Shown here: in pieces, positions 1 through 64,000 of the stretch
How positions within the stretch are numbered: the first letter of the stretch is position 1
Layout: each line of letters begins with the position of its first letter
Source of the DNA: a bacterium
GTDB taxonomy: Archaea; Thermoplasmatota; E2; JACPAO01; JAHFTW01
Assembly (NCBI GenBank): GCA_040390065.1
Contig: JAZJZE010000011.1
Coordinates: 96,001-160,000 of the forward strand
DNA length: 64,000 nt
Reading direction: 5' to 3'
Notes under the pieces: model-generated
What the model was told of the DNA's origin: nothing
The model's input: only the letters and a program-made list of their open reading frames with translations
Databases searched by the model: none
Translations under genes and position numbers: made by a program

Positions 1-1602
1 ACCATCCGCGTCAACGCGGGAGGCGTACGCTTGATCCATTGCACCGGCGAGGGCGAGAGAGGCCATGGGGCGCCATGTCCTGCCGTCGACGCGGACCTCC
101 AAGGTACTGGCCCTGGCTTCGCCGCCCCTGGCGAGGTGGGTGAGGTTTGGATGCCCGAGACGTAATGCCACCGGTCCCTCCACGGGAGCTAGCCACTTTT
201 CCGGCGCAACGGATTCGCCGTGCGTCGCGGAAACTAGATTCCCGGTCAGGGTCACGCTGGCCGCCTCCAGGTCTTCCGGAGGGCCTTCCGCGAGCCTGAC
301 GAGCCCAGGCTTGAGTCCAGGCTCCGGTGCCACGACGCGCACGACGCTGCTCCAGGTCTCCCCCGGGCGATCAGCGAATGCACCGGCAAGCAGGACATCG
401 GTTCCAACAGGTATCATGACCGGCGTCGCCAGGCGCAGCACCGTCAGCCCTTTCTTGACGGGGTCGTACCGCGGCAGCAAGACGAGGTCCCCAGGGTCCA
501 TGAAAATGCGCGCTACGCCGGCCCTCACCGCGTGCGGCTGCGTGTCCACAGCGCGGGTGAGGTCCAAGACGTGTACGGAAATCGGAGCAAGGTCTGTCGG
601 GCCGCGGGTCAGCATGTGCTGGCCCACGCAATGCCAGCTTGGGGCCGCAGCATCTTCCTCGCTGACCGCGACCCACGGACACGCGAGCGGGAGGTCGAAG
701 CGGCCGTCGACAATGAATCTGGACAAGCCAGCGTCAGGGGGCGGCACCCTTGGCGGGGCCGGCGGCGCCACCGGTGTGGCCGACACGGTGTACTTGCGGT
801 CCGTCCCACCTGACTGGATACGGACTTCGACTGGCGGCGGCGGAGCCGGAGGCGAGTAGGTCGCAACCGTACGGCGGAACCGCAGGACACGAAGGCCATC
901 TGCGCAGTCTGCAACGAAGTCGTCAGCAAACGGTTCGTCCCATTTAATCGTCGTCGAATTGGCGCCCTCCGTCGCGCTCGAGACCACGCGAAGCTGGCCT
1001 CTGGCCCAGTCGAGATTGATTGGGAGAAACAGGAGCGGCTCCCCGCCCTGCAGCGTCAGGCGGCTGCCCTTAATGACGAGCGACAGCGCCGGGCGGCCCT
1101 CGGGGTCGCGCGCCAGCGGAGGCGTGGGGGCGAGCGCCATGCTGGCGAAGCGGTCGTCGGCGACGGCGTCCTCAGAGGTCTCGAAGACCTTCGCTGGGAT
1201 CCCATCCTTGGCCTTCGACTGCACCCTCGTGCCTGCCCGCACGTTCGATGTCGCGCCCTTCTCGGGCTGCAGGGCCACGATGGTGCGGGCAGCCGTTCCG
1301 GGGGCGGGCTCGTAACCAACCTGTCGGGCCAATCGCAGCACGGACTCGGGCTCCTGGGCGGTTCGAATGTAGGACTCGTTGGCGATGCGCTCCTGATAGA
1401 AGGCCACGAGGTCGGCGACTTCCGCCCAGAGGTCGACGACGGCAACGGCGAAATCGTCGCCGCGGCCGACGGTGAGACCCTGCAGAGGTTGCTCGTCGGG
1501 ACCGGTCTTGAACGAATGTAGCCGCCTCCGCATGGAGCGGCGGATGGAGGCGGCGTCGCCCGGGCGGCGAGCCAGTTCGTCGAGACGGGCACGAAGGTCC
1601 AT
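1..1602 (-). CDS. eCIS baseplate wedge protein (baseplate J / Afp11-like), 3'-truncated by window edge
   Basis: Not in the ORF track because it has no stop in the window. Manual translation from ATG 1602 (TGATG overlap with upstream stop): MDLRARLDELARRPGD...DDFAVAVVDLWAEVADLVAFYQERIANESYIRTAQEPESVLRLARQVGYEPAPG, the typical N-terminus of CIS baseplate assembly proteins. Confidence 0.88.
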   Translation of the reverse strand, partial: MDLRARLDELARRPGDAASIRRSMRRRLHSFKTGPDEQPLQGLTVGRGDDFAVAVVDLWAEVADLVAFYQERIANESYIRTAQEPESVLRLARQVGYEPAPGTAARTIVALQPEKGATSNVRAGTRVQSKAKDGIPAKVFETSEDAVADDRFASMALAPTPPLARDPEGRPALSLVIKGSRLTLQGGEPLLFLPINLDWARGQLRVVSSATEGANSTTIKWDEPFADDFVADCADGLRVLRFRRTVATYSPPAPPPPVEVRIQSGGTDRKYTVSATPVAPPAPPRVPPPDAGLSRFIVDGRFDLPLACPWVAVSEEDAAAPSWHCVGQHMLTRGPTDLAPISVHVLDLTRAVDTQPHAVRAGVARIFMDPGDLVLLPRYDPVKKGLTVLRLATPVMIPVGTDVLLAGAFADRPGETWSSVVRVVAPEPGLKPGLVRLAEGPPEDLEAASVTLTGNLVSATHGESVAPEKWLAPVEGPVALRLGHPNLTHLARGGEARASTLEVRVDGRTWRPMASLALAGAMDQAYASRVDADG

Positions 1603-4004
1603 CACGAGGATTCCCCCTCCGGCCGCACGACCAGTCCGTCGGCCCTTCCTTCCAGGCTTCCCTCCAGGACGAGGATTTCGTCCTCCCCCGCGCTTAGGTG
1701 GTCGCGGATTCCAGATCTGCCGGCGATGTCGAAGCGCGTCGCACGGCACGCAACGACGCCGCCTACGCCATGCGCCGTGACGTAGACCTGGCTGAGGGCG
1801 ATCTCGTTGCGAAACGCCCAAGCTTCCGGCCCCATTGGTGCCTTGGGCGCAAGGAGTGCACGCCGGACGGCATCGCAGACGTCCCGGGCATGATGCCCTG
1901 GCGCCACGACGATTGACACGTGGACCTCGTAGGGCATCCATGCCGGCGGACGGACGTGGACTCTGGTGCCGACGGGGACCACCCCGTCCAGCCACTCGGC
2001 GACGGACTTACACAGTTCGTTGGGCTTGGCGCGCCAGGGATCCTTGCCGAGAACAGCGATCCGCGCCGTCTGGCCGGCGCCGTCGAACACCAGGTCGGCG
2101 GCGGCGGCCTGTACCCGGGGATGGCTCAGGGCCTGCCGTCCAAGGCCGGCTCCATCAATTGCAAACAGGGTCTCCGTACGGAACCACAAGGGCGCAAGGG
2201 CACGCACCTCGTCGAGAGGCTGCGAATCCGTACCGCCGCGAGCTGCTATGGGGTTGCGCACCGCCGGACAGCGGTCTGGCCCCGCCTTGAGTTCCAACCC
2301 ACCCGGTTGTGCCATGATGTGGACGAGGGCATCGGCTCCGAGGTTGCCGGCGGCGCCCATGCCGATGCTGTACCTGCAAATGACACGGTCGCCGGGGGCG
2401 GGCGCGCGGCCGAGCTCGCCGTCGCCGAAGCGCAGGACCGAATGCCCGTCCTCCTCTGACTCGACGGTGAAGTGATTGTCGAACGGGCCGCTGTCGAAGA
2501 GGTGGCGGCGCCACGTCCAGATGCGTTCCCGGCCCGCGTGCTTGGTCGTAAGGTGGACGATGGGCTGAGCCCGATGCGGGGGCGCGTCGAATACGTCCGC
2601 GACGCTGGCCCACGGGTCGAGCGGCACGGCCTGGCTGAGGGGCCCGGTCCCCAACGGCAGTGGCGAGGCGGAATACAGGCCATCGCTCGTCTGGCCGGGA
2701 CGGCCTTGGTCGGCGACGACGAGGTTGCCCGAGGCGACGGCGGTGTGGATGCGCTGGCCGTCCGGCGTGCGCGTCACGACGTCGAGGGCGCGTGGCAGGC
2801 GATCGGCCAAGTCCCAGTGAACGGCCGTCAGCGGGCGTCGGGTCACGGGGTCGTAGGACGGCTCGACGCGCCTTACGCGCACCACCCAACGGAAGAGCGC
2901 CCCCGCCTCCCCCGCGGCCGTATCTTCCGAAGCAATTTCCTCCAGGAGAAGTAGGCTGCCGGGTTGGATGACTGCCAGCCAGTCACCGTCGAGGTCGACG
3001 GACGTGGCTCCGGCCGGCAGGTTACACGTGTCCATGCCCCAGTCGTAGATGTCGAAGTCATTGGCTTGCGGCACGAGCCGGACGGCCTGGGCGGTCCGGA
3101 AAGCGACGAGGTCCCGGCGGTCTTCAAGCAGCTTGAACTGTTCCTCGGTCACAGCGGCACCGCGGATGCCCGCGCGCTCCTCGGCGTTGCCGGCGAGGGC
3201 GTTGAAGGCAATGGTACCCGCGGGAAGTGTTGCCTCCGCGTCCACCCGGACCTGCAGGATCGTCCGTGCGCTGATTCCGTCGTGCATTTGGTAATCGAGG
3301 AGTCGGGCGTGGCGCCGGACCGACGACCGCCGCATCGCGGTTTCCAGGCTCGCCTCCCCAGCCACGGCATCCTGGTAGAAACTGAGCTGGTCCGCCGCAT
3401 GTGCAAGGATCTCGATGATGGCCATGCCGACGTCGGCCTCGCGCCGTTCGGACCAGCCGGGCAAGGTTTGGCGAAGGCGGTCGAGCAGGGCCTTGCGAAA
3501 GCCGGCATAATCGCGTGACGCAGGCACGAGGGTCGGCGCGGGGGGGCGGCGGGCGTCTAGCTCGGCCAGCCGTGGTTCGCCGACCCCTCCGGCCGCGTGG
3601 TCGAAGGCGATGGGCACCACGGAATACGCCGGGTCCGCCTGGGCCCATCGTCCGCTGCTCGTTGGCAAGGTTCCAATGCGTACGCGGTAGCTCGCGCCTG
3701 CGTCGAGTCCGGAAACCCGGGCCATCAGGTCGTCGGCGTCGATGCGGACGGTCTCCACCTTCGGGTGAGGCAACAACGGGTCGGTCGCTTCCACGGTGAC
3801 CCCGCCTGGATGGGAGGCCAGCCATTGGAGGCCGCGTCGCGCCGGCGGCGCCTGCACGTCGCCGAGGAGATGAATGCGCACCAAGTATCGGCCGCCATCC
3901 GTCGGCGAAGCCGTCGCAAAGTCGAGGCCGATTGCCCGCTTTCCGGTTGCGACCTCCGCTCGGCGTTTATCGTCATCACCGGCCAGGTCCTGAAAGGGCG
4001 TCAC
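1602..4004 (-). CDS. eCIS putative baseplate assembly protein (baseplate J-like, Afp11/12 class)
   Basis: 800 aa. Motifs RDYAGFRKALLD, ADVGMAIIEILAHAADQLSFYQDAVAGEASLETA..RSSVRRHARLLDY, LRFGDGELGRAP, GMGAAGN, VRNPIAARGGTD. Confidence 0.9.
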   Translation of the reverse strand: MTPFQDLAGDDDKRRAEVATGKRAIGLDFATASPTDGGRYLVRIHLLGDVQAPPARRGLQWLASHPGGVTVEATDPLLPHPKVETVRIDADDLMARVSGLDAGASYRVRIGTLPTSSGRWAQADPAYSVVPIAFDHAAGGVGEPRLAELDARRPPAPTLVPASRDYAGFRKALLDRLRQTLPGWSERREADVGMAIIEILAHAADQLSFYQDAVAGEASLETAMRRSSVRRHARLLDYQMHDGISARTILQVRVDAEATLPAGTIAFNALAGNAEERAGIRGAAVTEEQFKLLEDRRDLVAFRTAQAVRLVPQANDFDIYDWGMDTCNLPAGATSVDLDGDWLAVIQPGSLLLLEEIASEDTAAGEAGALFRWVVRVRRVEPSYDPVTRRPLTAVHWDLADRLPRALDVVTRTPDGQRIHTAVASGNLVVADQGRPGQTSDGLYSASPLPLGTGPLSQAVPLDPWASVADVFDAPPHRAQPIVHLTTKHAGRERIWTWRRHLFDSGPFDNHFTVESEEDGHSVLRFGDGELGRAPAPGDRVICRYSIGMGAAGNLGADALVHIMAQPGGLELKAGPDRCPAVRNPIAARGGTDSQPLDEVRALAPLWFRTETLFAIDGAGLGRQALSHPRVQAAAADLVFDGAGQTARIAVLGKDPWRAKPNELCKSVAEWLDGVVPVGTRVHVRPPAWMPYEVHVSIVVAPGHHARDVCDAVRRALLAPKAPMGPEAWAFRNEIALSQVYVTAHGVGGVVACRATRFDIAGRSGIRDHLSAGEDEILVLEGSLEGRADGLVVRPEGESS

Positions 4005-4378
4005 TGGCCACCCCCCTCAGGCCGCCCGGCGTCGAAGCGCAGTCGCTCGGCGTCGCCGGTTCGGCGGATTCGGTATGCGACGTCCACCACCAACTTCTCC
4101 CCCGGGTTGGTGATGCGCACGTCATCGACCGTGATGATGTCGCCGAGCCATCGGTCGAGGGCTCCGATGACAAGCACGCGCGTCGCTGCGGCCAGGGCGT
4201 CGCTGTTGGGCGCGAAAACCAAGCGATCCAGGCCGCAGCCGAATTCCGGCAGGTTGACGCGCTCCCCCGGCGCCGTGAAGAGGACCTGCCGGACCATTTG
4301 CGCCACGTGCTGGTCAGGGCCGGCCCTAGCCGTACGCCCGGACGAATCCACGTGGAAGGGGTGGCTCACTTGGGCCAT
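4001..4378 (-). CDS. GPW/gp25 family baseplate protein (Afp9-like)
   Basis: 125 aa with VRQVLFTAPGERVNLPEFGCGL, the gp25 signature. Confidence 0.93.
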   Translation of the reverse strand: MAQVSHPFHVDSSGRTARAGPDQHVAQMVRQVLFTAPGERVNLPEFGCGLDRLVFAPNSDALAAATRVLVIGALDRWLGDIITVDDVRITNPGEKLVVDVAYRIRRTGDAERLRFDAGRPEGGGQ

Positions 4379-4379
4379 A

Positions 4380-4712
4380 CTACGTCGCCTCCACCATCGG
4401 CTGCACGCCCGCTACAAGGGCGGGGACGGGCGGGCCCCCCGCCTCGGAGATGCAGATGCCGATGCTCGTCTGCAGCAGGACGGGTCGGCCGAGAACGTGC
4501 GTTCGAATGGACGGGTTTGTCCACACAATGGTCGTGCAGGGGGCGGGCTTCGGCCCCAGGGTGAAGGTGCATCCCAGCACGTTCCATCGGTCGCCAAAGA
4601 CGAGCGCAGGGCTGCCGGCCACGAGCACGCGCGTGTTTGTGTTGACGGGCATGCCGACGCCGCCGTGCGGGCACTGCACGGTGCAGCCAAGTTGCAGGAT
4701 TGGAGCTGCCAT
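4380..4712 (-). CDS. PAAR-like / DUF4280-like spike tip protein (Afp10-like)
   Basis: True start is ATG 4712 (TGATG overlap), 110 aa. MAAPILQLGCTVQCPHGG...GCTF...PAPC; Cys/His metal-binding pattern, located between spike and gp25. Confidence 0.8.
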   Translation of the reverse strand: MAAPILQLGCTVQCPHGGVGMPVNTNTRVLVAGSPALVFGDRWNVLGCTFTLGPKPAPCTTIVWTNPSIRTHVLGRPVLLQTSIGICISEAGGPPVPALVAGVQPMVEAT

Positions 4713-5326
4713 CAGAAGACCTCCAATGCGCCGCCATTGATGCACGTCGATGCGGGACCGACCTCGACCGACTGGGTTCCGGCCCGGATCGCAATCGAGG
4801 ACGCCTGGAGGGTTACCGTCTTGTCGCCCTTGGAGATCTCGACGGAGGCTGCGGACATGGTCACCTTCTGGCCGTGGCTGTCCTCGATTTGGATGCCATC
4901 CGTGTCCAACCGCACCTTCTGCCCGTTTGCATCCGTCACCGTGACGGACTTGCCGTCGTCGTCGAATGCCAGGCTGTGACCTGATTGCGTCTTCAGGATG
5001 CGCAGAGTGGTCGGGGCCGCCTGGGGAACCTGGCCATCCCCCCACCAGCAGCCGGACCAGATGGGGCGGGAGGGGTCGCCCGCTTCGAACTCAATCCAGA
5101 CCCCGGACCCCGGTTCAGGGATGGTGAATAGCCCGACCCCGTCACCGGCGTACGGCATGCAGGGGTAGGCCCAGCCAGATGGGTGGTCGCCGAGCACCTC
5201 CGGGACGCGCGCGCGCAGGCGGCCGCGGCCGGATGGGTCCTGGTTGTCCGTTACGAGCCCTCGGTACTTGCCGAAGTGCCGTACGGCTTCAGGGCCATCC
5301 AGGGACTGTGTCATGATCCTGCTCAT
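4712..5326 (-). CDS. Phage baseplate assembly protein V / gp5 OB-fold spike (C-terminal half of VgrG/Afp8)
   Basis: FGKYRGLVTDNQDPSGRGRLRARVPEV...WAYPCMPYAG...PEPGSGVWIEFEAGDPSRPIWSG followed by beta-helix repeats. Start 5326 chosen from ATGA overlap. Confidence 0.92.
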   Translation of the reverse strand: MSRIMTQSLDGPEAVRHFGKYRGLVTDNQDPSGRGRLRARVPEVLGDHPSGWAYPCMPYAGDGVGLFTIPEPGSGVWIEFEAGDPSRPIWSGCWWGDGQVPQAAPTTLRILKTQSGHSLAFDDDGKSVTVTDANGQKVRLDTDGIQIEDSHGQKVTMSAASVEISKGDKTVTLQASSIAIRAGTQSVEVGPASTCINGGALEVF

Positions 5327-6414
5327 GGCGACACCTCGCGGGCGCGAAGCGCGTTGCGTGATAGCGTGAACCAAACGCGGTACCCGGTTTGCTCGAAGAG
5401 GTGCGTGACCGTTTCGACGTAGTACGTGCCGCTGAACCGTTCGCCCACTCCCCGCAAAGCCACCGTGCGGTGGGCGCGCAGGACGGCGCGGTAGACGGCC
5501 GGCTCCAGTTCGCCTTCGGCGGTGAGCGAGACGGCGGACACGTCGACCGTGGCCTGCGCCCAGCGGCGCAGCTCGGCCTGGTCGACCAATCCGGATCTGG
5601 AGAGGAGCATGGTGCGCGCGGCGCCACCGATGAGTGTCGACTCTTCGCCGAGTGCGGGGCGCGAGGTGCGGTCCTGTGCGCCCTCCTGAACTTCGAGGGT
5701 TGCAATGCGAATTGACCGTGCCGTCGCCGCCGCCGGGCGCAGCAGATCATGCCGGATGCGTAGCGACAGAAGGGAGCTCGCTTCTCCGCGAGCCATCTGA
5801 AGAACGCCTTGCGGGCGTGCGTCAAATGCCGGCGCGTGGAAGTGCCCCTTGATGGTGCCCGAGGAGGGGTCTTTCTCGACGTAGCATTCGAAGCCGTTTC
5901 GCGTCGCCAGTTGGCGTAGGAACTGCAAATCGGTGCCATGCTGTGTGGTCACACGCTCGGTCGCGGGCTGCGCGGCTTCGGTCTCGTTGACCACGGGATC
6001 CATTTGGGCTGCCCTGAAGATGGCCGCAGCGATGTCGCCATCCGTCCGGTCGGGCCAAGGCCGGGCCTTGTCCTCGAGCTGCAGGCGCACGGAAGGGTCC
6101 ATGCATGTCACCTCGACCGAGCAGAGCCCGGTTTCGCGCGGGAAGGCGACCTGGACATCGACGACGTGGCCATGGAATATGCTTTCGAAGGTGCGCCCGA
6201 TTTGGGCCTCGACATCGACTTGCGCGAGCCTGCCCATACGCCCGCCTTCCAGGAGAGCCCACACGGGATCCGCTCCGTTCGCGTCGGCGGCAAACGTTAG
6301 GCGAGCCATGGAGGTCAAGCGCGACTGGTCCTCGACCTCGACGCTTGTAAGCGATGATGTGGCCTCATCGTCCAGCGGCTGGCCTTCAAGCAGGACTCGG
6401 TAGCCGACGCGCAA
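5323..6414 (-). CDS. Phage late control D / gp27-like baseplate hub (N-terminal half of VgrG/Afp8)
   Basis: 363 aa. Q..TDLQFLRQLATRNGFECYV and LRGVGERFSGTYYVETVTH motifs. Confidence 0.88.
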   Translation of the reverse strand: MRVGYRVLLEGQPLDDEATSSLTSVEVEDQSRLTSMARLTFAADANGADPVWALLEGGRMGRLAQVDVEAQIGRTFESIFHGHVVDVQVAFPRETGLCSVEVTCMDPSVRLQLEDKARPWPDRTDGDIAAAIFRAAQMDPVVNETEAAQPATERVTTQHGTDLQFLRQLATRNGFECYVEKDPSSGTIKGHFHAPAFDARPQGVLQMARGEASSLLSLRIRHDLLRPAAATARSIRIATLEVQEGAQDRTSRPALGEESTLIGGAARTMLLSRSGLVDQAELRRWAQATVDVSAVSLTAEGELEPAVYRAVLRAHRTVALRGVGERFSGTYYVETVTHLFEQTGYRVWFTLSRNALRAREVSP

Positions 6415-6416
6415 GG

Positions 6417-6707
6417 CTACCGCCCCCCGCGCGGGATGTGCAGCCGGCGCCCTTCGCCAGCAAGGTCACCAGGCCAGAGCGCAGCGTTCGCGTCGGCGAT
6501 GCGCCACCACTGCGTGGGGTCGGCCATGAACCGTTGAGCTATGTGGTCGAGGCGCTCGCCGGGGGCCACCATGTGCTGTTCCTGGTGGCCGTCGAGTGGG
6601 GGGCGCCGGAACCGGATCCCGGGATACGGGTGCTCTTGGCCGTCCTCATCCATGTATCCAAGCTCCGCAACGCCATGGTAGCGGCTCTCCTTACCAACGC
6701 CCTTCAC
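6417..6707 (-). CDS. LysM-like / tail-X small protein (Afp7 C-terminal-like)
   Basis: 96 aa. HMVAPGERLDHIAQRFMADPTQWWRIADAN...GRRLHIP. Confidence 0.85.
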   Translation of the reverse strand: MKGVGKESRYHGVAELGYMDEDGQEHPYPGIRFRRPPLDGHQEQHMVAPGERLDHIAQRFMADPTQWWRIADANAALWPGDLAGEGRRLHIPRGGR

Positions 6708-7381
6708 TGGGGAAGCACCCCCGCGACGTACCTGGTGCCATCGGAGGAGTACGGCTGGCCGGCCACAATCTCCCGGTTGCGCACGTGGCCGCGGAAGGCC
6801 AAATGGCCAATCCCTTGGGCGGCAAGCTCGCGACCGCTGAGCATCTCGAGGTTCAAGGAGACCTCCACGAGGAGGGGGTTGAAGCGGGCGTCATGGAGTG
6901 TCTCCTCGGCCGCAACGTCCAAGACCTTCACTGGAACGACGCGGTTCGGCCCCAGGACGAGCAGGACGAGGGGCACGTGGAAGGCAAACGGGTTGACGTG
7001 CCCCTGGGAGGCTTCGGACCTGGCGCGCTCTAGTTCGTCGCTCGACGGAGACACGAGCATCTGTAATCGCGCCAGTGCGGGCAGCATCCCGAAACGCGAG
7101 ACGCCGTCCCCGTTGTTCGATGTCTCTTTCAGCTCCGCGGCGTCGAGGCGGATGCGCAGGCTGATGGTCTCGGACGGAGGGCCGGCCACGCGCAGGGAGT
7201 CCTGCGGCGACTCCTGCGATCCAGCGGAGTCGTTGCGTCGGACCGACCAACTGACGGTGTCCGGATTGTATTGGAACGGCATGACCGTGGGCGGGGTGCC
7301 TGGCTTGTCGACCACGTACGTGACGAGGGCACCCTTGACGAGGGCAAGGTGCTTTGGGGAGTCCACGGACATTGGGGACAT
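6704..7381 (-). CDS. CIS tube-initiator protein (Afp7 N-terminal-like)
   Basis: Start reassigned to ATG 7381 (TGATG overlap). KGALV...FQYNPDTV, ETISLRIRLDA, PLVLLVLGPNRVVPV...EETLHDARFNP. Confidence 0.8.
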   Translation of the reverse strand: MSPMSVDSPKHLALVKGALVTYVVDKPGTPPTVMPFQYNPDTVSWSVRRNDSAGSQESPQDSLRVAGPPSETISLRIRLDAAELKETSNNGDGVSRFGMLPALARLQMLVSPSSDELERARSEASQGHVNPFAFHVPLVLLVLGPNRVVPVKVLDVAAEETLHDARFNPLLVEVSLNLEMLSGRELAAQGIGHLAFRGHVRNREIVAGQPYSSDGTRYVAGVLPQ

Positions 7382-7563
7382 CACGTCCCTCCACGCTGGC
7401 GGCGGCCGGCGCTCAGTACGGACGTTGTAACGGCGTGCGTGATGGCCGCCCTGGCGTGGGTGGGCCCGCCGTCGCGCAGGGCCGACGCAACCGCCTTTGC
7501 CACCGCGCGCTGCATGTCGCTCTTGCCCGCCCCGTAGGCCACCCGGATTTGGCCGATGCGCAC
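7381..7563 (-). CDS. Small eCIS-associated hypothetical protein
   Basis: 60 aa, exactly fills the gap between the ATPase stop (7569) and the tube-initiator start. N-terminal RIGQIRV resembles the IGRV motif ending the 10873-12381 protein. Confidence 0.55.
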   Translation of the reverse strand: MRIGQIRVAYGAGKSDMQRAVAKAVASALRDGGPTHARAAITHAVTTSVLSAGRRQRGGT

Positions 7564-7568
7564 TCGGG

Positions 7569-9665
7569 TCAGGTCTGCGCCCCCTTGGTTGCTCGCCCGG
7601 CCGGCGGTAGGCGGTCCATCTTCTCGAATTCCTGGTCCGTGGAGCGCAGGACGTGGTCCATGGTGACGGTTCCGCCGTCGGCGGCCGCGAGGAAGGCCGC
7701 ATTGAGGGCCGCGTTTCGGATGCTTCCCCCCGCAAGGTCAAGTCGCGCAAGGCGGGCGAAGTCGAGGCCCCGCGTGGGGACGGCCTTGCCGAAGGACCGC
7801 ATCCAAATGCGGTTGCGCAGCTCGGGGCCCGGGGTGGGGAAGTCGACGACGAATCGAAGGCGCCGCAGGAACGCGCGGTCGATGTCCGCTTTGCGGTTGG
7901 TCGCTAGGATGGCAAGCCCATGGTAGTCTTCCATGCGCTGCAGGAGGTAGTCAATCTCGAGGTTGGCATACCGGTCGTGACTGTCGCGTACCTCGGACCG
8001 CTTTCCGAAGATGGCGTCGGCCTCATCGAAGAAAAGTATGCAACCCGCGCGTTCGGCACCGTCAAAGACGCGCTCCAGGTTCTTTTCCGTCTCGCCGATG
8101 TACTTGCTCACCAAGGCCGCGACGTTGACTTTCTGCATCGTCAGGCCTAGGGTGTGGGCCAGGACTTCGGCTGCGAGGGTCTTGCCAGTCCCGCTTGACC
8201 CCGAGAACAGGGCCGTGATGCCGCGGCCGCGCGGCCCACGGGCCATGCCCCATGCACCGTACACCAGGGCGCGCGAGCGGACCTGGTCCACAATCGCTTG
8301 GAGATTTCGACGGCAGGTTTCGGGGACCTCGAGATCGTCCCATCCATGCACCGGTTCGATGGGCGTGGCCAGGCCCCGCAACGCCGACGCTGCTTGTTCG
8401 TAGCAGGCCCTCCGGAGGGCGTCCGCCTCGACGACGGCGGGACCGGACGGGTTCGCGGCGCGCGCCGAGGCGACAACCGCAGCGATCTCGCTCGGGCTCA
8501 GGCGAAGGCTGTGAGCGAGATCTTTGATTGTATCGGCTTGGGCGTCGGCAGCCTCGCCGAGCACGAGTCGCCATTGTTCCGCTTGGTCGTCGGGGCTTGG
8601 GGGTGCCAGGGATACGAGGACTGCCGCACTCCCCGGACGCCAGACACCAGTTCCGGTGGCGACGGCTAGCCGGGGGCTGGCGTAGGCGAGGTCGGACCAG
8701 GCCAGTCCGGGCCCGCCTTCCTTGGTCTCAATCGCGTAGGCAACCGAATGGAGAAGGGCGTGCCGGCGCAGCGCGGCAAGGGCGGCGCGACGCTGCAGGA
8801 ACTCTGCCGGCACGGCGCCCGTATCGATGAGGCGCAGTGACAGGCCGAGCTGGTCAGCCACGTGGGCTGCCACGTCTAGCACGCCACTTGCCGCCGGGCC
8901 GGTAACCACGAGGGCGCGCATGCCGGAGCGGCGCAGGGCGCCCGCGCCCTCCGCGGCCTTCTGACGCTGCGCGCGGGCGAGGGATTGGCACACGATTGGC
9001 GTCGTGAAGGCTTCAATCTCGGCCGGGGGCATCGTTTCGCCGAGAAGAAAAGCGAATGCCGAGTCGTCGAGGACAAAACCGCACGTCGGCGACGTGGGAT
9101 CCCCCACGACCGAGACTAGACCGTTCCACCGCAGGGGACTGGACGCAGCAAAACCCAGGGGCCTCGCCGCCTCCGGAAACAGCGCTGCCGCGAGGGCGGG
9201 CGTCGGATACGGAAGGGCTGCATCGTCATTTGCGTAGGCAAGCAGGCGCGCGACGGCAGGGTCCAGGCGGCCCGCGAGGCAGAGGGCGAGCACTTTGCGG
9301 TCGAAGGCATCGAGGCCTACGCATGCGCACAGCTGGTCGAGCTCGCGGGACGGTGCAGCCGTCGGCCCAACGGCATCGGCATCAAGGGCGGCAAGTTTGC
9401 GGCCGACGCCGGCGGCTGGCTCGGTGGCGAACAAGGCACGGCGCCGCTCCTCAAGGGGGCCGGCCAGGATTTGGTCGATGCTTGCGTCAGTGAGGACGCC
9501 GCTGCCAGACCGCGCCAAGGGATCTTCGCTCCAAAGGCTGCGCAGCCACAGGATGTGCCGGTGAAGCAACAGCCGCGCGCGTTCTGATTCTACGACGCGC
9601 CAATCCCGGGGCGTGGCCGTCTTTGCCACCGTGATGAGGGACACGCCGTTCGATGACGACCTCAC
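7569..9665 (-). CDS. AAA+ ATPase (Afp15/Pvc15-like)
   Basis: Walker A GSSGTGKT, VSKYIGETEKNL, Walker B ILFFDEADAIFGKR, DRYANLEIDYLLQRME, AFLRRL. Start reassigned to GTG 9665 (GTGA overlap). Confidence 0.93.
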   Translation of the reverse strand: MRSSSNGVSLITVAKTATPRDWRVVESERARLLLHRHILWLRSLWSEDPLARSGSGVLTDASIDQILAGPLEERRRALFATEPAAGVGRKLAALDADAVGPTAAPSRELDQLCACVGLDAFDRKVLALCLAGRLDPAVARLLAYANDDAALPYPTPALAAALFPEAARPLGFAASSPLRWNGLVSVVGDPTSPTCGFVLDDSAFAFLLGETMPPAEIEAFTTPIVCQSLARAQRQKAAEGAGALRRSGMRALVVTGPAASGVLDVAAHVADQLGLSLRLIDTGAVPAEFLQRRAALAALRRHALLHSVAYAIETKEGGPGLAWSDLAYASPRLAVATGTGVWRPGSAAVLVSLAPPSPDDQAEQWRLVLGEAADAQADTIKDLAHSLRLSPSEIAAVVASARAANPSGPAVVEADALRRACYEQAASALRGLATPIEPVHGWDDLEVPETCRRNLQAIVDQVRSRALVYGAWGMARGPRGRGITALFSGSSGTGKTLAAEVLAHTLGLTMQKVNVAALVSKYIGETEKNLERVFDGAERAGCILFFDEADAIFGKRSEVRDSHDRYANLEIDYLLQRMEDYHGLAILATNRKADIDRAFLRRLRFVVDFPTPGPELRNRIWMRSFGKAVPTRGLDFARLARLDLAGGSIRNAALNAAFLAAADGGTVTMDHVLRSTDQEFEKMDRLPPAGRATKGAQT

Positions 9666-10870
9666 GGCAGGTCGACCTCCCTGGGGGTGAGGCATTCGGC
9701 GCCGCCGACGCGCACCCGCACGGTGGTAGGGCCGCTTGTTCCCTTGCCAGGAAGCCGGATGCGCAGGGCGCCTTTGGCTGGGGACGTGACGTTGCCGGCC
9801 GGTACAGCGGTCTCGCCAAGCAGGACCTGCGTTTCCTCCTGGGAGGACGCGAGCATGTCGCCTTCGATTACCAGGGCGCCGTTGTCCAGACGCGCGTCGA
9901 CGATCGTGGGGACCACGACAAGGCCCGCATGGTTCGAGCAAAATTGCAGGGGCTTGCCGCGCTTGCCCCGAGGGAGGTCCGGGGCGAACGGGGCGCTTAC
10001 GTAGACCGTGCGCGGCCCCGGCTCCAGGCCGGCATTGCGGGGAACAGAAACGGTGATGCGGTTTCCAGCGTCCGACACGACGGCGCCCGTAACCCGGACG
10101 TCTCCAAGCCAGACCTCCAAGCCGTTCGCGCCGAAGCCGGAACCCGTGACGACGAGCGTGTCCCCGGCCTGGACCCAAGGGGACGGGGAGGGCGGATCGG
10201 TTGCGGGGCGGTCGCGGCGCCGGACGGCGACGGCTGTAATGCGCGGCCGCACCAGAGGAGCGACGACGACGCGCGGGCCGGCCGTTTGGACGCCCTTCTC
10301 GAAGCGCGGCGCCGCCACGAGCCGAGGGAAACGGCGCGCCAGCTGACTGTTCAGGAGCACTACGGAGATCATGTACGATGCCGAGAGGCGATGCGTCGTG
10401 GCCAAGGCCTGCCAGACGGAAGACGCCTGATCGACACCCAAGGGTTCCAGCGTAATGCGCAACGCTTCCGGCATCTGCTGCAGGTCGTCGTCGAGCACGT
10501 CCTCGACATTGGCGTCGCCAGGATGGAGGATGGCGTTGTCATGCAGGGCACGCATGGCGTCGCCGAGGATGCGGTGCGCCGCCAGGGAATCCTCGTCGCT
10601 GTCGCCGTAGGCCGTGAGGAGGTAGTGAAGGTCGAGCGACAGGGCAGGCCGGCCATAGGACGCGGGGTGCGCCTGCGGCGACACGTCGCGATTTGCAAGG
10701 AAGGCGTTGCGCCCCACATGGTACAGGTAGATGTTGAGGCGCCGACCGGAGACGTCCCCCACGGGCACCGCCGGTGACGTGATGGTGATTGGAACCTTGT
10801 CGTCCATGGCCTTGAGAAGAAGGCGGCGTAGGGTCCCACTCACTGCTGCCAACGCGTTTGATGAGCTCAC
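9662..10870 (-). CDS. DUF4255 / Afp16-Pvc16-like tail terminator with C-terminal IPT/TIG-like domains
   Basis: SNALAAVSGTLRRLL, RLNIYLYHV..N, LSLDLHYLLTAYG, HRILGDAMRALHD, SASY; the C-terminus has GDTLVVTGSGFG Ig-like repeats. Confidence 0.88.
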   Translation of the reverse strand: MSSSNALAAVSGTLRRLLLKAMDDKVPITITSPAVPVGDVSGRRLNIYLYHVGRNAFLANRDVSPQAHPASYGRPALSLDLHYLLTAYGDSDEDSLAAHRILGDAMRALHDNAILHPGDANVEDVLDDDLQQMPEALRITLEPLGVDQASSVWQALATTHRLSASYMISVVLLNSQLARRFPRLVAAPRFEKGVQTAGPRVVVAPLVRPRITAVAVRRRDRPATDPPSPSPWVQAGDTLVVTGSGFGANGLEVWLGDVRVTGAVVSDAGNRITVSVPRNAGLEPGPRTVYVSAPFAPDLPRGKRGKPLQFCSNHAGLVVVPTIVDARLDNGALVIEGDMLASSQEETQVLLGETAVPAGNVTSPAKGALRIRLPGKGTSGPTTVRVRVGGAECLTPREVDLP

Positions 10871-10872
10871 GG

Positions 10873-12381
10873 CTATCCTCCCTCCATGGGCCAGCGGCCG
10901 TTGTGGCGGGCCTCGGCAAAGGTATCGAATCCCGTGGCGGTGGCGCGGCGGCGGGGCGCTGGGACGGGTGGAGATTCGAGGGTGACGCGGCCAATCTCGA
11001 CGCGAATCTCGGGCTTCGACGGCGGCAACTGGGGTGCCGGCGACGGCCAGATCGCCTGCGACGGTGTGGGCTGCAGCGTCGCGAGGGAATCGGTTGCGAC
11101 GGCCTCATCCCTCCCGGCCGTGCGCGCTTCTCCGATAGACTTGGCAGGTGGCACGGCGGCCGGCGCCGCCCGCCGGAGGACGGAGGCGGGCGTGCGCTCG
11201 CCGTGTGCCTGCCCCTTCCGTGGATGGTGCGCCGGTCCTGCTTCCTGGGTCAACGGCGCCGCGGTCAGGGCTGGGGTGGCGGGCTCTGCGGCCGGCACGG
11301 CCGGCGTGGCGCTTGGCTGGACCATGACGCGGGGCGGCTGCGGAGCAGTATCGGAGCGGCTGGACCTGCCCCGTTCCATCCGCCGGAAGACCATGCCGGC
11401 CTGCCTCGCCGCGGCCGCCGGCGGTGTGCCGCCCCCTCGTGCCAGGCGAGCAGGCAGATCATGTGTCGCGCGCGCCTTCGCGGTTACAGCGGAGCGTTCT
11501 GTCGTTGGGGTCTGCTCCTTCTCGTCTGGGCGGCGGACGGCCGGCCGGTTCTTGCCCGAGACGGCCTTCGGTGTCGCGCGCAACGCCTGGCGCCGGGCAA
11601 CAGAATCCTCCGTCGTGACGTCGGGCGCCGGCGAGGGCGCATCGATGGGACCATGCGGTGGCATCGGGGTCGGCGCTGCCCGCGGCGCCGATTGCTCCGT
11701 CATCCGGGCCGTCGAGCGCTGGTCCTGCGCAATGCTCTGCGGTCCGCGCGCGGAAGGGCGAATGGCCACTTGCTGCGCCCCTGACCGGGATAGCCCGCCC
11801 GTCTTGTGCGTGGGAGAAGGAGATTGGGGCGGGGCGTCCTCCCAAGGTGGGCCCTGGTCCGGCGGCGCGGCGAGGGACGATGGCGAGGCGACGAGTCGCC
11901 TCGTGGCCAGCGGCACCCGGGAGGTCGTCGGCGCCACCCACCCACTCGCGGCCGACGGCGCGTGTGCCTGGGGGGCGGGCGTAACCGGTTCGGACCTTGT
12001 CGCTTGCATGGGCCGGGCAGGCGGGGGAGCATGGCCGGGTGCTGTCCGAAGCCGGGCGGACGAGGGGGCGTGTGCCAAATGCGGCACGGGCGGGTCTTCC
12101 GGATTCTTCCTCCGCGGTTGACCGGCGGTCCGGGGCTGCTTCCCACTCACCTCCACACCGGTGGCATTCGCCGCCGGGCGCCGGGGTTGAACGGGGGCGT
12201 CGATTGGCCCCGGCAGCGCCGCCACACCGGCCGGGAGAGCAGGGTGGTCTGCGTCACCCGGAAAGGCTGGAATCGCAGGGTCGTGCGCCGTCCACGCGGG
12301 GGCCGAAAGCGGTGGCAGGCGCAGCGGGAGGCCGCCACCGTCGACACCGCGTTGCGCAAGCCGCACGAGAAACCCGTTCAC
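10873..12381 (-). CDS. Pro/Ala-rich low-complexity eCIS protein (possible tape-measure equivalent)
   Basis: Start GTG 12381 (GTGA overlap), MNGFLVRLAQRG. About 500 aa, mostly disordered, ending PEIRVEIGRVTLE. In operon register with neighbours. Confidence 0.65.
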   Translation of the reverse strand: MNGFLVRLAQRGVDGGGLPLRLPPLSAPAWTAHDPAIPAFPGDADHPALPAGVAALPGPIDAPVQPRRPAANATGVEVSGKQPRTAGQPRRKNPEDPPVPHLAHAPSSARLRTAPGHAPPPARPMQATRSEPVTPAPQAHAPSAASGWVAPTTSRVPLATRRLVASPSSLAAPPDQGPPWEDAPPQSPSPTHKTGGLSRSGAQQVAIRPSARGPQSIAQDQRSTARMTEQSAPRAAPTPMPPHGPIDAPSPAPDVTTEDSVARRQALRATPKAVSGKNRPAVRRPDEKEQTPTTERSAVTAKARATHDLPARLARGGGTPPAAAARQAGMVFRRMERGRSSRSDTAPQPPRVMVQPSATPAVPAAEPATPALTAAPLTQEAGPAHHPRKGQAHGERTPASVLRRAAPAAVPPAKSIGEARTAGRDEAVATDSLATLQPTPSQAIWPSPAPQLPPSKPEIRVEIGRVTLESPPVPAPRRRATATGFDTFAEARHNGRWPMEGG

Positions 12382-13235
12382 GGCCGACCTCCTTCCATCC
12401 CTTGTCCGTGCAACAAGGCCAAGTACGACTCCCGGCGCCCAGGGGGCATTGCCAGGATGTCGCGCTCCGCCCAATGGTAATGCAAGGCAATCTCATGCAC
12501 TTGGGTTTGCAGCAGGCGGGCGCGTTGCCGCATCTCGCCTAGTACGTAGGCGCCCGCGTCCAACAGCGCCAGGCTCTCACCGCCGCAGGCAGGGCAGGAA
12601 ATCCCCACCATAGTCTCGGCCTGCGGATCCTCGGTAGCCATTGCGTCAGCTAGATGCGCAAGTCTGCGCCTCCCCCGAGCGCCCTGGAAGGAAGGAACCC
12701 GCCCCCCTTTGCCCGGGACGATGCATCGTCGCGCGATTTCCAGGGCTGCCCGCTGAGGGTCATGGCGGGCCACGGCGGCAACCGCCTCCTGATCCTCACC
12801 GGTTGGAAGCCGGAATTCCATGACGGGAAGGCTGTTGCGCCGTGTGCGAAGCGGCGGCGCGGCAACGGTCTTTGTCGATAGGAGCTGCATCGCGTCAATC
12901 TCGACGTCGATGGCTTGGCCACACGTCGGCTGCGGACACTCGACCTTGCTCTGAACCAAGGAGCCGCAGGCCAGGATGCGCAGGCGCAGCAGGAGTGCCT
13001 CCCGGTCGCCGACCGTCAGCCGACTTGCTATTGCCGGCGTGACCGGGGCGACATCGCCGATGCGAACGACGCAACGGGCAAGGAATCCCGACACCTGGCG
13101 CGCCATGGGAAGTCCGGCCACGTCCTGCGCGTACACTTCGTCGAGACCGCTGGGGGCGACGATGCTTGCGGTCCGATGGCACGTCTCGTCGACCCACAGG
13201 CCGGCGGGCAGCGTGACCGCCTCGATGCGCGTCAT
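12378..13235 (-). CDS. T4 gp26-like baseplate / tail assembly chaperone
   Basis: LTVGDREALLLRLR, CPQPTCG, FRLPTGEDQ, CPACG, VHEIALHYHWAERDILAMP..RR..YL. Confidence 0.82.
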   Translation of the reverse strand: MTRIEAVTLPAGLWVDETCHRTASIVAPSGLDEVYAQDVAGLPMARQVSGFLARCVVRIGDVAPVTPAIASRLTVGDREALLLRLRILACGSLVQSKVECPQPTCGQAIDVEIDAMQLLSTKTVAAPPLRTRRNSLPVMEFRLPTGEDQEAVAAVARHDPQRAALEIARRCIVPGKGGRVPSFQGARGRRRLAHLADAMATEDPQAETMVGISCPACGGESLALLDAGAYVLGEMRQRARLLQTQVHEIALHYHWAERDILAMPPGRRESYLALLHGQGMEGGRP

Positions 13236-13237
13236 GG

Positions 13238-13783
13238 TCAGTTGGCGGGCTCGGCGTACGACGTCTCGTCAGGCTGGCCGACGGTGTAGTCGCGCTCCCA
13301 TCCTTCGTTCTCGAGCTTGATGGTCGAGATGAGAACGGCGTTGCCACTCGCATCCAAGTCGGCCGTGGCTTGGTACTCGGACACCCAGCAACGGTAGACC
13401 ACGTATGACACGACTTTCTGGCCGGACTCGTTGAAGATATCGATGATGATGTCCTTTCGGAAGTCCTTCAATGACACTTCCTTGCCGCCGTCCGTGTCGC
13501 CGGCCATCGGTCCGCCGTAGTTCCATACCTTGTTGGCCCACTGCTCGAAGTCGATGTCATGCGTTACGCCCCGCTCCAGCGTGATGGCTTCGTACTTGGT
13601 CTGGCCTGGCGTTCGGCGCGCACTGCTCGGATCCGCGCCCTCACGCCAGTCGATGGCTTCCGTGTGACGCTTGAGTGCACCAACCTTGTGGACACCGGCG
13701 ACGTACTTTCCGTCCCACTTGACGCGGAACTTGAAGTTCTTGTATGGGTCGAAGCGCTTTGATTCCGCGGTGAATTGTGCCAT
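13238..13783 (-). CDS. Phage tail tube protein (T4 gp19-like, Afp1/5)
   Basis: Start ATG 13783 with TAAGGAGG RBS. RFDPYKNFKFRVKWDG, WREG, PGQTKYEAITLERGVT, IKLENEGWERD. Confidence 0.95.
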   Translation of the reverse strand: MAQFTAESKRFDPYKNFKFRVKWDGKYVAGVHKVGALKRHTEAIDWREGADPSSARRTPGQTKYEAITLERGVTHDIDFEQWANKVWNYGGPMAGDTDGGKEVSLKDFRKDIIIDIFNESGQKVVSYVVYRCWVSEYQATADLDASGNAVLISTIKLENEGWERDYTVGQPDETSYAEPAN

Positions 13784-13794
13784 GCGTTGCCTCC

Positions 13795-15366
13795 TTAGGT
13801 ATTCTCCTGGTGCGTGTATTGGCTGATCTTGATCACGACGAATTCGGCCGGCTTGAGCGGCGCGAAGCCGACGAGAATGTTGACGATGCCGCGGTCGATG
13901 TCCTCTTGCGGGTTCACCTCGGCGTCGCACTTGACGAAGTACGCTTCGTTGGGCGACGCCCCCTGGAATGCTCCCTGCCGGAACAGGCCATGCATGAATG
14001 TGCCGACGTTGAGGCGGATCTGGGACCACAGCGGCTCGTCGTTTGGCTCGAATACGACCCACTGCGTGCCTCGGTAGAGGCTCTCCTCGATGTAGAGGGC
14101 GGTGCGCCGTACGGGGAGGTACTTCCACTGGTCGGCCAGCTGGTCACGGCCGACGGTGGTGCGGGCTCCCCAAAGGACGGTGCCGGTTGCCGGGAAGGTT
14201 CGGAAGCAGTTCAGGCCAAGCTGGTTTAGCTCCCCTTGTTCCATGTCGGTGAGAGTCGTCGCAATGCCGCTGGCTCCGCGCAGGCGGGCGTCCTGACCGG
14301 CCGGAGCCTTCCAAATGCCTCGGCTAGCGTCGGTGCTGGCGATGATGCCCGCGACCGCGCCGCACGGCGGGAACTCGGCCTCGCGGTTGTCCCGGAGGGG
14401 GTCGGGTGCCTTGATTCGTGGGAAGTAGGCTGCAGCGTCCCTGGTGAGCGTAAAGGCGGGCTTCGGAGTGCCGAGCAGGCCGTCCTTGGCGGTCTTCTTG
14501 TCGTTCCACGGGGCGTCGATGAGGAGGATTGCGCGCCGCTTGCCGCAGTACGTCGCTGCATCGTCCCAGTCTTTTGACGCCAGGGCCACTTCTGCGTTTC
14601 CGCGGGGCAAGCAGAGCAGGTTGAAGATGTCGAGTTTGTCGAGGGCATAGACGCCCGTCGGACTTGCTGCGCCTCCAGGCAAGCCAATAAGGGAGACCGT
14701 GATGTCCACATCTTTCCCCTTGGACAGGCGCTTGTAGGTCGGCACGGCCGGCGGGTTGGCGGGTTTCGGCACGGCGAATTTCTTGGCGGTGTTCCATGTT
14801 GGAACGTCCACAAGGTTGGACTCGTCGTGGAGTACGGCCGGTGCAAAGCGAGGATCCGTGGGCTCGCCGGAAAGGTTGGCGAAGACCTCCTCCCGGAGGA
14901 CCGTCGGTGCTTTTGCCGGGTTGCCCCCGGACGCAATTTCCTGCACATGGAGACTGAAGCGCGGTTGGCCTTGTGGCTGGTCGTGTGGCGGACCCGAGGG
15001 TTCCATCGCAATCTGGAGTTGGTTTCCCCAAGTGCCAGGGCTTCGGGCCTCCACGGGGAAGGCGAACAATGTGGCTTCCGCCGCCGCCGCGCCCGTTTTG
15101 CCGTCGTCGCCGCGACGCACGATGGCGGCCTCGGAGCCGCCGTTCTGGAAGAACTGGTAGACAGCGTGGCCCATGGCCGAGTCGAGGGCCAGGCCGCCAA
15201 AGATTCGCTGGTACTCGCCAAAGTTGTTGACGATTGTCGGTTCTTCAATCGGTCCGCGGGGTGCGAAGCCTACGAAGGCGGTGCGGGAGGTCGCGACGCC
15301 CATGATCGTGCGTACCGGGCTTTCCGTTTCCACGACGTAGACGCCGGGATAGGTCAGTTGCTGCAT
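13795..15366 (-). CDS. Phage tail sheath protein (Afp2/3/4-like)
   Basis: Start ATG 15366, MQQLTYPGVYVVE. GIWKAPAG, LWGART, WKYLPVRR, VFEPNDEPLW, AYFVKCD, GFAPLKPAEFVVIKI. Confidence 0.96.
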   Translation of the reverse strand: MQQLTYPGVYVVETESPVRTIMGVATSRTAFVGFAPRGPIEEPTIVNNFGEYQRIFGGLALDSAMGHAVYQFFQNGGSEAAIVRRGDDGKTGAAAAEATLFAFPVEARSPGTWGNQLQIAMEPSGPPHDQPQGQPRFSLHVQEIASGGNPAKAPTVLREEVFANLSGEPTDPRFAPAVLHDESNLVDVPTWNTAKKFAVPKPANPPAVPTYKRLSKGKDVDITVSLIGLPGGAASPTGVYALDKLDIFNLLCLPRGNAEVALASKDWDDAATYCGKRRAILLIDAPWNDKKTAKDGLLGTPKPAFTLTRDAAAYFPRIKAPDPLRDNREAEFPPCGAVAGIIASTDASRGIWKAPAGQDARLRGASGIATTLTDMEQGELNQLGLNCFRTFPATGTVLWGARTTVGRDQLADQWKYLPVRRTALYIEESLYRGTQWVVFEPNDEPLWSQIRLNVGTFMHGLFRQGAFQGASPNEAYFVKCDAEVNPQEDIDRGIVNILVGFAPLKPAEFVVIKISQYTHQENT

Positions 15367-15594
15367 TGAAACACATCCGCGCCGCCGTGATGGCTGGCGA
15401 CGCGGCGCAGAAAGCCCTGCGGTATTTGGTGGCTTCTCACGAAACGATGGCACAATGCAGCTAGCGGCGGGCGATTGTTCCCACTTCGCGCAAGAAGGAT
15501 TCATTTGCGTCCGTGGCGGGGTCGGGGGACGCAAGCAAGGAAGTTCCCATGTTGCGCGAATTCCGATTATCTTGCCCTGTCGTTTCGTCTGCGC

Positions 15595-16488
15595 ATGCCT
15601 GAGGCTGTGTTGAGGCCGACGCTGCGGCGGGGGTCAAAGGGCCCCTCTGTGACTGAACTCCAAGACGCGCTTAACGGGGCGGGTGCGCAGCCTCCGCTTG
15701 TGCCCGATGGGGACTTCGGTCCCAAGACGTTGGACGCCGTGCTGGCGTTCCAGACGCAGCGGGGACTCGTGGTCGATGGAATCGTTGGCCCCCAGACATG
15801 GGCGGCCCTGGACGGGTCGACTGCGCCGGCGCCACCGACCCCCGTACCGATGCCGCCGAGTCCCATGACCGCTGACTGGACGGTCGTTCCGGCAGACGGC
15901 CGCATGCTCTACGCAATGGAGATTCTCGTGAACGCCTACGGCTATCCGGTCAATGGTGCAGCGGGGCTCGTCGGGAACCTCCACGCAGAATCAGGCGTAA
16001 TCCCGAACCGCCTTGAGGGGAGCCAGGCGGCCTCGCCGATGCGGGCACCCGACTTCGTCGGCCGGCCGGCTGACTTCACGGCCGACCAGGTCATGAACCG
16101 CAACGGCCCAGGGCAACGGGGACCCCGGCTCCCCGGCGTTGGTCTCGCGCAGTGGACGTCAGCCAACCGCCGCGCCGGCCTGTTCGGCCATGCGTTTCGT
16201 GGCATCGTCCTCGGGTCGTCCATTGTCTTCGACATGGATGCGCAGCTGGATTACCTGGTCAATGAACTCGGCGGCTCGTTTGTAGGCGTCAACCAAGTCA
16301 TCCGCAACCCCACCATCGCCGTGGATGCGGCCAGCGACGAAGTCGTGTACCGGTTCGAAGTGCCAGGGGCAGTGCTGGCCAACGGGGCCCTTCTTCCACG
16401 CACGGATCCACGGGTGCAGGCCGTATTCGCGCAGCGCCTGGCGTCGTCCCAGGCTGCGCTCCGGGCGTACCGTGCCGTTCACCCGTGA
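15595..16488 (+). CDS. Peptidoglycan-binding domain + phage tail lysozyme (Phage_lysozyme2-like muramidase)
   Basis: Start ATG 15595. PG_binding_1 motif LRRGSKGPSVTELQ..L...DGDFGPKT..AV.AFQ..RGLVVDGIVGPQTW, then GAAGLVGNLHAES (catalytic Glu), GLAQWT, AQLDYLVNEL, RFEVP. No signal peptide. Confidence 0.85.
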   Translation: MPEAVLRPTLRRGSKGPSVTELQDALNGAGAQPPLVPDGDFGPKTLDAVLAFQTQRGLVVDGIVGPQTWAALDGSTAPAPPTPVPMPPSPMTADWTVVPADGRMLYAMEILVNAYGYPVNGAAGLVGNLHAESGVIPNRLEGSQAASPMRAPDFVGRPADFTADQVMNRNGPGQRGPRLPGVGLAQWTSANRRAGLFGHAFRGIVLGSSIVFDMDAQLDYLVNELGGSFVGVNQVIRNPTIAVDAASDEVVYRFEVPGAVLANGALLPRTDPRVQAVFAQRLASSQAALRAYRAVHP

Positions 16489-16818
16489 ATGGTCGGTCGA
16501 CGACGAGCCAATCGGGAAACTTGGGGGCCGTGGAGGTTCCTTGCCCGGCGCGGGCGGCGCGCCGCCTCCAAAACGTCACACCACGTAGCGCCGGGCCGGC
16601 CGCGATTCGGCACCAGCGACACACGCGGGCTGGGTGTGGCAGGTTGGCTCTCTTCATTTCATCGTCGGCGCTTGCCCAGGCCCGCAACCCTGACCCCTTC
16701 TTGGTTTCAATCCCGTCTGGAGCGTGGGCGGCCGTGGGTCGGCCCATGTCTCGTGAAAAACGTACTTGCGGCGCCTATGCGTGGCATACTTGTGTCACGT
16801 GCAAAGGGCTCGACCGGT

Positions 16819-17331
16819 GTGTCTGAACAACAGAAAATGCTGACCGATGCAGAGGCTTGGATTGCGTGCTTTTACTTCGAGCAATACGTGGTTGCGGGTT
16901 ACGAGCCCCAGATGTTGCCAGCGGGTTTTGTCCGAGCCAGTGCCCTTCAGCTTCTGGAAGGCGTCGCGGCGATGACGCCAGTGCAGTTCGCCGCACTTCG
17001 CGAGGCGCCCAGTCGCTGGCAAAATTATCTCGCCACGTGGCCAGGATTGTCGATGGAGCAACGCGGGCAGGTGCGGGCGGCCTGGAGCGAACGGTGCGGC
17101 TTGGCGGCCTCCAGCGTCGGCACAGCAACGGCGTTGCCTCCGCCGGCGCCAGTCCAGGATCGCGCGCAACGGATCCTTCAGGAAATTCGGGAAGCCGAGG
17201 CGCGCGGCGACCATGCGCGGGCCCGCGCAATTGGGGAAAAATTCGCCGTGGAGAGCCGCGCCCAGCATGTCGGGCACATGAACCTGATGGCGACAATTGC
17301 CAACCCATTGAACCCAACGCGCTACATCTGA
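16819..17331 (+). CDS. Hypothetical helical protein between the two candidate effectors
   Basis: 3' half of ORF 16489-17331 reads like a real protein from GTG 16819 or ATG 16837. No family recognised. Confidence 0.55.
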   Translation: MSEQQKMLTDAEAWIACFYFEQYVVAGYEPQMLPAGFVRASALQLLEGVAAMTPVQFAALREAPSRWQNYLATWPGLSMEQRGQVRAAWSERCGLAASSVGTATALPPPAPVQDRAQRILQEIREAEARGDHARARAIGEKFAVESRAQHVGHMNLMATIANPLNPTRYI

Positions 17332-17469
17332 CGGCGGCCAACTTGGTCTCCAAGAACCCTGCTAGAGAACCTATTCTGGCCGGCAAGGACGTCCGCAGCT
17401 TCGACCTTCGCCTGGGTAGCGACCGGCGCACCCGTCTCTCGTGAGAATCGCCTTTGTACCGGCCGGAGA

Positions 17470-19500
17470 ATGGCCGCAGCCGGCCTCACTATGCCATTCG
17501 AAAGGGCCGCACTCCGACGTGGCTCCGACCCAGCGACGACTGGCAACCACCGTGCTGCGGATGCTCGCCGGCGGCCTGGAATAAGCAACCGGCTCGAGCA
17601 GGACCGGCTTCTCCGGACAGCGGACACGCCTGTCCAAGTCTTGCGTCAATCGTCGCCGCCGACGCCGCAGCCAGGCGAAGAGGAAGCGCAGGCAGAAGTA
17701 CCTCGGACCGTAGCGACGCAAGCGTACGCGACGGACACGGAGGCATCCAATGCCCTGGCCAGGGGCGAAGAAGAGAACGCAGCTCAAGCTCTTCAGAACC
17801 TCCTTGCGGACGCCGACCACCCGGCCGAACTTGAGCGCCTGGCTCGCCACTACCGATACCGGGGCATGATGCTCCGGGGCGCCATAGGCTTGTTGCGCGA
17901 ACTCGCGTTCTGGAGGCAGAACCTACCTGAAAGGCGTCGTCAAGCCTGGAAAATTCTCAACGACCGGGGCCATCAACTTGGTCGACTTCCCATTGCAAAC
18001 CCCGCCGATGAGCTGCTCGACTTGTTGCAGGATCCGGCGGCGCAGGAGCGGGTCCGGCAAGCGACCCAAGTGCGCCGAACCGGGACGGCCGTCCCTCCCG
18101 GCCCCGCCAGGCCGCCCTCCACGTCCGAGCTTGCGCGCATCGCAGCTGCGCGCCGCGACATGCGCGCCGACCTCCTTGGAAGAATGGAGTTCGTGGCCGG
18201 ACGGCGCACTTCCTTGCCGCGGCCCGTCGGCAATCAGCGGCACCACCGAACGCATGACGGCCACGGACCCCGACGCGATGCCCCGGGAGCCGGCTGGACG
18301 ACCCCATGGGTCGATCTCCCGCTCCCGTCGACGGAGGCACAGGGCGCCCGCGACAGGGCTTGGCGTGCGCTCGAGAGGACGGCGGCCGAAAATATTCGAA
18401 CGGACGTCAACGTTTCGATCCTGGAAGCTGACACCGAAGTACGCAGGGTGATGGAAGACCTGCATTGGGACTCTTCCGATTGGCGCTACCGCCTCATCGT
18501 CCAATACTCCGGCGTCCGATACCAATCCGCACACGGAAGTTACCTCTCGCCCAGTCACCTGCTCGATGTGCTCCAGCACACCGAAGCCGGCACCCTTACC
18601 GAGCGGCCGGCACCGAGGCAGCCCCTCGAGGAGGTGGCCCTCGTCAATCCATCTCGGGACGAGGCGGTCGCGGAATTGCGGCGCCTGCGGGCACGCGGCG
18701 CGTTTTCGGATGCCGCCTGGCGAGACATCTTGCTGCGTGGCCATCTGGTTCCTCGCCCCGAGGACCGCCCAGCAATCCAATTGGCGGCTCCTGTGGAGCC
18801 TGCATGGTCCGCGGTCTTCATGCGGTGGGCGCAGGGCCAGACGACGCAGTGGCTGGCCGCGGTCCAGGCAAGCGGGCCCGGTACGATTGTGCTACCGACC
18901 GTCGTTTGCAACCAACTTGCCGAAATCGCACAGAGCTTCAGGGGCAATCAGCTAAGTGGGGGAATCACTGGGGATGCGCGGGACTATGCCGGGCGTGGCC
19001 TGCTCATGCCCGGACGGATGGCACGTCTTGAACCACGCACTTCCGGTCATGGCGTCTTCTTCGTGCACCCGGAATGGCTGGTGGATCGGCCCCCAAGCTA
19101 CTCAGTCGTACTGCTCCCGCCGTCAATATCGTTTGCCAATCTACGTGAGCCGAACGGCGCGGGCGAGCCGGCGGTGCAAAAACCCGGGTGGACGATTGTG
19201 CGCGATGACGGGCCCGTACGCCGGACCAGACTCGGGCCTTCTGGACTAGAAACGGAATGGGCTGCCTGGGCCCACGAAGCAACGGTGCTGGAAGTCATGC
19301 CGACCGGCGTCCTGCTGATGGAGACCACCGATCGGGCCCCGCTGCCCGGCCAGCCGACGCCCAGCGCAGGCGTCACCATGCGAAGCCAAGCCACATTGGC
19401 GGAGTTCAATTCCTATATCGGCTTCGCGGACCCCGCCGTGATCCGACGAGCCAGGAGGCGCCGGCGGTCGCCCGGAGGAGCTCACCGACGAAGTCAGTAA
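17470..19500 (+). CDS. Large hypothetical protein, candidate eCIS cargo with CHAP/NlpC-P60-like C-terminus
   Basis: 676 aa with disordered N-terminus. C-terminal motifs VCNQL, GDARDYA and AHEATVLEVMPTGVLLME resemble CHAP C / GNAxxW / GHVAxVExV..G....E. Confidence 0.6.
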   Translation: MAAAGLTMPFERAALRRGSDPATTGNHRAADARRRPGISNRLEQDRLLRTADTPVQVLRQSSPPTPQPGEEEAQAEVPRTVATQAYATDTEASNALARGEEENAAQALQNLLADADHPAELERLARHYRYRGMMLRGAIGLLRELAFWRQNLPERRRQAWKILNDRGHQLGRLPIANPADELLDLLQDPAAQERVRQATQVRRTGTAVPPGPARPPSTSELARIAAARRDMRADLLGRMEFVAGRRTSLPRPVGNQRHHRTHDGHGPRRDAPGAGWTTPWVDLPLPSTEAQGARDRAWRALERTAAENIRTDVNVSILEADTEVRRVMEDLHWDSSDWRYRLIVQYSGVRYQSAHGSYLSPSHLLDVLQHTEAGTLTERPAPRQPLEEVALVNPSRDEAVAELRRLRARGAFSDAAWRDILLRGHLVPRPEDRPAIQLAAPVEPAWSAVFMRWAQGQTTQWLAAVQASGPGTIVLPTVVCNQLAEIAQSFRGNQLSGGITGDARDYAGRGLLMPGRMARLEPRTSGHGVFFVHPEWLVDRPPSYSVVLLPPSISFANLREPNGAGEPAVQKPGWTIVRDDGPVRRTRLGPSGLETEWAAWAHEATVLEVMPTGVLLMETTDRAPLPGQPTPSAGVTMRSQATLAEFNSYIGFADPAVIRRARRRRRSPGGAHRRSQ

Positions 19501-19838
19501 GCGGGTCACGACGAGCGGAGATTGCCGCGAAGGGAACGGCCGCCCAGGACCTTGGAACTCTCCCTCGCAGGCTATCGCGAACGCCAAGGCGTTTCCGAGC
19601 ATACCGGAAATCTGCCGCCGTTGAATCCACCCCCCCGACGGCTCCTACCTGGGTAACTCCGATGTGGTGGGGCGAGATTCCTTGTGAGGGGATATCGCCG
19701 CCACCTGTTTGGGTGATTTCCATGGCTTGGTCTGGCCCGGCGTTTTGTACCTTCCATTTCCCACAAATCCGGCCAAGGTCTATTCCTAAGCTCTATGATT
19801 GCCAGGTGCCGCCGGGACGGTGGCGCGGGGATTGGCAC

Positions 19839-21200
19839 GTGGACTCCAACAAGAACCTGAACATTGCACTTGCCGGCCTGTTTGCCAGCCTCGCCTTGGC
19901 GGGCCCGATTGCATCGGCCCTCCCCGGCGACAACCAAGACCTGAGCCGCACGTTCTATGAGAACGCGGCCCGCGTGACCACGCCCGGGATCGGCTGGTTC
20001 CAGAACGTGCCCCATCAGGTCTGTCTGTTCGAGATCTTCGGAGTGCAGGCGCCGCTCGGCTTCTTCTACTACGAGAGCGCCCGCGTCTACACCAACGCCG
20101 GCACGTCGACGACCATCCCGCCGACCGTCCCGCCAGTGCCCCTGGCATGCCCGGCCGCCATCAACCCGGCCTGCAGCAACCCGGGCCCGGTCGACCCGTG
20201 CGCCATCCAAGTCGGCGGCGTCGCGCTCGCCGGTGGCCAGTTCATCAGCCAGGATGCCCTGCACTGCCTCAAGGACGCGGTCAACAACTGCTTCGCCGTC
20301 GCCGGCACGCAGGAGTGGACCCTGACCCGCTGCCCGTACGCGAGCATCGTCTACACGGCACCGATGGCCCAGGGCAAGGGCACCTTCGCGGGCACCCCCC
20401 TCGACGGCGTCCTCATGACGCCGGCCATCCACTGCGCCGCGGCGGCCGCAGCGGCGACATTTGACGCGACGGCCTACATCGACACCTTCGCCGATGGCTC
20501 GTCCGGCACGAGCTTCAACATCGTCCCGGTCTCCGACGTCGTCCCGAACGGCGCTGGCGACTCCTACGTCATCTCGTGCTACAACGTCGACAAACTCATC
20601 CTGTCGGGCGCGCCGATCACCTCGCACACCGATGTCGGTGAGGACTCCGAGTCGCACGACTGGGCGCTCGTTCTCGACGCCGCGGACACGGCGGCCAAAC
20701 ACCAGGCGGCCATCACGGCCCACCTGGGCGGCGGCAACCTGCAGGGCCTGTACGACCTCAGCGGCCAGAACGGCTGCGACGACTCGACGAGCGGATTCTT
20801 CGACGTCGATTCGGCCGGCGCGACCGTCCTCACGCCGTCCGGCAACGTCCCACTAGCCAGGGGCCCGGCTGTTTGTACGGACATGTGGAACCCCAACACT
20901 GGGAGGGTGACGACGCCATGCCCAGCCATGTTCTGCGATGGAGGGATAATTCACGTGGGCGCTTTTGGCGACCCAGCGAACACGGGAAGCGTCATCGGAG
21001 TCCTAGAGTGCGGAGGCCCCGCTCCGACATCCCTTTCGGCAACCGCCACGGTTGGAGCCCCAGCCTACCGTGGTACGGCCCTTAGCCAGGGACCGTTGTT
21101 TGGTGTTTCGCCTCAATGCACTCGCCCTGCGGGTGCGGCAGGCGGAACCCTTCCGAACAGCGCGTCAACTGGCTGGATTGTTCGGTGCGCAATCGTATAA
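19839..21200 (+). CDS. Secreted Cys-rich hypothetical protein
   Basis: Start GTG 19839. Signal peptide MDSNKNLNIALAGLFASLALAGPIASA; many Cys; strong C/G third-position codon bias over the first three quarters. Confidence 0.8.
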   Translation: MDSNKNLNIALAGLFASLALAGPIASALPGDNQDLSRTFYENAARVTTPGIGWFQNVPHQVCLFEIFGVQAPLGFFYYESARVYTNAGTSTTIPPTVPPVPLACPAAINPACSNPGPVDPCAIQVGGVALAGGQFISQDALHCLKDAVNNCFAVAGTQEWTLTRCPYASIVYTAPMAQGKGTFAGTPLDGVLMTPAIHCAAAAAAATFDATAYIDTFADGSSGTSFNIVPVSDVVPNGAGDSYVISCYNVDKLILSGAPITSHTDVGEDSESHDWALVLDAADTAAKHQAAITAHLGGGNLQGLYDLSGQNGCDDSTSGFFDVDSAGATVLTPSGNVPLARGPAVCTDMWNPNTGRVTTPCPAMFCDGGIIHVGAFGDPANTGSVIGVLECGGPAPTSLSATATVGAPAYRGTALSQGPLFGVSPQCTRPAGAAGGTLPNSASTGWIVRCAIV

Positions 21201-21208
21201 CCATCATT

Positions 21209-21532
21209 TCAGGACGCGCCGCCTTCTTCGTAAGTCCACATCCCGGGTCGGAGTTCACCCCTGGTCCATCCGACTTGTAAGTCGGTGCCACGATCCGTCC
21301 TGGCTAGGTGACGGAGTTGGAGCCGGGGGGATTCGTGTTCGAATCGGTGCGCCTCGATGGCGATTTCGACCGTCGCCAGCGCATGTTCTGCTTCTTCGGG
21401 CGTGGGTGGGCCATCTCCGTGCATGACGCGATTGCGGACGTGCTTTAGTTGCCGTAGATCGGCAAGCATGGCTTCGGATATTCTGCCGGTTCCGGAGGCC
21501 CGTGCTTGGCTTACTGTCCCCGTTGCGACCGT
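21209..21532 (-). pseudogene. Probable 5'-truncated HEPN-domain remnant
   Basis: GRISEAMLADLRQLKHVRNRVMHG...PTPEEAEHAL contains the HEPN RxxxxH motif (RNRVMH). The frame is closed upstream by TAG at 21533-21535. Confidence 0.5.
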
Positions 21533-21573
21533 CTAGCCGGATGGTCCGGCCAGTTGACCGCGGCTGCACCGTA

Positions 21574-22473
21574 CTATATGCCGGCCCTTCGCGACAGCCA
21601 ATGAGTATGCTCACGGCTGAGCGTGCGCTCCACCTCGAGAACATAGGCTCCCAGCTCCTGCGATGTGGCAGGCGCGCCGTACTCAATCTCCAGGCGACCA
21701 AGGTCGTGGGCCACTACGCTATAAGTGGTCGCAAGCCGACGGAAATCCCTGGCCTGGACCCATGCAAGGGCGGCGGTCGATGCTGTGGTGATTGCACCCA
21801 TAGCATCGAGCACAAGGCCCAGCGCCAGAGCCAGGACGGCAAATACCATTGCAATGGCTTCTGAACTGAATCCAATCCAGCCCCACCGCCTTCCATTTCG
21901 CTGATGAATGGTGGCTCGCGTGGCATACCAGTTGCGCTGCTCGTGCGCGCGATGGGCAAGGTAGTATGTGCTTCGCTCCCCGACGGATGCAGCTCGTACG
22001 GACATCATGGCGCTAGTTAGTTGCAGCTTGTCAAAGGATGGCGTCTCGGCTAAGATTCCAAAAACGTCATGGTTGGATTCCACCAGAATGGCCATTCGCC
22101 TTGCAAAGGAACGGACGGCGCCCGCGTCATGGTAGGGTTCGGCCTTCATCATGAACAGCCACGATTCGACCTTGACGGACTCAGCCAGGGCCCGGGACTG
22201 GAACCACCGTTCTTCGAATCGTTCAATAAGTCGCGCCAATCGAAACAACAGAGTGAGAATGAGCAAGACTAGCACGACGGCAGCCACTAAGCGCCGGGAA
22301 TTTCCTTCGCCCAGGAGACCAGCCAACGTGAACGCACTGGTCGCGGCAGCCGCCACTAGAGCGATGAGTTCAGCCCTGACAAAACGAAAATGCCGTGCCT
22401 GTTCTCGACGCGCCGCCGCGTCGGCAGCGTCATAGAGCGACGGGTAGTCTGGAATCTCCGCTAGTAACGCCAC
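21574..22473 (-). CDS. SLATT-family (DUF4231-like, tandem SLATT domains) membrane effector
   Basis: Two 2-TM modules. LYDAADAAA...Q, ERWFQSRALAESVK..SWLFMM..EPY, YLAHRAHEQRNWY, F..LATTY...AHDL, VERTLSREHTHW. Confidence 0.85.
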   Translation of the reverse strand: MALLAEIPDYPSLYDAADAAARREQARHFRFVRAELIALVAAAATSAFTLAGLLGEGNSRRLVAAVVLVLLILTLLFRLARLIERFEERWFQSRALAESVKVESWLFMMKAEPYHDAGAVRSFARRMAILVESNHDVFGILAETPSFDKLQLTSAMMSVRAASVGERSTYYLAHRAHEQRNWYATRATIHQRNGRRWGWIGFSSEAIAMVFAVLALALGLVLDAMGAITTASTAALAWVQARDFRRLATTYSVVAHDLGRLEIEYGAPATSQELGAYVLEVERTLSREHTHWLSRRAGI

Positions 22474-22565
22474 GATTACGGCAATTGGTTCGACGACTTC
22501 GTTCTATCGGATGGCATGCCGGCCGAAAAACGTGACGGGCAACGGCCACTGGTCATGGGCCTGAA

Positions 22566-23723
22566 TCAACGCCAGATTGCGCCATCTTGGATTGGAATCA
22601 GTTGGTTGGCCGTCAGGGGGGAAACGGATAGGTTCTCGCGCGACCCGATGACCCGGAGACTGAGCGAGAAACTGGGGTCATCGCCCAGATGCTGTACTAC
22701 AAGCCTTGCTCGCTCGGCCGAATGCGCGGCGACCCGTGGCCCCCCTGCGCTAAACAGTTGGGCCGCTGCTAGGACTCCCCACGTGTAGGCTCCGCCAATC
22801 ACAATCAGCTTCGCATGAGGCGATCCCGAAAGTCGCCGTTTGGTGAAAAGAAGCGTATCCTCTACTTGTTCACGCCCCGGCTTGTGTATCACCTCGGCCA
22901 TAAGTGGTGCCCCGCGCTCTCGATCAAAGATGGCCACATCGTGGTCGTTCGGGTAGGAATAGGCGAAGGGGGTCTGGCCTTCGAACCATTTGGCCAGCGG
23001 ATTGCGGTCTGGACCCCCAATGAGGACGAGGTGCGAGTCTTGCCAGTCCTGGGGAAGAGCAGATGTGCTGTCTGCCTGGACGGATTCAATTTCCGTCGTG
23101 GGGAACAGCCTCGCGATGGTTTCCCGAATCGTGACCAATGCGTCAAGGTCCCCAAACTTCCGCAGCCGAATGTAGTCTTCGAACCTCACCGAACTACCCG
23201 CTTCGGGCAGCCGCGAGCAGACGAGGTATACCTTGGGGCAGGTCTCCAGGGCCCACAGCCTGCGAAGGTAGAAGTCCCGCGGATGGGACTTTTCCAGGAA
23301 ATCATGGATTGTCCTGACCAGGGCCGCGATGGGCTCTCCGTGATGCGAACCGCGCAGGTTGGTGTACCATACCGACACGACCCCGCCAAGATTGCTCGGT
23401 ATCTCATTTTTGCCAGACGAATTGTGCTTAATGAGGACAATGCGTTTCCGGAGCGCGATGGCGATTCCGCATTCAATGAGTACATTCTGGTTGTTCTCAC
23501 TGATGTCCAAGATGCACAGGTCTGAAGAGGAGATTGCCGCTTCAATCCCGTTCAAGAGCAAATCGCCGGCCGGAAAGTCGCCATATTCGATAGAGACTTT
23601 TGCCATCGGCGCGGCGCGGGCTTGTATCGCGCTTCCGAATGCTATTCTATCAGCGGAATCATGATACTTGGAGTCGTGCTGGAAGCCCATGAAGATCTTT
23701 ACGGCTGGCGTTCCACTAGTCAT
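22566..23723 (-). CDS. Nucleoside 2-deoxyribosyltransferase/TIR-like N-terminal domain fused to an unknown alpha/beta domain
   Basis: AAISSSDLCILDISENNQNVLIECGIAIALRKRIVLIK...IPSNLGG matches the NDT-like D.S..N.NV..E.G.A.A..K motif. C-terminus has FGDLDAL, LVLIGGPDRN, GGAYTWGV. Start ATG 23723 overlaps the upstream stop. Confidence 0.7.
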   Translation of the reverse strand: MTSGTPAVKIFMGFQHDSKYHDSADRIAFGSAIQARAAPMAKVSIEYGDFPAGDLLLNGIEAAISSSDLCILDISENNQNVLIECGIAIALRKRIVLIKHNSSGKNEIPSNLGGVVSVWYTNLRGSHHGEPIAALVRTIHDFLEKSHPRDFYLRRLWALETCPKVYLVCSRLPEAGSSVRFEDYIRLRKFGDLDALVTIRETIARLFPTTEIESVQADSTSALPQDWQDSHLVLIGGPDRNPLAKWFEGQTPFAYSYPNDHDVAIFDRERGAPLMAEVIHKPGREQVEDTLLFTKRRLSGSPHAKLIVIGGAYTWGVLAAAQLFSAGGPRVAAHSAERARLVVQHLGDDPSFSLSLRVIGSRENLSVSPLTANQLIPIQDGAIWR

Positions 23724-24378
23724 CGTCCGCTCCAAAGGCAAGTGTATTGCGGAGGCGCCCGCGCCACGCGTCAATCGGCGTCTGCTCGTTCACGGCCAGT
23801 ACGATGGTACGAGGCGGAACGTCCTTGGTCACGATTGCCCCAGCTGCGACGTAGGAGTGGGATCCGACGCTGACGGGCCCAATTACCATTGCACCCGTTG
23901 CGATGAAGACTTGGTCGCCAATTGTCGGGGCTGGCTCGTCGTAGTCGTCCCAGTTGATGTGAGGCGAGTCATGGCGGTGCAGCAATGAGCCGGAGATTCG
24001 GCTATTGCGACCCACGACGCTGCGCTCGGCGAGGAAGCCTGCAAGGACGCAGCCTGGACCAATCTCGGCGTTGGCCCCGACCCGGGCGCCTTGAACGACG
24101 AAGCTGCCAGCTCCAATGTGGGCTCCGGTTTCTATGGTGGCGTGATCCTCGATTGAGACCCCTGTCCCAAGGGTGCAACCTCTCTCGATTAGCACGTGGG
24201 TTCCGATGTAAACGTAATCTCCAATCGTGGTAACGGGCGCGATGTCGCGCGGTCGCCCCGTGGAGGAGCGCGAAGGCCTAGGGGGCTTTCCTACCACGCT
24301 GAATTCCGAAATTGTGGCGTCCTTTCCTAGGATGGTGCCTGGGTACACTCGGGCCTGCGAGTCTACTGGCCTTAGCAT
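23716..24378 (-). CDS. Hexapeptide-repeat (left-handed beta-helix) acyltransferase
   Basis: Repeated [IV]G..[VA].I hexapeptides; PTIGDQVFIATGAMVIGPVSVG...AAGAIVTKDVP. Confidence 0.88.
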   Translation of the reverse strand: MLRPVDSQARVYPGTILGKDATISEFSVVGKPPRPSRSSTGRPRDIAPVTTIGDYVYIGTHVLIERGCTLGTGVSIEDHATIETGAHIGAGSFVVQGARVGANAEIGPGCVLAGFLAERSVVGRNSRISGSLLHRHDSPHINWDDYDEPAPTIGDQVFIATGAMVIGPVSVGSHSYVAAGAIVTKDVPPRTIVLAVNEQTPIDAWRGRLRNTLAFGADDD

Positions 24379-25418
24379 GCAACTCCTCCTGGGTCATGTG
24401 AGACGGTCATCCAGGCCTTGGTTAGCAACGCGTTCCATCTTGGTCCGCTGTCAATTAGGGACTCGAATTCCTTGGAAAATTCCCATGGATCTTGCTTGTT
24501 GAGGTGCCCGCGCAAGGCTGTCAGGACGCGTTCTCGGACGGCTTGATGCGGCTCAGGCATGGGGAGCCCAGCCAGGACTTCGAGTTGGCGCTTTCGCCCT
24601 TCCAGTACGCCGGCCCAGAACCGCTCGGACCTAATTTTGGCCCTCTGCCTTGGGAGCCTAATGGAGGATAGGCCATTCCACATGACCTCGCCCGGCTCTT
24701 GCGCAAGCGCCTTGGGGATTGCCTCCGCGAATGGGTCGTAGTCCAATTGAGTGACTTTACCGACCGAGACCGGCCTTTGGCCGCCATTTTGCATGTAGAT
24801 CCAAACCCAATCCTCGTTGTAGTAATTCGAGAATGCCTGCTGCGCGTCGCGGGGCCGCAGGGCCAAGCATGAGGCCGACATGAAGGGTGGCGGCGGTTGA
24901 CCGCCTGCCCTGAACAGGTGGCCGACGACCGAGTGGTCCGGCATTCCGGTGATTGCAACGCCAGCCAGGCGACTGCTGGCGAGCGACGCAAGCAGTTCAT
25001 GGAAAAGGGAGGGGCGGCTGGGAAGGATATCGTCGTCCACCATAATGAGTTGGTCGGCGCCCACGCTCGCCGCAAGCAGTAACAGGTAGTTGCGCCCTCG
25101 GCCAAGCGTCCATCCGGCTTGTCCGAGGCACGACACGAAATCCTGCGCGTCTGGAGATACGTTTGCCAAGAGCTCTTGTTGGCTCCGCGCGTCGTGATGC
25201 TTGATTCCCAGCGCTTGGCAGGTCCATTGATTTTTCGCGTGGCTGGACTGTTGTGTCGAATCGTCCACAACGATTGTGGGGACACCGGCCGCTGCGATTT
25301 TCGGGAGCGCTTGCGTGAGGCGATGCGGTCTGTCCTTTGTCATGACAAGGCACAACGCACGCTTGTTGGTGAGCTGCCGGGCCCCGCCCGTCGGCGATTG
25401 GGCCATCGCATCATTCAT
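24372..25418 (-). CDS. GT-A fold glycosyltransferase (family 2-like)
   Basis: TKDRP..L, IVVDDS, GRGRN, MVDDDI (DxD), YYNEDW. Confidence 0.75.
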   Translation of the reverse strand: MNDAMAQSPTGGARQLTNKRALCLVMTKDRPHRLTQALPKIAAAGVPTIVVDDSTQQSSHAKNQWTCQALGIKHHDARSQQELLANVSPDAQDFVSCLGQAGWTLGRGRNYLLLLAASVGADQLIMVDDDILPSRPSLFHELLASLASSRLAGVAITGMPDHSVVGHLFRAGGQPPPPFMSASCLALRPRDAQQAFSNYYNEDWVWIYMQNGGQRPVSVGKVTQLDYDPFAEAIPKALAQEPGEVMWNGLSSIRLPRQRAKIRSERFWAGVLEGRKRQLEVLAGLPMPEPHQAVRERVLTALRGHLNKQDPWEFSKEFESLIDSGPRWNALLTKAWMTVSHDPGGVAC

Positions 25419-25634
25419 GCGTCGGCAAGGGCGCCTGGGAAAATAGCCTCATCTCTTGGCCGGGGCGGCGCGTAGACGTTCGGCGACTCGGCTACCAATG
25501 CACCCGATAACGGACTGCCTGACGCGTCCGGCGGCCGCTTAGCACTATCCCTCGTCGGGATACTCTCCTGGCGGGAATTTTCTGGTTTGCAAATGATATA
25601 GAAGGACGTCACGTCTCGCAGATCGAGGATTGCC

Positions 25635-26243
25635 ATGGGCCGGTCTACTGAATTCCGACGTGAACTCGATCGCGCGCTCGATGCACGGACTCGCTGGCTT
25701 CGCGCCGTACTGGACAATCCGGACCTCGAGCCGACCGACCGGCTACCGCGTGACAAGGTTCACAAGATTGTGTTTCACATGCAGCGGCTGGCGTCGCAGG
25801 CCCTGTCAAGTCGCCTTACTCACCGCGAATTCCGCGCGCACACAGAGCCTGTCCTCCGATGGCGCGTCACAGCAGGGAAGGGGCGAGGCCCGGATCAAAA
25901 GAAAGCGGCGTTCAAGGCCTGGTACCGACAGACCGTTCGTCGGTCGAATTGCATCTACGTCTTCCGAAGCGGAAATCGTGCCGTCTACGTCGGCAAGACG
26001 ACAATTGGTGCCAGCCGCCCAGCCAGCCATTTCTCACAGCACTGGTTCTCCGGAATCACGCACGTCGATCTTCATCCGGTCAGGGGAACGAGACCATTGC
26101 CGGCACTTGAGTGCCTGGCAATTCACAAGTTTGAACCCAGCCGGAACAAGGTGGCTGCGGAAACAAGAAAGTGGACGAGCAAATGTCCCCTGTGCGAGAT
26201 TCACGAGGAAATCGACGAGCAGTTGCGCGACATCGTGCGATAG
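25635..26243 (+). CDS. GIY-YIG nuclease family protein
   Basis: CIYVF....AVYVGKT.....RPASHF...LECLAIHKFEPSRN retains Y/Y-G/R/E/N catalytic positions; C-terminal CPLC. Confidence 0.8.
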   Translation: MGRSTEFRRELDRALDARTRWLRAVLDNPDLEPTDRLPRDKVHKIVFHMQRLASQALSSRLTHREFRAHTEPVLRWRVTAGKGRGPDQKKAAFKAWYRQTVRRSNCIYVFRSGNRAVYVGKTTIGASRPASHFSQHWFSGITHVDLHPVRGTRPLPALECLAIHKFEPSRNKVAAETRKWTSKCPLCEIHEEIDEQLRDIVR

Positions 26244-26449
26244 GGCACGACGTCTTCCGCCGAGGGGACCAGCGCCCGTCATCCCTTGGGGCCGTCCAAA
26301 CTGCATTAGGGTCCCTGCTACACGAGAAAAGAAAAATCACGCACTACCCAACGTCGAGGCGCCTCGCCGGCAGGTGCCTCATGTCTCGACATGCTCGACC
26401 GTCGGGTTGCGGCGCAATCCTCCATCGGATATTGGGGGTTCTGGTGAGG

Positions 26450-26950
26450 CTATCCATCGAAGGGGCGGACGCCCGGCGGAAGGGTCGAGGAGGCGCCTTC
26501 ATTGCCAGGCGTCATCCTTCTCCCCGTGGCAGGACGCCCGCGGGCGACGGTTTGGCGCCGCTCCGCTGTGGTGCCCGTTACCGGGTTCGTGGACAGGATT
26601 AGGCCGTGAAGTGCATCTGAAAACGTGGCCCCCAGCTCTTCCTGAACCGCACGTACCTCGGGCTCCACTCGGGCTTGGCGGCATTTCGTGCGACCGCTCG
26701 GGTCCAGGCTGCGGCCTTCCCCGGCAAGCCTCTGCACGGCTTCTGGGTCGTCCGCCTGTTTGGAAACGAGCAAGCGTGAGAGCATGCGAAGAGGATTTCG
26801 ATCGGCGGGGACAAGACAGGTCTGGAGCTTTCCCGTTTGGTCCGGCACCAGGCCTGTCAAGGATCCCATCTGTGCTCTCATTAGGTCGAGGGTCACGGCT
26901 GCACGCGGCGTGAGCATGACGGTCACCCGTGGCGAAGGGTTTCGACTCAT
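26450..26950 (-). CDS. Hypothetical protein, possible DNA-binding regulator of the element
   Basis: 166-aa ATG ORF divergent from the recombinase unit. N-terminal RVTVMLTPRAAVTLDLM is loosely ribbon-helix-helix-like. Confidence 0.35.
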   Translation of the reverse strand: MSRNPSPRVTVMLTPRAAVTLDLMRAQMGSLTGLVPDQTGKLQTCLVPADRNPLRMLSRLLVSKQADDPEAVQRLAGEGRSLDPSGRTKCRQARVEPEVRAVQEELGATFSDALHGLILSTNPVTGTTAERRQTVARGRPATGRRMTPGNEGASSTLPPGVRPFDG

Positions 26951-27074
26951 TTTGCCTCAACATGACAATTCCGTTCGCTGTTTTAGTCGTAAGCCCGGGT
27001 AGAAGCATCATGGGCCCGCGTCGTCCAACCCCTCCGCTCGCCTCTGCAACCGCCAAATTCCTGGAGGAGTCCCC

Positions 27075-27287
27075 ATGATACTCCTGGCCTGGTGGCTCGG
27101 AAAATATGTGGGCGCCCCTGCCCCCAGGAAGAAATTCTCCAAGCGACGCCGAAAGACCGTCCGCGTCCCAGCGGCCGCCAGCCTGCCCGCGGCCGGACCC
27201 GCCGTTCCGGCAATGCCGCCTCCTCCGACGGTGACCCCCGCAGACCCCTCCTCAAGCCAGGCCCCCCGCGGGCAGAAGGAAACCTGA
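27075..27287 (+). CDS. Small basic/Pro-rich hypothetical protein
   Basis: 70 aa; its stop overlaps the recombinase ATG (TGATG). Could be non-coding. Confidence 0.3.
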   Translation: MILLAWWLGKYVGAPAPRKKFSKRRRKTVRVPAAASLPAAGPAVPAMPPPPTVTPADPSSSQAPRGQKET

Positions 27288-28492
27288 TGCCAACGATGGG
27301 ACTCGGGCTGCAGAAACACCTCATGACGAAGTTCTTGGAACGCCGAGGCATCGACCCCCAAACCGTCGACCTCGATGCCCTCCTTGACGCCTCGTTGTCA
27401 TTCAAAGAGAACCGAGCCAACCTCGCCGCACACCTACAGCTGCCAGGCGATTGGCAGAAATGGGAAGCCGAAGACCGCGCAGACGAAGCGGCCCCTCCGG
27501 CCCAAGTGCAACCGACAGGTTTCGGGGCCTTCGTGCCCCCGCCAAAACCGGTCCACGATCCGTCAGAGCGCGCCGCCTACGCCGGCCTGTCACCCGATGT
27601 AGCGGCCGAGTCCCTAGCCAAGACGATGGCCGAGCGCCGAAGCATTCGCGCCGTCACGCTGCGGCAGAAGACCATCATCCTCCGAGCCATCCTCAAGGAC
27701 CTCGCCCAACGTGGACTCGACCTTGCCACACTAACGCCACCGGACGTCGCGTTGTACCGGGAATACCTGAAGGACCGCGTCACCAGGGGCGACCTTGCAA
27801 CCAGCTCCGCCAGCCACCGCGCGAAGGTCCACAACAGCACGATGCGCCTAGTCTTCGACGACGAAACCCTCACGATGCGCGGATTCGCGGAACACCCGCG
27901 CCTCGTGGACCACCTCACCGAAGCCCAGTTCAGCATGCTGCTAACCGTCATCCACGACTACCCCGCCTTCAACGACCACGACGTCCTGCTGATGATTGCC
28001 TACCTGCATCTCGAATGGAGCATCGGGGCCCGCATCGGCAGCCTCGCCCCAGGACGCCTCGAGGTCGGCGACTTCGACTTCGAAGTCGGCGTCGTGCACC
28101 TGCGCTACATGAAAAACAAGGCCTCCCACACCGCCATCCTCTCCGACACCGCCGTCCGGGAGGCCAAGGAATGGATTGACACCATCAAGGGCGACCCCGC
28201 ATGGAAGGGCGACGCCACCCCATTCTTCATTCATTCCGACGGGAGCCTCGTGCAACCGGCCTGGTTCAACAAACACCTCAAGGCCCTTGGAAAGCTGGCC
28301 GGCATCCAGCAGAAGCTCACCACCCACGTCTTGCGAAAATCGGTCGGCACCATCCTCGCGAAAGTCAATCCGAAGTTCGCCGAGCAGCAACTCGGCACCA
28401 GCAGCCGCGTCTTTCACGAACACTCCAACCAAATGTCCCTTCAAGACCGCCAAGACCTGCGCCACCTCTTGCCCCGGACCGGCCGCGAATGA
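27287..28492 (+). CDS. Tyrosine recombinase/integrase-like protein (catalytic Tyr apparently absent)
   Basis: Start ATG 27287. GARIG (R), MKNK (K), THVLRKS (HxxR); the last box reads QLGTSSRVFHEHS instead of LGH...Y. Confidence 0.82.
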   Translation: MPTMGLGLQKHLMTKFLERRGIDPQTVDLDALLDASLSFKENRANLAAHLQLPGDWQKWEAEDRADEAAPPAQVQPTGFGAFVPPPKPVHDPSERAAYAGLSPDVAAESLAKTMAERRSIRAVTLRQKTIILRAILKDLAQRGLDLATLTPPDVALYREYLKDRVTRGDLATSSASHRAKVHNSTMRLVFDDETLTMRGFAEHPRLVDHLTEAQFSMLLTVIHDYPAFNDHDVLLMIAYLHLEWSIGARIGSLAPGRLEVGDFDFEVGVVHLRYMKNKASHTAILSDTAVREAKEWIDTIKGDPAWKGDATPFFIHSDGSLVQPAWFNKHLKALGKLAGIQQKLTTHVLRKSVGTILAKVNPKFAEQQLGTSSRVFHEHSNQMSLQDRQDLRHLLPRTGRE

Positions 28493-28740
28493 GCTCCCAC
28501 ATGCCGGCCCACTACGACGCCATTACGCTGTGGCGCCACGGCCCCGGCGCGCAAGACGGACACACACACGTGCGGAGGAAGGCCCTTGGGGGTTGATCTT
28601 CGTGCCACGAAGGCAGATGCCAGACGGCTCCTTCCCCCAGGCCACCCGGTGCGCGTCGTCTTGGAGGCCGAACCCGATGTCATCGAAGGTGACGCCACGC
28701 GGCTGGCGATGTTGTTGCGGCTGGTGTTGGCGCACCGCAG

Positions 28741-30045
28741 CTAGGGCATTTCCACGATGACTTGCTTGCCTAGGGTTGCCTTGTACGTCCACCCTTGTTC
28801 GAGCAGGGGAGCCACGTCGCCCAGCGCGACGACTCTTTGGCTGGCCGGGGCACGCGCCTTGGGCTGCCTGACGCCGGTGGCCAGGGCGTCCGTCATGACC
28901 TTCAGGACGGCTTCTTCATTCATGGCGGCCAGGTCCAGGGTGGACAGTTGTTCCGGTGTGGCGCCGCTGGCTCGCAGAAGGCCTTCGGCCAGCTTCCGCA
29001 TGGGATCAGTGGCAGCTTCACGATTGCTCTCCAAGTAGGGAAGTGCTTTGGAGTACCCGGCGCGCATCAATTCGATGCTGTTGGCGGGCAGTCCCTTCTT
29101 GCGGGTACTGTATGTGGCTTGGATTGAGCCGCGGTGTCCCATGAAGAACTTCCTCCATGATTCTAGGAAGCCCTGCGATTCGGCGAGTTGGCAGTGGTGC
29201 GCGTAGTAGGACCGCCACACGTAGGGTCGGCCCTGGACGTTGGCGGTTTGCATGGCGCGCCGGATGGCATCTCCGACATTGTTTCGAAGCATGAAGCGCG
29301 GCTCTCCGCCATAGGGCCGGAACAAGGGGCTGTCGGGGCCGAGGGCCTCGCCCTTCTGAATGCGGGTTCGTAGGTAGGCTCGGATGCGCTCGCAGCCTTC
29401 CAGTCCAAGGAAGAAGAAGAAAGCCTTGCCGCTCTTTGATAGGGAACGTTGTACATCGACTCGAACGGGAACGACGTCGAAGGCTACATCGTCTTCGCTG
29501 AGGACTATGCCTTGAACGTCCCGAAGGCGCAGGCCGTCTTGGCCTTCCTCCTTTCCCAGCACCTGTAGGCGTTGGCCACCTTGCGCGATGATGCAAATCA
29601 TGGCGGCTGTTCGGACCTCGGCTGCGTCCAGCACGCGGCGCAGCGCTGCCTGGTCGGGGATGGTTTCGTTCTCGGCGTTGAGGTAGTCCTCGGCGCCCGG
29701 GATAGCGATGTTGCGATGCAATTCGCGTTGATGCCATTTCAGAAACGAGGTGAGGGTGACGTAGAAGGCTTGCACCGTGGACCCTGCAAGTCCTTTCTTG
29801 AACATGTGGGACACGCAGGCGGCGGCCGTGTCCTCAAGTTGAGATTGCGACATGGACAACAGGTCGATGGGCGTCTTCCCGGTGGCTTGCTCGAGGTTGC
29901 GGCCGAGGCGCCGCAAATAGTCGTCCGCTGTCGCCTGATTCCGCCGGGCGAGGTTCTCGTACCATGTCCGAACCCCCTCATGAGGAAGGAGCTGCATATG
30001 CCAGTGCCGACCCGTCTTGTCGCCGCGGCGAACCACAAACCCCAC
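28741..30045 (-). CDS. Site-specific tyrosine integrase (archaeal, Thermoplasmata-like type)
   Basis: VRTWYENLARR...TADDYLRRLG N-terminus; GQRLQVLG (R), LSKSG (K), RPYVWRSYY, FFMGHRGSIQATYS (H, Y). Start is GTG 30045 or ATG 29997. Confidence 0.9.
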   Translation of the reverse strand: MGFVVRRGDKTGRHWHMQLLPHEGVRTWYENLARRNQATADDYLRRLGRNLEQATGKTPIDLLSMSQSQLEDTAAACVSHMFKKGLAGSTVQAFYVTLTSFLKWHQRELHRNIAIPGAEDYLNAENETIPDQAALRRVLDAAEVRTAAMICIIAQGGQRLQVLGKEEGQDGLRLRDVQGIVLSEDDVAFDVVPVRVDVQRSLSKSGKAFFFFLGLEGCERIRAYLRTRIQKGEALGPDSPLFRPYGGEPRFMLRNNVGDAIRRAMQTANVQGRPYVWRSYYAHHCQLAESQGFLESWRKFFMGHRGSIQATYSTRKKGLPANSIELMRAGYSKALPYLESNREAATDPMRKLAEGLLRASGATPEQLSTLDLAAMNEEAVLKVMTDALATGVRQPKARAPASQRVVALGDVAPLLEQGWTYKATLGKQVIVEMP

Positions 30046-30083
30046 CAGGCGGGCGGACGGCTTAACAGTTGTGCACTACAAGT

Positions 30084-30105
30084 AGTTCAAATCTGGTCAG
30101 ACCCA
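30084..30105 (+). other. att-like site: 3' fragment of a tRNA gene
   Basis: AG-TTCAAAT-CTGGT-CAGACCC-A = T-loop, 3' T-stem, 3' acceptor strand and discriminator. The 5' part of the tRNA is absent; the site lies 39 nt from the integrase start. Confidence 0.7.
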
Positions 30106-30107
30106 TT

Positions 30108-30251
30108 CCGAAGCGGGTTTCGTACCGCCCGCTCGCTCGGCCGCTCGCGGGCGGACTGAACCCACTTCGGTCCTCGCGAGGGCACTGGGGGGACGCTGCG
30201 CTCCCCCCATGTCCCTCTCGCGGACTGGGCCCTCGCGACGCTCGGGCCCAG
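30108..30251. repeat. Three tandem GC-rich imperfect palindromes (REP-like)
   Basis: CCGAAG.GGGTT..CCGCCCGC / GCGGGCGG..AACCC.CTTCGG; CGCGAG..TGGGGGGA / TCCCCCCA..CTCGCG; CTGGGCCC / GGGCCCAG. Loops share CGCTC. Confidence 0.6.
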
Positions 30252-30350
30252 GCCTCCAAACCTGCGCTCCGCGCCGCCTCCCACGGTTTCTCGTCATGCG
30301 AAGGCGCGTGTCCTCGTGTGCGTGGGCTAGGTGGCCGGATGCGTTGGCAG

Positions 30351-31394
30351 TCAGACCAAGTCTCGCCGGATTCGCCGTGCCGCATCCGCGATTCCTAGGG
30401 CGCATGCGGTGATGCCGGCGGCCGCGATGAGGGCCAGAGTGGCAAGGCTCGTCGCATCGGCGGGGCCTGTTGCCAGGCGCGCGATGAGGTTCAACGGGTC
30501 GCGCGGCAGGAACAGGCTGGCAACGCCGAGTGCGATGGCGACCAGGGCGTACGATGCTTGGACGGGGCCGTCGCGGCGCAAGCGGGCGGCGAGCGAGTAG
30601 CCGATGCCGGTGAGGACGAGCGTGATGGAGGTGCTGAGGGTTGCGAGCAGGGGCAAGTTGGCCACCGGCTGGCCGTTGGCCCAGAGGAGTGCCACCCAGA
30701 GGAGGAACTGCAGCGGCGCCAGCGCTAGCGGGACGAGGAGTTTGCCAAGAAGCAGGCGCGGCACAGAGATGGGCGACGAACGCAGCAGGAGCAAGGTCCG
30801 GCCTTGGATTTCCTGCGTGAAGGCGTCGCCGGCGATGGCGCCGGAGAGGAACACGGGCGTGAGAAGCAGGAGTGGCAGCAGCGTTGCGTACACGAACGGG
30901 TACGGCGCCGGGGAACGGGGCACGTCCTGCGGGAGTTCGACGACGTGCTGCGCCAGCCTGGTCTGGTTGGCCTGCCGCAGGTCGTGCTCGTATTGCTGCA
31001 GCAGGTCACGCATCTGTGTGACGATGAGGGTGGAGCGCAGGTCGCCGTCCGGGACGACGATGGTGATGGTGTGCACGCCGTCGGGGGCGATGCTTTCCTG
31101 CACGACGGCCTCGAAGGCGCCGGCGGCGAAGCCGTGCATCGCGTCGACCGGATTGTTGCGCACGTGAAGGTTGATGGTCGTGTCCATGACCTTGTCGAAG
31201 CCGCCGGGGCCGAGGTAGGCGACGTCGGCGGGGGGGTGGGCCGTGGCCGAGCCGGGGTCGTACAAGGCGAGGAGCCCGACGGTGAGGAAGGCGCTGAAGG
31301 CGGCGATGAAGAACTGCACCAGCACGGCGACGATGATGCTCCGTTCGCGCAGGACGTCGCGCAGTTCCTTGCCGGCGATGGCGCGTAGGCTCAC
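30351..31394 (-). CDS. ABC-2 type transporter permease
   Basis: Start GTG 31394 (GTGA overlap). IAGKELRDVLRER N-terminus; DAFTQEIQGRTLLLLRSSPIS..LLLGK; multiple TM segments. Confidence 0.88.
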   Translation of the reverse strand: MSLRAIAGKELRDVLRERSIIVAVLVQFFIAAFSAFLTVGLLALYDPGSATAHPPADVAYLGPGGFDKVMDTTINLHVRNNPVDAMHGFAAGAFEAVVQESIAPDGVHTITIVVPDGDLRSTLIVTQMRDLLQQYEHDLRQANQTRLAQHVVELPQDVPRSPAPYPFVYATLLPLLLLTPVFLSGAIAGDAFTQEIQGRTLLLLRSSPISVPRLLLGKLLVPLALAPLQFLLWVALLWANGQPVANLPLLATLSTSITLVLTGIGYSLAARLRRDGPVQASYALVAIALGVASLFLPRDPLNLIARLATGPADATSLATLALIAAAGITACALGIADAARRIRRDLV

Positions 31395-33061
31395 AGTCCG
31401 CCTCCTGCTGCCAGGACGGTGACGTTGTAGGCGGTGTGCAGGACGCAGGCCGACAGCCAGGCGAGGGCGGGCCACCCACGGCCCTTCCCGACGCCGAGGC
31501 CGGCGAGGGCGGCCGCGGCGGCGTGCAGCAGGAGAGGGGCGACCAGCAGGGTCAGGCCGCCTTGTGCACCAAGGAGCCGCAACGTAGGTCCCCCGAGGTC
31601 CAAGCCGCCGAATCCAGCCAGGCCGACGAGGAGGGCGAGTTTCTCGCCGACGAAGAAGCCGGCGCCGACCAGGAGTCCTGCCTGCCAGCCCGGTCGCCGT
31701 CGCTGTGACGAGGTGGCGAGGAGCTTGAGGGACTCCTCGAGAAACGCCGCGCCCATGATGAAGGCAGGGAAAGCGGCCTTGAGGCCCAACGGGATGAACA
31801 GGGCGAGGACGAAGAGTTCGAGTGCCAAGGCGAATGGGACGGCGAGTGCTCCTGCGAGAAGCAGGCCGCGGCGCGTTGCGGTCCAGCGACCGACTGCCGC
31901 GCGCAGTTTGGCGCCGAGATGCATTTGCGAGAACAGGGTCTGCTCGTTGTAGAGGCCGAACCCGACGAAGGCGAGTGCCGTCGCCGCCAACGCGAGCGGC
32001 AGGGTCGCATAGAGGAACGCGGCCCATGCCACGGGCTCGTTCTGGATGGATGCCGCGATCACGGTCACTGGGCTGAGGTAGGCAACCGGCGGGAGCGCGG
32101 TGAAGACAGCCGGCAGGAAGAGGAACGTGCTGAAGAGCGTCGTCGTGCCGGTGAGCAGGAAAGTCAGTTCGCGGGGGCTGCGGGCGACGTTGCCAAGGAC
32201 GAGCGCCGCGACGAGCACGAACGCAACGATGGGCAGGGCCGCAAGCCAGCCGATGCCGGTGGCGCCGATGGCAAGGCTCGAGGCGACGTAGACAATGGCA
32301 GCGGCGACGACGTAAGGCAGCGACCGGCCGACCAGGACGGCGCCGGGGGACATGGGAGCCGTCAGCACGAGGAGGCCGCGGTGGCGCACCCGTTCGGAGA
32401 GAAGGGAGCCGGCAAACAACTGCGCCAGGAAATTCATCGGGATGAGGTACGCGAACGTCAGAAGCAGGCTGCGGACGGGGAACGGTGGCTGGATGTCCCC
32501 GGGGCGAAGCCCGGTTTGTTGGTGGGCGGTGCCGCGCGTCTCGTTGACAAGCGATGCCGGAAGCGACGGCGTCGTCGCTTGGACCGGGCCAGTCGCCGCG
32601 GGAGGCGATGGGGCCGTCAGGTCGCGCGGTTGGTACGCGAGATTCACGGCAACGGGAAACGCCGCGGCCTGGTCGGATTCCTGGTCGAGGCGGGATTCCT
32701 GCCAGCGCAGCGCGGCGTCGTGCAGCTCCTGCGCCGCGGCGCGGCTGGCTGGATCGTCGCGGTCGAAGTCGAACGACGTTCCCGACAGGATCAGAAGGGG
32801 GCGCTCTCCGGCGGCAGCGAGGCGAAAACGCCCGTCGGACATTGCGGCGGGCCCGAGCTCTGCCCCGGGCCGGATCTCAATCGGGTACAACCCTGCGTCC
32901 GGGTGTAGGCCATGCTGCTGCACCGCCGGCCAAGCCAGCGCCAGGACCACGACGGCCGCCACGAGGCCATAGCGCGTGGCGCGGTTCTCGAAGGCGGAGG
33001 CAAGCTGCCGCACTTCGTGGCGCGCAACGGCCAGGACGGCCCCGCCGGTGCCTCTGCCCAC
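31391..33061 (-). CDS. ABC permease fused to PrsW-family intramembrane protease
   Basis: SLLSERVRHRG..VLTAPMS...GRSLPY permease motif; C-terminal EESLK, GAGFFVGEK, LHA, LHTAYN PrsW motifs. Confidence 0.82.
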   Translation of the reverse strand: MGRGTGGAVLAVARHEVRQLASAFENRATRYGLVAAVVVLALAWPAVQQHGLHPDAGLYPIEIRPGAELGPAAMSDGRFRLAAAGERPLLILSGTSFDFDRDDPASRAAAQELHDAALRWQESRLDQESDQAAAFPVAVNLAYQPRDLTAPSPPAATGPVQATTPSLPASLVNETRGTAHQQTGLRPGDIQPPFPVRSLLLTFAYLIPMNFLAQLFAGSLLSERVRHRGLLVLTAPMSPGAVLVGRSLPYVVAAAIVYVASSLAIGATGIGWLAALPIVAFVLVAALVLGNVARSPRELTFLLTGTTTLFSTFLFLPAVFTALPPVAYLSPVTVIAASIQNEPVAWAAFLYATLPLALAATALAFVGFGLYNEQTLFSQMHLGAKLRAAVGRWTATRRGLLLAGALAVPFALALELFVLALFIPLGLKAAFPAFIMGAAFLEESLKLLATSSQRRRPGWQAGLLVGAGFFVGEKLALLVGLAGFGGLDLGGPTLRLLGAQGGLTLLVAPLLLHAAAAALAGLGVGKGRGWPALAWLSACVLHTAYNVTVLAAGGGL

Positions 33062-33931
33062 CTATGCCTCCGCGGCGCGGCGCAGGATCTCGTCGAGTGC
33101 CGGCGGCACGGACTCGAGGTTCACGACCTGGCCGTTGGCGGCGCGGACGGCGGCCATGGCGACCTCGGCAGCGGCCAACCCGTCGAGCAGGCCCGTGTGC
33201 AGCGAGCCGGTTGGTGTGGACGCCGGGAACGCCACCGTGGCGTGCAGGCGGTAGCGGTGCGTCCCCCACTGCGCCCGCAGTTCCGACAACGTGCCGCGGG
33301 CCACGACGCGGCCAGCGTGCAGCAGGATGATGTCGTCGCACAACTCCTCCACCTGGGTCAGGTTGTGGGCCGACAGGAGGATTGCCTTGCCTTGCTGGCG
33401 AAGTTCCATGAGGAATGCGTCGAGTTCGCGGCGCGTCACGGGGTCGAGGCCACTTGCGGGCTCGTCCAGCAGCAGGACGGCGGGGTCGTGCAGGAGGGCG
33501 CGGGCGATGGCGACCTTGCGGGCCGATCCCTTGGACAGGTTGCCGATGGGCTTGCCCCAATGCTCCCTTGCCAGCTGCAGTGAGGTGAGCAGGGCCTCGG
33601 CGCGCTCGGCGGCGGCGTGCTTCGGCATGGAGTAGAGGCGTGCAAAGAACGCCAGGTAGGCGCGGGGCGTCTGGTCTTCGTACAGGGGCGAATCTTCGGG
33701 CAGAAAGCCGATGGAGGAACGCACCGGCGGATGCAGCGTGCTCGCCCCCCCGAGCGTTGCGGTCCCAGCCGTCGGTTCGAGCACGCCGCAGAGCATCTTC
33801 AGCACAGTCGTCTTGCCGGCGCCGTTGTTGCCGACGAGTCCCACGATGCGGCCGGGGCGGACTGCGGCGTCGAAGCGCTCGACTGCGACGGCTTTCCCGT
33901 ACGACTTGGCCAGCCCCGAAGCGACGAGCAC
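33062..33931 (-). CDS. ABC transporter ATP-binding protein
   Basis: GNNGAGKTT, LSKG, LLLDEPASGLDP, SAH. Confidence 0.95.
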   Translation of the reverse strand: MLVASGLAKSYGKAVAVERFDAAVRPGRIVGLVGNNGAGKTTVLKMLCGVLEPTAGTATLGGASTLHPPVRSSIGFLPEDSPLYEDQTPRAYLAFFARLYSMPKHAAAERAEALLTSLQLAREHWGKPIGNLSKGSARKVAIARALLHDPAVLLLDEPASGLDPVTRRELDAFLMELRQQGKAILLSAHNLTQVEELCDDIILLHAGRVVARGTLSELRAQWGTHRYRLHATVAFPASTPTGSLHTGLLDGLAAAEVAMAAVRAANGQVVNLESVPPALDEILRRAAEA

Positions 33932-33979
33932 GGCAGGGCCACCGGCCGCGGCGTTATGACGGTGGCGGGAGGGTTCCGG

Positions 33980-34438
33980 CTACTTCTCCACGACCCACTC
34001 GAACACCTTGTACGGCGTCTCGGCCATGCCGTGCCCCCGGTACGCGCGCAGCGCCTGGTCATTGTGGCCCGCGACGTAGAGGCGGATGGAGCGCACGTTG
34101 CCGGCGGCGCGTGCTGCGTCCTGCACCGCCCTGTAGAGTGCCGAGTAGACGTGCTGGCCGCGGTGGTCCGGTGCCACGTACACGGATTGGATCCACCAGT
34201 ACCACGCGTCGTGCCAATCGGACCACTCGAAGGTCACGTACGTGGAGCCCACGATTCGGCCGCCATGCTCCGCCACGAAGACGCGGCCCTTGCCGGCGTC
34301 GGCCAGGAGCGTATCCGTGCCGCGTCGGACGGTGGCGGCGTCGAGCTGCATGCCCTCGGATTCGCTGGCCATGGCGATCGTGTTGCGGGTCAACGAGGGC
34401 GCGTCGGCGTGCGTCGCGGCCCGGACCAGGATGGCCAT
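33980..34438 (-). CDS. GNAT family N-acetyltransferase
   Basis: EWSDW...WWIQSVYVAPDHRGQHVY, RLYV...N..A...Y. Confidence 0.9.
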   Translation of the reverse strand: MAILVRAATHADAPSLTRNTIAMASESEGMQLDAATVRRGTDTLLADAGKGRVFVAEHGGRIVGSTYVTFEWSDWHDAWYWWIQSVYVAPDHRGQHVYSALYRAVQDAARAAGNVRSIRLYVAGHNDQALRAYRGHGMAETPYKVFEWVVEK

Positions 34439-34480
34439 ACGGCGGCCACAGGGCTCACGCTCTTGGATTTACGGGTTGAC

Positions 34481-34507
34481 GAGAAGGGAAGGAAAAGGGG
34501 GAAAAGA
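34481..34507 (-). terminator. Pyrimidine-rich archaeal-type terminator
   Basis: Minus strand TCTTTTCCCCCTTTTCCTTCCCTTCTC about 50 nt after the stop at 34556. Confidence 0.45.
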
Positions 34508-34555
34508 TGGACTTGGACCTTGCGGGCCAGCCCACGGTCCTGTAGACCCGCGCGG

Positions 34556-34888
34556 TTAGCGGGGGCCGGCAGAGCCGCGGAAGCAGTCGCGGCAGAACAC
34601 GTCGCGGCCCGGGGTGGGCTTGAACGGAACTTGCGTCTGCGTGCCACAGCGGGAGCACGTAGCGTCGAACATGGGGCGGTCTGCCCCACGGTCGCCGCCG
34701 GCGCCACCGGACGGGCCGCCGAAGCTGCGGGGGCCACGGGGGCCGGCGCCGGCTGGGCGGTCCTTGCTGAAGCACTCCCGGCACTTGACGGGTCGGGTAC
34801 CCGTCGGCTTGAACGGGACGGTTGTCTGCTTGCCGCATTCGGCGCAGACCACATCAAACTCTTCGCGCGGTGCGCGATTCTCGTACAT
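34556..34888 (-). CDS. CxxC-x17-CxxC domain-containing protein (two copies of the domain)
   Basis: CAECGKQTTVPFKPTGTRPVKCREC and CSRCGTQTQVPFKPTPGRDVFCRDC. Start ATG 34888 preceded by AAAGGAG. Confidence 0.93.
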   Translation of the reverse strand: MYENRAPREEFDVVCAECGKQTTVPFKPTGTRPVKCRECFSKDRPAGAGPRGPRSFGGPSGGAGGDRGADRPMFDATCSRCGTQTQVPFKPTPGRDVFCRDCFRGSAGPR

Positions 34889-35051
34889 TCTAATTTCTCC
34901 TTTATGGAGGGACACGCGGGCCCCTCACGGTTTGTCCCACGAACCCCCCCTATTTAGAGACGGCTGTTCGGGAGAGTGGCCCTCCTTCGGGGCGTTTTCC
35001 TCCGAGAACGCCACGCCAAACCCCAAATGCTGGCGCCCTGTGGCCGGCGCG

Positions 35052-36443
35052 ATGCGCGTTGCAATCCTGTTCGCAGGCATTCTCGTCCTTGGGGTCCTCG
35101 CCGGGTGCTCGACGCCCGCACAGCCCCCGCCCCCGGCGCCGCCGGCCCCCGCACCCATCCTGATCGGCGAGGGCGACCTCCGGCTGCCCGTGTCCTTGGG
35201 CCCGCTACGCCAAGGCGACATCCCCTCTTTTCCCATTTTCGCCGACCGCCCGACGAACATGACCGGCCCCGGCTCGTCGCACCGCGAGACCAGCCTTGCC
35301 GTCTCCCCGGCTGACACGCGCGTCGTCCTCGCCTGCGACCCATCCGGCGTGCCGAACGTCTCGGGCGGCCAATCCTACTTCTATCTCTCGACCGACAACG
35401 GCACCAAGTGGACCGACCTCAAGGTGGAAGGCACGACAGATCCCCGGCGTGCGACCTTCGAGGGCGGCGACTGCGACGTCGCCATCGACGCCGCCGGCAC
35501 TCTCTACACGGCCGACACTTGGCTGGGCGACCTCTCCATCGGCTCGAGCAAGGACAACGGCAACACCTGGACCGTCGGCAACGCCGCCGCTGGCACGGCG
35601 CCAGTCATCGACCGGCCGTGGATCGTCGGCGGCCCGGCTGGAACGTTGTACCTCACGTACCAGGATGTCCAGTTCGGCATGCCGAGCCTCATCTGGTTCA
35701 CGAAGTCGACGGACTATGGGCTGACGTTCCTTCCCGCGGTCCCCGTCGCGACCGCCACGGCCGACGGCCCTTACACGTGGGAAGGCAACTTCGCGCCGTC
35801 CGCCGACGGCACGGACCTCTACTCCGTGTACACGCGGCGTGAGACTGGCGTCGTGGGCTCCCCCGTCGCGTCCGATGCGGAATCGGTCTTCGTCTCGGCC
35901 AGCCACGATGGCGGGCTGTCATGGACGAGCCACCTCGTGTCGAAGCGCACGGTCTCGGCGAGCTACCTGTACCCGTCCATCGGCCTCGATGCCGGCGGCC
36001 AACTGCACGTCGTCTTCTCGCAGGCCACGGAAAATGGCCAGCCCATCTGGTACAGCACGAGCAAGGACCAGGGGGTCGCGTGGAGCGAACCGATTCCCCT
36101 CGTGCCGGGCACTGTCGGCTTTTCGCCGTGGATTGCCGGAGGCCAGGCCGGCCAGGCGTTCGCGATCTGGGAGGCGTCCCCCGACGGCGGGGCGACCTTC
36201 GGCAATGACGCGGACTGGTACCTCTACTGGGCGCGCATCTCCAACGGCACCATCATCACCGGCACGACGACGGCCGCGCCTGTGTTCCACGGCAAGCAGT
36301 CGGTGGGCTTTGCGGAGTTTGATACGGTCCGCCTCGACAAGGACGGCTTTGCTCACATCGGCGCGTCCATGCCGCAGGGCAAGGCCAACAACGTGCACTG
36401 GCAGGCAATGTATCAGCGCCAAGCCCTTGGCCCGCCGACATAA
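35052..36443 (+). CDS. BNR/Asp-box (sialidase-like) beta-propeller lipoprotein
   Basis: Lipobox LAGC after a hydrophobic leader (start ATG 35052); repeated S.D.G.TW Asp boxes; DRPW. Confidence 0.85.
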   Translation: MRVAILFAGILVLGVLAGCSTPAQPPPPAPPAPAPILIGEGDLRLPVSLGPLRQGDIPSFPIFADRPTNMTGPGSSHRETSLAVSPADTRVVLACDPSGVPNVSGGQSYFYLSTDNGTKWTDLKVEGTTDPRRATFEGGDCDVAIDAAGTLYTADTWLGDLSIGSSKDNGNTWTVGNAAAGTAPVIDRPWIVGGPAGTLYLTYQDVQFGMPSLIWFTKSTDYGLTFLPAVPVATATADGPYTWEGNFAPSADGTDLYSVYTRRETGVVGSPVASDAESVFVSASHDGGLSWTSHLVSKRTVSASYLYPSIGLDAGGQLHVVFSQATENGQPIWYSTSKDQGVAWSEPIPLVPGTVGFSPWIAGGQAGQAFAIWEASPDGGATFGNDADWYLYWARISNGTIITGTTTAAPVFHGKQSVGFAEFDTVRLDKDGFAHIGASMPQGKANNVHWQAMYQRQALGPPT

Positions 36444-36485
36444 AGTGCCCGAAAGCATTAATGGGCGCGAAGTCCACGGCCGGAC

Positions 36486-37922
36486 GTGGTCGCCCGAGGC
36501 ATCGCCATCGCGCTCCTTGTCCTGCTAGCCGCCGGGTGCTCTGGCCCCGCCGCAAAACCATCCTCGGTCCTGCTTGACGAGTCATCCACGTCGACCACGG
36601 CGCCGCCGGACCCCCGCATCCCCACGCAGGAGCCGACGCAGCCGCAGCCCACGCCGACGACGAGCTCGTCGTCCTCGAACGAGCCCACATCCACCACGAC
36701 CACGTCGACGCAGCCGACCGGCTTGCCCCCGGCGCCGGTGTATCCGGGCTTCCCCGATGCCGTGACCCCGATCACGCAGTCCGGCAGCCTGCACGAGACG
36801 TCGCTTGCAATCGCGCCGGACGGCCAGACGCTCCTGAGTTGCGACGCCCAGGACCACGGCACGAATGGCGGTGTGCCCGCGGGATACCACGTCTCGAACG
36901 ACGCCGGCAAGACCTGGAAGAACGTGCTGGAACCCCCGGCCGCGGCCGACCCGCGCTCCCTCATGGCGTCGCGCGGCAACGACTGCGACGTGGCCGTCGA
37001 CGCGGCTGGTACGCTCTACGCCGCCGACGCATGGCAGGACGGAGTCGCCATCTCACGAAGCACCGACGGCGGCGCCACCTGGACCCTTGCGCAGTCGCTG
37101 GCCGGGGTCGATCCTGCTGCCGCCGCGGCGTCGGGCGGGACGACCGTGTATGAGAGGCCCTGGCTCGCGGCCGGGGCCACCGGCCACGTCGACCTCGTCG
37201 TGCGGACGTACGTTCCCTTCGTTCGGTCCGATGTGCTGTTCGCGAGGTCGACGGACAGTGGTTCCACGTTCACGACGCCAGTCATGGTGGCGACGGGGTC
37301 CGTCGTGGCGGGTGCGCCGGCCGTGTCGCCGGACGGTTCGCACATCTGGGTGCCGTACCATGAATTCTCGTCCGCTGCGTCCTTGATGCGCGTCGCGGCC
37401 AGCACCGATGGCGGCAAGACGTGGACCCCCAGCACGGCCACCAGCCCTGGCCAGGCCTCGAGCAAGTTCCCGTCCCTCGGCATCGATGCGGGCGGCGGCC
37501 TGCACCTCGTCGACGCGCAGATGGTCGGCGCGGTGTCCAAGGTGGTCTACTGGCATTCGACGGATGCTGGCACCTCGTGGACGGCGCCTGCCATCCTGTC
37601 CGGTCCCGTGGCCGCATTGTCCCCGTGGGTTGCCGGCGGCAAAGGCGGCCAGGCGGCCGTGGCATGGTTCGGCGCCTACGCCGGAGCAGCGCATCCAACC
37701 GACCGCTACCTGTTCTGGGCCCGCATCACGGCGGACGGCGTGCAGTCAGCGACGACGACCACGGCACCCGTCTATTCCGGCAGCCAACCTGCGCCGCCCG
37801 AGTTCGGAGTCATTCGCCTCGATGCGGCCGGCCACATGCGATTCGGCTACTCGGTGCCCGCCGGGACGACGACCGGCTGGCAGTCGGTGTACCAAGCCCA
37901 ATCGGCAGGGCCGGCAACGTAG
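36486..37922 (+). CDS. BNR/Asp-box (sialidase-like) beta-propeller lipoprotein, paralog
   Basis: Lipobox AAGC, Ser/Thr linker, HETSLAIAP, DCDVAVDAAGTLY, STDGG.TW repeats; colinear with the upstream gene. Confidence 0.85.
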   Translation: MVARGIAIALLVLLAAGCSGPAAKPSSVLLDESSTSTTAPPDPRIPTQEPTQPQPTPTTSSSSSNEPTSTTTTSTQPTGLPPAPVYPGFPDAVTPITQSGSLHETSLAIAPDGQTLLSCDAQDHGTNGGVPAGYHVSNDAGKTWKNVLEPPAAADPRSLMASRGNDCDVAVDAAGTLYAADAWQDGVAISRSTDGGATWTLAQSLAGVDPAAAAASGGTTVYERPWLAAGATGHVDLVVRTYVPFVRSDVLFARSTDSGSTFTTPVMVATGSVVAGAPAVSPDGSHIWVPYHEFSSAASLMRVAASTDGGKTWTPSTATSPGQASSKFPSLGIDAGGGLHLVDAQMVGAVSKVVYWHSTDAGTSWTAPAILSGPVAALSPWVAGGKGGQAAVAWFGAYAGAAHPTDRYLFWARITADGVQSATTTTAPVYSGSQPAPPEFGVIRLDAAGHMRFGYSVPAGTTTGWQSVYQAQSAGPAT

Positions 37923-37998
37923 GCCCTTCGGCCGCGGCAACCTTCGACAGACGGGAACCGGGGCCGACGCTTTTACGCGGGCACCCTCATGGCGCCGC

Positions 37999-38232
37999 AT
38001 GCGCCTGCTGCTTGTCGCCGCATTCGCCTTTGTCACCCTGACCGCCCTCGCCGCGACGTCGTCCGCCTCCGGGCCGGGGACGGGCGGATGCACGTACACC
38101 CACTACGTCGACCCCGACTCCGGGTACATCTACGTGCGCCAGGATTGCCAGAGCGGCATCACGGTGTGCCACACGGAAGTCTCGGGCGGCGGCGGCCAGC
38201 CCTTCAACGTCGACCGCCAGTGCTACTACTAG
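37999..38232 (+). CDS. Small secreted Cys-rich protein (4 Cys)
   Basis: 77 aa from ATG 37999; signal peptide MRLLLVAAFAFVTLTALAATSSA; host-like codon usage. Confidence 0.75.
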   Translation: MRLLLVAAFAFVTLTALAATSSASGPGTGGCTYTHYVDPDSGYIYVRQDCQSGITVCHTEVSGGGGQPFNVDRQCYY

Positions 38233-38240
38233 GTGACCTC

Positions 38241-38510
38241 ATGCGCTTGTTCCTTGCCGCCCTCCTCCTCGTCACCGTCATCGCCGCGTTGCCTCCGGCC
38301 CATGCCGCCAGCGGTCCCACGAACCCTTGCACGACGGGCATCGCAGGATCTTGGTGCACCGTCGGCGCGGCCGACTGCACCGCGACCGTCGGGTACCAGA
38401 CGGCGCCGCAGCAGTACGACTACGCCCGCGTCCACTGCGGTCCTGAACTCTGGGCGCCGTGCACGGTCTACGCCGACACCCGCGGCAACGTCGAGACGTG
38501 TCTCACCTAG
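38241..38510 (+). CDS. Small secreted Cys-rich protein (6 Cys)
   Basis: 89 aa from ATG 38241 with AGGTGA RBS; signal peptide ending PAHA. Confidence 0.78.
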   Translation: MRLFLAALLLVTVIAALPPAHAASGPTNPCTTGIAGSWCTVGAADCTATVGYQTAPQQYDYARVHCGPELWAPCTVYADTRGNVETCLT

Positions 38511-38556
38511 CGGTCCCTCGTGACGGGGCCGCAGGCCGGAACAACCCGGGCGAGCC

Positions 38557-39429
38557 TCACAACTTGAGGTCGGCCTTGACGAAGCCCGCGATGTCCGTCG
38601 GGAACGTTGCGACCTTGACGCCAGCCGCGGCGAAAGCCTTCAGCTTCGACTCGGCCGTGCCCTTGCCCTTCTCGACGAGGGCGCCCGCGTGCCCCATCTT
38701 CTTTCCTTCTGGCGCGGTGCGGCCGGCGACGTACGCGTAGCACGGCTTCTTGACGTGCTTGGCGATGTATTCGGCTGCCTCCTCCTCGTGGCCGCCGCCA
38801 ATCTCGCCGACGAGCACGATGGCCTTCGTCTCGGGGTCCGCATTGAACAGTTTGACCGCGTCGAGAAGGGTCGTGCCCGGAATCGGGTCGCCGCCGAGGC
38901 CGAGGCATGTGCTCTGGCCGATGCCGGCCTCGCTGAGGGCCGCCACGATCTCGTAGGTCAGCGTTCCCGACTTGGATGCGACGGCGACGGGGCCCTTCTT
39001 GAAGATGGAGCCGGGCAGGATGCCGACCTTGGCGGCTCCGGGCGTGCAGGCGCCGGGACAGTTGGGCCCAATGAGGATGACGCCTTTGGACTTCGCGTAG
39101 TTGACGAATTGGGCGGCGTCGTGGACGGGGATGTGTTCGGTGATGACGATGACGACCTTGCAGCCGGCGTCGACGGCTTCGATGACGGCGTCCTTGGCGT
39201 ACGCGGCTGGCACGAAGATGAGGCTGGTGTTGGCCTGCACCTTCTCGACGGCTTCGCGAACCGTGTCGAAGACTGGCACGTCATGCACCTTCTCGCCGCC
39301 CTTTCCGGGCGTGACGCCAGCCACGACGTTGGTGCCGAACTGCTTCATCTGGCCGATGTGGAACTGGCCCTGGTACCCCGTCGCGCCCTGGACGACGACG
39401 CGCGTGTTCTGGTCGAGGACGACTGCCAT
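38557..39429 (-). CDS. sucD: Succinyl-CoA synthetase alpha subunit
   Basis: VQGATG..G, GVTPGKGG, ITEHIPVHD, GPNCPG, SKSGTLTYE, GEIGG, MGHAGA. Confidence 0.97.
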   Translation of the reverse strand: MAVVLDQNTRVVVQGATGYQGQFHIGQMKQFGTNVVAGVTPGKGGEKVHDVPVFDTVREAVEKVQANTSLIFVPAAYAKDAVIEAVDAGCKVVIVITEHIPVHDAAQFVNYAKSKGVILIGPNCPGACTPGAAKVGILPGSIFKKGPVAVASKSGTLTYEIVAALSEAGIGQSTCLGLGGDPIPGTTLLDAVKLFNADPETKAIVLVGEIGGGHEEEAAEYIAKHVKKPCYAYVAGRTAPEGKKMGHAGALVEKGKGTAESKLKAFAAAGVKVATFPTDIAGFVKADLKL

Positions 39430-39486
39430 CGTGTCGGCGACAAAGGGCCGGGATAAGGGGTTTCCCCTCGTGTGGCGGGAACGCGA

Positions 39487-41670
39487 CTACCCGATGGACG
39501 TGATCGTGACCGTCCAGTCCAGCGTCTTGCCGGCAAGCACCGGGCCGCTGAAGCCATACGCAAAGGGCGGCGGGATCGTGATGGTCGCCGTTTCACCGAC
39601 GGCCAAGCCCCGCACCCCGCTGTCGTACCCCGCGACGGCCTGGCCCGACGCCACCGTCATGGGGAAGTCGCCTTCCTGGATCATCTCGCCGGAGAAATGG
39701 TCATGCAAGATGTAGTGGGTAGCCACCTTGTCGCCGGCCACGACCACCGCGCCGCGCTGGGCGTGGACGTGGAACGTGAAAGGGAGGGGCTCCAGCCCCG
39801 TGACCCGCAGCTCTGCTTGCACGGTGGCTTCCGGCTGCGAGGAGGGAATCGTCAACGTCACCATCGTGGAGATCCAGTCCGTGCGCGGCTGGCCGGCGTG
39901 CCCGCCTGTCGTCCCGTATGCCTCGAAGCGGCCACCTGGCGTCGCGAAGCTGACTTGCCATCCCGTCGGCAGGGCTGCGCCGTCGACGCCGGTGATGGTC
40001 CACTGGTAGGAGTAAGGCCGGTCCCCTGCGTTGCGCGCCCAAACGAACATCTGGTCCGTATTGGACCGCACGTCCCACTCCCCAGGTGTCGCCAGGCCAA
40101 CGACATTGGGTGTCCCGTAGATGCAACCCGACGGCGCCGGCGGGTCCGGCTGACACGGGCCGTACGGGTCGGTCTGACAGGCGTCGCCGACGCCGTCGGC
40201 ATCCGAGTCGAGCTGGTCCGGGTTGGGCAGCGTGGGGCAGTTGTCGAGGAACGTGGCGGATGAGCCGCTGTTGGGCACACCGTCGCCATCCGCATCGAGG
40301 TCGCAGAGGTCGCCTACCCCGTCGCCGTCGCCGTCGAACTGGTCGGAGTTGGCGATGCTGGGGCAGTTGTCCGCGGCGTCGGGGATGCCGTCGTGGTCCG
40401 CGTCGACGTCACGAAGCACCATGGTCGTCGCGCCGGGGGGGAGCAGGTTGCCGGCCGGTCGCCAGTCCACCCGGTTCAAGACGACGGTCTTCCCGGCGGC
40501 GTTGATTGCGTCCGCCACGTCGAAGCCCGCAACCAGGGCACCGAAGACGGCGTAACCGGTCTCGTCGACCCGCCGGTCCGGGCACGTGCTGATCGACGGG
40601 GCGTCGAGGAAGCAGTTGTCTGCCGCATTGATGTAGAACTCGGAGGTCCCGCTGTCCGGGTCCATCACGCGCGCAACGGCTAGCGTGTACTTCTTGTTGG
40701 CAAGGCCGGACGTGGCCGCCTCGTTGGCGACGGGTGCGTGGGTGCGCCCGGTCTTCGCCGCGCTGCCCGCGCCCTCGCCGCCGCACTGCGTGACGAAGTC
40801 CACGACGACGCGGTAGCACTGCTGGCCCGTGTAGTAGCCCTCGGTCGCGTACTGGATGAAGTTCGCCGTTGACGCGGGCGCCTTGTCGTCGAAGAGCTCG
40901 GCGACCATGCACCCGGCGGCGGTGTCGATGGCCACCAGACTGTGCTGCGGGTCCGACACTGGCAGGTCGGCGACGTCGATGCCGCACGGACCTGGGATGG
41001 CGATACAATGGTCCCTGCCGCCCATGGCCTGCAGGACGATGACGCATCCGGCCCCGTCGCCGGCGGTCACGTCCGGCGCGGTCGACGGCGCCGACGCCGC
41101 ACTGCTGTCCGAGGCGCCGCTCGTCTTGGCGGGCCCGGTGATAGCCACCACGCCGCCGCCGATTCCGGCCAGCAGGAGCATGGCGCATGCGGCGTAGCCG
41201 AGAGCCATTCCCGCCGTCGCCCGGCCGGTGCGGCGCGGTGCGCTGCCCGTGCGGCGAGCCTTGTGGCCGAAGAGGATGGCCAGCACGGCGAGGGCGAGGA
41301 CGGCCGCGCCCGCGAGGCCGCCGACGAGCCACGCCTGTGTCTGCCAGAGGAAGCCTGCCGTGGCGCCGGCGGCTGCCAGGACGACCGCGCAGAGACCGAG
41401 AAGGAGAGGTGCAAGCCCGGCCGGGCGGGTCGCTGCGCTTGCGCTCGCGCGCGTGGGGCGGGACGGAACTTCCTCGAAGGCCATCTCCATCGGGACCTCC
41501 TCGAAGGCGGCTGGCGCGGCGGGCGGCGGCGCAACTGGTGCGACGACGCGGGGCGCCGGAGTGGAGGCCATGGCTGGCCGCCCCGTGTTGCGGCAGCGCG
41601 GGCAGACGAGTTTCCCCGCGGCGTCGCGAGCGGGCGTGACCTGGGACCTGCAGAACGGGCAGACAACCAC
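39487..41670 (-). CDS. Membrane-anchored dual PPIase: Zn-ribbon + TM + cyclophilin + thrombospondin type-3 repeats + FKBP
   Basis: CPFC/CPRC; three TMs; APASTANF..Y...[38 protein letters not shown]; DNCP...N.DQ.D.D.DGVGD.C twice; GDKV..HY, G.D.GV.GL.VGE...ITIPP..AYG. Confidence 0.85.
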
Positions 41671-41767
41671 AAACGACCAGTCGGAGGGGGGGACTTAGAG
41701 ATTGTCGCGGGGTTCGCTGGGTGCCGGCCTGCACCAGGGCCAGGTCCAACGAGGCAAGAACGCTCGC

Positions 41768-42916
41768 CTAGGCCGACGCCCGGATGACCTTGTACCCAGC
41801 CGGATTCTTGGCCATCTCGCTGGCCTTCTTCGCCGCTTCCTGCAGCGTATTGGCGGTCTCAAGGCCGAAGGAGTGCAGAATCTCGTTGGCTTCCTTGGCG
41901 TTCGTGCCCTGGATGCGCGTGATGATGGGGAACTCGAGGCCTTCCTTCTGCAGGACGGAGACGAGACCCTTTGCGACGGTGTCGCACTTCGTGATGCCGC
42001 CGAACAGGTTGAGGAACATGACCTTGGGCTTGGCGCGCTTCATGAGCCGCACGGCCTCGGCGACCTTCTCTGGGTTGTCCGTGCCGCTGAGGTCCAGGAA
42101 GATTCCGGCCTTGCCGCCGAATTGCGTGAGCGCGTCGAGAGTCGCCATCGTCAGCCCGGCGCCGTTGGCCATGACGCCGATGTCGCCGTCCAGTTGGACG
42201 AGGGCGACGCCTTTGTTCTTGGCGTCCTGCTCGAGTTCGGTCATGGACTCGTCGCGCTGCTGGAACTCCTTGTGGCGAGGTAGGGCGGAGTCGTTCAGGA
42301 CGACCTTGGCGTCGCCGGCGACGACGCGGCCATCGGCCAGACGGGCAAGCGGGTTCACTTCGACGAGTTCCGCGTCCATCTGCACGAAGATGGTGTACAG
42401 CTTCTCCAGGATTGCCGCAATCTGTTTCTGCGTGTCCGCGTCGAGGCCGGACTTCAGGAGGACGGCGCGGGCATGGAACGGCTGGAATCCGGACAACGGG
42501 TCGATGGTCGTCTTGAAGATGCGGTCTTCCGGGACGGACTCGATCTCGACGCCGCCGTCGGGGCTGAAGATGAGCATGAACTTGCGCGTCGCGCGGTCGA
42601 CGAGGAGGGAGGCGTAGAATTCCTTCTGGAAATCGAGTTTCTGGGCCACCATGACCTTCTTCGTGATGTGGCCCTTGATGTCGAGGCCGAGGATGCCCTT
42701 GGCGACGTCGCGAAGCTGCGCCGCGTTGTCGGCGAACTTGACGCCGCCCGCTTTGCCGCGCCCGCCGACCAGGACCTGCGCCTTGACGACGACGGGGTAG
42801 TGGGCCTGGCCGATCTTCTGGTCAAGTTCCGCAAGGGACTCGACGACGAAGCCCTTCGCACAGGGAACGCCGAAGCGCTCGTAGATGTCGCGGCCCTGGT
42901 ACTCGTAGAGGTTCAA
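41768..42916 (-). CDS. sucC: Succinyl-CoA synthetase beta subunit
   Basis: NLYEYQGR, VVKAQVLVGGRGKAGGVK, EVNPL, ANGAGLTMATLD, NLFGGITKCD. Confidence 0.97.
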   Translation of the reverse strand: MNLYEYQGRDIYERFGVPCAKGFVVESLAELDQKIGQAHYPVVVKAQVLVGGRGKAGGVKFADNAAQLRDVAKGILGLDIKGHITKKVMVAQKLDFQKEFYASLLVDRATRKFMLIFSPDGGVEIESVPEDRIFKTTIDPLSGFQPFHARAVLLKSGLDADTQKQIAAILEKLYTIFVQMDAELVEVNPLARLADGRVVAGDAKVVLNDSALPRHKEFQQRDESMTELEQDAKNKGVALVQLDGDIGVMANGAGLTMATLDALTQFGGKAGIFLDLSGTDNPEKVAEAVRLMKRAKPKVMFLNLFGGITKCDTVAKGLVSVLQKEGLEFPIITRIQGTNAKEANEILHSFGLETANTLQEAAKKASEMAKNPAGYKVIRASA

Positions 42917-43080
42917 CCCTGCACCCTCGGCGTCGCGACAGGGGCATGCGATAAGAGGATTTGGAGCGGGGGCGGCCGCGACGTGAACACGTTCGACGCA
43001 CGCTTCTTGAAGTGTGCGCCGCCGCTTTTGCAGCCACGCGGATTGTCCACTCTTGCCCGCACGGTCGGGCAGATGAAACC

Positions 43081-43644
43081 ATGACCTCCAACACCCAGAA
43101 GACCCTGAAGAACGTCGGCGTTGCCGCCCTCATGACCCTCGTTGGCTTTGCGGCCATCGTCACGTTTGCCCCCCAGGCCAACGCACACAACTGCAGCGGC
43201 ACGTGGGAGAGCGATTGCGGCGGCTGCTCCAGCGGCACGCACAGCCACAGCTGGACCCTCCTCGTGCCCGGCGGCTGCTCGTCCTGGTGCTCCGACCCGA
43301 GCGCCTGCGACCCCGGAACGGGCTCCGGCTTCGGTGTCACCATGAAGAAGCTCGGCTCGGTCACGCTCAACCAGCTGGCCGCCTGCAACGAGAACTCCAG
43401 CTTCAACTACTACGACGGTGGCTGGTTCGCGGTCAACAACCAGGCTGGCCGCAACTACAAGCTCAGCTCCACGCCGGCCCTGACGAGCTCCGTCTCGTTC
43501 TACCAGCTCGGCTCGACGGGCACCTGCACGAAGCTGCAGTCCGATGGCTTCCGCGTCCCCCAGGGCACGAACTACATCCTGCTCTCGGCCGACTCCGGCG
43601 AGGGCACCGCCCAGCTGCTGACGATGCCGTCCGGCACCCAGTAG
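43081..43644 (+). CDS. Secreted Cys-rich hypothetical protein (8 Cys)
   Basis: Start ATG 43081; signal peptide ending QANA; strongly biased codons. Confidence 0.8.
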   Translation: MTSNTQKTLKNVGVAALMTLVGFAAIVTFAPQANAHNCSGTWESDCGGCSSGTHSHSWTLLVPGGCSSWCSDPSACDPGTGSGFGVTMKKLGSVTLNQLAACNENSSFNYYDGGWFAVNNQAGRNYKLSSTPALTSSVSFYQLGSTGTCTKLQSDGFRVPQGTNYILLSADSGEGTAQLLTMPSGTQ

Positions 43645-43655
43645 AATCGACGTCG

Positions 43656-43686
43656 TTTTCTCTTCCCCTCTTTCCATCCTTTTCTT
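43656..43686 (+). terminator. Pyrimidine-rich archaeal-type terminator
   Basis: TTTTCTCTTCCCCTCTTTCCATCCTTTTCTT directly after the stop at 43644. Confidence 0.5.
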
Positions 43687-43702
43687 GGGACGTGGCGCCT
43701 GC

Positions 43703-44242
43703 CTAGCAGAGCAAGTGGCCGGCGGTCGCCGCCCGGATGCTCTCCGACATCGCCGCCAAGGCCGCATCGTCCACACCCGTGGCGCCGTCGGCCGGCGTCA
43801 CGAAGGAGAGGATGCGCCCCGAACGCACGGCGTGGCCAATCGTCACGGGGCACGCTCCCGATGACTCGATGCGCTCGGCGTCCGCGTCGGTGCCGAGCTT
43901 CACGGCCAGGCTGAGGACGATGGCGTGGTGGTCGGCTGCCTTCCACGCCATGCCCACATACAGAGTCTCGCTCCCGTAGCGCCGCGCCGCATCGGCGTCG
44001 CGTGCGTAGCCGGGGTTCGATGCCATCCCGAGGAAGGCCGTCAGGTTGCCGAGGGCCGGGTCGCCGAACGTGGCCGTCTCGTAGCCGGCTGGCATCGCGT
44101 AGGATGTGGCCACGAAGGCGTCCGGGTAGATCGTGTCGGCCGCCTTCTGCGAACACCCGGGGAGGTTTGCAAGCAGGGTCAGGGCGACGATGGCCTTCAG
44201 GGCGGCGTGAGGCACAAAACGCGCCAGCCCAAGCCGGCTCAT
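43703..44242 (-). CDS. Putative lipoprotein
   Basis: Hydrophobic leader ending LPGC; start uncertain (ATG 44242 or slightly downstream). Confidence 0.6.
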   Translation of the reverse strand: MSRLGLARFVPHAALKAIVALTLLANLPGCSQKAADTIYPDAFVATSYAMPAGYETATFGDPALGNLTAFLGMASNPGYARDADAARRYGSETLYVGMAWKAADHHAIVLSLAVKLGTDADAERIESSGACPVTIGHAVRSGRILSFVTPADGATGVDDAALAAMSESIRAATAGHLLC

Positions 44243-44336
44243 CACGTTTGCTCCTGGGCAGGGCGGAGCCGGGCCGGGGCAAAACCGCGCGCAAGCAGGC
44301 CGCCTAGGCTTTTGCCCGCGGCGCGTTGGGCGTCCC

Positions 44337-44636
44337 GTGCACCGCCTCCGCCTCATGGTCCGTGAGGGCTGGCGGCCGCTGTGGGTCGTGCTCAACGTGC
44401 TCCCCGTCCCCGGCGTCGGCGCCATGGTGGTCGGCCGGCGCAACGCGCACACGAAACTGCTGCGCAACGGCATCCTGCAATGCGTCCTCGTCGTGGGCGG
44501 CGCCTGGCCGCTTGTGGTCCCCGGCGCCGTCGGGCTGGCCTGGGCAATCGTGGATGCCGTGCGCATCGGGCAAGCGGACGTCGTGCAGTTGCCGCCGAAG
44601 CCCGGTTCGACTCCGCCGGAGCCGGCGAAGCCATAG
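44337..44636 (+). CDS. Small membrane protein
   Basis: LNVLPVPGVGAMVVG...GILQCVLVV...GLAWAIVDA; 2-3 TM segments. Confidence 0.65.
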   Translation: MHRLRLMVREGWRPLWVVLNVLPVPGVGAMVVGRRNAHTKLLRNGILQCVLVVGGAWPLVVPGAVGLAWAIVDAVRIGQADVVQLPPKPGSTPPEPAKP

Positions 44637-44658
44637 GGGCCGGGCCCTTCACGCCGCC

Positions 44659-45480
44659 GTGGACAAGCCCGTCGTCCTCGTCACTGGCTGCTCGTCCGGC
44701 ATCGGCCGCGAAGCCGTGCGCCACCTTGCCAAGGCCGGCGCATTGGTCGTCGCGACGGCGCGCCGCACCGAGTCCATCGCGGACGTTGCCCGCCCCGGCG
44801 AGGTCGAGTGCCTGCGCCTCGACGTGGCCGACGACGCAAGCCGCGCTGCCTGCATCGCCGAAGTGCTGGAGCGCTTCGGCCGCATCGACGTCCTCGTCAA
44901 CAACGCGGGCTACGGCGCCAACCTCACGGTCGAGGAGATGCCGCCGGAGAAACTGCGCGCCATGTTCGAGGTCAACCTGTTCGGCGCGCACGACCTCATG
45001 CGACGGGTCCTGCCCGCGATGCGCGCGCGTGGCTCCGGCCGCATCGTCAACGTCTCCTCCGTCGCCGGCCACATCGCGGTCCCCATGATGGGGCCTTACT
45101 GCGCAACCAAGTTCGCCCTGCGAGCCTTGACGCAGAGCCTCGACAACGAAGTGCGACGCTTCGGGGTGCGCGCGGTCCTCGTCGAGCCGGCGTGGATCGC
45201 CACGGACTTCGGCAAGCGCGTCATCGCGGAGGGCCTCGACGAGGAGGCTGAACGGCGCAGCCCGTACGCCAACCTGTACGCCTTTTGGCGCCGCCGCCGC
45301 AGCACGCCGCGGGGCCCGCCCCCCGCCGTCGTGGCAAAGGCCATCATGCATGCAAGCCTCGCGCAGAGCCCCAAGTTCCACAACTTCGTGCCGGTCGGCG
45401 CCAAGTTCATGAATGCCGGCAAGCGGCTCCTGCCGGATGCGTTGACGAGTTGGTCGCTGCGGCGGTACTTCTCCCGTTGA
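44659..45480 (+). CDS. Short-chain dehydrogenase/reductase
   Basis: Start GTG 44659; TGCSSGIG, NNAG, VSS, YCATK. Confidence 0.93.
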   Translation: MDKPVVLVTGCSSGIGREAVRHLAKAGALVVATARRTESIADVARPGEVECLRLDVADDASRAACIAEVLERFGRIDVLVNNAGYGANLTVEEMPPEKLRAMFEVNLFGAHDLMRRVLPAMRARGSGRIVNVSSVAGHIAVPMMGPYCATKFALRALTQSLDNEVRRFGVRAVLVEPAWIATDFGKRVIAEGLDEEAERRSPYANLYAFWRRRRSTPRGPPPAVVAKAIMHASLAQSPKFHNFVPVGAKFMNAGKRLLPDALTSWSLRRYFSR

Positions 45481-45567
45481 CCGGCGAGTCAACAGATGGA
45501 ACCGATGAAACCGAGGCGATGTCAGCAATCTGCTCCATCGCGTTCATCTGTTGATGGCGGGCGGCCG

Positions 45568-46539
45568 TCAGGAGCGCAGCCGGACTCCCGCCGCGAACTC
45601 GGCGACCAACTGCGCCGCCGTGCGCGCCGTGTTTCCCGACGGGTCCAGGTTCGGCGCCACTTCGACCAGATCCATGCCGCGGCAGCGCGGGTCCGAAGCG
45701 ACGGTCCGTACCAGGAGGGCCGCTTCTTGGAACGTCAAGCCGCCAGCCCCTGGCGCGCTGCAACCGCTCGCGATGGATTGGTCGAGGCCATCGATGTCGA
45801 CGCTCAGCCAGATGTGAGCCGTGCCCGCGCCGGCCTGGCGCAGGGCCTTGGCGGCGACCTTCCGCATGCCGCGACGGTGCACCTCGCCCGCCGTGTGGAT
45901 CGGCATGCCGGCTGCGGCCGCGTAGTCGGCAAGCGCCTTCGTGTTGGCAAACGGCCGGGTGCCCACCTCTGCCAGATTGCGGCCGGCGACGCGGCCGTCG
46001 AGTTCCTCCAGGATGCGGCGGTAGGGCGTGCCACTGGTGGGCTGACCTTGGTAGGCCCGGACGTCGTAGTGGGCGTCGAGGACGACGACGCCGATGGGGC
46101 CGGTGACGGTACCTGCTAGGGCTTGGACGACCGGGAAGGACAGTGAATTGTCGCCGCCGAGGACCACGACGGGCTGACCCGTTGGGAATGCGCCGCGCAT
46201 TGTCGCGTCCACGACCCGGTGGGCGGCCTTCACGTCCTGCTCCGGGAGGCCCGCGATGTCGCCGAGGTCGTGGATGCGCAGCCCGGACAGGTCGACGTCT
46301 GCATCGGCGTCATGCGTTGCTACGAAACGCAGCGCTTCCCGAATCGCTGTCGGCCCGCCCCGCGCTCCCTTGCGCCCGATCACGGCCTCGTCGAACGGGA
46401 TGCCGCACAGAAGCATGGCCGCCGCCGCGCGGTCGTCGACGAACAGGTCGAGAAGGCGCGGGTCGGATGCGCCGGCGCGGCGTTCCGGCAGGGCGGCGGG
46501 GCTCGGCGCAAACGGCATCGCTGTGCCCATCCAGACCAT
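45568..46539 (-). CDS. hutG: Formimidoylglutamase (arginase/agmatinase family)
   Basis: GGDNS, DAHYD, SGTP, SVDIDGLD, DLVEVAP; divergent from hutI. Start could be 46539, 46530 or 46518. Confidence 0.85.
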   Translation of the reverse strand: MVWMGTAMPFAPSPAALPERRAGASDPRLLDLFVDDRAAAAMLLCGIPFDEAVIGRKGARGGPTAIREALRFVATHDADADVDLSGLRIHDLGDIAGLPEQDVKAAHRVVDATMRGAFPTGQPVVVLGGDNSLSFPVVQALAGTVTGPIGVVVLDAHYDVRAYQGQPTSGTPYRRILEELDGRVAGRNLAEVGTRPFANTKALADYAAAAGMPIHTAGEVHRRGMRKVAAKALRQAGAGTAHIWLSVDIDGLDQSIASGCSAPGAGGLTFQEAALLVRTVASDPRCRGMDLVEVAPNLDPSGNTARTAAQLVAEFAAGVRLRS

Positions 46540-46600
46540 CCGCTTGAACGCGTCGGCTTGCCGCCGGCACGCTCAAACCCCGATCCCATCTGGCCGCGGC

Positions 46601-47860
46601 GTGGCCGACGACGGACGCGACCAGACGGTGGACCTTCTCATCCGCACGGGCACCGTCGCCACCATGGAAGGTCCGCAGTCGCCGCGCGACGGCACGTTTG
46701 CCAACGACTGCGGCCTCGAGGCAGGTTGGACCGTCGCCGTCAAGAACGACCGCATCGCGTGGGTCGGCCCCGATCCGGAGTGGCGGGGCAAGGCGAAGAC
46801 CACCCTGAACGCCAAGCGCCGGCTCGTGACACCCGGCTTCGTCGACAGCCACACGCATCTCGTCTACGGCGGCGACCGGGCGAACGAGCTCAAGCAGAAA
46901 CTCGCCGGCAAGTCCTACATGCAGATCCTCGCCGATGGCGGCGGCATCATGTCGACGGTGCGCGCGACACGCGAGGCCACGGACAACGAACTGGAAGAGC
47001 AGGCCCTCGACCGGCTGCGCCGCATGGTGCACCACGGCACGACGACCCTCGAGGCGAAGTCCGGCTACGGCCTCGACACGAAGGCCGAGCTGCGCATCCT
47101 CGGCGTGGCGCCGCGCCTGTTCAAACGGACCGGCATCCCGATCGTCTCGACGTTCCTGGGCGCACACGCCGTCCCGGACGAGTTCAAGGGCCGCACGGAT
47201 GCCTATGTCGACCTCGTCGTCGACGAGATGCTCCCGGAGGTCCACAAGCAGGAAGTGGCCCGTTTCTGCGACGTGTTCGTGGAGGACGGCGTCTTCACAT
47301 TCGAGCATGGCCACCGCATCCTCACGGCGGCGAAGAAGGCCGGCTTCGAGGTCCGCCTGCATGCGGATGAACTGTCCAACACGAAGGGCGCAGAGCTCGC
47401 GGCGCAGGTCGGGTGCCTGTCCGCCGACCACCTGCTGCGCATCTCGGAGGAGGGCGTGCAGGCGATGGCGGAGGCCGGTACAATCGCCACCCTTCTGCCG
47501 ACGGTGCCGCTCACGATGATACAACCGCAGTGGGCGCCCGCCCGGAAACTCCTCGACGCATTGGTGCCTGTGGCCCTCGCGTCCGACCACAACCCGAACA
47601 ACCCCGTCCTCAGCATGGGGCTCGTCGGCCAACTGGGCAGCTATGCCATGGGCCTGACACCCGCTCAAGCCATGACGGCAGTGACGTGGAACGCCGCGTG
47701 CGCCCTCGGCGTCGAGACCCAGGTCGGTTCACTCGAGGTGGGCAAGAAGGCGAACCTCTTGCTGCACGACTGCAGCGACTTGGCCCATTGGACGTACGCC
47801 TTGGGCCACAACTCCGTGACGCACGTCGTCCTCAACGGCAAGATCGTCCCCAAGGCGTGA
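46601..47860 (+). CDS. hutI: Imidazolonepropionase
   Basis: PGFVDSHTH, GGGIMSTVRATR, EAKSGYG, HADEL, SADH, ALASDHNP. Start about GTG 46601. Confidence 0.96.
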   Translation: MADDGRDQTVDLLIRTGTVATMEGPQSPRDGTFANDCGLEAGWTVAVKNDRIAWVGPDPEWRGKAKTTLNAKRRLVTPGFVDSHTHLVYGGDRANELKQKLAGKSYMQILADGGGIMSTVRATREATDNELEEQALDRLRRMVHHGTTTLEAKSGYGLDTKAELRILGVAPRLFKRTGIPIVSTFLGAHAVPDEFKGRTDAYVDLVVDEMLPEVHKQEVARFCDVFVEDGVFTFEHGHRILTAAKKAGFEVRLHADELSNTKGAELAAQVGCLSADHLLRISEEGVQAMAEAGTIATLLPTVPLTMIQPQWAPARKLLDALVPVALASDHNPNNPVLSMGLVGQLGSYAMGLTPAQAMTAVTWNAACALGVETQVGSLEVGKKANLLLHDCSDLAHWTYALGHNSVTHVVLNGKIVPKA

Positions 47861-47930
47861 CTTGCCGGGACGGCGCAGTCCTTTTGGGGCAAGTCCGATG
47901 CAGGCCGGCCCTCCGGGGCAGATGTGACCC

Positions 47931-48215
47931 ATGCGAACCTCCATGATTCTAGGTGCCCTCGTCCTCGTCCTGGCCGCGACGGTCTTCGTCCCGCAAGCCT
48001 CCGCGGGGTGCGTCATCCCACGCGGCCTGACCATCTGCGTGTCGGGTGACCCAACGCACGGAAATGCCCATGCATGTGCGGCGACGCAGGTGGGGCCACA
48101 GCCCGTTTCGGCCTGCGCCGATTCGACGCTCGACCAATGTGGCGGTGGCGTCGACGTCACCGTCCAGCACCGCACCGTGCCCGTCTTCCACTTCCCGTGC
48201 CCCGGGCCGGTGTGA
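47931..48215 (+). CDS. Small secreted Cys-rich protein (6 Cys)
   Basis: 94 aa; signal peptide ending QASA. Confidence 0.75.
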   Translation: MRTSMILGALVLVLAATVFVPQASAGCVIPRGLTICVSGDPTHGNAHACAATQVGPQPVSACADSTLDQCGGGVDVTVQHRTVPVFHFPCPGPV

Positions 48216-48219
48216 GGGG

Positions 48220-48447
48220 ATGGCCATGCGCGCCGCAATCATCATCCTCATCGCCACCGCCAGCATCCTGGCCGTCGCCCCCACCGCCCACGCCGACCGC
48301 ATCTGCACCACGCAATTTCTCGGCATGACCGGCGCCTACGCCTGCGTCGACACCGAAGACGTGTGGAACAGTTGCGTGCACGTCGATTCGCCGGGCCTGT
48401 CCATCGTGTGCCGCGGCCCGAACAACCCGCCGGTGCCGCAGATCTGA
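48220..48447 (+). CDS. Small secreted Cys-rich protein (4 Cys)
   Basis: 75 aa; GAGGGG RBS; signal peptide ending TAHA. Confidence 0.75.
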   Translation: MAMRAAIIILIATASILAVAPTAHADRICTTQFLGMTGAYACVDTEDVWNSCVHVDSPGLSIVCRGPNNPPVPQI

Positions 48448-48456
48448 GGTGTGAAG

Positions 48457-48726
48457 ATGAAAATCGTCCTTGCCGCCATTGCCCTCTCTGCCCTGGCCCT
48501 CTTGGTCCCCACTCCCGTTGCCGCGGTCGGCGGTTGCGTGCCGGGGACGGCCGTCTGTGCGTCCGCGGACGGTTCGGGTGCTTCCGATGCGTGCGCCGAA
48601 GCCACGTGGAGCCCCAACGACAGCGCCGGCGCCTGCAATGACGGCGGCGTCATCACGGTCTGGCGCTGCACCTTCATCAATTGCCAGGCGGCACGCGTCG
48701 ACCTCAGCAAGTACGCGGACCTGTAG
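48457..48726 (+). CDS. Small secreted Cys-rich protein (6 Cys)
   Basis: GAGGTG RBS; MKIVLAAIALSALALLVPTPVAA signal peptide. Confidence 0.75.
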   Translation: MKIVLAAIALSALALLVPTPVAAVGGCVPGTAVCASADGSGASDACAEATWSPNDSAGACNDGGVITVWRCTFINCQAARVDLSKYADL

Positions 48727-48733
48727 GCCGCGC

Positions 48734-50269
48734 CTACGCGACCTCGATGCCTGCCTTGCGCAAGGCCGGCGCGAAGCCGCCCGCCTGCAGCAGAGTGGCG
48801 ATGGCGGCCACGTCGTCGGAGAGGATGCGGTCCCCCTCGAGCCTGGGCACCACCTTGCGCACGGCCGCGTGCACGGCAGCGGAGCCCTTGCCGGCCCGCA
48901 GCGGGGCCTTGAAGTCGATGGCCTGCGCAGCACACAAGGCCTCGATGGCGACCACGTTGCGGGCATTCTCCAGCACCTGCGACAGCTTGAGCGCGGAGAT
49001 GGAGCCCATCGAGACGTGGTCTTCCTGGTTCGCCGACGTCGGGATGGAGTCGACGCTTGCCGGGTGGCAGAGGACCTTGTTTTCCGAGACCAGTGCCGCC
49101 GCCACGTACTGCGCAATCATGAAGCCCGAGTTGAGGCCGCCCGCGTCGACCAGGAACGGCTTCAGGCCCTCCGACAGGTCCGGGTTGACGAGGCGCTCGA
49201 CGCGGCGTTCGGCAATGCTTGCGACCTCGGCCAAGGCGATGGCCAGGAAGTCGAGGTGGAATGCCAGGACTTCGCCGTGGAAGTTGCCTTGGCTGACGAT
49301 GTCGCCGTCGGGGAAGACGAGCGGATTGTCGGTGGCGGAGTTGATCTCAATGGTCAGGGTGGAAGCCGCCGATTCGACGACGTCGCGGCACGCGCCAAGG
49401 ACCTGCGGGATGCAACGCAACGAGTAGGCGTCCTGCACGCGCTCGCAGTTGGCGTGGCTCTTCACGATGGCGGACCCCGCGGTGAGCTTGCGCATGTTGG
49501 CGGCGACGACGCCCTGCCCGATGTGCGGTCGCGCGTCGTGCACGGCCTGGCCGAGCGGCGCAACGGAACCCATCAACGCCTCGAGGCTCATGCCGGCGAC
49601 GGCCTGCGCGTCCGCCAACAAGCGGCGGGCGTCCGTGACTTCGAGGCAGCCGATGGCGGACATCATCTGCGTCCCGTTGATCAAGGCCAGACCCTCCTTG
49701 GCTTCAAGGACGATGGGCGGCAGCCCGGCGTCCTTGAGCGCGGCTGCGGCGGGCAGGATCCGGCCGTCGGGCAACTGCACCGAACCCAGGCCGATGAGGG
49801 GCAACGCCATGTGCGCAAGAGGTGCGAGGTCGCCGGAGGCGCCGACACTGCCGCGGCTCGGGACGACCGGGACCAAGTCGCTGTTGAGCATTTCAACGAG
49901 GCGCTCGATGAGCTCGCGACGCACCCCAGAGAGGCCTTTGACGAGCGTGTTGGCGCGGATGGCCAGCATGGCACGCACGACGTCGCGGGGCAGGGGCGGG
50001 CCGACGCCGACGGCGTGGCTCATGAGCAGGTTACGTTGCAACTGCCGCACTTGGGCGGGCTCGATGCGGACGTGGGCGAATTCGCCGAAGCCTGTCGTGA
50101 TGCCGTAGGCCACTTCGCCTTTCTTGACGAGGCGGTCCACGACGGCGCGGCTGGATTGGACTGCCTTCCACGCCGTCGGAGGGATGGTCACCTTGGCGCG
50201 CTCCCGCGCGACCGCAACGACTTGGGCGATCGTCAACGAGGCGCCGTCGAGGGCGACTTGCGTGGCCAC
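48734..50269 (-). CDS. hutH: Histidine ammonia-lyase
   Basis: YGITTGFG, GSVGASGDLAPL (ASG MIO motif), KEGLALINGT, VQDAYSLRC, NQEDHVSM. Start about GTG 50269. Confidence 0.97.
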   Translation of the reverse strand: MATQVALDGASLTIAQVVAVARERAKVTIPPTAWKAVQSSRAVVDRLVKKGEVAYGITTGFGEFAHVRIEPAQVRQLQRNLLMSHAVGVGPPLPRDVVRAMLAIRANTLVKGLSGVRRELIERLVEMLNSDLVPVVPSRGSVGASGDLAPLAHMALPLIGLGSVQLPDGRILPAAAALKDAGLPPIVLEAKEGLALINGTQMMSAIGCLEVTDARRLLADAQAVAGMSLEALMGSVAPLGQAVHDARPHIGQGVVAANMRKLTAGSAIVKSHANCERVQDAYSLRCIPQVLGACRDVVESAASTLTIEINSATDNPLVFPDGDIVSQGNFHGEVLAFHLDFLAIALAEVASIAERRVERLVNPDLSEGLKPFLVDAGGLNSGFMIAQYVAAALVSENKVLCHPASVDSIPTSANQEDHVSMGSISALKLSQVLENARNVVAIEALCAAQAIDFKAPLRAGKGSAAVHAAVRKVVPRLEGDRILSDDVAAIATLLQAGGFAPALRKAGIEVA

Positions 50270-50444
50270 GCGCCGCCCACCAGGGCCCGCCGTGTCAACC
50301 CTCCGGCGCCTCTTGGGCTTGACGCGCGGCCGCCCGCGCAAGCCCCCTTGCGAAATCCGTAGCACACATTCCACCCTATTCGTCAGATAGGTTCCATGCT
50401 GGAGCGCCCGCCTATTGCCAAAAGAGGAACCGTTTTGCCGGCCA

Positions 50445-50469
50445 GGCAAAGTTTAAATCTTGATACTTT
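50445..50469 (+). promoter_or_regulatory. Putative archaeal BRE/TATA promoter
   Basis: GGCAAAG-TTTAAAT about 50 nt upstream of ATG 50510 in otherwise GC-rich DNA. Confidence 0.5.
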
Positions 50470-50509
50470 TCGTTGGAGGTTGCCCAATCGGGGCTGTGGT
50501 CGGTTCGTC

Positions 50510-51439
50510 ATGGAAACACGCGTTGTATCGAAGATTAGCCTGGCTGCCGCGCTGGTTGCCCTCCTCGTCCTGCCCGTCGTCGACGGCTTGTCCGGCGGCG
50601 GCAACGTCAACAACAAGGACCCGACCGTGGAGACCTTCACGACGACGGCCGCCTCGTTCAACAACCCGACGACCGCCGTGTTCACCGGCACCATCAAGGA
50701 CCGCAACAAGGAGGGCGACCTGATCACGCTCAAGGTCGCGACCGTCAGCGGCCCGGCGACGATCGCCCAGACGTACACCATCCAGTCCGCGGACCGCTCG
50801 GCGACGACGGAGCCCGGCTCCTTCTCCGGCCTGCCCGGCTTCAAGGTCTGGAACGACAGCTCCGGCGGCTTCACCACCAGCGACGGCGTCCTGCAGTTCA
50901 AGTTCCAGTACAGTTTCTCGGTCTCCGGCACATATGTCATCCGTGCCTCCGCGCAAGATGAAGGCGCGTCCTTCTTCAGTGCCCCGGCCGCCGACCTGAC
51001 CGTCACCATCGTCGACAAGATCACGGTCGCGGCGGACCCGGTCGATGCGGCCGGCGTCGCCCAGACGAGTGCTGCCTGGGGTGCTTGGTCTGCCGATCCG
51101 GGCGCGGCCAACGTCGCCTCGGCCAACTACGTCAAGGTCACCAACTCGGGCATCACGGCGGCGCAGCAGTTCACCATCGACTTGCCGGCGGCCTTCTCGG
51201 GCGGCGGCGACTCCATCAGCGTCGACAACAACGTGCAGTTCGCCTGCACCGAAGGCACCTCCGCGCAGGCCCCGTCGGCGCTGGCGTTCACCTTCGGCAC
51301 GACGAGCGCCACGGGATCCGTGTCCCCGACGTTCACCGCGACTGGCAAGGTCATCTACTGCACCTACAAGTTGCTGGCGCTGCCGGACCCGCTCACGGAC
51401 GCCACGTACTCGGGTTCGTTCACGACCATCGCGGCGTAG
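50510..51439 (+). CDS. Secreted two-domain beta-rich protein (candidate major fibre subunit)
   Basis: Signal peptide from ATG 50510; Thr/Ser/Ala-rich. The N-domain is shared with 53827-54891 and the C-domain with 52322-53827. Confidence 0.85.
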   Translation: METRVVSKISLAAALVALLVLPVVDGLSGGGNVNNKDPTVETFTTTAASFNNPTTAVFTGTIKDRNKEGDLITLKVATVSGPATIAQTYTIQSADRSATTEPGSFSGLPGFKVWNDSSGGFTTSDGVLQFKFQYSFSVSGTYVIRASAQDEGASFFSAPAADLTVTIVDKITVAADPVDAAGVAQTSAAWGAWSADPGAANVASANYVKVTNSGITAAQQFTIDLPAAFSGGGDSISVDNNVQFACTEGTSAQAPSALAFTFGTTSATGSVSPTFTATGKVIYCTYKLLALPDPLTDATYSGSFTTIAA

Positions 51440-51446
51440 GTCGCCG

Positions 51447-52325
51447 ATGACCCGCCTCGCCGCCGCCGTCGCCCTGTGCGTGGCCCTCCTGTGCGTGGTG
51501 CCCGCAACGGCGCAGCTGCGCTCGTTCGGCGGGCCCGTGCTCGCCGTGGAGGCGCCCATGGGTGCGGCGGGAGCCATCGTCGAGTACCGCTATGCCTTCT
51601 TCGTGACGGCCGCCGCGGACGGGTACCTCAAGAACAATCCCGCACCCTACAATGCAGCCTACCGTCCCGGCTGGTCGACGCGCGTCGAGCTCCACGGGCC
51701 TGCCCTGCCCGCAGACCTCGGCGTCCTGGTTCTCGACCGTCCCATGGAACTCGGGCACCTCGCTGCAAACGTGTCGTACGGCCTGGTGCTTCGCGTCCAG
51801 GTCCCCGCCGCCGACCTCGCAAACGACACCGCGCTTGCCCTGACGTACGTCCTTGCCGTGCACCACGCGACGTGCGCATGCGCAGCCAGCGGCGCGTCCC
51901 TTGACCCCAGCATCGCCATCTCACTGCAAGCCATCGTGCGGCCCGGCGCCCAGCCGCAGGCGTTGGCTGCGTGGAGCCTGCCACCGGTGCCGCACGGCAA
52001 TCAACCGGATTGGCCCGATGGCAACCCCGGGCCCGAGCCGTTGGATGGTGCATCGACTGCGGGGCAATGGAGCCAAGGCCGTTCCATCGCCCTTGCCTTT
52101 GCAGCATCGGCCCTCGTCGCCTTGACGCTCGTGCTGGGAGTCCGCTCACGCCGTCGGGCACGCGCCGCGGCGCAGCACGCCGCGTCGACGCCCCCGCCGG
52201 AGGCAACGCAGCCCGTTGCGCCGGAAGCCGTGGACGCGCCGCAGGCGGCCCCAGCGCCGGACGACGACGCAGCCGCGCTGGCGCGAGAGCTCGAAGAGCG
52301 CATGAAGCGGAGCGACGGCGCATGA
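51447..52325 (+). CDS. Secreted protein with C-terminal membrane anchor
   Basis: Signal peptide from ATG 51447; Ig-like core; TM SIALAFAASALVALTLVLGV followed by RSRRR. Confidence 0.8.
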   Translation: MTRLAAAVALCVALLCVVPATAQLRSFGGPVLAVEAPMGAAGAIVEYRYAFFVTAAADGYLKNNPAPYNAAYRPGWSTRVELHGPALPADLGVLVLDRPMELGHLAANVSYGLVLRVQVPAADLANDTALALTYVLAVHHATCACAASGASLDPSIAISLQAIVRPGAQPQALAAWSLPPVPHGNQPDWPDGNPGPEPLDGASTAGQWSQGRSIALAFAASALVALTLVLGVRSRRRARAAAQHAASTPPPEATQPVAPEAVDAPQAAPAPDDDAAALARELEERMKRSDGA

Positions 52326-53827
52326 GGCACGGCAAATCCATGGCCGTCGCGCTCGCCGTCGCCACTGTCCTGATGGGGCTCGCCTTGCCGGCACATCGCT
52401 CCGATGCCAACATCGCGGTCGGTCTATCGACCAGTGTCGCGACCACCACGAACGCATCGCCCCTGGCCATCACGGTCCCGGGGAGCGTCGCCCAGTTCGA
52501 CGTCCTCGTCGCTCAAGTGGTCGTGAAGACCACGACGACGACCGTGACCGCACCCTCCGGCTGGACGTTGATTCGTGCAGACAACTCTGCTGGGGCCAAC
52601 CCGCTCAAGATGTCGTCCTACTGGCACGTGGCGACGGCCGGCGATGCGTCCGGCGGCTCCTACAGTTGGTCGTACACAGGCACGAACTGGGCGGCGGGCG
52701 GCATGCTCGTCCTCAAAGGCGTCGACAACGCTGGCCCCGTCGACGTGTCGGCGACCGCGACGGACACCAATTCCCCCAGTACGGCGCCCGCGGTCACGAC
52801 GACGGTGGCGAACACCGTCCTGGTGCTCCTGGACGCCCTGGAAAAGAACGATGCTTGCTCGGCCATTTCGTCGGGGGCATTCGCGTACAGCGTGGCGCCA
52901 ACCGGGGGTGGCGGCAATGCCAAGGTCGCGGCCTGCGCTGCGACCCGCGCCGTCGCGGCAGCCGGCGCTTCCGGCACGACGGACTTCACCATCAGCGCCA
53001 ACGACGCCGCGGTGCTCCAGACCATCGCATTCAGGATGCCCAAGGCGTCGTTCTCCAGTTCGTCCGCGTCGGGAGCTGAAGCGACGACGAGCGTCAGCAT
53101 CCCGGTCGCACTCACGGGGGCCACCAGCAGCACGGCAACCGTGGCCTTTGCCAGCTCTGGAACGGCCACCGCGGGTGCCTCTTGCACGGGAACCACGGAT
53201 TACATGATTGCCGCCAGCCCCGCCTCGTTCTCGGCGGGAACAACTTCCCAGACCATCGCCGTCACCGTCTGCGACGATGCCCTGGGGGAAAGCTCCGAGA
53301 CCATCAGCCTCACGTTGTCGACGCCCGCGCAGGCCGTGCTTGGCGCAACGACGGTCTTCACCTACACCATCACCGACAACGACCTGTTCGTGACGCCGGC
53401 CGCCGATCCGGTCAAGGCGGACGGCACCGCCGACACGGGCCTGGCCTGGGGCGCCTGGGCCGCCGATCCCGGAGCGACCAACGTCGCAAGCGCGAATTAC
53501 GTCAAGCTCAGCAACACCGGCGACCAGCCGACTCGCGCATACACCGTGGACTTCACGGCGGCGAGTCTCACGGGCCAGTCCGACGCGACGCAGACGATTG
53601 TGCTCGACAGCAACGTCCAGTTCGCATGCTGGCAGGACACGACGCCGGGGGCCACGAGTCCGACGGAGGCCGGCTCTAGCTACGCTTTCGGGGCCACGTC
53701 GGCGACCAGCTCCACGTCGGGCAGTTTCTCGGGCCTGGGAAACATCGTCTACTGCAAGTATCAGATCCTGGCTCTGCCCGCGACCCTCGGCGACCAGGAG
53801 TACGTCGCGTCCTACACGGTGACGTGA
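52322..53827 (+). CDS. Secreted adhesin-like protein with Calx-beta-like domain and shared C-terminal domain
   Basis: ATG 52322 (ATGA overlap); signal peptide; TAPSGWTLIR lectin-like domain; Calx-beta (SGTATAG..DY...FSAG.TSQTI.VTV.DD...E..ETISLTL...YTITDND). Confidence 0.85.
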   Translation: MRHGKSMAVALAVATVLMGLALPAHRSDANIAVGLSTSVATTTNASPLAITVPGSVAQFDVLVAQVVVKTTTTTVTAPSGWTLIRADNSAGANPLKMSSYWHVATAGDASGGSYSWSYTGTNWAAGGMLVLKGVDNAGPVDVSATATDTNSPSTAPAVTTTVANTVLVLLDALEKNDACSAISSGAFAYSVAPTGGGGNAKVAACAATRAVAAAGASGTTDFTISANDAAVLQTIAFRMPKASFSSSSASGAEATTSVSIPVALTGATSSTATVAFASSGTATAGASCTGTTDYMIAASPASFSAGTTSQTIAVTVCDDALGESSETISLTLSTPAQAVLGATTVFTYTITDNDLFVTPAADPVKADGTADTGLAWGAWAADPGATNVASANYVKLSNTGDQPTRAYTVDFTAASLTGQSDATQTIVLDSNVQFACWQDTTPGATSPTEAGSSYAFGATSATSSTSGSFSGLGNIVYCKYQILALPATLGDQEYVASYTVT

Positions 53828-54891
53828 TGCGGGTGACGCTGGGATTCCTGGCGATCCTGCTTCTGCTGGCTCCGCCGGCGGCAGGCGTCGATGTCGGCGG
53901 CACCGTGGCAAACGTGCCCCCTGTTCTCGCAATCGTCAGCGTCGAACGGGGCCCCGCCCTGTCGTCGTCCACCATCAGCGGAAACGTCACGGACCACAAC
54001 GGCGAGGCCGACATCGTCGCACTGTCGTTCGGCCCGGATGGCGGCTCCGCCACAACGCAGCCACTCAACGCCAGCGCCCTGCCCGCCGTCGAGCCAGGGA
54101 ACTTTACCGCAGGCTGGAAGGTCTGGGACGCGCAGCCCGGCGATGGGGTCATCGCCTTCCGCCACACGACGCCGTTGCCGCCGGCGGGGTACGCCCAGCG
54201 CTTCAACCTCACGGCCAGCGACGCGGCAGGCCCGGGCGGGTCGGCCAACGTGACGCTCACGGGTCCGACTCGAGGTGTCCGCGGTTGGGGCCCAGGGCCC
54301 CCGGCACCGCCGGCCCAAGCACCAGCGGAGCCCCCGGCCGCCCCACCTGGACCGGCGGAGCCCGCCGAACCGGCGACCCCGAACCACGACGCGGCCAGGC
54401 CCAGTGCAAAGGACGTGCGCCCCGTTGGGCCGACGACTCCGGAGCAACGCGCGGTCCTGGCCAGCCACCAGAACGACATCTCGTGGAGCTTGGCCGTCGC
54501 CCCCGCCGACGACGGCGCCATCACAATCCGGTGGATGCCGCTCGATGGAGTGGGGGGCTTCCAGATCTGGCGCAGCAACAGCCCCTACATCCTTCTCGCC
54601 GATGTCGACGCCAACACGACGGGCTTCATCGACCACCCGCCCTCGTCGCACGCCGTCTACAAGGTCACTTACTTCGTCAACCGCACCTTGGCTGGCGGCT
54701 GGGCCGCGGGTCCCGTCGACGTGCAGAACCAGGCGTGGTGGGACGCATCGATGGCCGCCCCTGCCTCCCCTCCGGTCGCGCCGCCGGCGACGTCGCGCAG
54801 GACGTTCGTTCCGGTAGGCGACGTCGCACTGCTCGGCATCAGCATGGCCAGCCTCGCGGCCGCTGCCCGCCGGCCGTTGCGTCCTACATGA
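53827..54891 (+). CDS. Secreted, membrane-anchored protein with shared N-domain, Pro linker and FN3-like domain
   Basis: Signal peptide; ITIRW....GGFQIWRS...F.D......YKVT; C-terminal hydrophobic segment + RR. Confidence 0.8.
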   Translation: MRVTLGFLAILLLLAPPAAGVDVGGTVANVPPVLAIVSVERGPALSSSTISGNVTDHNGEADIVALSFGPDGGSATTQPLNASALPAVEPGNFTAGWKVWDAQPGDGVIAFRHTTPLPPAGYAQRFNLTASDAAGPGGSANVTLTGPTRGVRGWGPGPPAPPAQAPAEPPAAPPGPAEPAEPATPNHDAARPSAKDVRPVGPTTPEQRAVLASHQNDISWSLAVAPADDGAITIRWMPLDGVGGFQIWRSNSPYILLADVDANTTGFIDHPPSSHAVYKVTYFVNRTLAGGWAAGPVDVQNQAWWDASMAAPASPPVAPPATSRRTFVPVGDVALLGISMASLAAAARRPLRPT

Positions 54892-56569
54892 GTGGCGTGC
54901 GGACCTTCGTCCTCTTGGCGACAACCTTCGCCGTCGCGTAACCGGCGTCCACGTGCCGCACGATCCCCATGCCCGGGTCCGCGCGGAAGACGCGCTTGCA
55001 TTTCTCGTCGGCAAGCTTGGAGCCATCGAGGACGACGACCATGCCGGCGTGCGTCGAGTAACCGATTCCGACGCCGCCGCCGTTGTGCAGGTGCACCGAA
55101 TCCGCCCCCGCCGCGACGTTCAGCATCGCGTTGAGGATGGGCCAGTCGGCGATGGCGTCGCTGCCGTCACGCATGCCTTCCGTCTCGCGGTAGGGGCTCG
55201 CCACGCTGCCGCAGTCGAGGTGGTCGCGAGTCACGGCGATGGGTCCGATGTCGCCCTTGCGCACGAGCGCGTTCATCGCCAGCGCGAACTTGTCGCGTTC
55301 CCCCATGCCGAGCCAGCACACGCGTGCCGCGAGTCCCTCCCAGGGCAGATGCTTCTCCGCCAGCGCGAGCCAGTTTGTGAGCGTGCGGTTGCGCGGGAAG
55401 AGCTTGCGCACGAGCGCCTCCGTCCTGCGGATGTCGGCCGGCTCGTTGCGCAGGCTGAGCCAACGGAACGGGCCGCGGCCCTCGCAGAACATCGGGCGGA
55501 TGTAGGCGGGCACGAAGCCGGGGAAGGAGAAGGCCACGTCGCGCGACAGGCCGCCGAGGCGGGCCCCTTCGCGGATGTTGTTGCCGTAGTCGAAGACGTG
55601 CGCTCCGAGTTTGGCAAAACCGATCATCGCGCCGACGTGCGTCGCCATCGAGCGCTGCGCATGGCGGGCATATTCGTGCGGGTCACGCTTGCGCAAGGCG
55701 GCGGCGGCTGCGAGGCTCACTCCCGCTGGCACGTAGCCGTTCAGGGGGTCGTGAGCGCTCGTCTGGTCCGTCACCAGATCGGGCCGGAACCCGCCTCCGA
55801 GAAGGCGCGGCAGGACGTCGGCACAATTCCCGATGAGGCCGATCGAGAGGGGCTGTCGTAGGGCGCGGGCCTTCTCGGCGAGGTCGCGCGCCAGGTCCAC
55901 GTCCTCGACGACCATGTCCAGGAAGCCGGCGTCCATGCGGCGAGCGGCCCGTGCTGGGTCGACCTCCACGGCAAGGCAGACGCCGCCGTTCATCGTGATG
56001 GCAAGCGGCTGGGCGCCCCCCATGCCGCCGAGGCCGCCCGTGAGGACGATGCGGCCCTTGAGGTCGGCGTCGAAATGCGTGCGCGCGGCCGCAGCGAACG
56101 TCTCGTAGGTGCCCTGGATGATGCCCTGGGTGCCGATGTAGCACCAGGAGCCCGCCGTCATCTGGCCGTACATCGTGAGGCCCGCCGCCTCCAGGCGGTT
56201 GAACTCCTCCCAGTTCGACCATTTGGGAACGAGATGGGAATTTGCGATGAGGACGCGCGGCGCCTGCGGCCACGTCGGAAAGACGGCCACCGGCTTGCCG
56301 GATTGGACAAGCAGCGTCTCGTCGTCGCCAAGCTTCGTCAAGGCCCGCTTGATCGCGGCCAGCGCCTTCGGGTTGCGGGCGGCTTTTCCGGTGCCGCCGT
56401 AGACGACAAGCCGCGCCGGGTCCTCCGCGTTGTGCAGGTTGTTCTCGAGCATGCGCAGGATGGCTTCCGTGCGCCAGGATTTGCAGCGCAACGGCGTGCG
56501 TGGCGTCGCGACCGGCGGCCTTGGGCTGGCCTTCTCGGTCTGTGCGCGACGGGTCTTGGAGGCGGCCAC
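54884..56569 (-). CDS. hutU: Urocanate hydratase
   Basis: RMLENNL...AE.P..LVVYGGTGKAARN, YGQMTAGSWCYIGTQGIIQGTYET, GLGGMGGAQP, TDQTSAHD, RDHLD. Confidence 0.98.
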   Translation of the reverse strand: MAASKTRRAQTEKASPRPPVATPRTPLRCKSWRTEAILRMLENNLHNAEDPARLVVYGGTGKAARNPKALAAIKRALTKLGDDETLLVQSGKPVAVFPTWPQAPRVLIANSHLVPKWSNWEEFNRLEAAGLTMYGQMTAGSWCYIGTQGIIQGTYETFAAAARTHFDADLKGRIVLTGGLGGMGGAQPLAITMNGGVCLAVEVDPARAARRMDAGFLDMVVEDVDLARDLAEKARALRQPLSIGLIGNCADVLPRLLGGGFRPDLVTDQTSAHDPLNGYVPAGVSLAAAAALRKRDPHEYARHAQRSMATHVGAMIGFAKLGAHVFDYGNNIREGARLGGLSRDVAFSFPGFVPAYIRPMFCEGRGPFRWLSLRNEPADIRRTEALVRKLFPRNRTLTNWLALAEKHLPWEGLAARVCWLGMGERDKFALAMNALVRKGDIGPIAVTRDHLDCGSVASPYRETEGMRDGSDAIADWPILNAMLNVAAGADSVHLHNGGGVGIGYSTHAGMVVVLDGSKLADEKCKRVFRADPGMGIVRHVDAGYATAKVVAKRTKVRTPLM

Positions 56570-56767
56570 GAGCGGCCCAGCCTGCGCTAGGAAAAAGCGG
56601 TTCCGGCTGAGCGTGCGACTGCCGCGACGCGGAAATGCACATGGACGTGCAGTCGGCGTCGCGTTTTATGGGACCTCGTGGCTATTGCGATGTGGCCTAT
56701 TGATACTTTCGCGCAAGGTTCCGCTTTAGCCAATGCCTCCATAAGGATTGCAGCCATTTCGACGGTG

Positions 56768-59700
56768 ATGGTCGACCGCAGGACATCCGCTCCGGTGCTC
56801 GTGACCCTTTTCCTGGCGGCCCTCATGGCTTCCACGTCGCTTGCGGCCCCCGTGTCCGCTGGCCCGCTGGACAACGCAAACCAGGCCGTGGACCAGACAC
56901 AGCAGGCCGTCGACGACGTCGTCGGGCAAAACCCGGCTGACGGCACGATCGATGGTGCGCAGGGCACGGTTTCGGGAATCGCCGACGACGTCGGGGGCAC
57001 GCTGGGCGGCCTCATCGATCCCGTCGTGCAAGGTCTGCCGCCGCGGCCTGACCCGCAGTTGTTCCCGCCCGTTCCACCGCCGGACTGCCCGCCCGTTGCC
57101 GGCATGGACATGTGCGACATGCCGCAGCCGCCGTCGCAGCAGCCGCCGACGGACCCCGGCACCTCGGACCAGATGCCTGGTCAGGGCGACGGCACCGATC
57201 CGTACGGCAAGCACACGGTCAGCGACACGGACGACGACGCCCATCACCGCGCCCGCTTCACCCTCGACCGCAACTGGGCGCTGACCGGCGCGTCGCTGTC
57301 GGCCCTGAGCCGCAGCGGCCCGGAGGACACATTGGTCTACGTCCAGTGGGCCTATGACGACTCCGTCATCGGCAACGGCCCCATCCCTGGCGTCGACATC
57401 CGCGACGTGGCAACACGGGCCGCCCGCGGCTTCGACGCGATCCGCTTCCGGCCCCTTGAGCCGGGCCTGCACCACGTGACCCTCACGGGGACGTGGGTCG
57501 AGGGAGGCCAGACCTTCCGCGACCGGGTGACCACGCCACTCTACGTCGAGGATCCCGCCATCGCCCAAGTCCACGCCGAGAACGCCACGGCAGCCTGGTC
57601 CCCGGACGCCAAAAGTCTGGTCGACGCCGCGTTGTCCGGCGACCCGGACGCCGTCGCCGCCGCAGCGACCGATGCAGTTGCCGCCATCGCTCGGCCGCTC
57701 GGCCCCAAGCCGACGATCCTCCTCCTCAGCGACTTTCTGGGCAAGGACGCAGACACCCTTGGCCTCATCGTCGGCCCGGACCCGAAGGACGTGACTGCGG
57801 CCCTTGCAGCCCTACCGCAAGTCGACGGCCTCGACCCGTCCGCTGGCTTCGGCGACATTGCCTACGACGGGGACGCGACCGGGCTCGGGGCGCCCGTCGA
57901 CCGCGTCGGCCTGACGCTGACCCACACGCTCGTCGACCAAGGCCTTGCCAACGTCGTCTTCGTCAGCGCCATCGACGCGCGCACGGGGGCCCTCGACCGG
58001 CGGACCGTGCAGAACGGCCTCCTGTTCGCGCAATATTCCGGCATCATCGACGCCGTGGTGTGGGGCCTGCCGTCGAGCGCCTACGAGCCGGCAGTCGTGC
58101 TCGACTCCATGCGCCCCGACTTCAACTTCGCGCAGACGCCGATGGCACCGTTGCCCGCGACCAGCCCGCTGCCTGCCGCGTCGCCCGACTGGCACACGGA
58201 ACAGTATGCGGCGCAAGGGGACGACGGCGTCAACTCCATCATGGACTCCCTCAACGACCAAGCGGCGCTCCTCGGGCTCACGCCCCAACCCGGCCAGTCC
58301 ACCGTTGCCGACCTCCTGTACGCCAACATGGACCGCGTCTACGCCCGGTACCGCATCCTCGTCGAGACCGTCCGCAACGACCTCAAGTTCGACGCCTTCC
58401 TGCAGCAGCGCGTCCTCGACCTCGGCGTACAAGGCGTCCCGTTCGTCGTGCCGTCCGAGGAATGCCCCGGCATGGAGGCAGACTCCATGACTCTCGTCGG
58501 TGTGACCCAGGTCGTGGGCGCCGTCACCGTCGCGGCAGGCACCGCCAAGGACGGCCCCGACGCAGTCTCGTGCAAGGGGCCCGACCGCCGCGCCGCGGCG
58601 CACGGCAACGGCATCGACTTCGTCACGGACCCGCGTCCGGCGCGTGTCGTCCCTGGGCTGGCAGCTGCAACTGCGACCGACGGCCTCGTCTACGTGCCGA
58701 ACTCGCTGGGCGCCGCATTGCAGACCGGCCTCGCCCTCGGCGGCATGCACAAGGCCCTCGTGACGGTGACGACGCCGTACGCTGCGCGCGACTTGGCCGG
58801 CATGCTCGCGACGGGTGCCAAGCAGAAACCGGGCGTGAGCACGTGGTGGCAGGGCGACGGCTTCGTCGACGCTTTGTCGCCGCCCACGGCCGAACCCGCC
58901 CTGTTCGCCCGCGGCACGGGCTTGGTGTTCAGTCCCTTCGATTTGCAAAACGGCCGCACCCGCGCCGTGGCGGAGATCGTCATCACGGGCCGGGAGAACG
59001 TGGCCGCTGCGATGGCGGCGCCGTCCGAACTGTGGACGGCGACGGGTCGCACCGAGTTCCGTTTCCTCGTCGACGAGATGGGAAACAAGGTCACACAGGA
59101 CCTCGCCACGACGGACTACGGGCACCTTGGCGTGACCGTGGAATCCGTGAGCGTCAACCAGATCGACGCAACTCATGCCGAGGCTCGGCTGGTGCTTTCA
59201 GGCTCGCCTTCCTTCCTGCAGGGCGGTGGCGGCGGGGGCGGGGGTGGCGGCAACGGCGTCCCCGATGCGCGTGAATACCTGATGCCCGGACTCTACTCGG
59301 GCCGGACGTGGATCAGCACGCCGACGGGCATCATCCAGTTGCCCATCAATATCGGCGTCGGCACCATCCTCGACGTGCACCGGTTCCTCGCGCCCAACAC
59401 TGCGGTCCCCGAGACAGCGGTCTGCCTCGAGCCGCCGTTCAAGATGATTGGTGACCTGACCGGCCTGCGCCACACGGCGCACGAACTCGAGGAACTGAAC
59501 ATCTGCATCTACTTCACGAACACCGACGAGCACGGTGTGGCGCGCTTCTACACGCCCCTGCCACTCCCGTACACGCTGACGTCGTGGTTCGACGGCATCT
59601 TCCGCGAACGCGGCGACGGCATCGGTGCGGTCTACCCCCACGTCAAGCGCACCATCATGGTCCCGTCGCCCCTCAACGTCTCGGCCGTCACGAACGGCCC

Positions 59701-62700
59701 GCCAGGCGTGCAACTCGACCCCGGCATCACGTCGGGTTCGCCGCCGACCGTCGCCGCCGACTTGCCCTACCCGCTTGCGTACATCCCCCTCAACGTCAGC
59801 ATCCCCGTCGCCATCGCCGTGCACTGGCGCTACCGTGACAACCAGGAGACCGACCACTTCCTGCCCGTCCCCGAAGTCGACATCCCGGAGTTCGTCTACC
59901 TCCTCACGGGCGGCATCATCCCGCACCCGCTCATCGCGCGCACGGACGATGCGCTTCGGCTGGCGCGCGACAACGGCGACGGCACGCTGCAGTACGCCGA
60001 CGAGCACATCGGGCCCATCCTCGACGGCGTGCAGGACAAGGTGAAAGCTCCACCCACGGGAATCGCGACGGTCGACCAACTGCTGGGACAGCCCATCTCG
60101 AAGGCTCTTCCGACCAGCCTCGCGCCGGACCCGAGCGCCTGCCAGTGGGGCTACGGCAACCAGCAGAACCCCGCGCTCACGGCAAAACTCGACGGGCCGA
60201 TGGCGGACCCGATGCACACGCTCATGGACGCCAAGGACGCCGTCGCCGAGGCGCAGGCCCACGCCGGCGGCGACCCCGCGTGGTTCCCCGACACGCTCGT
60301 GATGCGGGCGCGGCCCAGTCTCGACAGCCTCCTCGGCCTCGGGTCGCAGTTGCCGGTCTGCATGGCGACGTACCCGTTCAACATCCCGCAGCCGAACACT
60401 TACCCGACGTTCATCACGGACGAGTTCGACCTGCACCTCGAAGCCAGCATCCTCGTCGTCTGCGTCGAGACCGTCGCGGACGTCGAGTGCTTCGTCATCG
60501 TCCCAGGCCCCGACGGCATCGGCAACCAGATGATCTCCGTCCGGCCGGACATGCTGGTGTCGACCGCCGCCGACGCCGCGGCGGGTGCAGTCAATGGCGG
60601 ACCCGACCGGCTGGAGAAGGACATCATCGGAGCCATTGGTTCGGTGCAGGTCCCACAGTTCGACCCCGCCAACCCGATGGCCAACCTGCCAACGTCGGTG
60701 GTCGGCCTCCCGTCCGCGGTGGACCTCACAAGCGACGGCCGCGTCTCGGTCAAATTCGAGGTCAACGCGGGCGAAGGCGACCACGGCTACCTGCACTACA
60801 TCGCCATTCCTCTGCCCGTGCTGGCATCCGGCTACCTCGACCCGCTCGTCGCCGCGCTGCAGGCACAAGGCATCGACCCGCTGGCGCTCCTGAACAGCAC
60901 GCCCCCGGGCCCCGACGGGACGCCGCTTGCCGGAACGAACCCGGGCGCAATGTTGCGCAACTCGGTCGAGGACCTGATGCGCGTGCAGCCGTACGTCGAG
61001 ATCAGCCGCGCCGACATGTTCCTGAACGCTTGGTGGTGGACGGACTCGTTCTTCGACGCCCGCATCTTCCCGACGGTCCTGCTGCCGCGCTCGGCACCCA
61101 CGGACTGCCTGCGCGACTGGAGTGACACGATCGACGCCAATTTCGCCGACGTGCCGCACTGGCCCGCCGACCCAAGCGACCCGACCTGCCGGCGCGACGC
61201 GGCGGGCAACGTGATCGTGGTCTCCGGCTCCGCGGATACGCCCAACGGCCGCCCCGGCGACTTCCAGAACGGCGACATGAACCTCGGCGAGGACTTCTGG
61301 TGGCTCACCCACCCGAACGTCAACCTGCAACTCTTCGAGCGCGGCCGCAGCCTGTGGGACCCGTACACGTTGCAGCCCGACCCGGCCAAGATGGCGGCCG
61401 CGCACTATCCGTGGGCGCAAGCCGAGTTCTTCGAGAACGTCCTCGAGTTCTGGGACGACGAGAACGTGCGCGACGTGACGCCCAACGAGATGCACATCCA
61501 CAGCCCCGATCTGCACACCCACCACGCCGTCGAGTACACGAAGCACTGCACGAACGAATTGCGGCACGACACCCTCACCGGCCGGCTCCTCAACGACCCG
61601 GCGACGGGCCAGTACTGCTTCAAGGGACTCTTGGCGTACAACGAGGGCGACCACTGGCTCGAGAACACGAACACGGCGTCCGGCTCCGGCGTCTACGACC
61701 CGGACCTGGGCCTCGACCACCCGAACGCCATCACGTTCAACCTCATCGACACAATCGGTGGCGGCGTCTCCGACATCAACCAGCTCGTGTGGGCCACCAC
61801 GGTGCCGCCTCTCTTCGGCACCGAGTCGGTCGGTTCGGTGGTCGGCGGCGCAATCGGCATCGACCCGTCGGAACTGAAGTGGTGGAGCCGCGGCGAAGTC
61901 CCGACGGCCAACCGCCGCGTCTACTCGGACATGTACACGAACTCCTCGTTCATGCTGTCGGAGCACGACAAGTACTGCGAGGAGATCGCCGACTTCGAGA
62001 CGGACAACGCCTTCCTCGACTTGTTCCCGCGCTGGAAGATGACATGTCCCTGGCAGGCCTCCGACATCGCCAAGGCCGCCTTCGAGGCCGAATGGCTGGC
62101 CACCGGTGGCGCACCCCGCTTTGCCTATGGCTTCGTGCCAGACGACGCCGGGGCGCCGCGTGATGCAGCCGGGAAGCTCGTCGGTCACTGGGACTGGTTG
62201 GCGCGGACGCCGGAACTGGGCACCAAGGACCCGCACACCCAGGACAAGTACGCGCGCATGGCATCGGCCAACGCGTACCAGGACATCCTGAATCCCGTCT
62301 TCCTGAACGGCACGTACGAGCGCCGCGACGGCGTCTACTCGGATTGCATGGGCAACATGGACATGAGCGGCGAGATGCCCGGCATGGACATGGGCGGCAT
62401 GGACGGCATGAACGCAGATGGCTGGCCGTGCAACGCCATGAACCCCATGGATCAGGCGACCATGGACCTCGCCGAACTCGACGTCGACACCGGCAAGCCG
62501 TTTGCCGACCCAATCGACCCGACGCACCCGACGGTCACGAACCCGTTCCGCTTCGCCCTCAAGTTCTACGGCCTCGACATGATGAGCCAGGACGAGAACT
62601 TCGCCACCGTCCCGCTGCCGTCGAACCCGGACCACTGGTTCGGCACCGACCCGGACGCAACGGAATGGAACGGCTTCTTCCGCAACCTGCGGCTGCGCCA

Positions 62701-64000
62701 GATCGACTGGGACCCCAGCAAGTTCGACAACCAGCAGACCGACATGACGGCGCTGCAGGACGAGATGACGGACATGGCGCCGCTGCTTCGCGCCTGGCTC
62801 GACGGCGACGTCGTGATGGTCCGCGCGTGGTACGCCAATGCGCCCGCCTGGTTCACCGAACCGTTGCCGTCCTCGGGCCCAGCGGCGCTGGCGTCCGCCA
62901 CGCAAGGCATGAATCCGTTCTGGGCCGACGTGCATGGCCAAGACGTGCCGTACGGCGAACTCACGAAGATGCGCATGTCGTCGGACCCCGAGATGCCGAT
63001 GTGCGACGGCATCTTCTTCCTCGGCGGCTGCCGCATGCAGCACGACAACCTCGACACCGGCGACCTATCGCTCTACGGCAAGGGCCACCTCTTCGGCCGC
63101 ACGGACAAGCCCAAGATGACGTACATCCCGCAGGGCTCGACGTTCTCGCGCTGGAACCGCGTCCACCTAGAATCCGTGAACGAGACATTCACGCCGGCAG
63201 CGGTGCATGCGCACGGCAATCCCGCCATGTCGGTCCCGTGTGGTTCGCAGGATGGCCGCATCTTCTGGATCCTCGCGCCGTCGACCGTCGACCTCACGGC
63301 GGATGGCTGGAAGACCGGACCGGCCCCGCCCGACGACGGCGCGGCCCCGTCCGGCTATGCATGGTACTCGCAGCCCGGCATCCACTGCGTGCCGCTGCCC
63401 TGGGAAAGCTGGGGCTACTGGGCTGAGTGGACCTCGCCGCAGCCAACAGGCGGTTCGCCGGACGACCTCGCGGTCGCGGACAAAGTCGCGACGTACTACG
63501 AACGGGCCGGCGCGGCCCGCATGGATCCCAACGACCCGCTCGGCATGGCGCGGCAAGTGCAGACGACATACGACTTCCCCGACCCCGCTGCGCCCCACGA
63601 TGGGACCGAGACGGGCTGCTGGTTCGACCCCACGTCGACGCACTCCTCCATCCCGCACGTCGAGATGGACACCTTTGACGTGCGCTTCCTGCAACGCTAC
63701 GAGCCGTACAACGCCGGCCACTACCACCACGTCGAGCCCGGCCACGAGAACGAGCCGGTCCCGGCGACGCCGTTTGGCGCATACTGCCCGGTGGGCACCG
63801 ACCAGACGAAGGCCCGTTTCGAACGCGAATCCATCCCGCTCCGCCTGCCCGTCACGATGAATGGCGGCGACCCCGGCCGGACCCTGGCTGCGCCAGTCAC
63901 GCAATTCCAGCCCGAGAAGGGCACTCCCGCTGACGTCGTCGGCCTCGGCATCGGGTCGCACCTCTTGCCCAAGCTCGTTCGCGCCGTGCTTGCGGACGCC
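56768..64000 (+). CDS. Giant secreted protein (>2400 aa, truncated by window edge)
   Basis: Missing from the ORF track because it has no stop. ATG 56768 gives MVDRRTSAPVLVTLFLAALMASTSLAAPVSA (signal peptide). The same frame is still open with biased codons at 64000 (LLPKLVRAVLADA), and the track lists no closed ORF in this frame. Confidence 0.88.
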   Translation, partial: MVDRRTSAPVLVTLFLAALMASTSLAAPVSAGPLDNANQAVDQTQQAVDDVVGQNPADGTIDGAQGTVSGIADDVGGTLGGLIDPVVQGLPPRPDPQLFPPVPPPDCPPVAGMDMCDMPQPPSQQPPTDPGTSDQMPGQGDGTDPYGKHTVSDTDDDAHHRARFTLDRNWALTGASLSALSRSGPEDTLVYVQWAYDDSVIGNGPIPGVDIRDVATRAARGFDAIRFRPLEPGLHHVTLTGTWVEGGQTFRDRVTTPLYVEDPAIAQVHAENATAAWSPDAKSLVDAALSGDPDAVAAAATDAVAAIARPLGPKPTILLLSDFLGKDADTLGLIVGPDPKDVTAALAALPQVDGLDPSAGFGDIAYDGDATGLGAPVDRVGLTLTHTLVDQGLANVVFVSAIDARTGALDRRTVQNGLLFAQYSGIIDAVVWGLPSSAYEPAVVLDSMRPDFNFAQTPMAPLPATSPLPAASPDWHTEQYAAQGDDGVNSIMDSLNDQAALLGLTPQPGQSTVADLLYANMDRVYARYRILVETVRNDLKFDAFLQQRVLDLGVQGVPFVVPSEECPGMEADSMTLVGVTQVVGAVTVAAGTAKDGPDAVSCKGPDRRAAAHGNGIDFVTDPRPARVVPGLAAATATDGLVYVPNSLGAALQTGLALGGMHKALVTVTTPYAARDLAGMLATGAKQKPGVSTWWQGDGFVDALSPPTAEPALFARGTGLVFSPFDLQNGRTRAVAEIVITGRENVAAAMAAPSELWTATGRTEFRFLVDEMGNKVTQDLATTDYGHLGVTVESVSVNQIDATHAEARLVLSGSPSFLQGGGGGGGGGGNGVPDAREYLMPGLYSGRTWISTPTGIIQLPINIGVGTILDVHRFLAPNTAVPETAVCLEPPFKMIGDLTGLRHTAHELEELNICIYFTNTDEHGVARFYTPLPLPYTLTSWFDGIFRERGDGIGAVYPHVKRTIMVPSPLNVSAVTNGPPGVQLDPGITSGSPPTVAADLPYPLAYIPLNVSIPVAIAVHWRYRDNQETDHFLPVPEVDIPEFVYLLTGGIIPHPLIARTDDALRLARDNGDGTLQYADEHIGPILDGVQDKVKAPPTGIATVDQLLGQPISKALPTSLAPDPSACQWGYGNQQNPALTAKLDGPMADPMHTLMDAKDAVAEAQAHAGGDPAWFPDTLVMRARPSLDSLLGLGSQLPVCMATYPFNIPQPNTYPTFITDEFDLHLEASILVVCVETVADVECFVIVPGPDGIGNQMISVRPDMLVSTAADAAAGAVNGGPDRLEKDIIGAIGSVQVPQFDPANPMANLPTSVVGLPSAVDLTSDGRVSVKFEVNAGEGDHGYLHYIAIPLPVLASGYLDPLVAALQAQGIDPLALLNSTPPGPDGTPLAGTNPGAMLRNSVEDLMRVQPYVEISRADMFLNAWWWTDSFFDARIFPTVLLPRSAPTDCLRDWSDTIDANFADVPHWPADPSDPTCRRDAAGNVIVVSGSADTPNGRPGDFQNGDMNLGEDFWWLTHPNVNLQLFERGRSLWDPYTLQPDPAKMAAAHYPWAQAEFFENVLEFWDDENVRDVTPNEMHIHSPDLHTHHAVEYTKHCTNELRHDTLTGRLLNDPATGQYCFKGLLAYNEGDHWLENTNTASGSGVYDPDLGLDHPNAITFNLIDTIGGGVSDINQLVWATTVPPLFGTESVGSVVGGAIGIDPSELKWWSRGEVPTANRRVYSDMYTNSSFMLSEHDKYCEEIADFETDNAFLDLFPRWKMTCPWQASDIAKAAFEAEWLATGGAPRFAYGFVPDDAGAPRDAAGKLVGHWDWLARTPELGTKDPHTQDKYARMASANAYQDILNPVFLNGTYERRDGVYSDCMGNMDMSGEMPGMDMGGMDGMNADGWPCNAMNPMDQATMDLAELDVDTGKPFADPIDPTHPTVTNPFRFALKFYGLDMMSQDENFATVPLPSNPDHWFGTDPDATEWNGFFRNLRLRQIDWDPSKFDNQQTDMTALQDEMTDMAPLLRAWLDGDVVMVRAWYANAPAWFTEPLPSSGPAALASATQGMNPFWADVHGQDVPYGELTKMRMSSDPEMPMCDGIFFLGGCRMQHDNLDTGDLSLYGKGHLFGRTDKPKMTYIPQGSTFSRWNRVHLESVNETFTPAAVHAHGNPAMSVPCGSQDGRIFWILAPSTVDLTADGWKTGPAPPDDGAAPSGYAWYSQPGIHCVPLPWESWGYWAEWTSPQPTGGSPDDLAVADKVATYYERAGAARMDPNDPLGMARQVQTTYDFPDPAAPHDGTETGCWFDPTSTHSSIPHVEMDTFDVRFLQRYEPYNAGHYHHVEPGHENEPVPATPFGAYCPVGTDQTKARFERESIPLRLPVTMNGGDPGRTLAAPVTQFQPEKGTPADVVGLGIGSHLLPKLVRAVLADA

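Follow-up and report, generated by a model that had tools for sequence, protein, structure and literature searches.

A diverged papain-like domain in a candidate eCIS cargo protein encoded by an archaeon

Related systems and the archaeal eCIS locus

The cargo proteins of eCIS are described, in the accessible text of one account (10.64898/2026.05.27.728243), as consisting of a disordered, system-specific N-terminus that is needed for loading, an optional DUF4157 domain and a variable effector. The genes for the DUF4157 EATs (Geller 2021, Danov 2024) and for the AlgoCIS proteins Cgo1 and Cgo2 lie at the margin of an eCIS locus, going by the available portions of PMC8213781, PMC11297309 and 10.64898/2026.05.27.728243, and the gene for the protein reported here, P0001, is placed likewise; P0001 also shares with the EATs a non-globular N-terminus that is followed by a variable C-terminal enzyme, and its nearest relatives carry DUF4157. 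Unlike the EATs, P0001 has neither DUF4157 nor a recognisable leader, DUF4157 being found together with OmpA in a separate gene of the locus, and its effector domain is not among the Pfam toxin domains named for EATs in the available text of those sources. Contractile delivery of papain-like, NlpC/P60-type amidases that kill bacteria is further represented by the T6SS effectors Tae/Tse1 (3vpi and 4hz9, matched by the P0001 model at VIA Z 7.0), which are small, have one domain each and come with cognate immunity genes; P0001, by contrast, is 676 aa long, no conserved immunity-like neighbour of it was found, and its producer is without PBPs.

Bacteria-killing peptidoglycan (PG) hydrolases have also been reported from archaea (Strock et al. 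2025, PMC12352652), and the present case resembles them, as far as the accessible part of that survey describes them, in combining an archaeon devoid of murein genes with PG-directed enzymes. In the same part of the survey, signal-less archaeal PG hydrolases tend toward sheath-bearing genomes (P=0.059), and their delivery by a CIS is raised as a possibility and called untested; the present locus differs from the survey cases in that its PG-related genes lie physically beside the CIS. A literature search for eCIS work with NlpC/P60 cargo, judged by titles only, returned T6SS and other work instead.

The window, that is, the whole stretch of DNA analysed, is 64 kb long and belongs to a contig that is archaeal by its gene content, since archaeal hallmarks (aMBF1, PAN, ORC1-type and archaeosine TgtA) score above cut-off on both sides of it. 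In the genome as a whole, no PBP transpeptidase was found and the Mur-ligase search gave a single match. An eCIS structural operon occupies 1602..15534 of the minus strand and extends past the window start, with all core eCIS genes present and each marker recovered once in whole-genome family searches. By Pfam, its genes encode the sheath (13795-15534), the tube (13238-14128), a T4-baseplate-like protein (12378-13235), the Pvc16_N tail terminator (9662-10870), an AAA+ ATPase (7569-10178), the GPD hub (5323-6414), the spike OB protein (4712-5374), gp25 (4001-4378) and Baseplate_J (1602-4004), all on the minus strand, and beyond the window start the operon continues with Baseplate_J, a DUF6519 fibre-like protein, DUF4157+OmpA and PG_binding_1.

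Beside the sheath gene, a block on the plus strand is transcribed divergently from this operon. It begins with a PG_binding_1 + Phage_lysozyme2 gene at 15595..16488 (Pfam 63 and 50.1 bits, above cut-off), which has no evident signal peptide; the genome encodes only two PG_binding_1 proteins, of which this lysozyme is one, and both flank the eCIS. The lysozyme gene is followed by an open frame at 16489..17331, which from its frame and GC pattern is probably coding in its later part only, and for which no Pfam or NCBIfam match and no homologue in 79 relative loci or elsewhere in the genome was found. Then comes the gene for P0001 (17470..19500), identified from the ORF listing and its translation, which starts 1.9 kb from the start of the sheath gene. 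One independent Logan contig of 32.9 kb spans the sequence from the sheath gene to P0001 with 0 differences. The GC content is 0.58-0.65 over 12-30 kb of the window, compared with 0.67-0.71 elsewhere, and on the far side of this low-GC accessory stretch lies a tyrosine recombinase/integrase gene (27092..28492, plus strand; Pfam Phage_integrase, 53.2 bits).

The P0001 gene, its family and its N-terminal region

P0001 is a real gene, and its frame scores highest of the six under the host codon model (-75.6, against -182 to -586). Its true start is at 17470 or close by: the collinear alignments to its relatives P0006 and P0007 start at residues 124 and 117, and the database-called start at residue 141 (a 536-aa version) falls downstream of both, while GGAGA stands immediately 5' of the ATG at 17470, at an unusually short spacing. 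The gene has atypical codon use, with a GC3 of 0.70 where nearby host-type genes show 0.85-0.92; its product has neither a signal peptide nor a hydrophobic N-terminus, and the C-terminal tail of the protein is an odd poly-Arg run. A promoter and terminator scan gave nothing useful, and Rfam had no match within the window. Among the sequencing runs listed as containing this stretch there is no RNA run, the single entry being the probable source run. P0001 is best read as a horizontally acquired gene in a variable accessory region that flanks the archaeal eCIS.

By its sequence, the body of P0001 (residues 117-656) belongs to an unnamed, otherwise bacterial family, being collinear with two DUF4157 proteins, P0006 and P0007, at E 1e-52 and 5e-45. 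A word-index homologue search returned P0001 itself only, whereas exhaustive HMMER yielded 52 distant relatives at E<=1e-3, all unnamed where looked up; the protein had previously been called an orphan, and this holds for close relatives only. The family is thus widespread yet unnamed, comprising 52 representative clusters and, across species-representative genomes, 163 hits, most of its members belonging to Anaerolineales. It was found in none of 400 other genomes of the phylum (401 with this one), and P0001 is the sole member found among 61 close relatives, this genome counted. The N-terminal module of the family, delimited by the alignments to P0006 and P0007, takes up residues 117-300 of P0001 (17818..18369, plus strand), in which HYRYRGMMLRGAIGLL is the counterpart of the family motif 'IYPxRExxLRxF' and precedes a helical, variable linker; in most relatives, this motif stands at or near the N-terminus.

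Several observations link the family to eCIS, namely its fusions to DUF4157 or to a leader, the co-occurrence of leader-bearing members with eCIS genes, and the direct adjacency seen here. In 22 of the 52 relatives, the same body is preceded by an eCIS-type N-terminal module, whether DUF4157, a GNxAxxRLL leader or both; 12 of them carry DUF4157 (PF13699) and 10 more the GNxAxxRLL leader. Pvc16_N is present in 5/5 genomes with a leader-bearing member versus 2/45 others (50 genomes tested); in four bacterial genomes with such a member, Pvc16 is 235 kb from that gene or sits on a different contig. Family membership does not in itself make a protein eCIS cargo, because most members have no eCIS-type N-terminus, only two of the 45 other genomes have Pvc16_N and three of the 52 relatives bear a LuxR-type HTH at the C-terminal end. 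Most members are also without an export signal, and an RRDFLK-type N-terminus, which we take to be a twin-arginine-like signal, occurs in 8/79 relative loci. When 13 eCIS and flank proteins were compared by phmmer with these 79 loci (flanks of up to 10 kb per side), one AAA match was obtained, in a search run with no sensitivity control. Neighbour clustering in the same 79 loci recovered lineage synteny (a PD40 propeller, an M23-containing protein, pterin genes and zf-HC2) and no clear functional partner.

Residues 1-116 of P0001 (17470..17817, plus strand) contain no Pfam domain, and DUF4157 (PF13699) in particular is absent from P0001 at E<=1 in Pfam. Residues 1-60 are Arg-rich (11 Arg, net charge +5), residues 61-116 are acidic (net charge -9) and 64% of the residues of the region are disorder-promoting, which agrees with the Arg-rich start of about 60 aa given in the preliminary description. 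The eCIS-type leader proposed there, SNRLEQDRLLR...VQVLRQ, did not hold up. A leader profile built from 13 real GNxAxxRLL leaders of P0001 relatives did not match the N-terminus of P0001; its best score in the whole frame, -1.1 bits, ranks 2091 of 3294 hits, is no better than chance and falls at residues 106-116 rather than at the proposed segments. Searched against all ORFs of this genome, the same profile gave none above 11.3 bits (E 0.33), and the N-terminal 120 residues of P0001 have no paralogue or shared N-terminus among these ORFs. Residues 1-116 are a candidate eCIS loading sequence, and their composition is disorder-prone.

A cryptic papain-like domain and its proposed active centre

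The last ~340 residues of the P0001 body are predicted to form a strongly diverged papain-like domain of the NlpC/P60-CHAP type, delimited at residues 301-656 (18370..19437, plus strand) from an AF2 model and its VIA comparison. The model of residues 301-676 has a pLDDT of 84.9 and a pTM of 0.82; single-sequence AF2 of P0001 gave a pLDDT of 35.9, poor throughout with the N-terminus included, and was unusable. Compared by VIA against 48,161 chains, the model of residues 301-676 has its first 32 rows at Z 9.7-7.5 and rmsd 2.5-4.9 A with 96-134 residues aligned, most of which are, by title, NlpC/P60 or CHAP cell-wall hydrolases, and the alignments cover whole domains (e.g., 122 residues of the model align with the 127-aa 7cfl_A). 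Unmatched models typically reach Z 7-8, and the best value here, 9.7, is only modestly higher. The papain-like fold that had been expected is borne out by the AF2 model and its VIA matches. Foldseek found no match at E<=0.001 against PDB and BFVD; its weak lists also hold many CHAP, NlpC/P60, endolysin and amidase entries.

The best matches belong to NlpC/P60 (PF00877), represented by C. difficile Acd24020 (7cfl), E. coli MepS (8xud) and T. thermophilus 4xcm at Z 9.7-9.3, with which P0001 shares 120-124 aligned residues, nearly the whole catalytic domain, and the order of a Cys on a helix, a His on a strand and a polar residue on the next strand. It differs from them in its lack of sequence-profile similarity, in having Glu as the third residue, in its large insertions and in that the domain ends a helical body of about 300 aa with its own conserved N-terminal motif. 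The matches to CHAP (PF05257), including S. aureus 5t1q, S. saprophyticus 2k3a and the phage lysins 5d74 and 4olk, reach Z 8.7-7.1; P0001 is CHAP-like in its Cys-His-Glu composition and presumably in its 16-residue spacing from His to Glu, and the family has a loose 'GG[LI]T.[KN][AP].W[YF]' after the Cys helix, where CHAP has GNAxxW. Unlike CHAP, it has no PF05257 match, and its GxRYxSAHGS block looks nearer to the NlpC/P60 lead-in. Since the NlpC/P60 rows (Z 9.7-8.8) and CHAP (8.7) are tied within 1, the two families are not distinguishable for the modelled domain and CHAP membership is therefore not claimable; of the CHAP-like amidase put forward in the preliminary description, the fold type stands, and CHAP in particular is not separable from NlpC/P60.

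As anticipated, the domain is hidden from sequence profiles. P0001 has no Pfam or NCBIfam match at E<=1, PF00877 and PF05257 included; a PDB sequence-profile search of P0001 returned coiled-coil noise only (best E 0.058); and when the family was aligned by hhalign with 12 NlpC/P60 domains from five bacterial genomes, the probability was 0.4%. It is hidden because of two large insertions in the AF2 model, a helical one of ~110 aa at about residues 360-470, before the Cys helix, and a second of ~65 aa at about residues 533-598, between the strands 528-532 and 599-610. The second takes the place of the insert of ~90 aa before the His that had been estimated earlier. As profile libraries miss the NlpC/P60-type fold of this family, library-based surveys would undercount such hydrolases, and the archaeal survey, which in its accessible text is based on known PGH domains, would presumably miss a Pfam-invisible domain such as this one (PMC12352652). 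Capsid-like clusters among ESM Atlas features (scores 0.91) were within the noise range of the tool and were dropped.

The proposed catalytic residues are conserved in the family. In NlpC/P60 and CHAP enzymes, the catalytic Cys is situated at the N-terminus of a helix, and the His and a polar or acidic residue are found on successive strands. Cys480, the proposed nucleophile in TVVCNQL (18907..18909, plus strand), is invariant in 52/52 rows and opens model helix 180-190 (the model starting at residue 301); His602, the proposed general base (19273..19275), is kept in 50 of 52 rows and lies near the start of model strand 299-310; and Glu618, the proposed third residue within AHEATVLEVMPTGVLLME (19321..19323), is located on the next model strand, 313-320, its position being occupied by Glu in 45 of 49 rows, by Asp in three and by His in one. 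The positions of these residues agree exactly with the triad first proposed, and the conservation in homologues and the modelled fold together speak for a cryptic papain-like hydrolase domain. Judged from secondary-structure positions alone, the three residues may come close together in space.

Further family-invariant residues kept in P0001 are W461, R491, R585, T619 and H355, and the family alignment contains no second conserved Cys. GDARDYA, which had been likened to GNAxxW, is present at residues 501-507 and is only loosely kept across relatives, since position 502 has K in 28 rows, N in 19 and D in 3, position 503 has A in 24 rows and P in 20, and at position 506 there is Y in 38 rows and F in 10. 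The YSGVRYQSAHGSY block, GVRYQSAHGS at residues 348-357 (18511..18540, plus strand), is strictly conserved at G348, Y351 and H355 (48/48 rows each) in the family alignment. It had been regarded as a possible further domain; because it lies inside the model span that aligns to NlpC/P60 (in most rows, the aligned part of the model begins at 27-41), it probably forms the N-terminal portion of this one modelled fold and is presumably equivalent to the NlpC/P60 'GxPYxWGG' motif.

Delivery, target and alternative readings

We favour, with somewhat more confidence than doubt, the reading that P0001 is a horizontally acquired eCIS cargo and a cysteine amidase/peptidase that probably acts against bacterial cell walls. 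The cargo idea of the preliminary description is supported by the complete eCIS operon that adjoins the gene and by the DUF4157 or GNxAxxRLL leader of 22/52 relatives. P0001 would be loaded into the tube via its non-globular N-terminal ~116 residues, aided by the AAA+ ATPase of the operon, and would then be delivered into a bacterial target, where the Cys-His-Glu centre would cleave an amide bond, most likely in peptidoglycan peptide stems, acting jointly with the neighbouring PG-binding lysozyme. More tentatively, a murein-less archaeon may arm its eCIS with cell-wall enzymes of bacterial origin to kill bacteria, the possible weapon set comprising the PG-binding lysozyme, the second PG-binding protein, the DUF4157-OmpA protein and P0001 as a profile-invisible NlpC/P60-type amidase of a new family. 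If so, the locus would be a concrete example of warfare between domains of life that is waged with a contractile injector, which the accessible literature calls an untested possibility. The only PG-binding proteins of an archaeal host without PBPs nonetheless flank the eCIS, and the locus supplies named genes for testing this possibility.

It is unlikely, though it deserves weighing, that the fold and eCIS delivery hold while the substrate is an intracellular protein or a small-molecule amide rather than peptidoglycan, in which case P0001 might be a protease, a deamidase, a transglutaminase-like enzyme or a glutathionylspermidine-type amidase. Gsp/trypanothione amidases (2vpm, Z 7.9; 3a30, Z 7.6), C39 peptidases (Z 7.4-6.7) and CdiA-CT toxins (Z 6.5 and 6.3) are all among the VIA matches, and there is a DUF4157-linked papain-like effector whose target is not the cell wall, EAT14, which joins DUF4157 to a transglutaminase-like Cys-His-Asp domain and whose expression inside E. 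coli and yeast is toxic, according to the available text of PMC11297309. Moreover, P0001 has no PG-binding domain in Pfam, and the scarcity of export signals and the three LuxR HTH fusions in the family would suit work inside the cell. Cell-wall hydrolases are, however, the top and most numerous VIA matches, a PG-binding lysozyme adjoins P0001 and the only PG_binding_1 genes of the genome flank the eCIS; the presumed twin-arginine-like start at 8/79 loci likewise suggests extracytoplasmic work.

The favoured reading of P0001 as eCIS cargo would also fail if the lysozyme gene, the small ORF and P0001 formed an independent mobile insertion with another release route, which we regard as distinctly improbable. 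The genes of the plus-strand block are missing beside the sheath gene of the same-genus genome G007, whose eCIS is collinear, and PG_binding_1 is absent from all three eCIS-bearing relatives; the block may thus have been inserted separately, and its low GC, the nearby integrase, its divergent transcription and the lack of DUF4157 or a recognisable leader in P0001 point the same way. Against this, eCIS loci usually have variable cargo beside a conserved structural operon, and loading does not require DUF4157, both according to the accessible parts of PMC8213781 and 10.64898/2026.05.27.728243. In addition, relatives bear eCIS-specific N-terminal modules in the same position, and P0001 offers no signal peptide or hydrophobic N-terminus for another export route.

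That P0001 is what remains of a bacterial gene which, after its transfer, has decayed or fallen silent and has no function in the archaeon, is very unlikely: atypical codon use, its solitary occurrence (in 401 phylum genomes and in 61 close relatives, this genome included in both), the loss of the DUF4157/leader module of its nearest relatives and the odd C-terminal tail would fit such decay, but the frame of 676 codons is intact, W461, C480, R491, R585, H602, T619 and H355 are kept, and the adjoining eCIS operon is likewise intact. We give hardly any credence to the idea that the papain-like scaffold serves for binding and not for catalysis, with its Cys and His structural or metal-binding, for although the triad geometry is known from secondary-structure positions alone, H355 is an extra invariant His and no sequence profile links the domain to active families, a metal site would lack a second conserved Cys, and the catalytic layout of this fold is just such an invariant Cys at a helix N-terminus, with His on one strand and an acidic residue on the next.

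Gene and predicted fold of the target protein

The 676-residue open frame at 17470-19500 (+) is real by ORF listing and translation, and the residues singled out in the preliminary description, namely Cys480 (VVCNQL, codon 18907), GDARDYA (501-507), His602 (19273) and Glu618 (19321), lie where that description had placed them. Scored with a codon model built from long host ORFs, this frame ranks top of the six (-75.6 vs. -182 to -586); its codon use is atypical, with a GC3 of 0.70 vs. 0.85-0.92 in nearby host-type genes, and GC is lower across the whole 12-30 kb stretch of the window (0.58-0.65 vs. 0.67-0.71 elsewhere). The database call of the target protein (P0001), found by word-index search, starts at residue 141; since the two nearest relatives are collinear from further upstream (P0006, residues 124-653, 31% identity, E = 1e-52; P0007, residues 117-653, 29% identity, E = 5e-45), the true start lies upstream of that call, at or near 17470, where GGAGA stands directly 5' of the ATG at an unusually short spacing. 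At its C-terminus the protein has a poly-Arg tail (RRARRRRRSPGGAHRRSQ; residues 657-676, window 19438-19497), past the end of the alignments to relatives.

No Pfam or NCBIfam profile matches P0001 at E<=1, and its single-sequence AF2 model is useless (pLDDT 35.9). Using a 53-row alignment for residues 301-676, AF2 yields a model of pLDDT 84.9 and pTM 0.82, in which a helix (180-190, model numbering) begins with Cys480, while His602 sits near the start of a strand (299-310) and Glu618 in the next strand (313-320). The catalytic part of P0001 is best read as a predicted cysteine hydrolase of the NlpC/P60-CHAP type, the proximity of its triad being judged from this secondary structure. Foldseek, proposed earlier as a check on a CHAP-like amidase, gave no match at E<=0.001 (PDB, BFVD), while its weak top rows include CHAP, C39, NlpC/P60, amidase and endolysin entries. 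VIA-align of the model against 48,161 chains returned 19 chains at Z>=8, and NlpC/P60 or CHAP hydrolases, going by title, make up the majority of the top 32 rows (Z 9.7-7.5); these include 7cfl_A (Z 9.7, 2.8 Å, 122 aligned residues of a 127-aa chain), MepS 8xud_I (9.3), 4xcm_B (9.3), 5t1q_A (8.7) and 2k3a (8.7), with exceptions or unclear titles in 7v6s ("bacterial peptidase"), 8v3w (diffocin baseplate), 2lrj (staphyloxanthin biosynthesis protein) and 2vpm and 3a30 (trypanothione and glutathionylspermidine amidases). Further down the list come C39 peptidases, Tse1, Tae3, a pseudomurein endoisopeptidase and CdiA-CT toxins. Because a best Z of 7-8 is typical even for unmatched models, the weight of the match comes from the uniformity of the list and the coverage of the whole domain, not from Z alone; CHAP and NlpC/P60 are tied within 1 Z.

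The domain was aptly called cryptic, as the NlpC/P60 relationship is unseen by sequence profiles: hhalign of the family against 12 NlpC/P60 domains gave a probability of 0.4%, and a PDB sequence-profile search returned noise only. In the AF2 model, ~110 helical residues separate the GxRYxSAHGS block from the Cys helix and ~65 residues separate the GVFFV strand from the His strand, and the domain would be hidden from profiles because these stretches interrupt the fold. NlpC/P60 proteins carry the motif GxPYxWGG, to which the GxRYxSAHGS block may be likened; since most structural alignments begin at model residues 27-41 and thus cover this block, it is probably a lead-in of the same fold rather than the separate domain once suspected.

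Relatives and conservation

The protein is no orphan. A word-index homologue search matched P0001 to itself alone, and exhaustive HMMER over 1.84 billion representatives recovered 52 relatives besides it (53 proteins, E<=1e-3); the ten relative clusters looked up are all "hypothetical protein" or without a name. Conservation was read from 52 rows, comprising the C-terminal regions of 51 relatives (one has no qualifying stretch) and residues 300-676 of P0001. The proposed triad is kept: Cys480 is invariant (52/52), His602 is found in 50/52, and position 618 is Glu in 45, Asp in 3 and His in 1 of 49 rows. Trp461 (52/52) and Thr619 (49/49) are likewise invariant, Arg491 and Arg585 each occur in 51/52 rows, and the central block is as conserved as had been supposed, with G348, Y351 and H355 each in 48/48 rows. 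The GDARDYA stretch is kept loosely, as GG[LI]T.[KN][AP].W[YF].

DUF4157 (PF13699, "eCIS core domain") is present at the N-terminus of 12 of the 52 relatives, and 10 further ones bear a GNxAxxRLL-type leader alone; most of the remainder start directly with a WQNPxLxxxIYPxRExxLRxF motif. Three of the 52 carry a LuxR-type HTH at the C-terminal end. This LuxR/GerE helix-turn-helix follows the papain-like domain in P0020, P0042 and P0052, fusions that fit poorly with a role solely as a secreted hydrolase.

The injection locus and its archaeal host

The host is an archaeon at domain level, as C11, the contig of the window, carries, on both sides of it, archaeal-type genes above NCBIfam curated cut-offs: aMBF1, the proteasome-activating nucleotidase PAN, type II methionyl aminopeptidase, ORC1-type replication protein and archaeosine TgtA. 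By Pfam, a complete contractile injection operon occupies the minus strand of the window, with sheath (13795-15534), tube (13238-14128), T4-baseplate-like protein (12378-13235), Pvc16_N terminator (9662-10870), AAA+ ATPase (7569-10178), GPD hub (5323-6414), spike OB domain (4712-5374), gp25 (4001-4378) and Baseplate_J (1602-4004). Upstream of the window (region L007) the operon runs on through Baseplate_J, DUF6519/beta-helix fibre-like, DUF4157+OmpA and PG_binding_1 proteins. The Afp/PVC-like operon covers window 1602-15534 (-) and L007 10671-20000 (G000:C11:86671-96000); every marker tested is single-copy in the genome (G000). A 1989-aa RHS-repeat protein, a candidate for another polymorphic toxin, lies ~5 kb past the distal end (L007 27-5996, +).

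The target gene is divergent from the operon, its start lying 1.9 kb from that of the sheath gene. Between the two lie a PG_binding_1 + Phage_lysozyme2 gene (15595-16488) and, after it, an open frame for which no relatives were found. One 32.9-kb Logan contig, from the probable source run, covers 13000-19940 with zero differences; the sheath-target adjacency therefore does not depend on a single assembler, though the underlying data are identical. The gene downstream of the target (~19830-21200, +) is host DNA, given its host-type GC3 (0.92) and the presence of two strong paralogues (636 and 357 bits) on contig C1. Its product is Cys-rich with a signal-peptide-like start and no Pfam match, and Logan contigs are fragmented there, the behaviour expected of repeated sequence. 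The same low-GC stretch holds a SLATT_3 + SLATT_1 two-transmembrane effector protein of defence-system type (21574-22473, -), with an integrase in or near it (27092-28492).

Pvc16_N occurs in 3/60 relative genomes. The same-genus genome G007 has a collinear eCIS among citrate synthase, FtsZ, Sua5 and DUF531 genes, with none of G000's + strand genes beside its sheath gene. Its open frame best matching the G000 DUF4157 protein (65.9 bits; L117 8784-12860, G007:C1:313784-317860, +) is embedded among the structural genes of the operon, following that for the ATPase, instead of standing at the distal end. No further member of the P0001 family was found among the 60 relative genomes or in 400 further genomes of the phylum (162 genera). 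The target gene is best read as a candidate effector of bacterial origin that was taken up into the variable region flanking an archaeal eCIS; alternatively, the + strand block may be an insertion unrelated to the eCIS.

Leaders, eCIS association and possible role

Against the effector reading, P0001 lacks DUF4157 and a recognisable leader, and most of its family is unconnected with eCIS. The cargo-like leader once proposed (SNRLEQDRLLR/VQVLRQ) was not supported: a 13-leader profile misses the N-terminus, its best in-frame score lying elsewhere in the protein (-1.1 bits, rank 2091/3294), and it matched none of the genome's ORFs (best 11.3 bits, E = 0.33). The first 120 residues, Arg-rich then acidic and disorder-prone in composition, have no paralogue in the genome. 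Published accounts describe eCIS loading sequences as disordered and system-specific, with DUF4157 dispensable for loading (10.64898/2026.05.27.728243; PMC11297309); the N-terminus is compatible with this picture, a fit not counted as evidence. The DUF4157 (eCIS_core) + OmpA-like fusion (L007 10671-12509, -) has "SNQFNLRRLQAKL...EADMLADRVMRM" in its N-terminus, like the usual DUF4157 lead-in with Ser for the Gly of GN; P0001 has Ser at the same point (ISNRL), a resemblance that is anecdotal and not significant.

Both PG_binding_1 matches of the genome (window 15640-15810; G000:C11:86254-86424) lie in genes flanking the eCIS; their products are related (93 bits), and the domain is absent from the other three eCIS-bearing relative genomes. 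PBP transpeptidase has no match in G000 (89% complete), and a single Mur-ligase match is found there, as it is in both of the archaeal control genomes that gave any match. As the producer lacks murein genes, these peptidoglycan-directed neighbours are unlikely to serve self-lysis for particle release, and an anti-bacterial role fits better. In one survey, signal-less archaeal peptidoglycan hydrolases are described as modestly enriched among genomes with a sheath (P=0.059; PMC12352652). Sheath-dependent secretion of DUF4157 proteins is reported in haloarchaea (PMC11566945) and lends plausibility to archaeal CIS cargo of this general kind, although the targets there were other archaea. Against a cell-wall target for P0001, papain-like eCIS toxins that act inside the cell are described, e.g., EAT14 (PMC11297309); an intracellular, non-cell-wall target is the less likely alternative.

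Elsewhere in the family, a one-genome-per-species scan gave 163 relatives, of which 79 loci were kept. Leaders occur in three Solirubrobacteraceae, one Chloroflexia and one Micromonospora locus (visible in L008, L010, L011 and L028, deduced from the tblastn span for L009), and nearly all the rest are Anaerolineales and other Chloroflexota. Eight Anaerolineales loci (L020, L051, L060, L065, L069, L081, L084, L085) begin with RRDFLK, which we take to be a twin-arginine-like signal, and most others are signal-less; judging from these N-termini, the same family body is apparently used via Tat export, eCIS-type leaders or without a recognisable signal. Among the genomes of the 50 loci tested (those omitted being mainly on short contigs or second loci of one genome), 7 contain Pvc16_N, i.e., 5/5 leader-bearing vs. 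2/45 others, counts that are non-independent because three of the five leader-bearing genomes are of one family. In the four leader-bearing genomes checked, the family gene is never adjacent to the eCIS: in one, 235 kb of a single contig separate it from Pvc16, and in the other three the two are taken to be on different contigs, since the Pvc16 contig shows no family gene at the positions examined and its length does not agree with that of the gene's record. A family member beside the injection machine was thus seen in this analysis at a single place, the window. A canonical NlpC/P60 domain lies ~21 kb from Pvc16_N, on the same contig, in each of three Solirubrobacteraceae genomes (G061:C39:278446-278772, G063:C1:468595-468921 and G062:C24:161657-161984; open frames of 383-2074 aa), and cell-wall hydrolases may recur at the margins of eCIS loci in this lineage.
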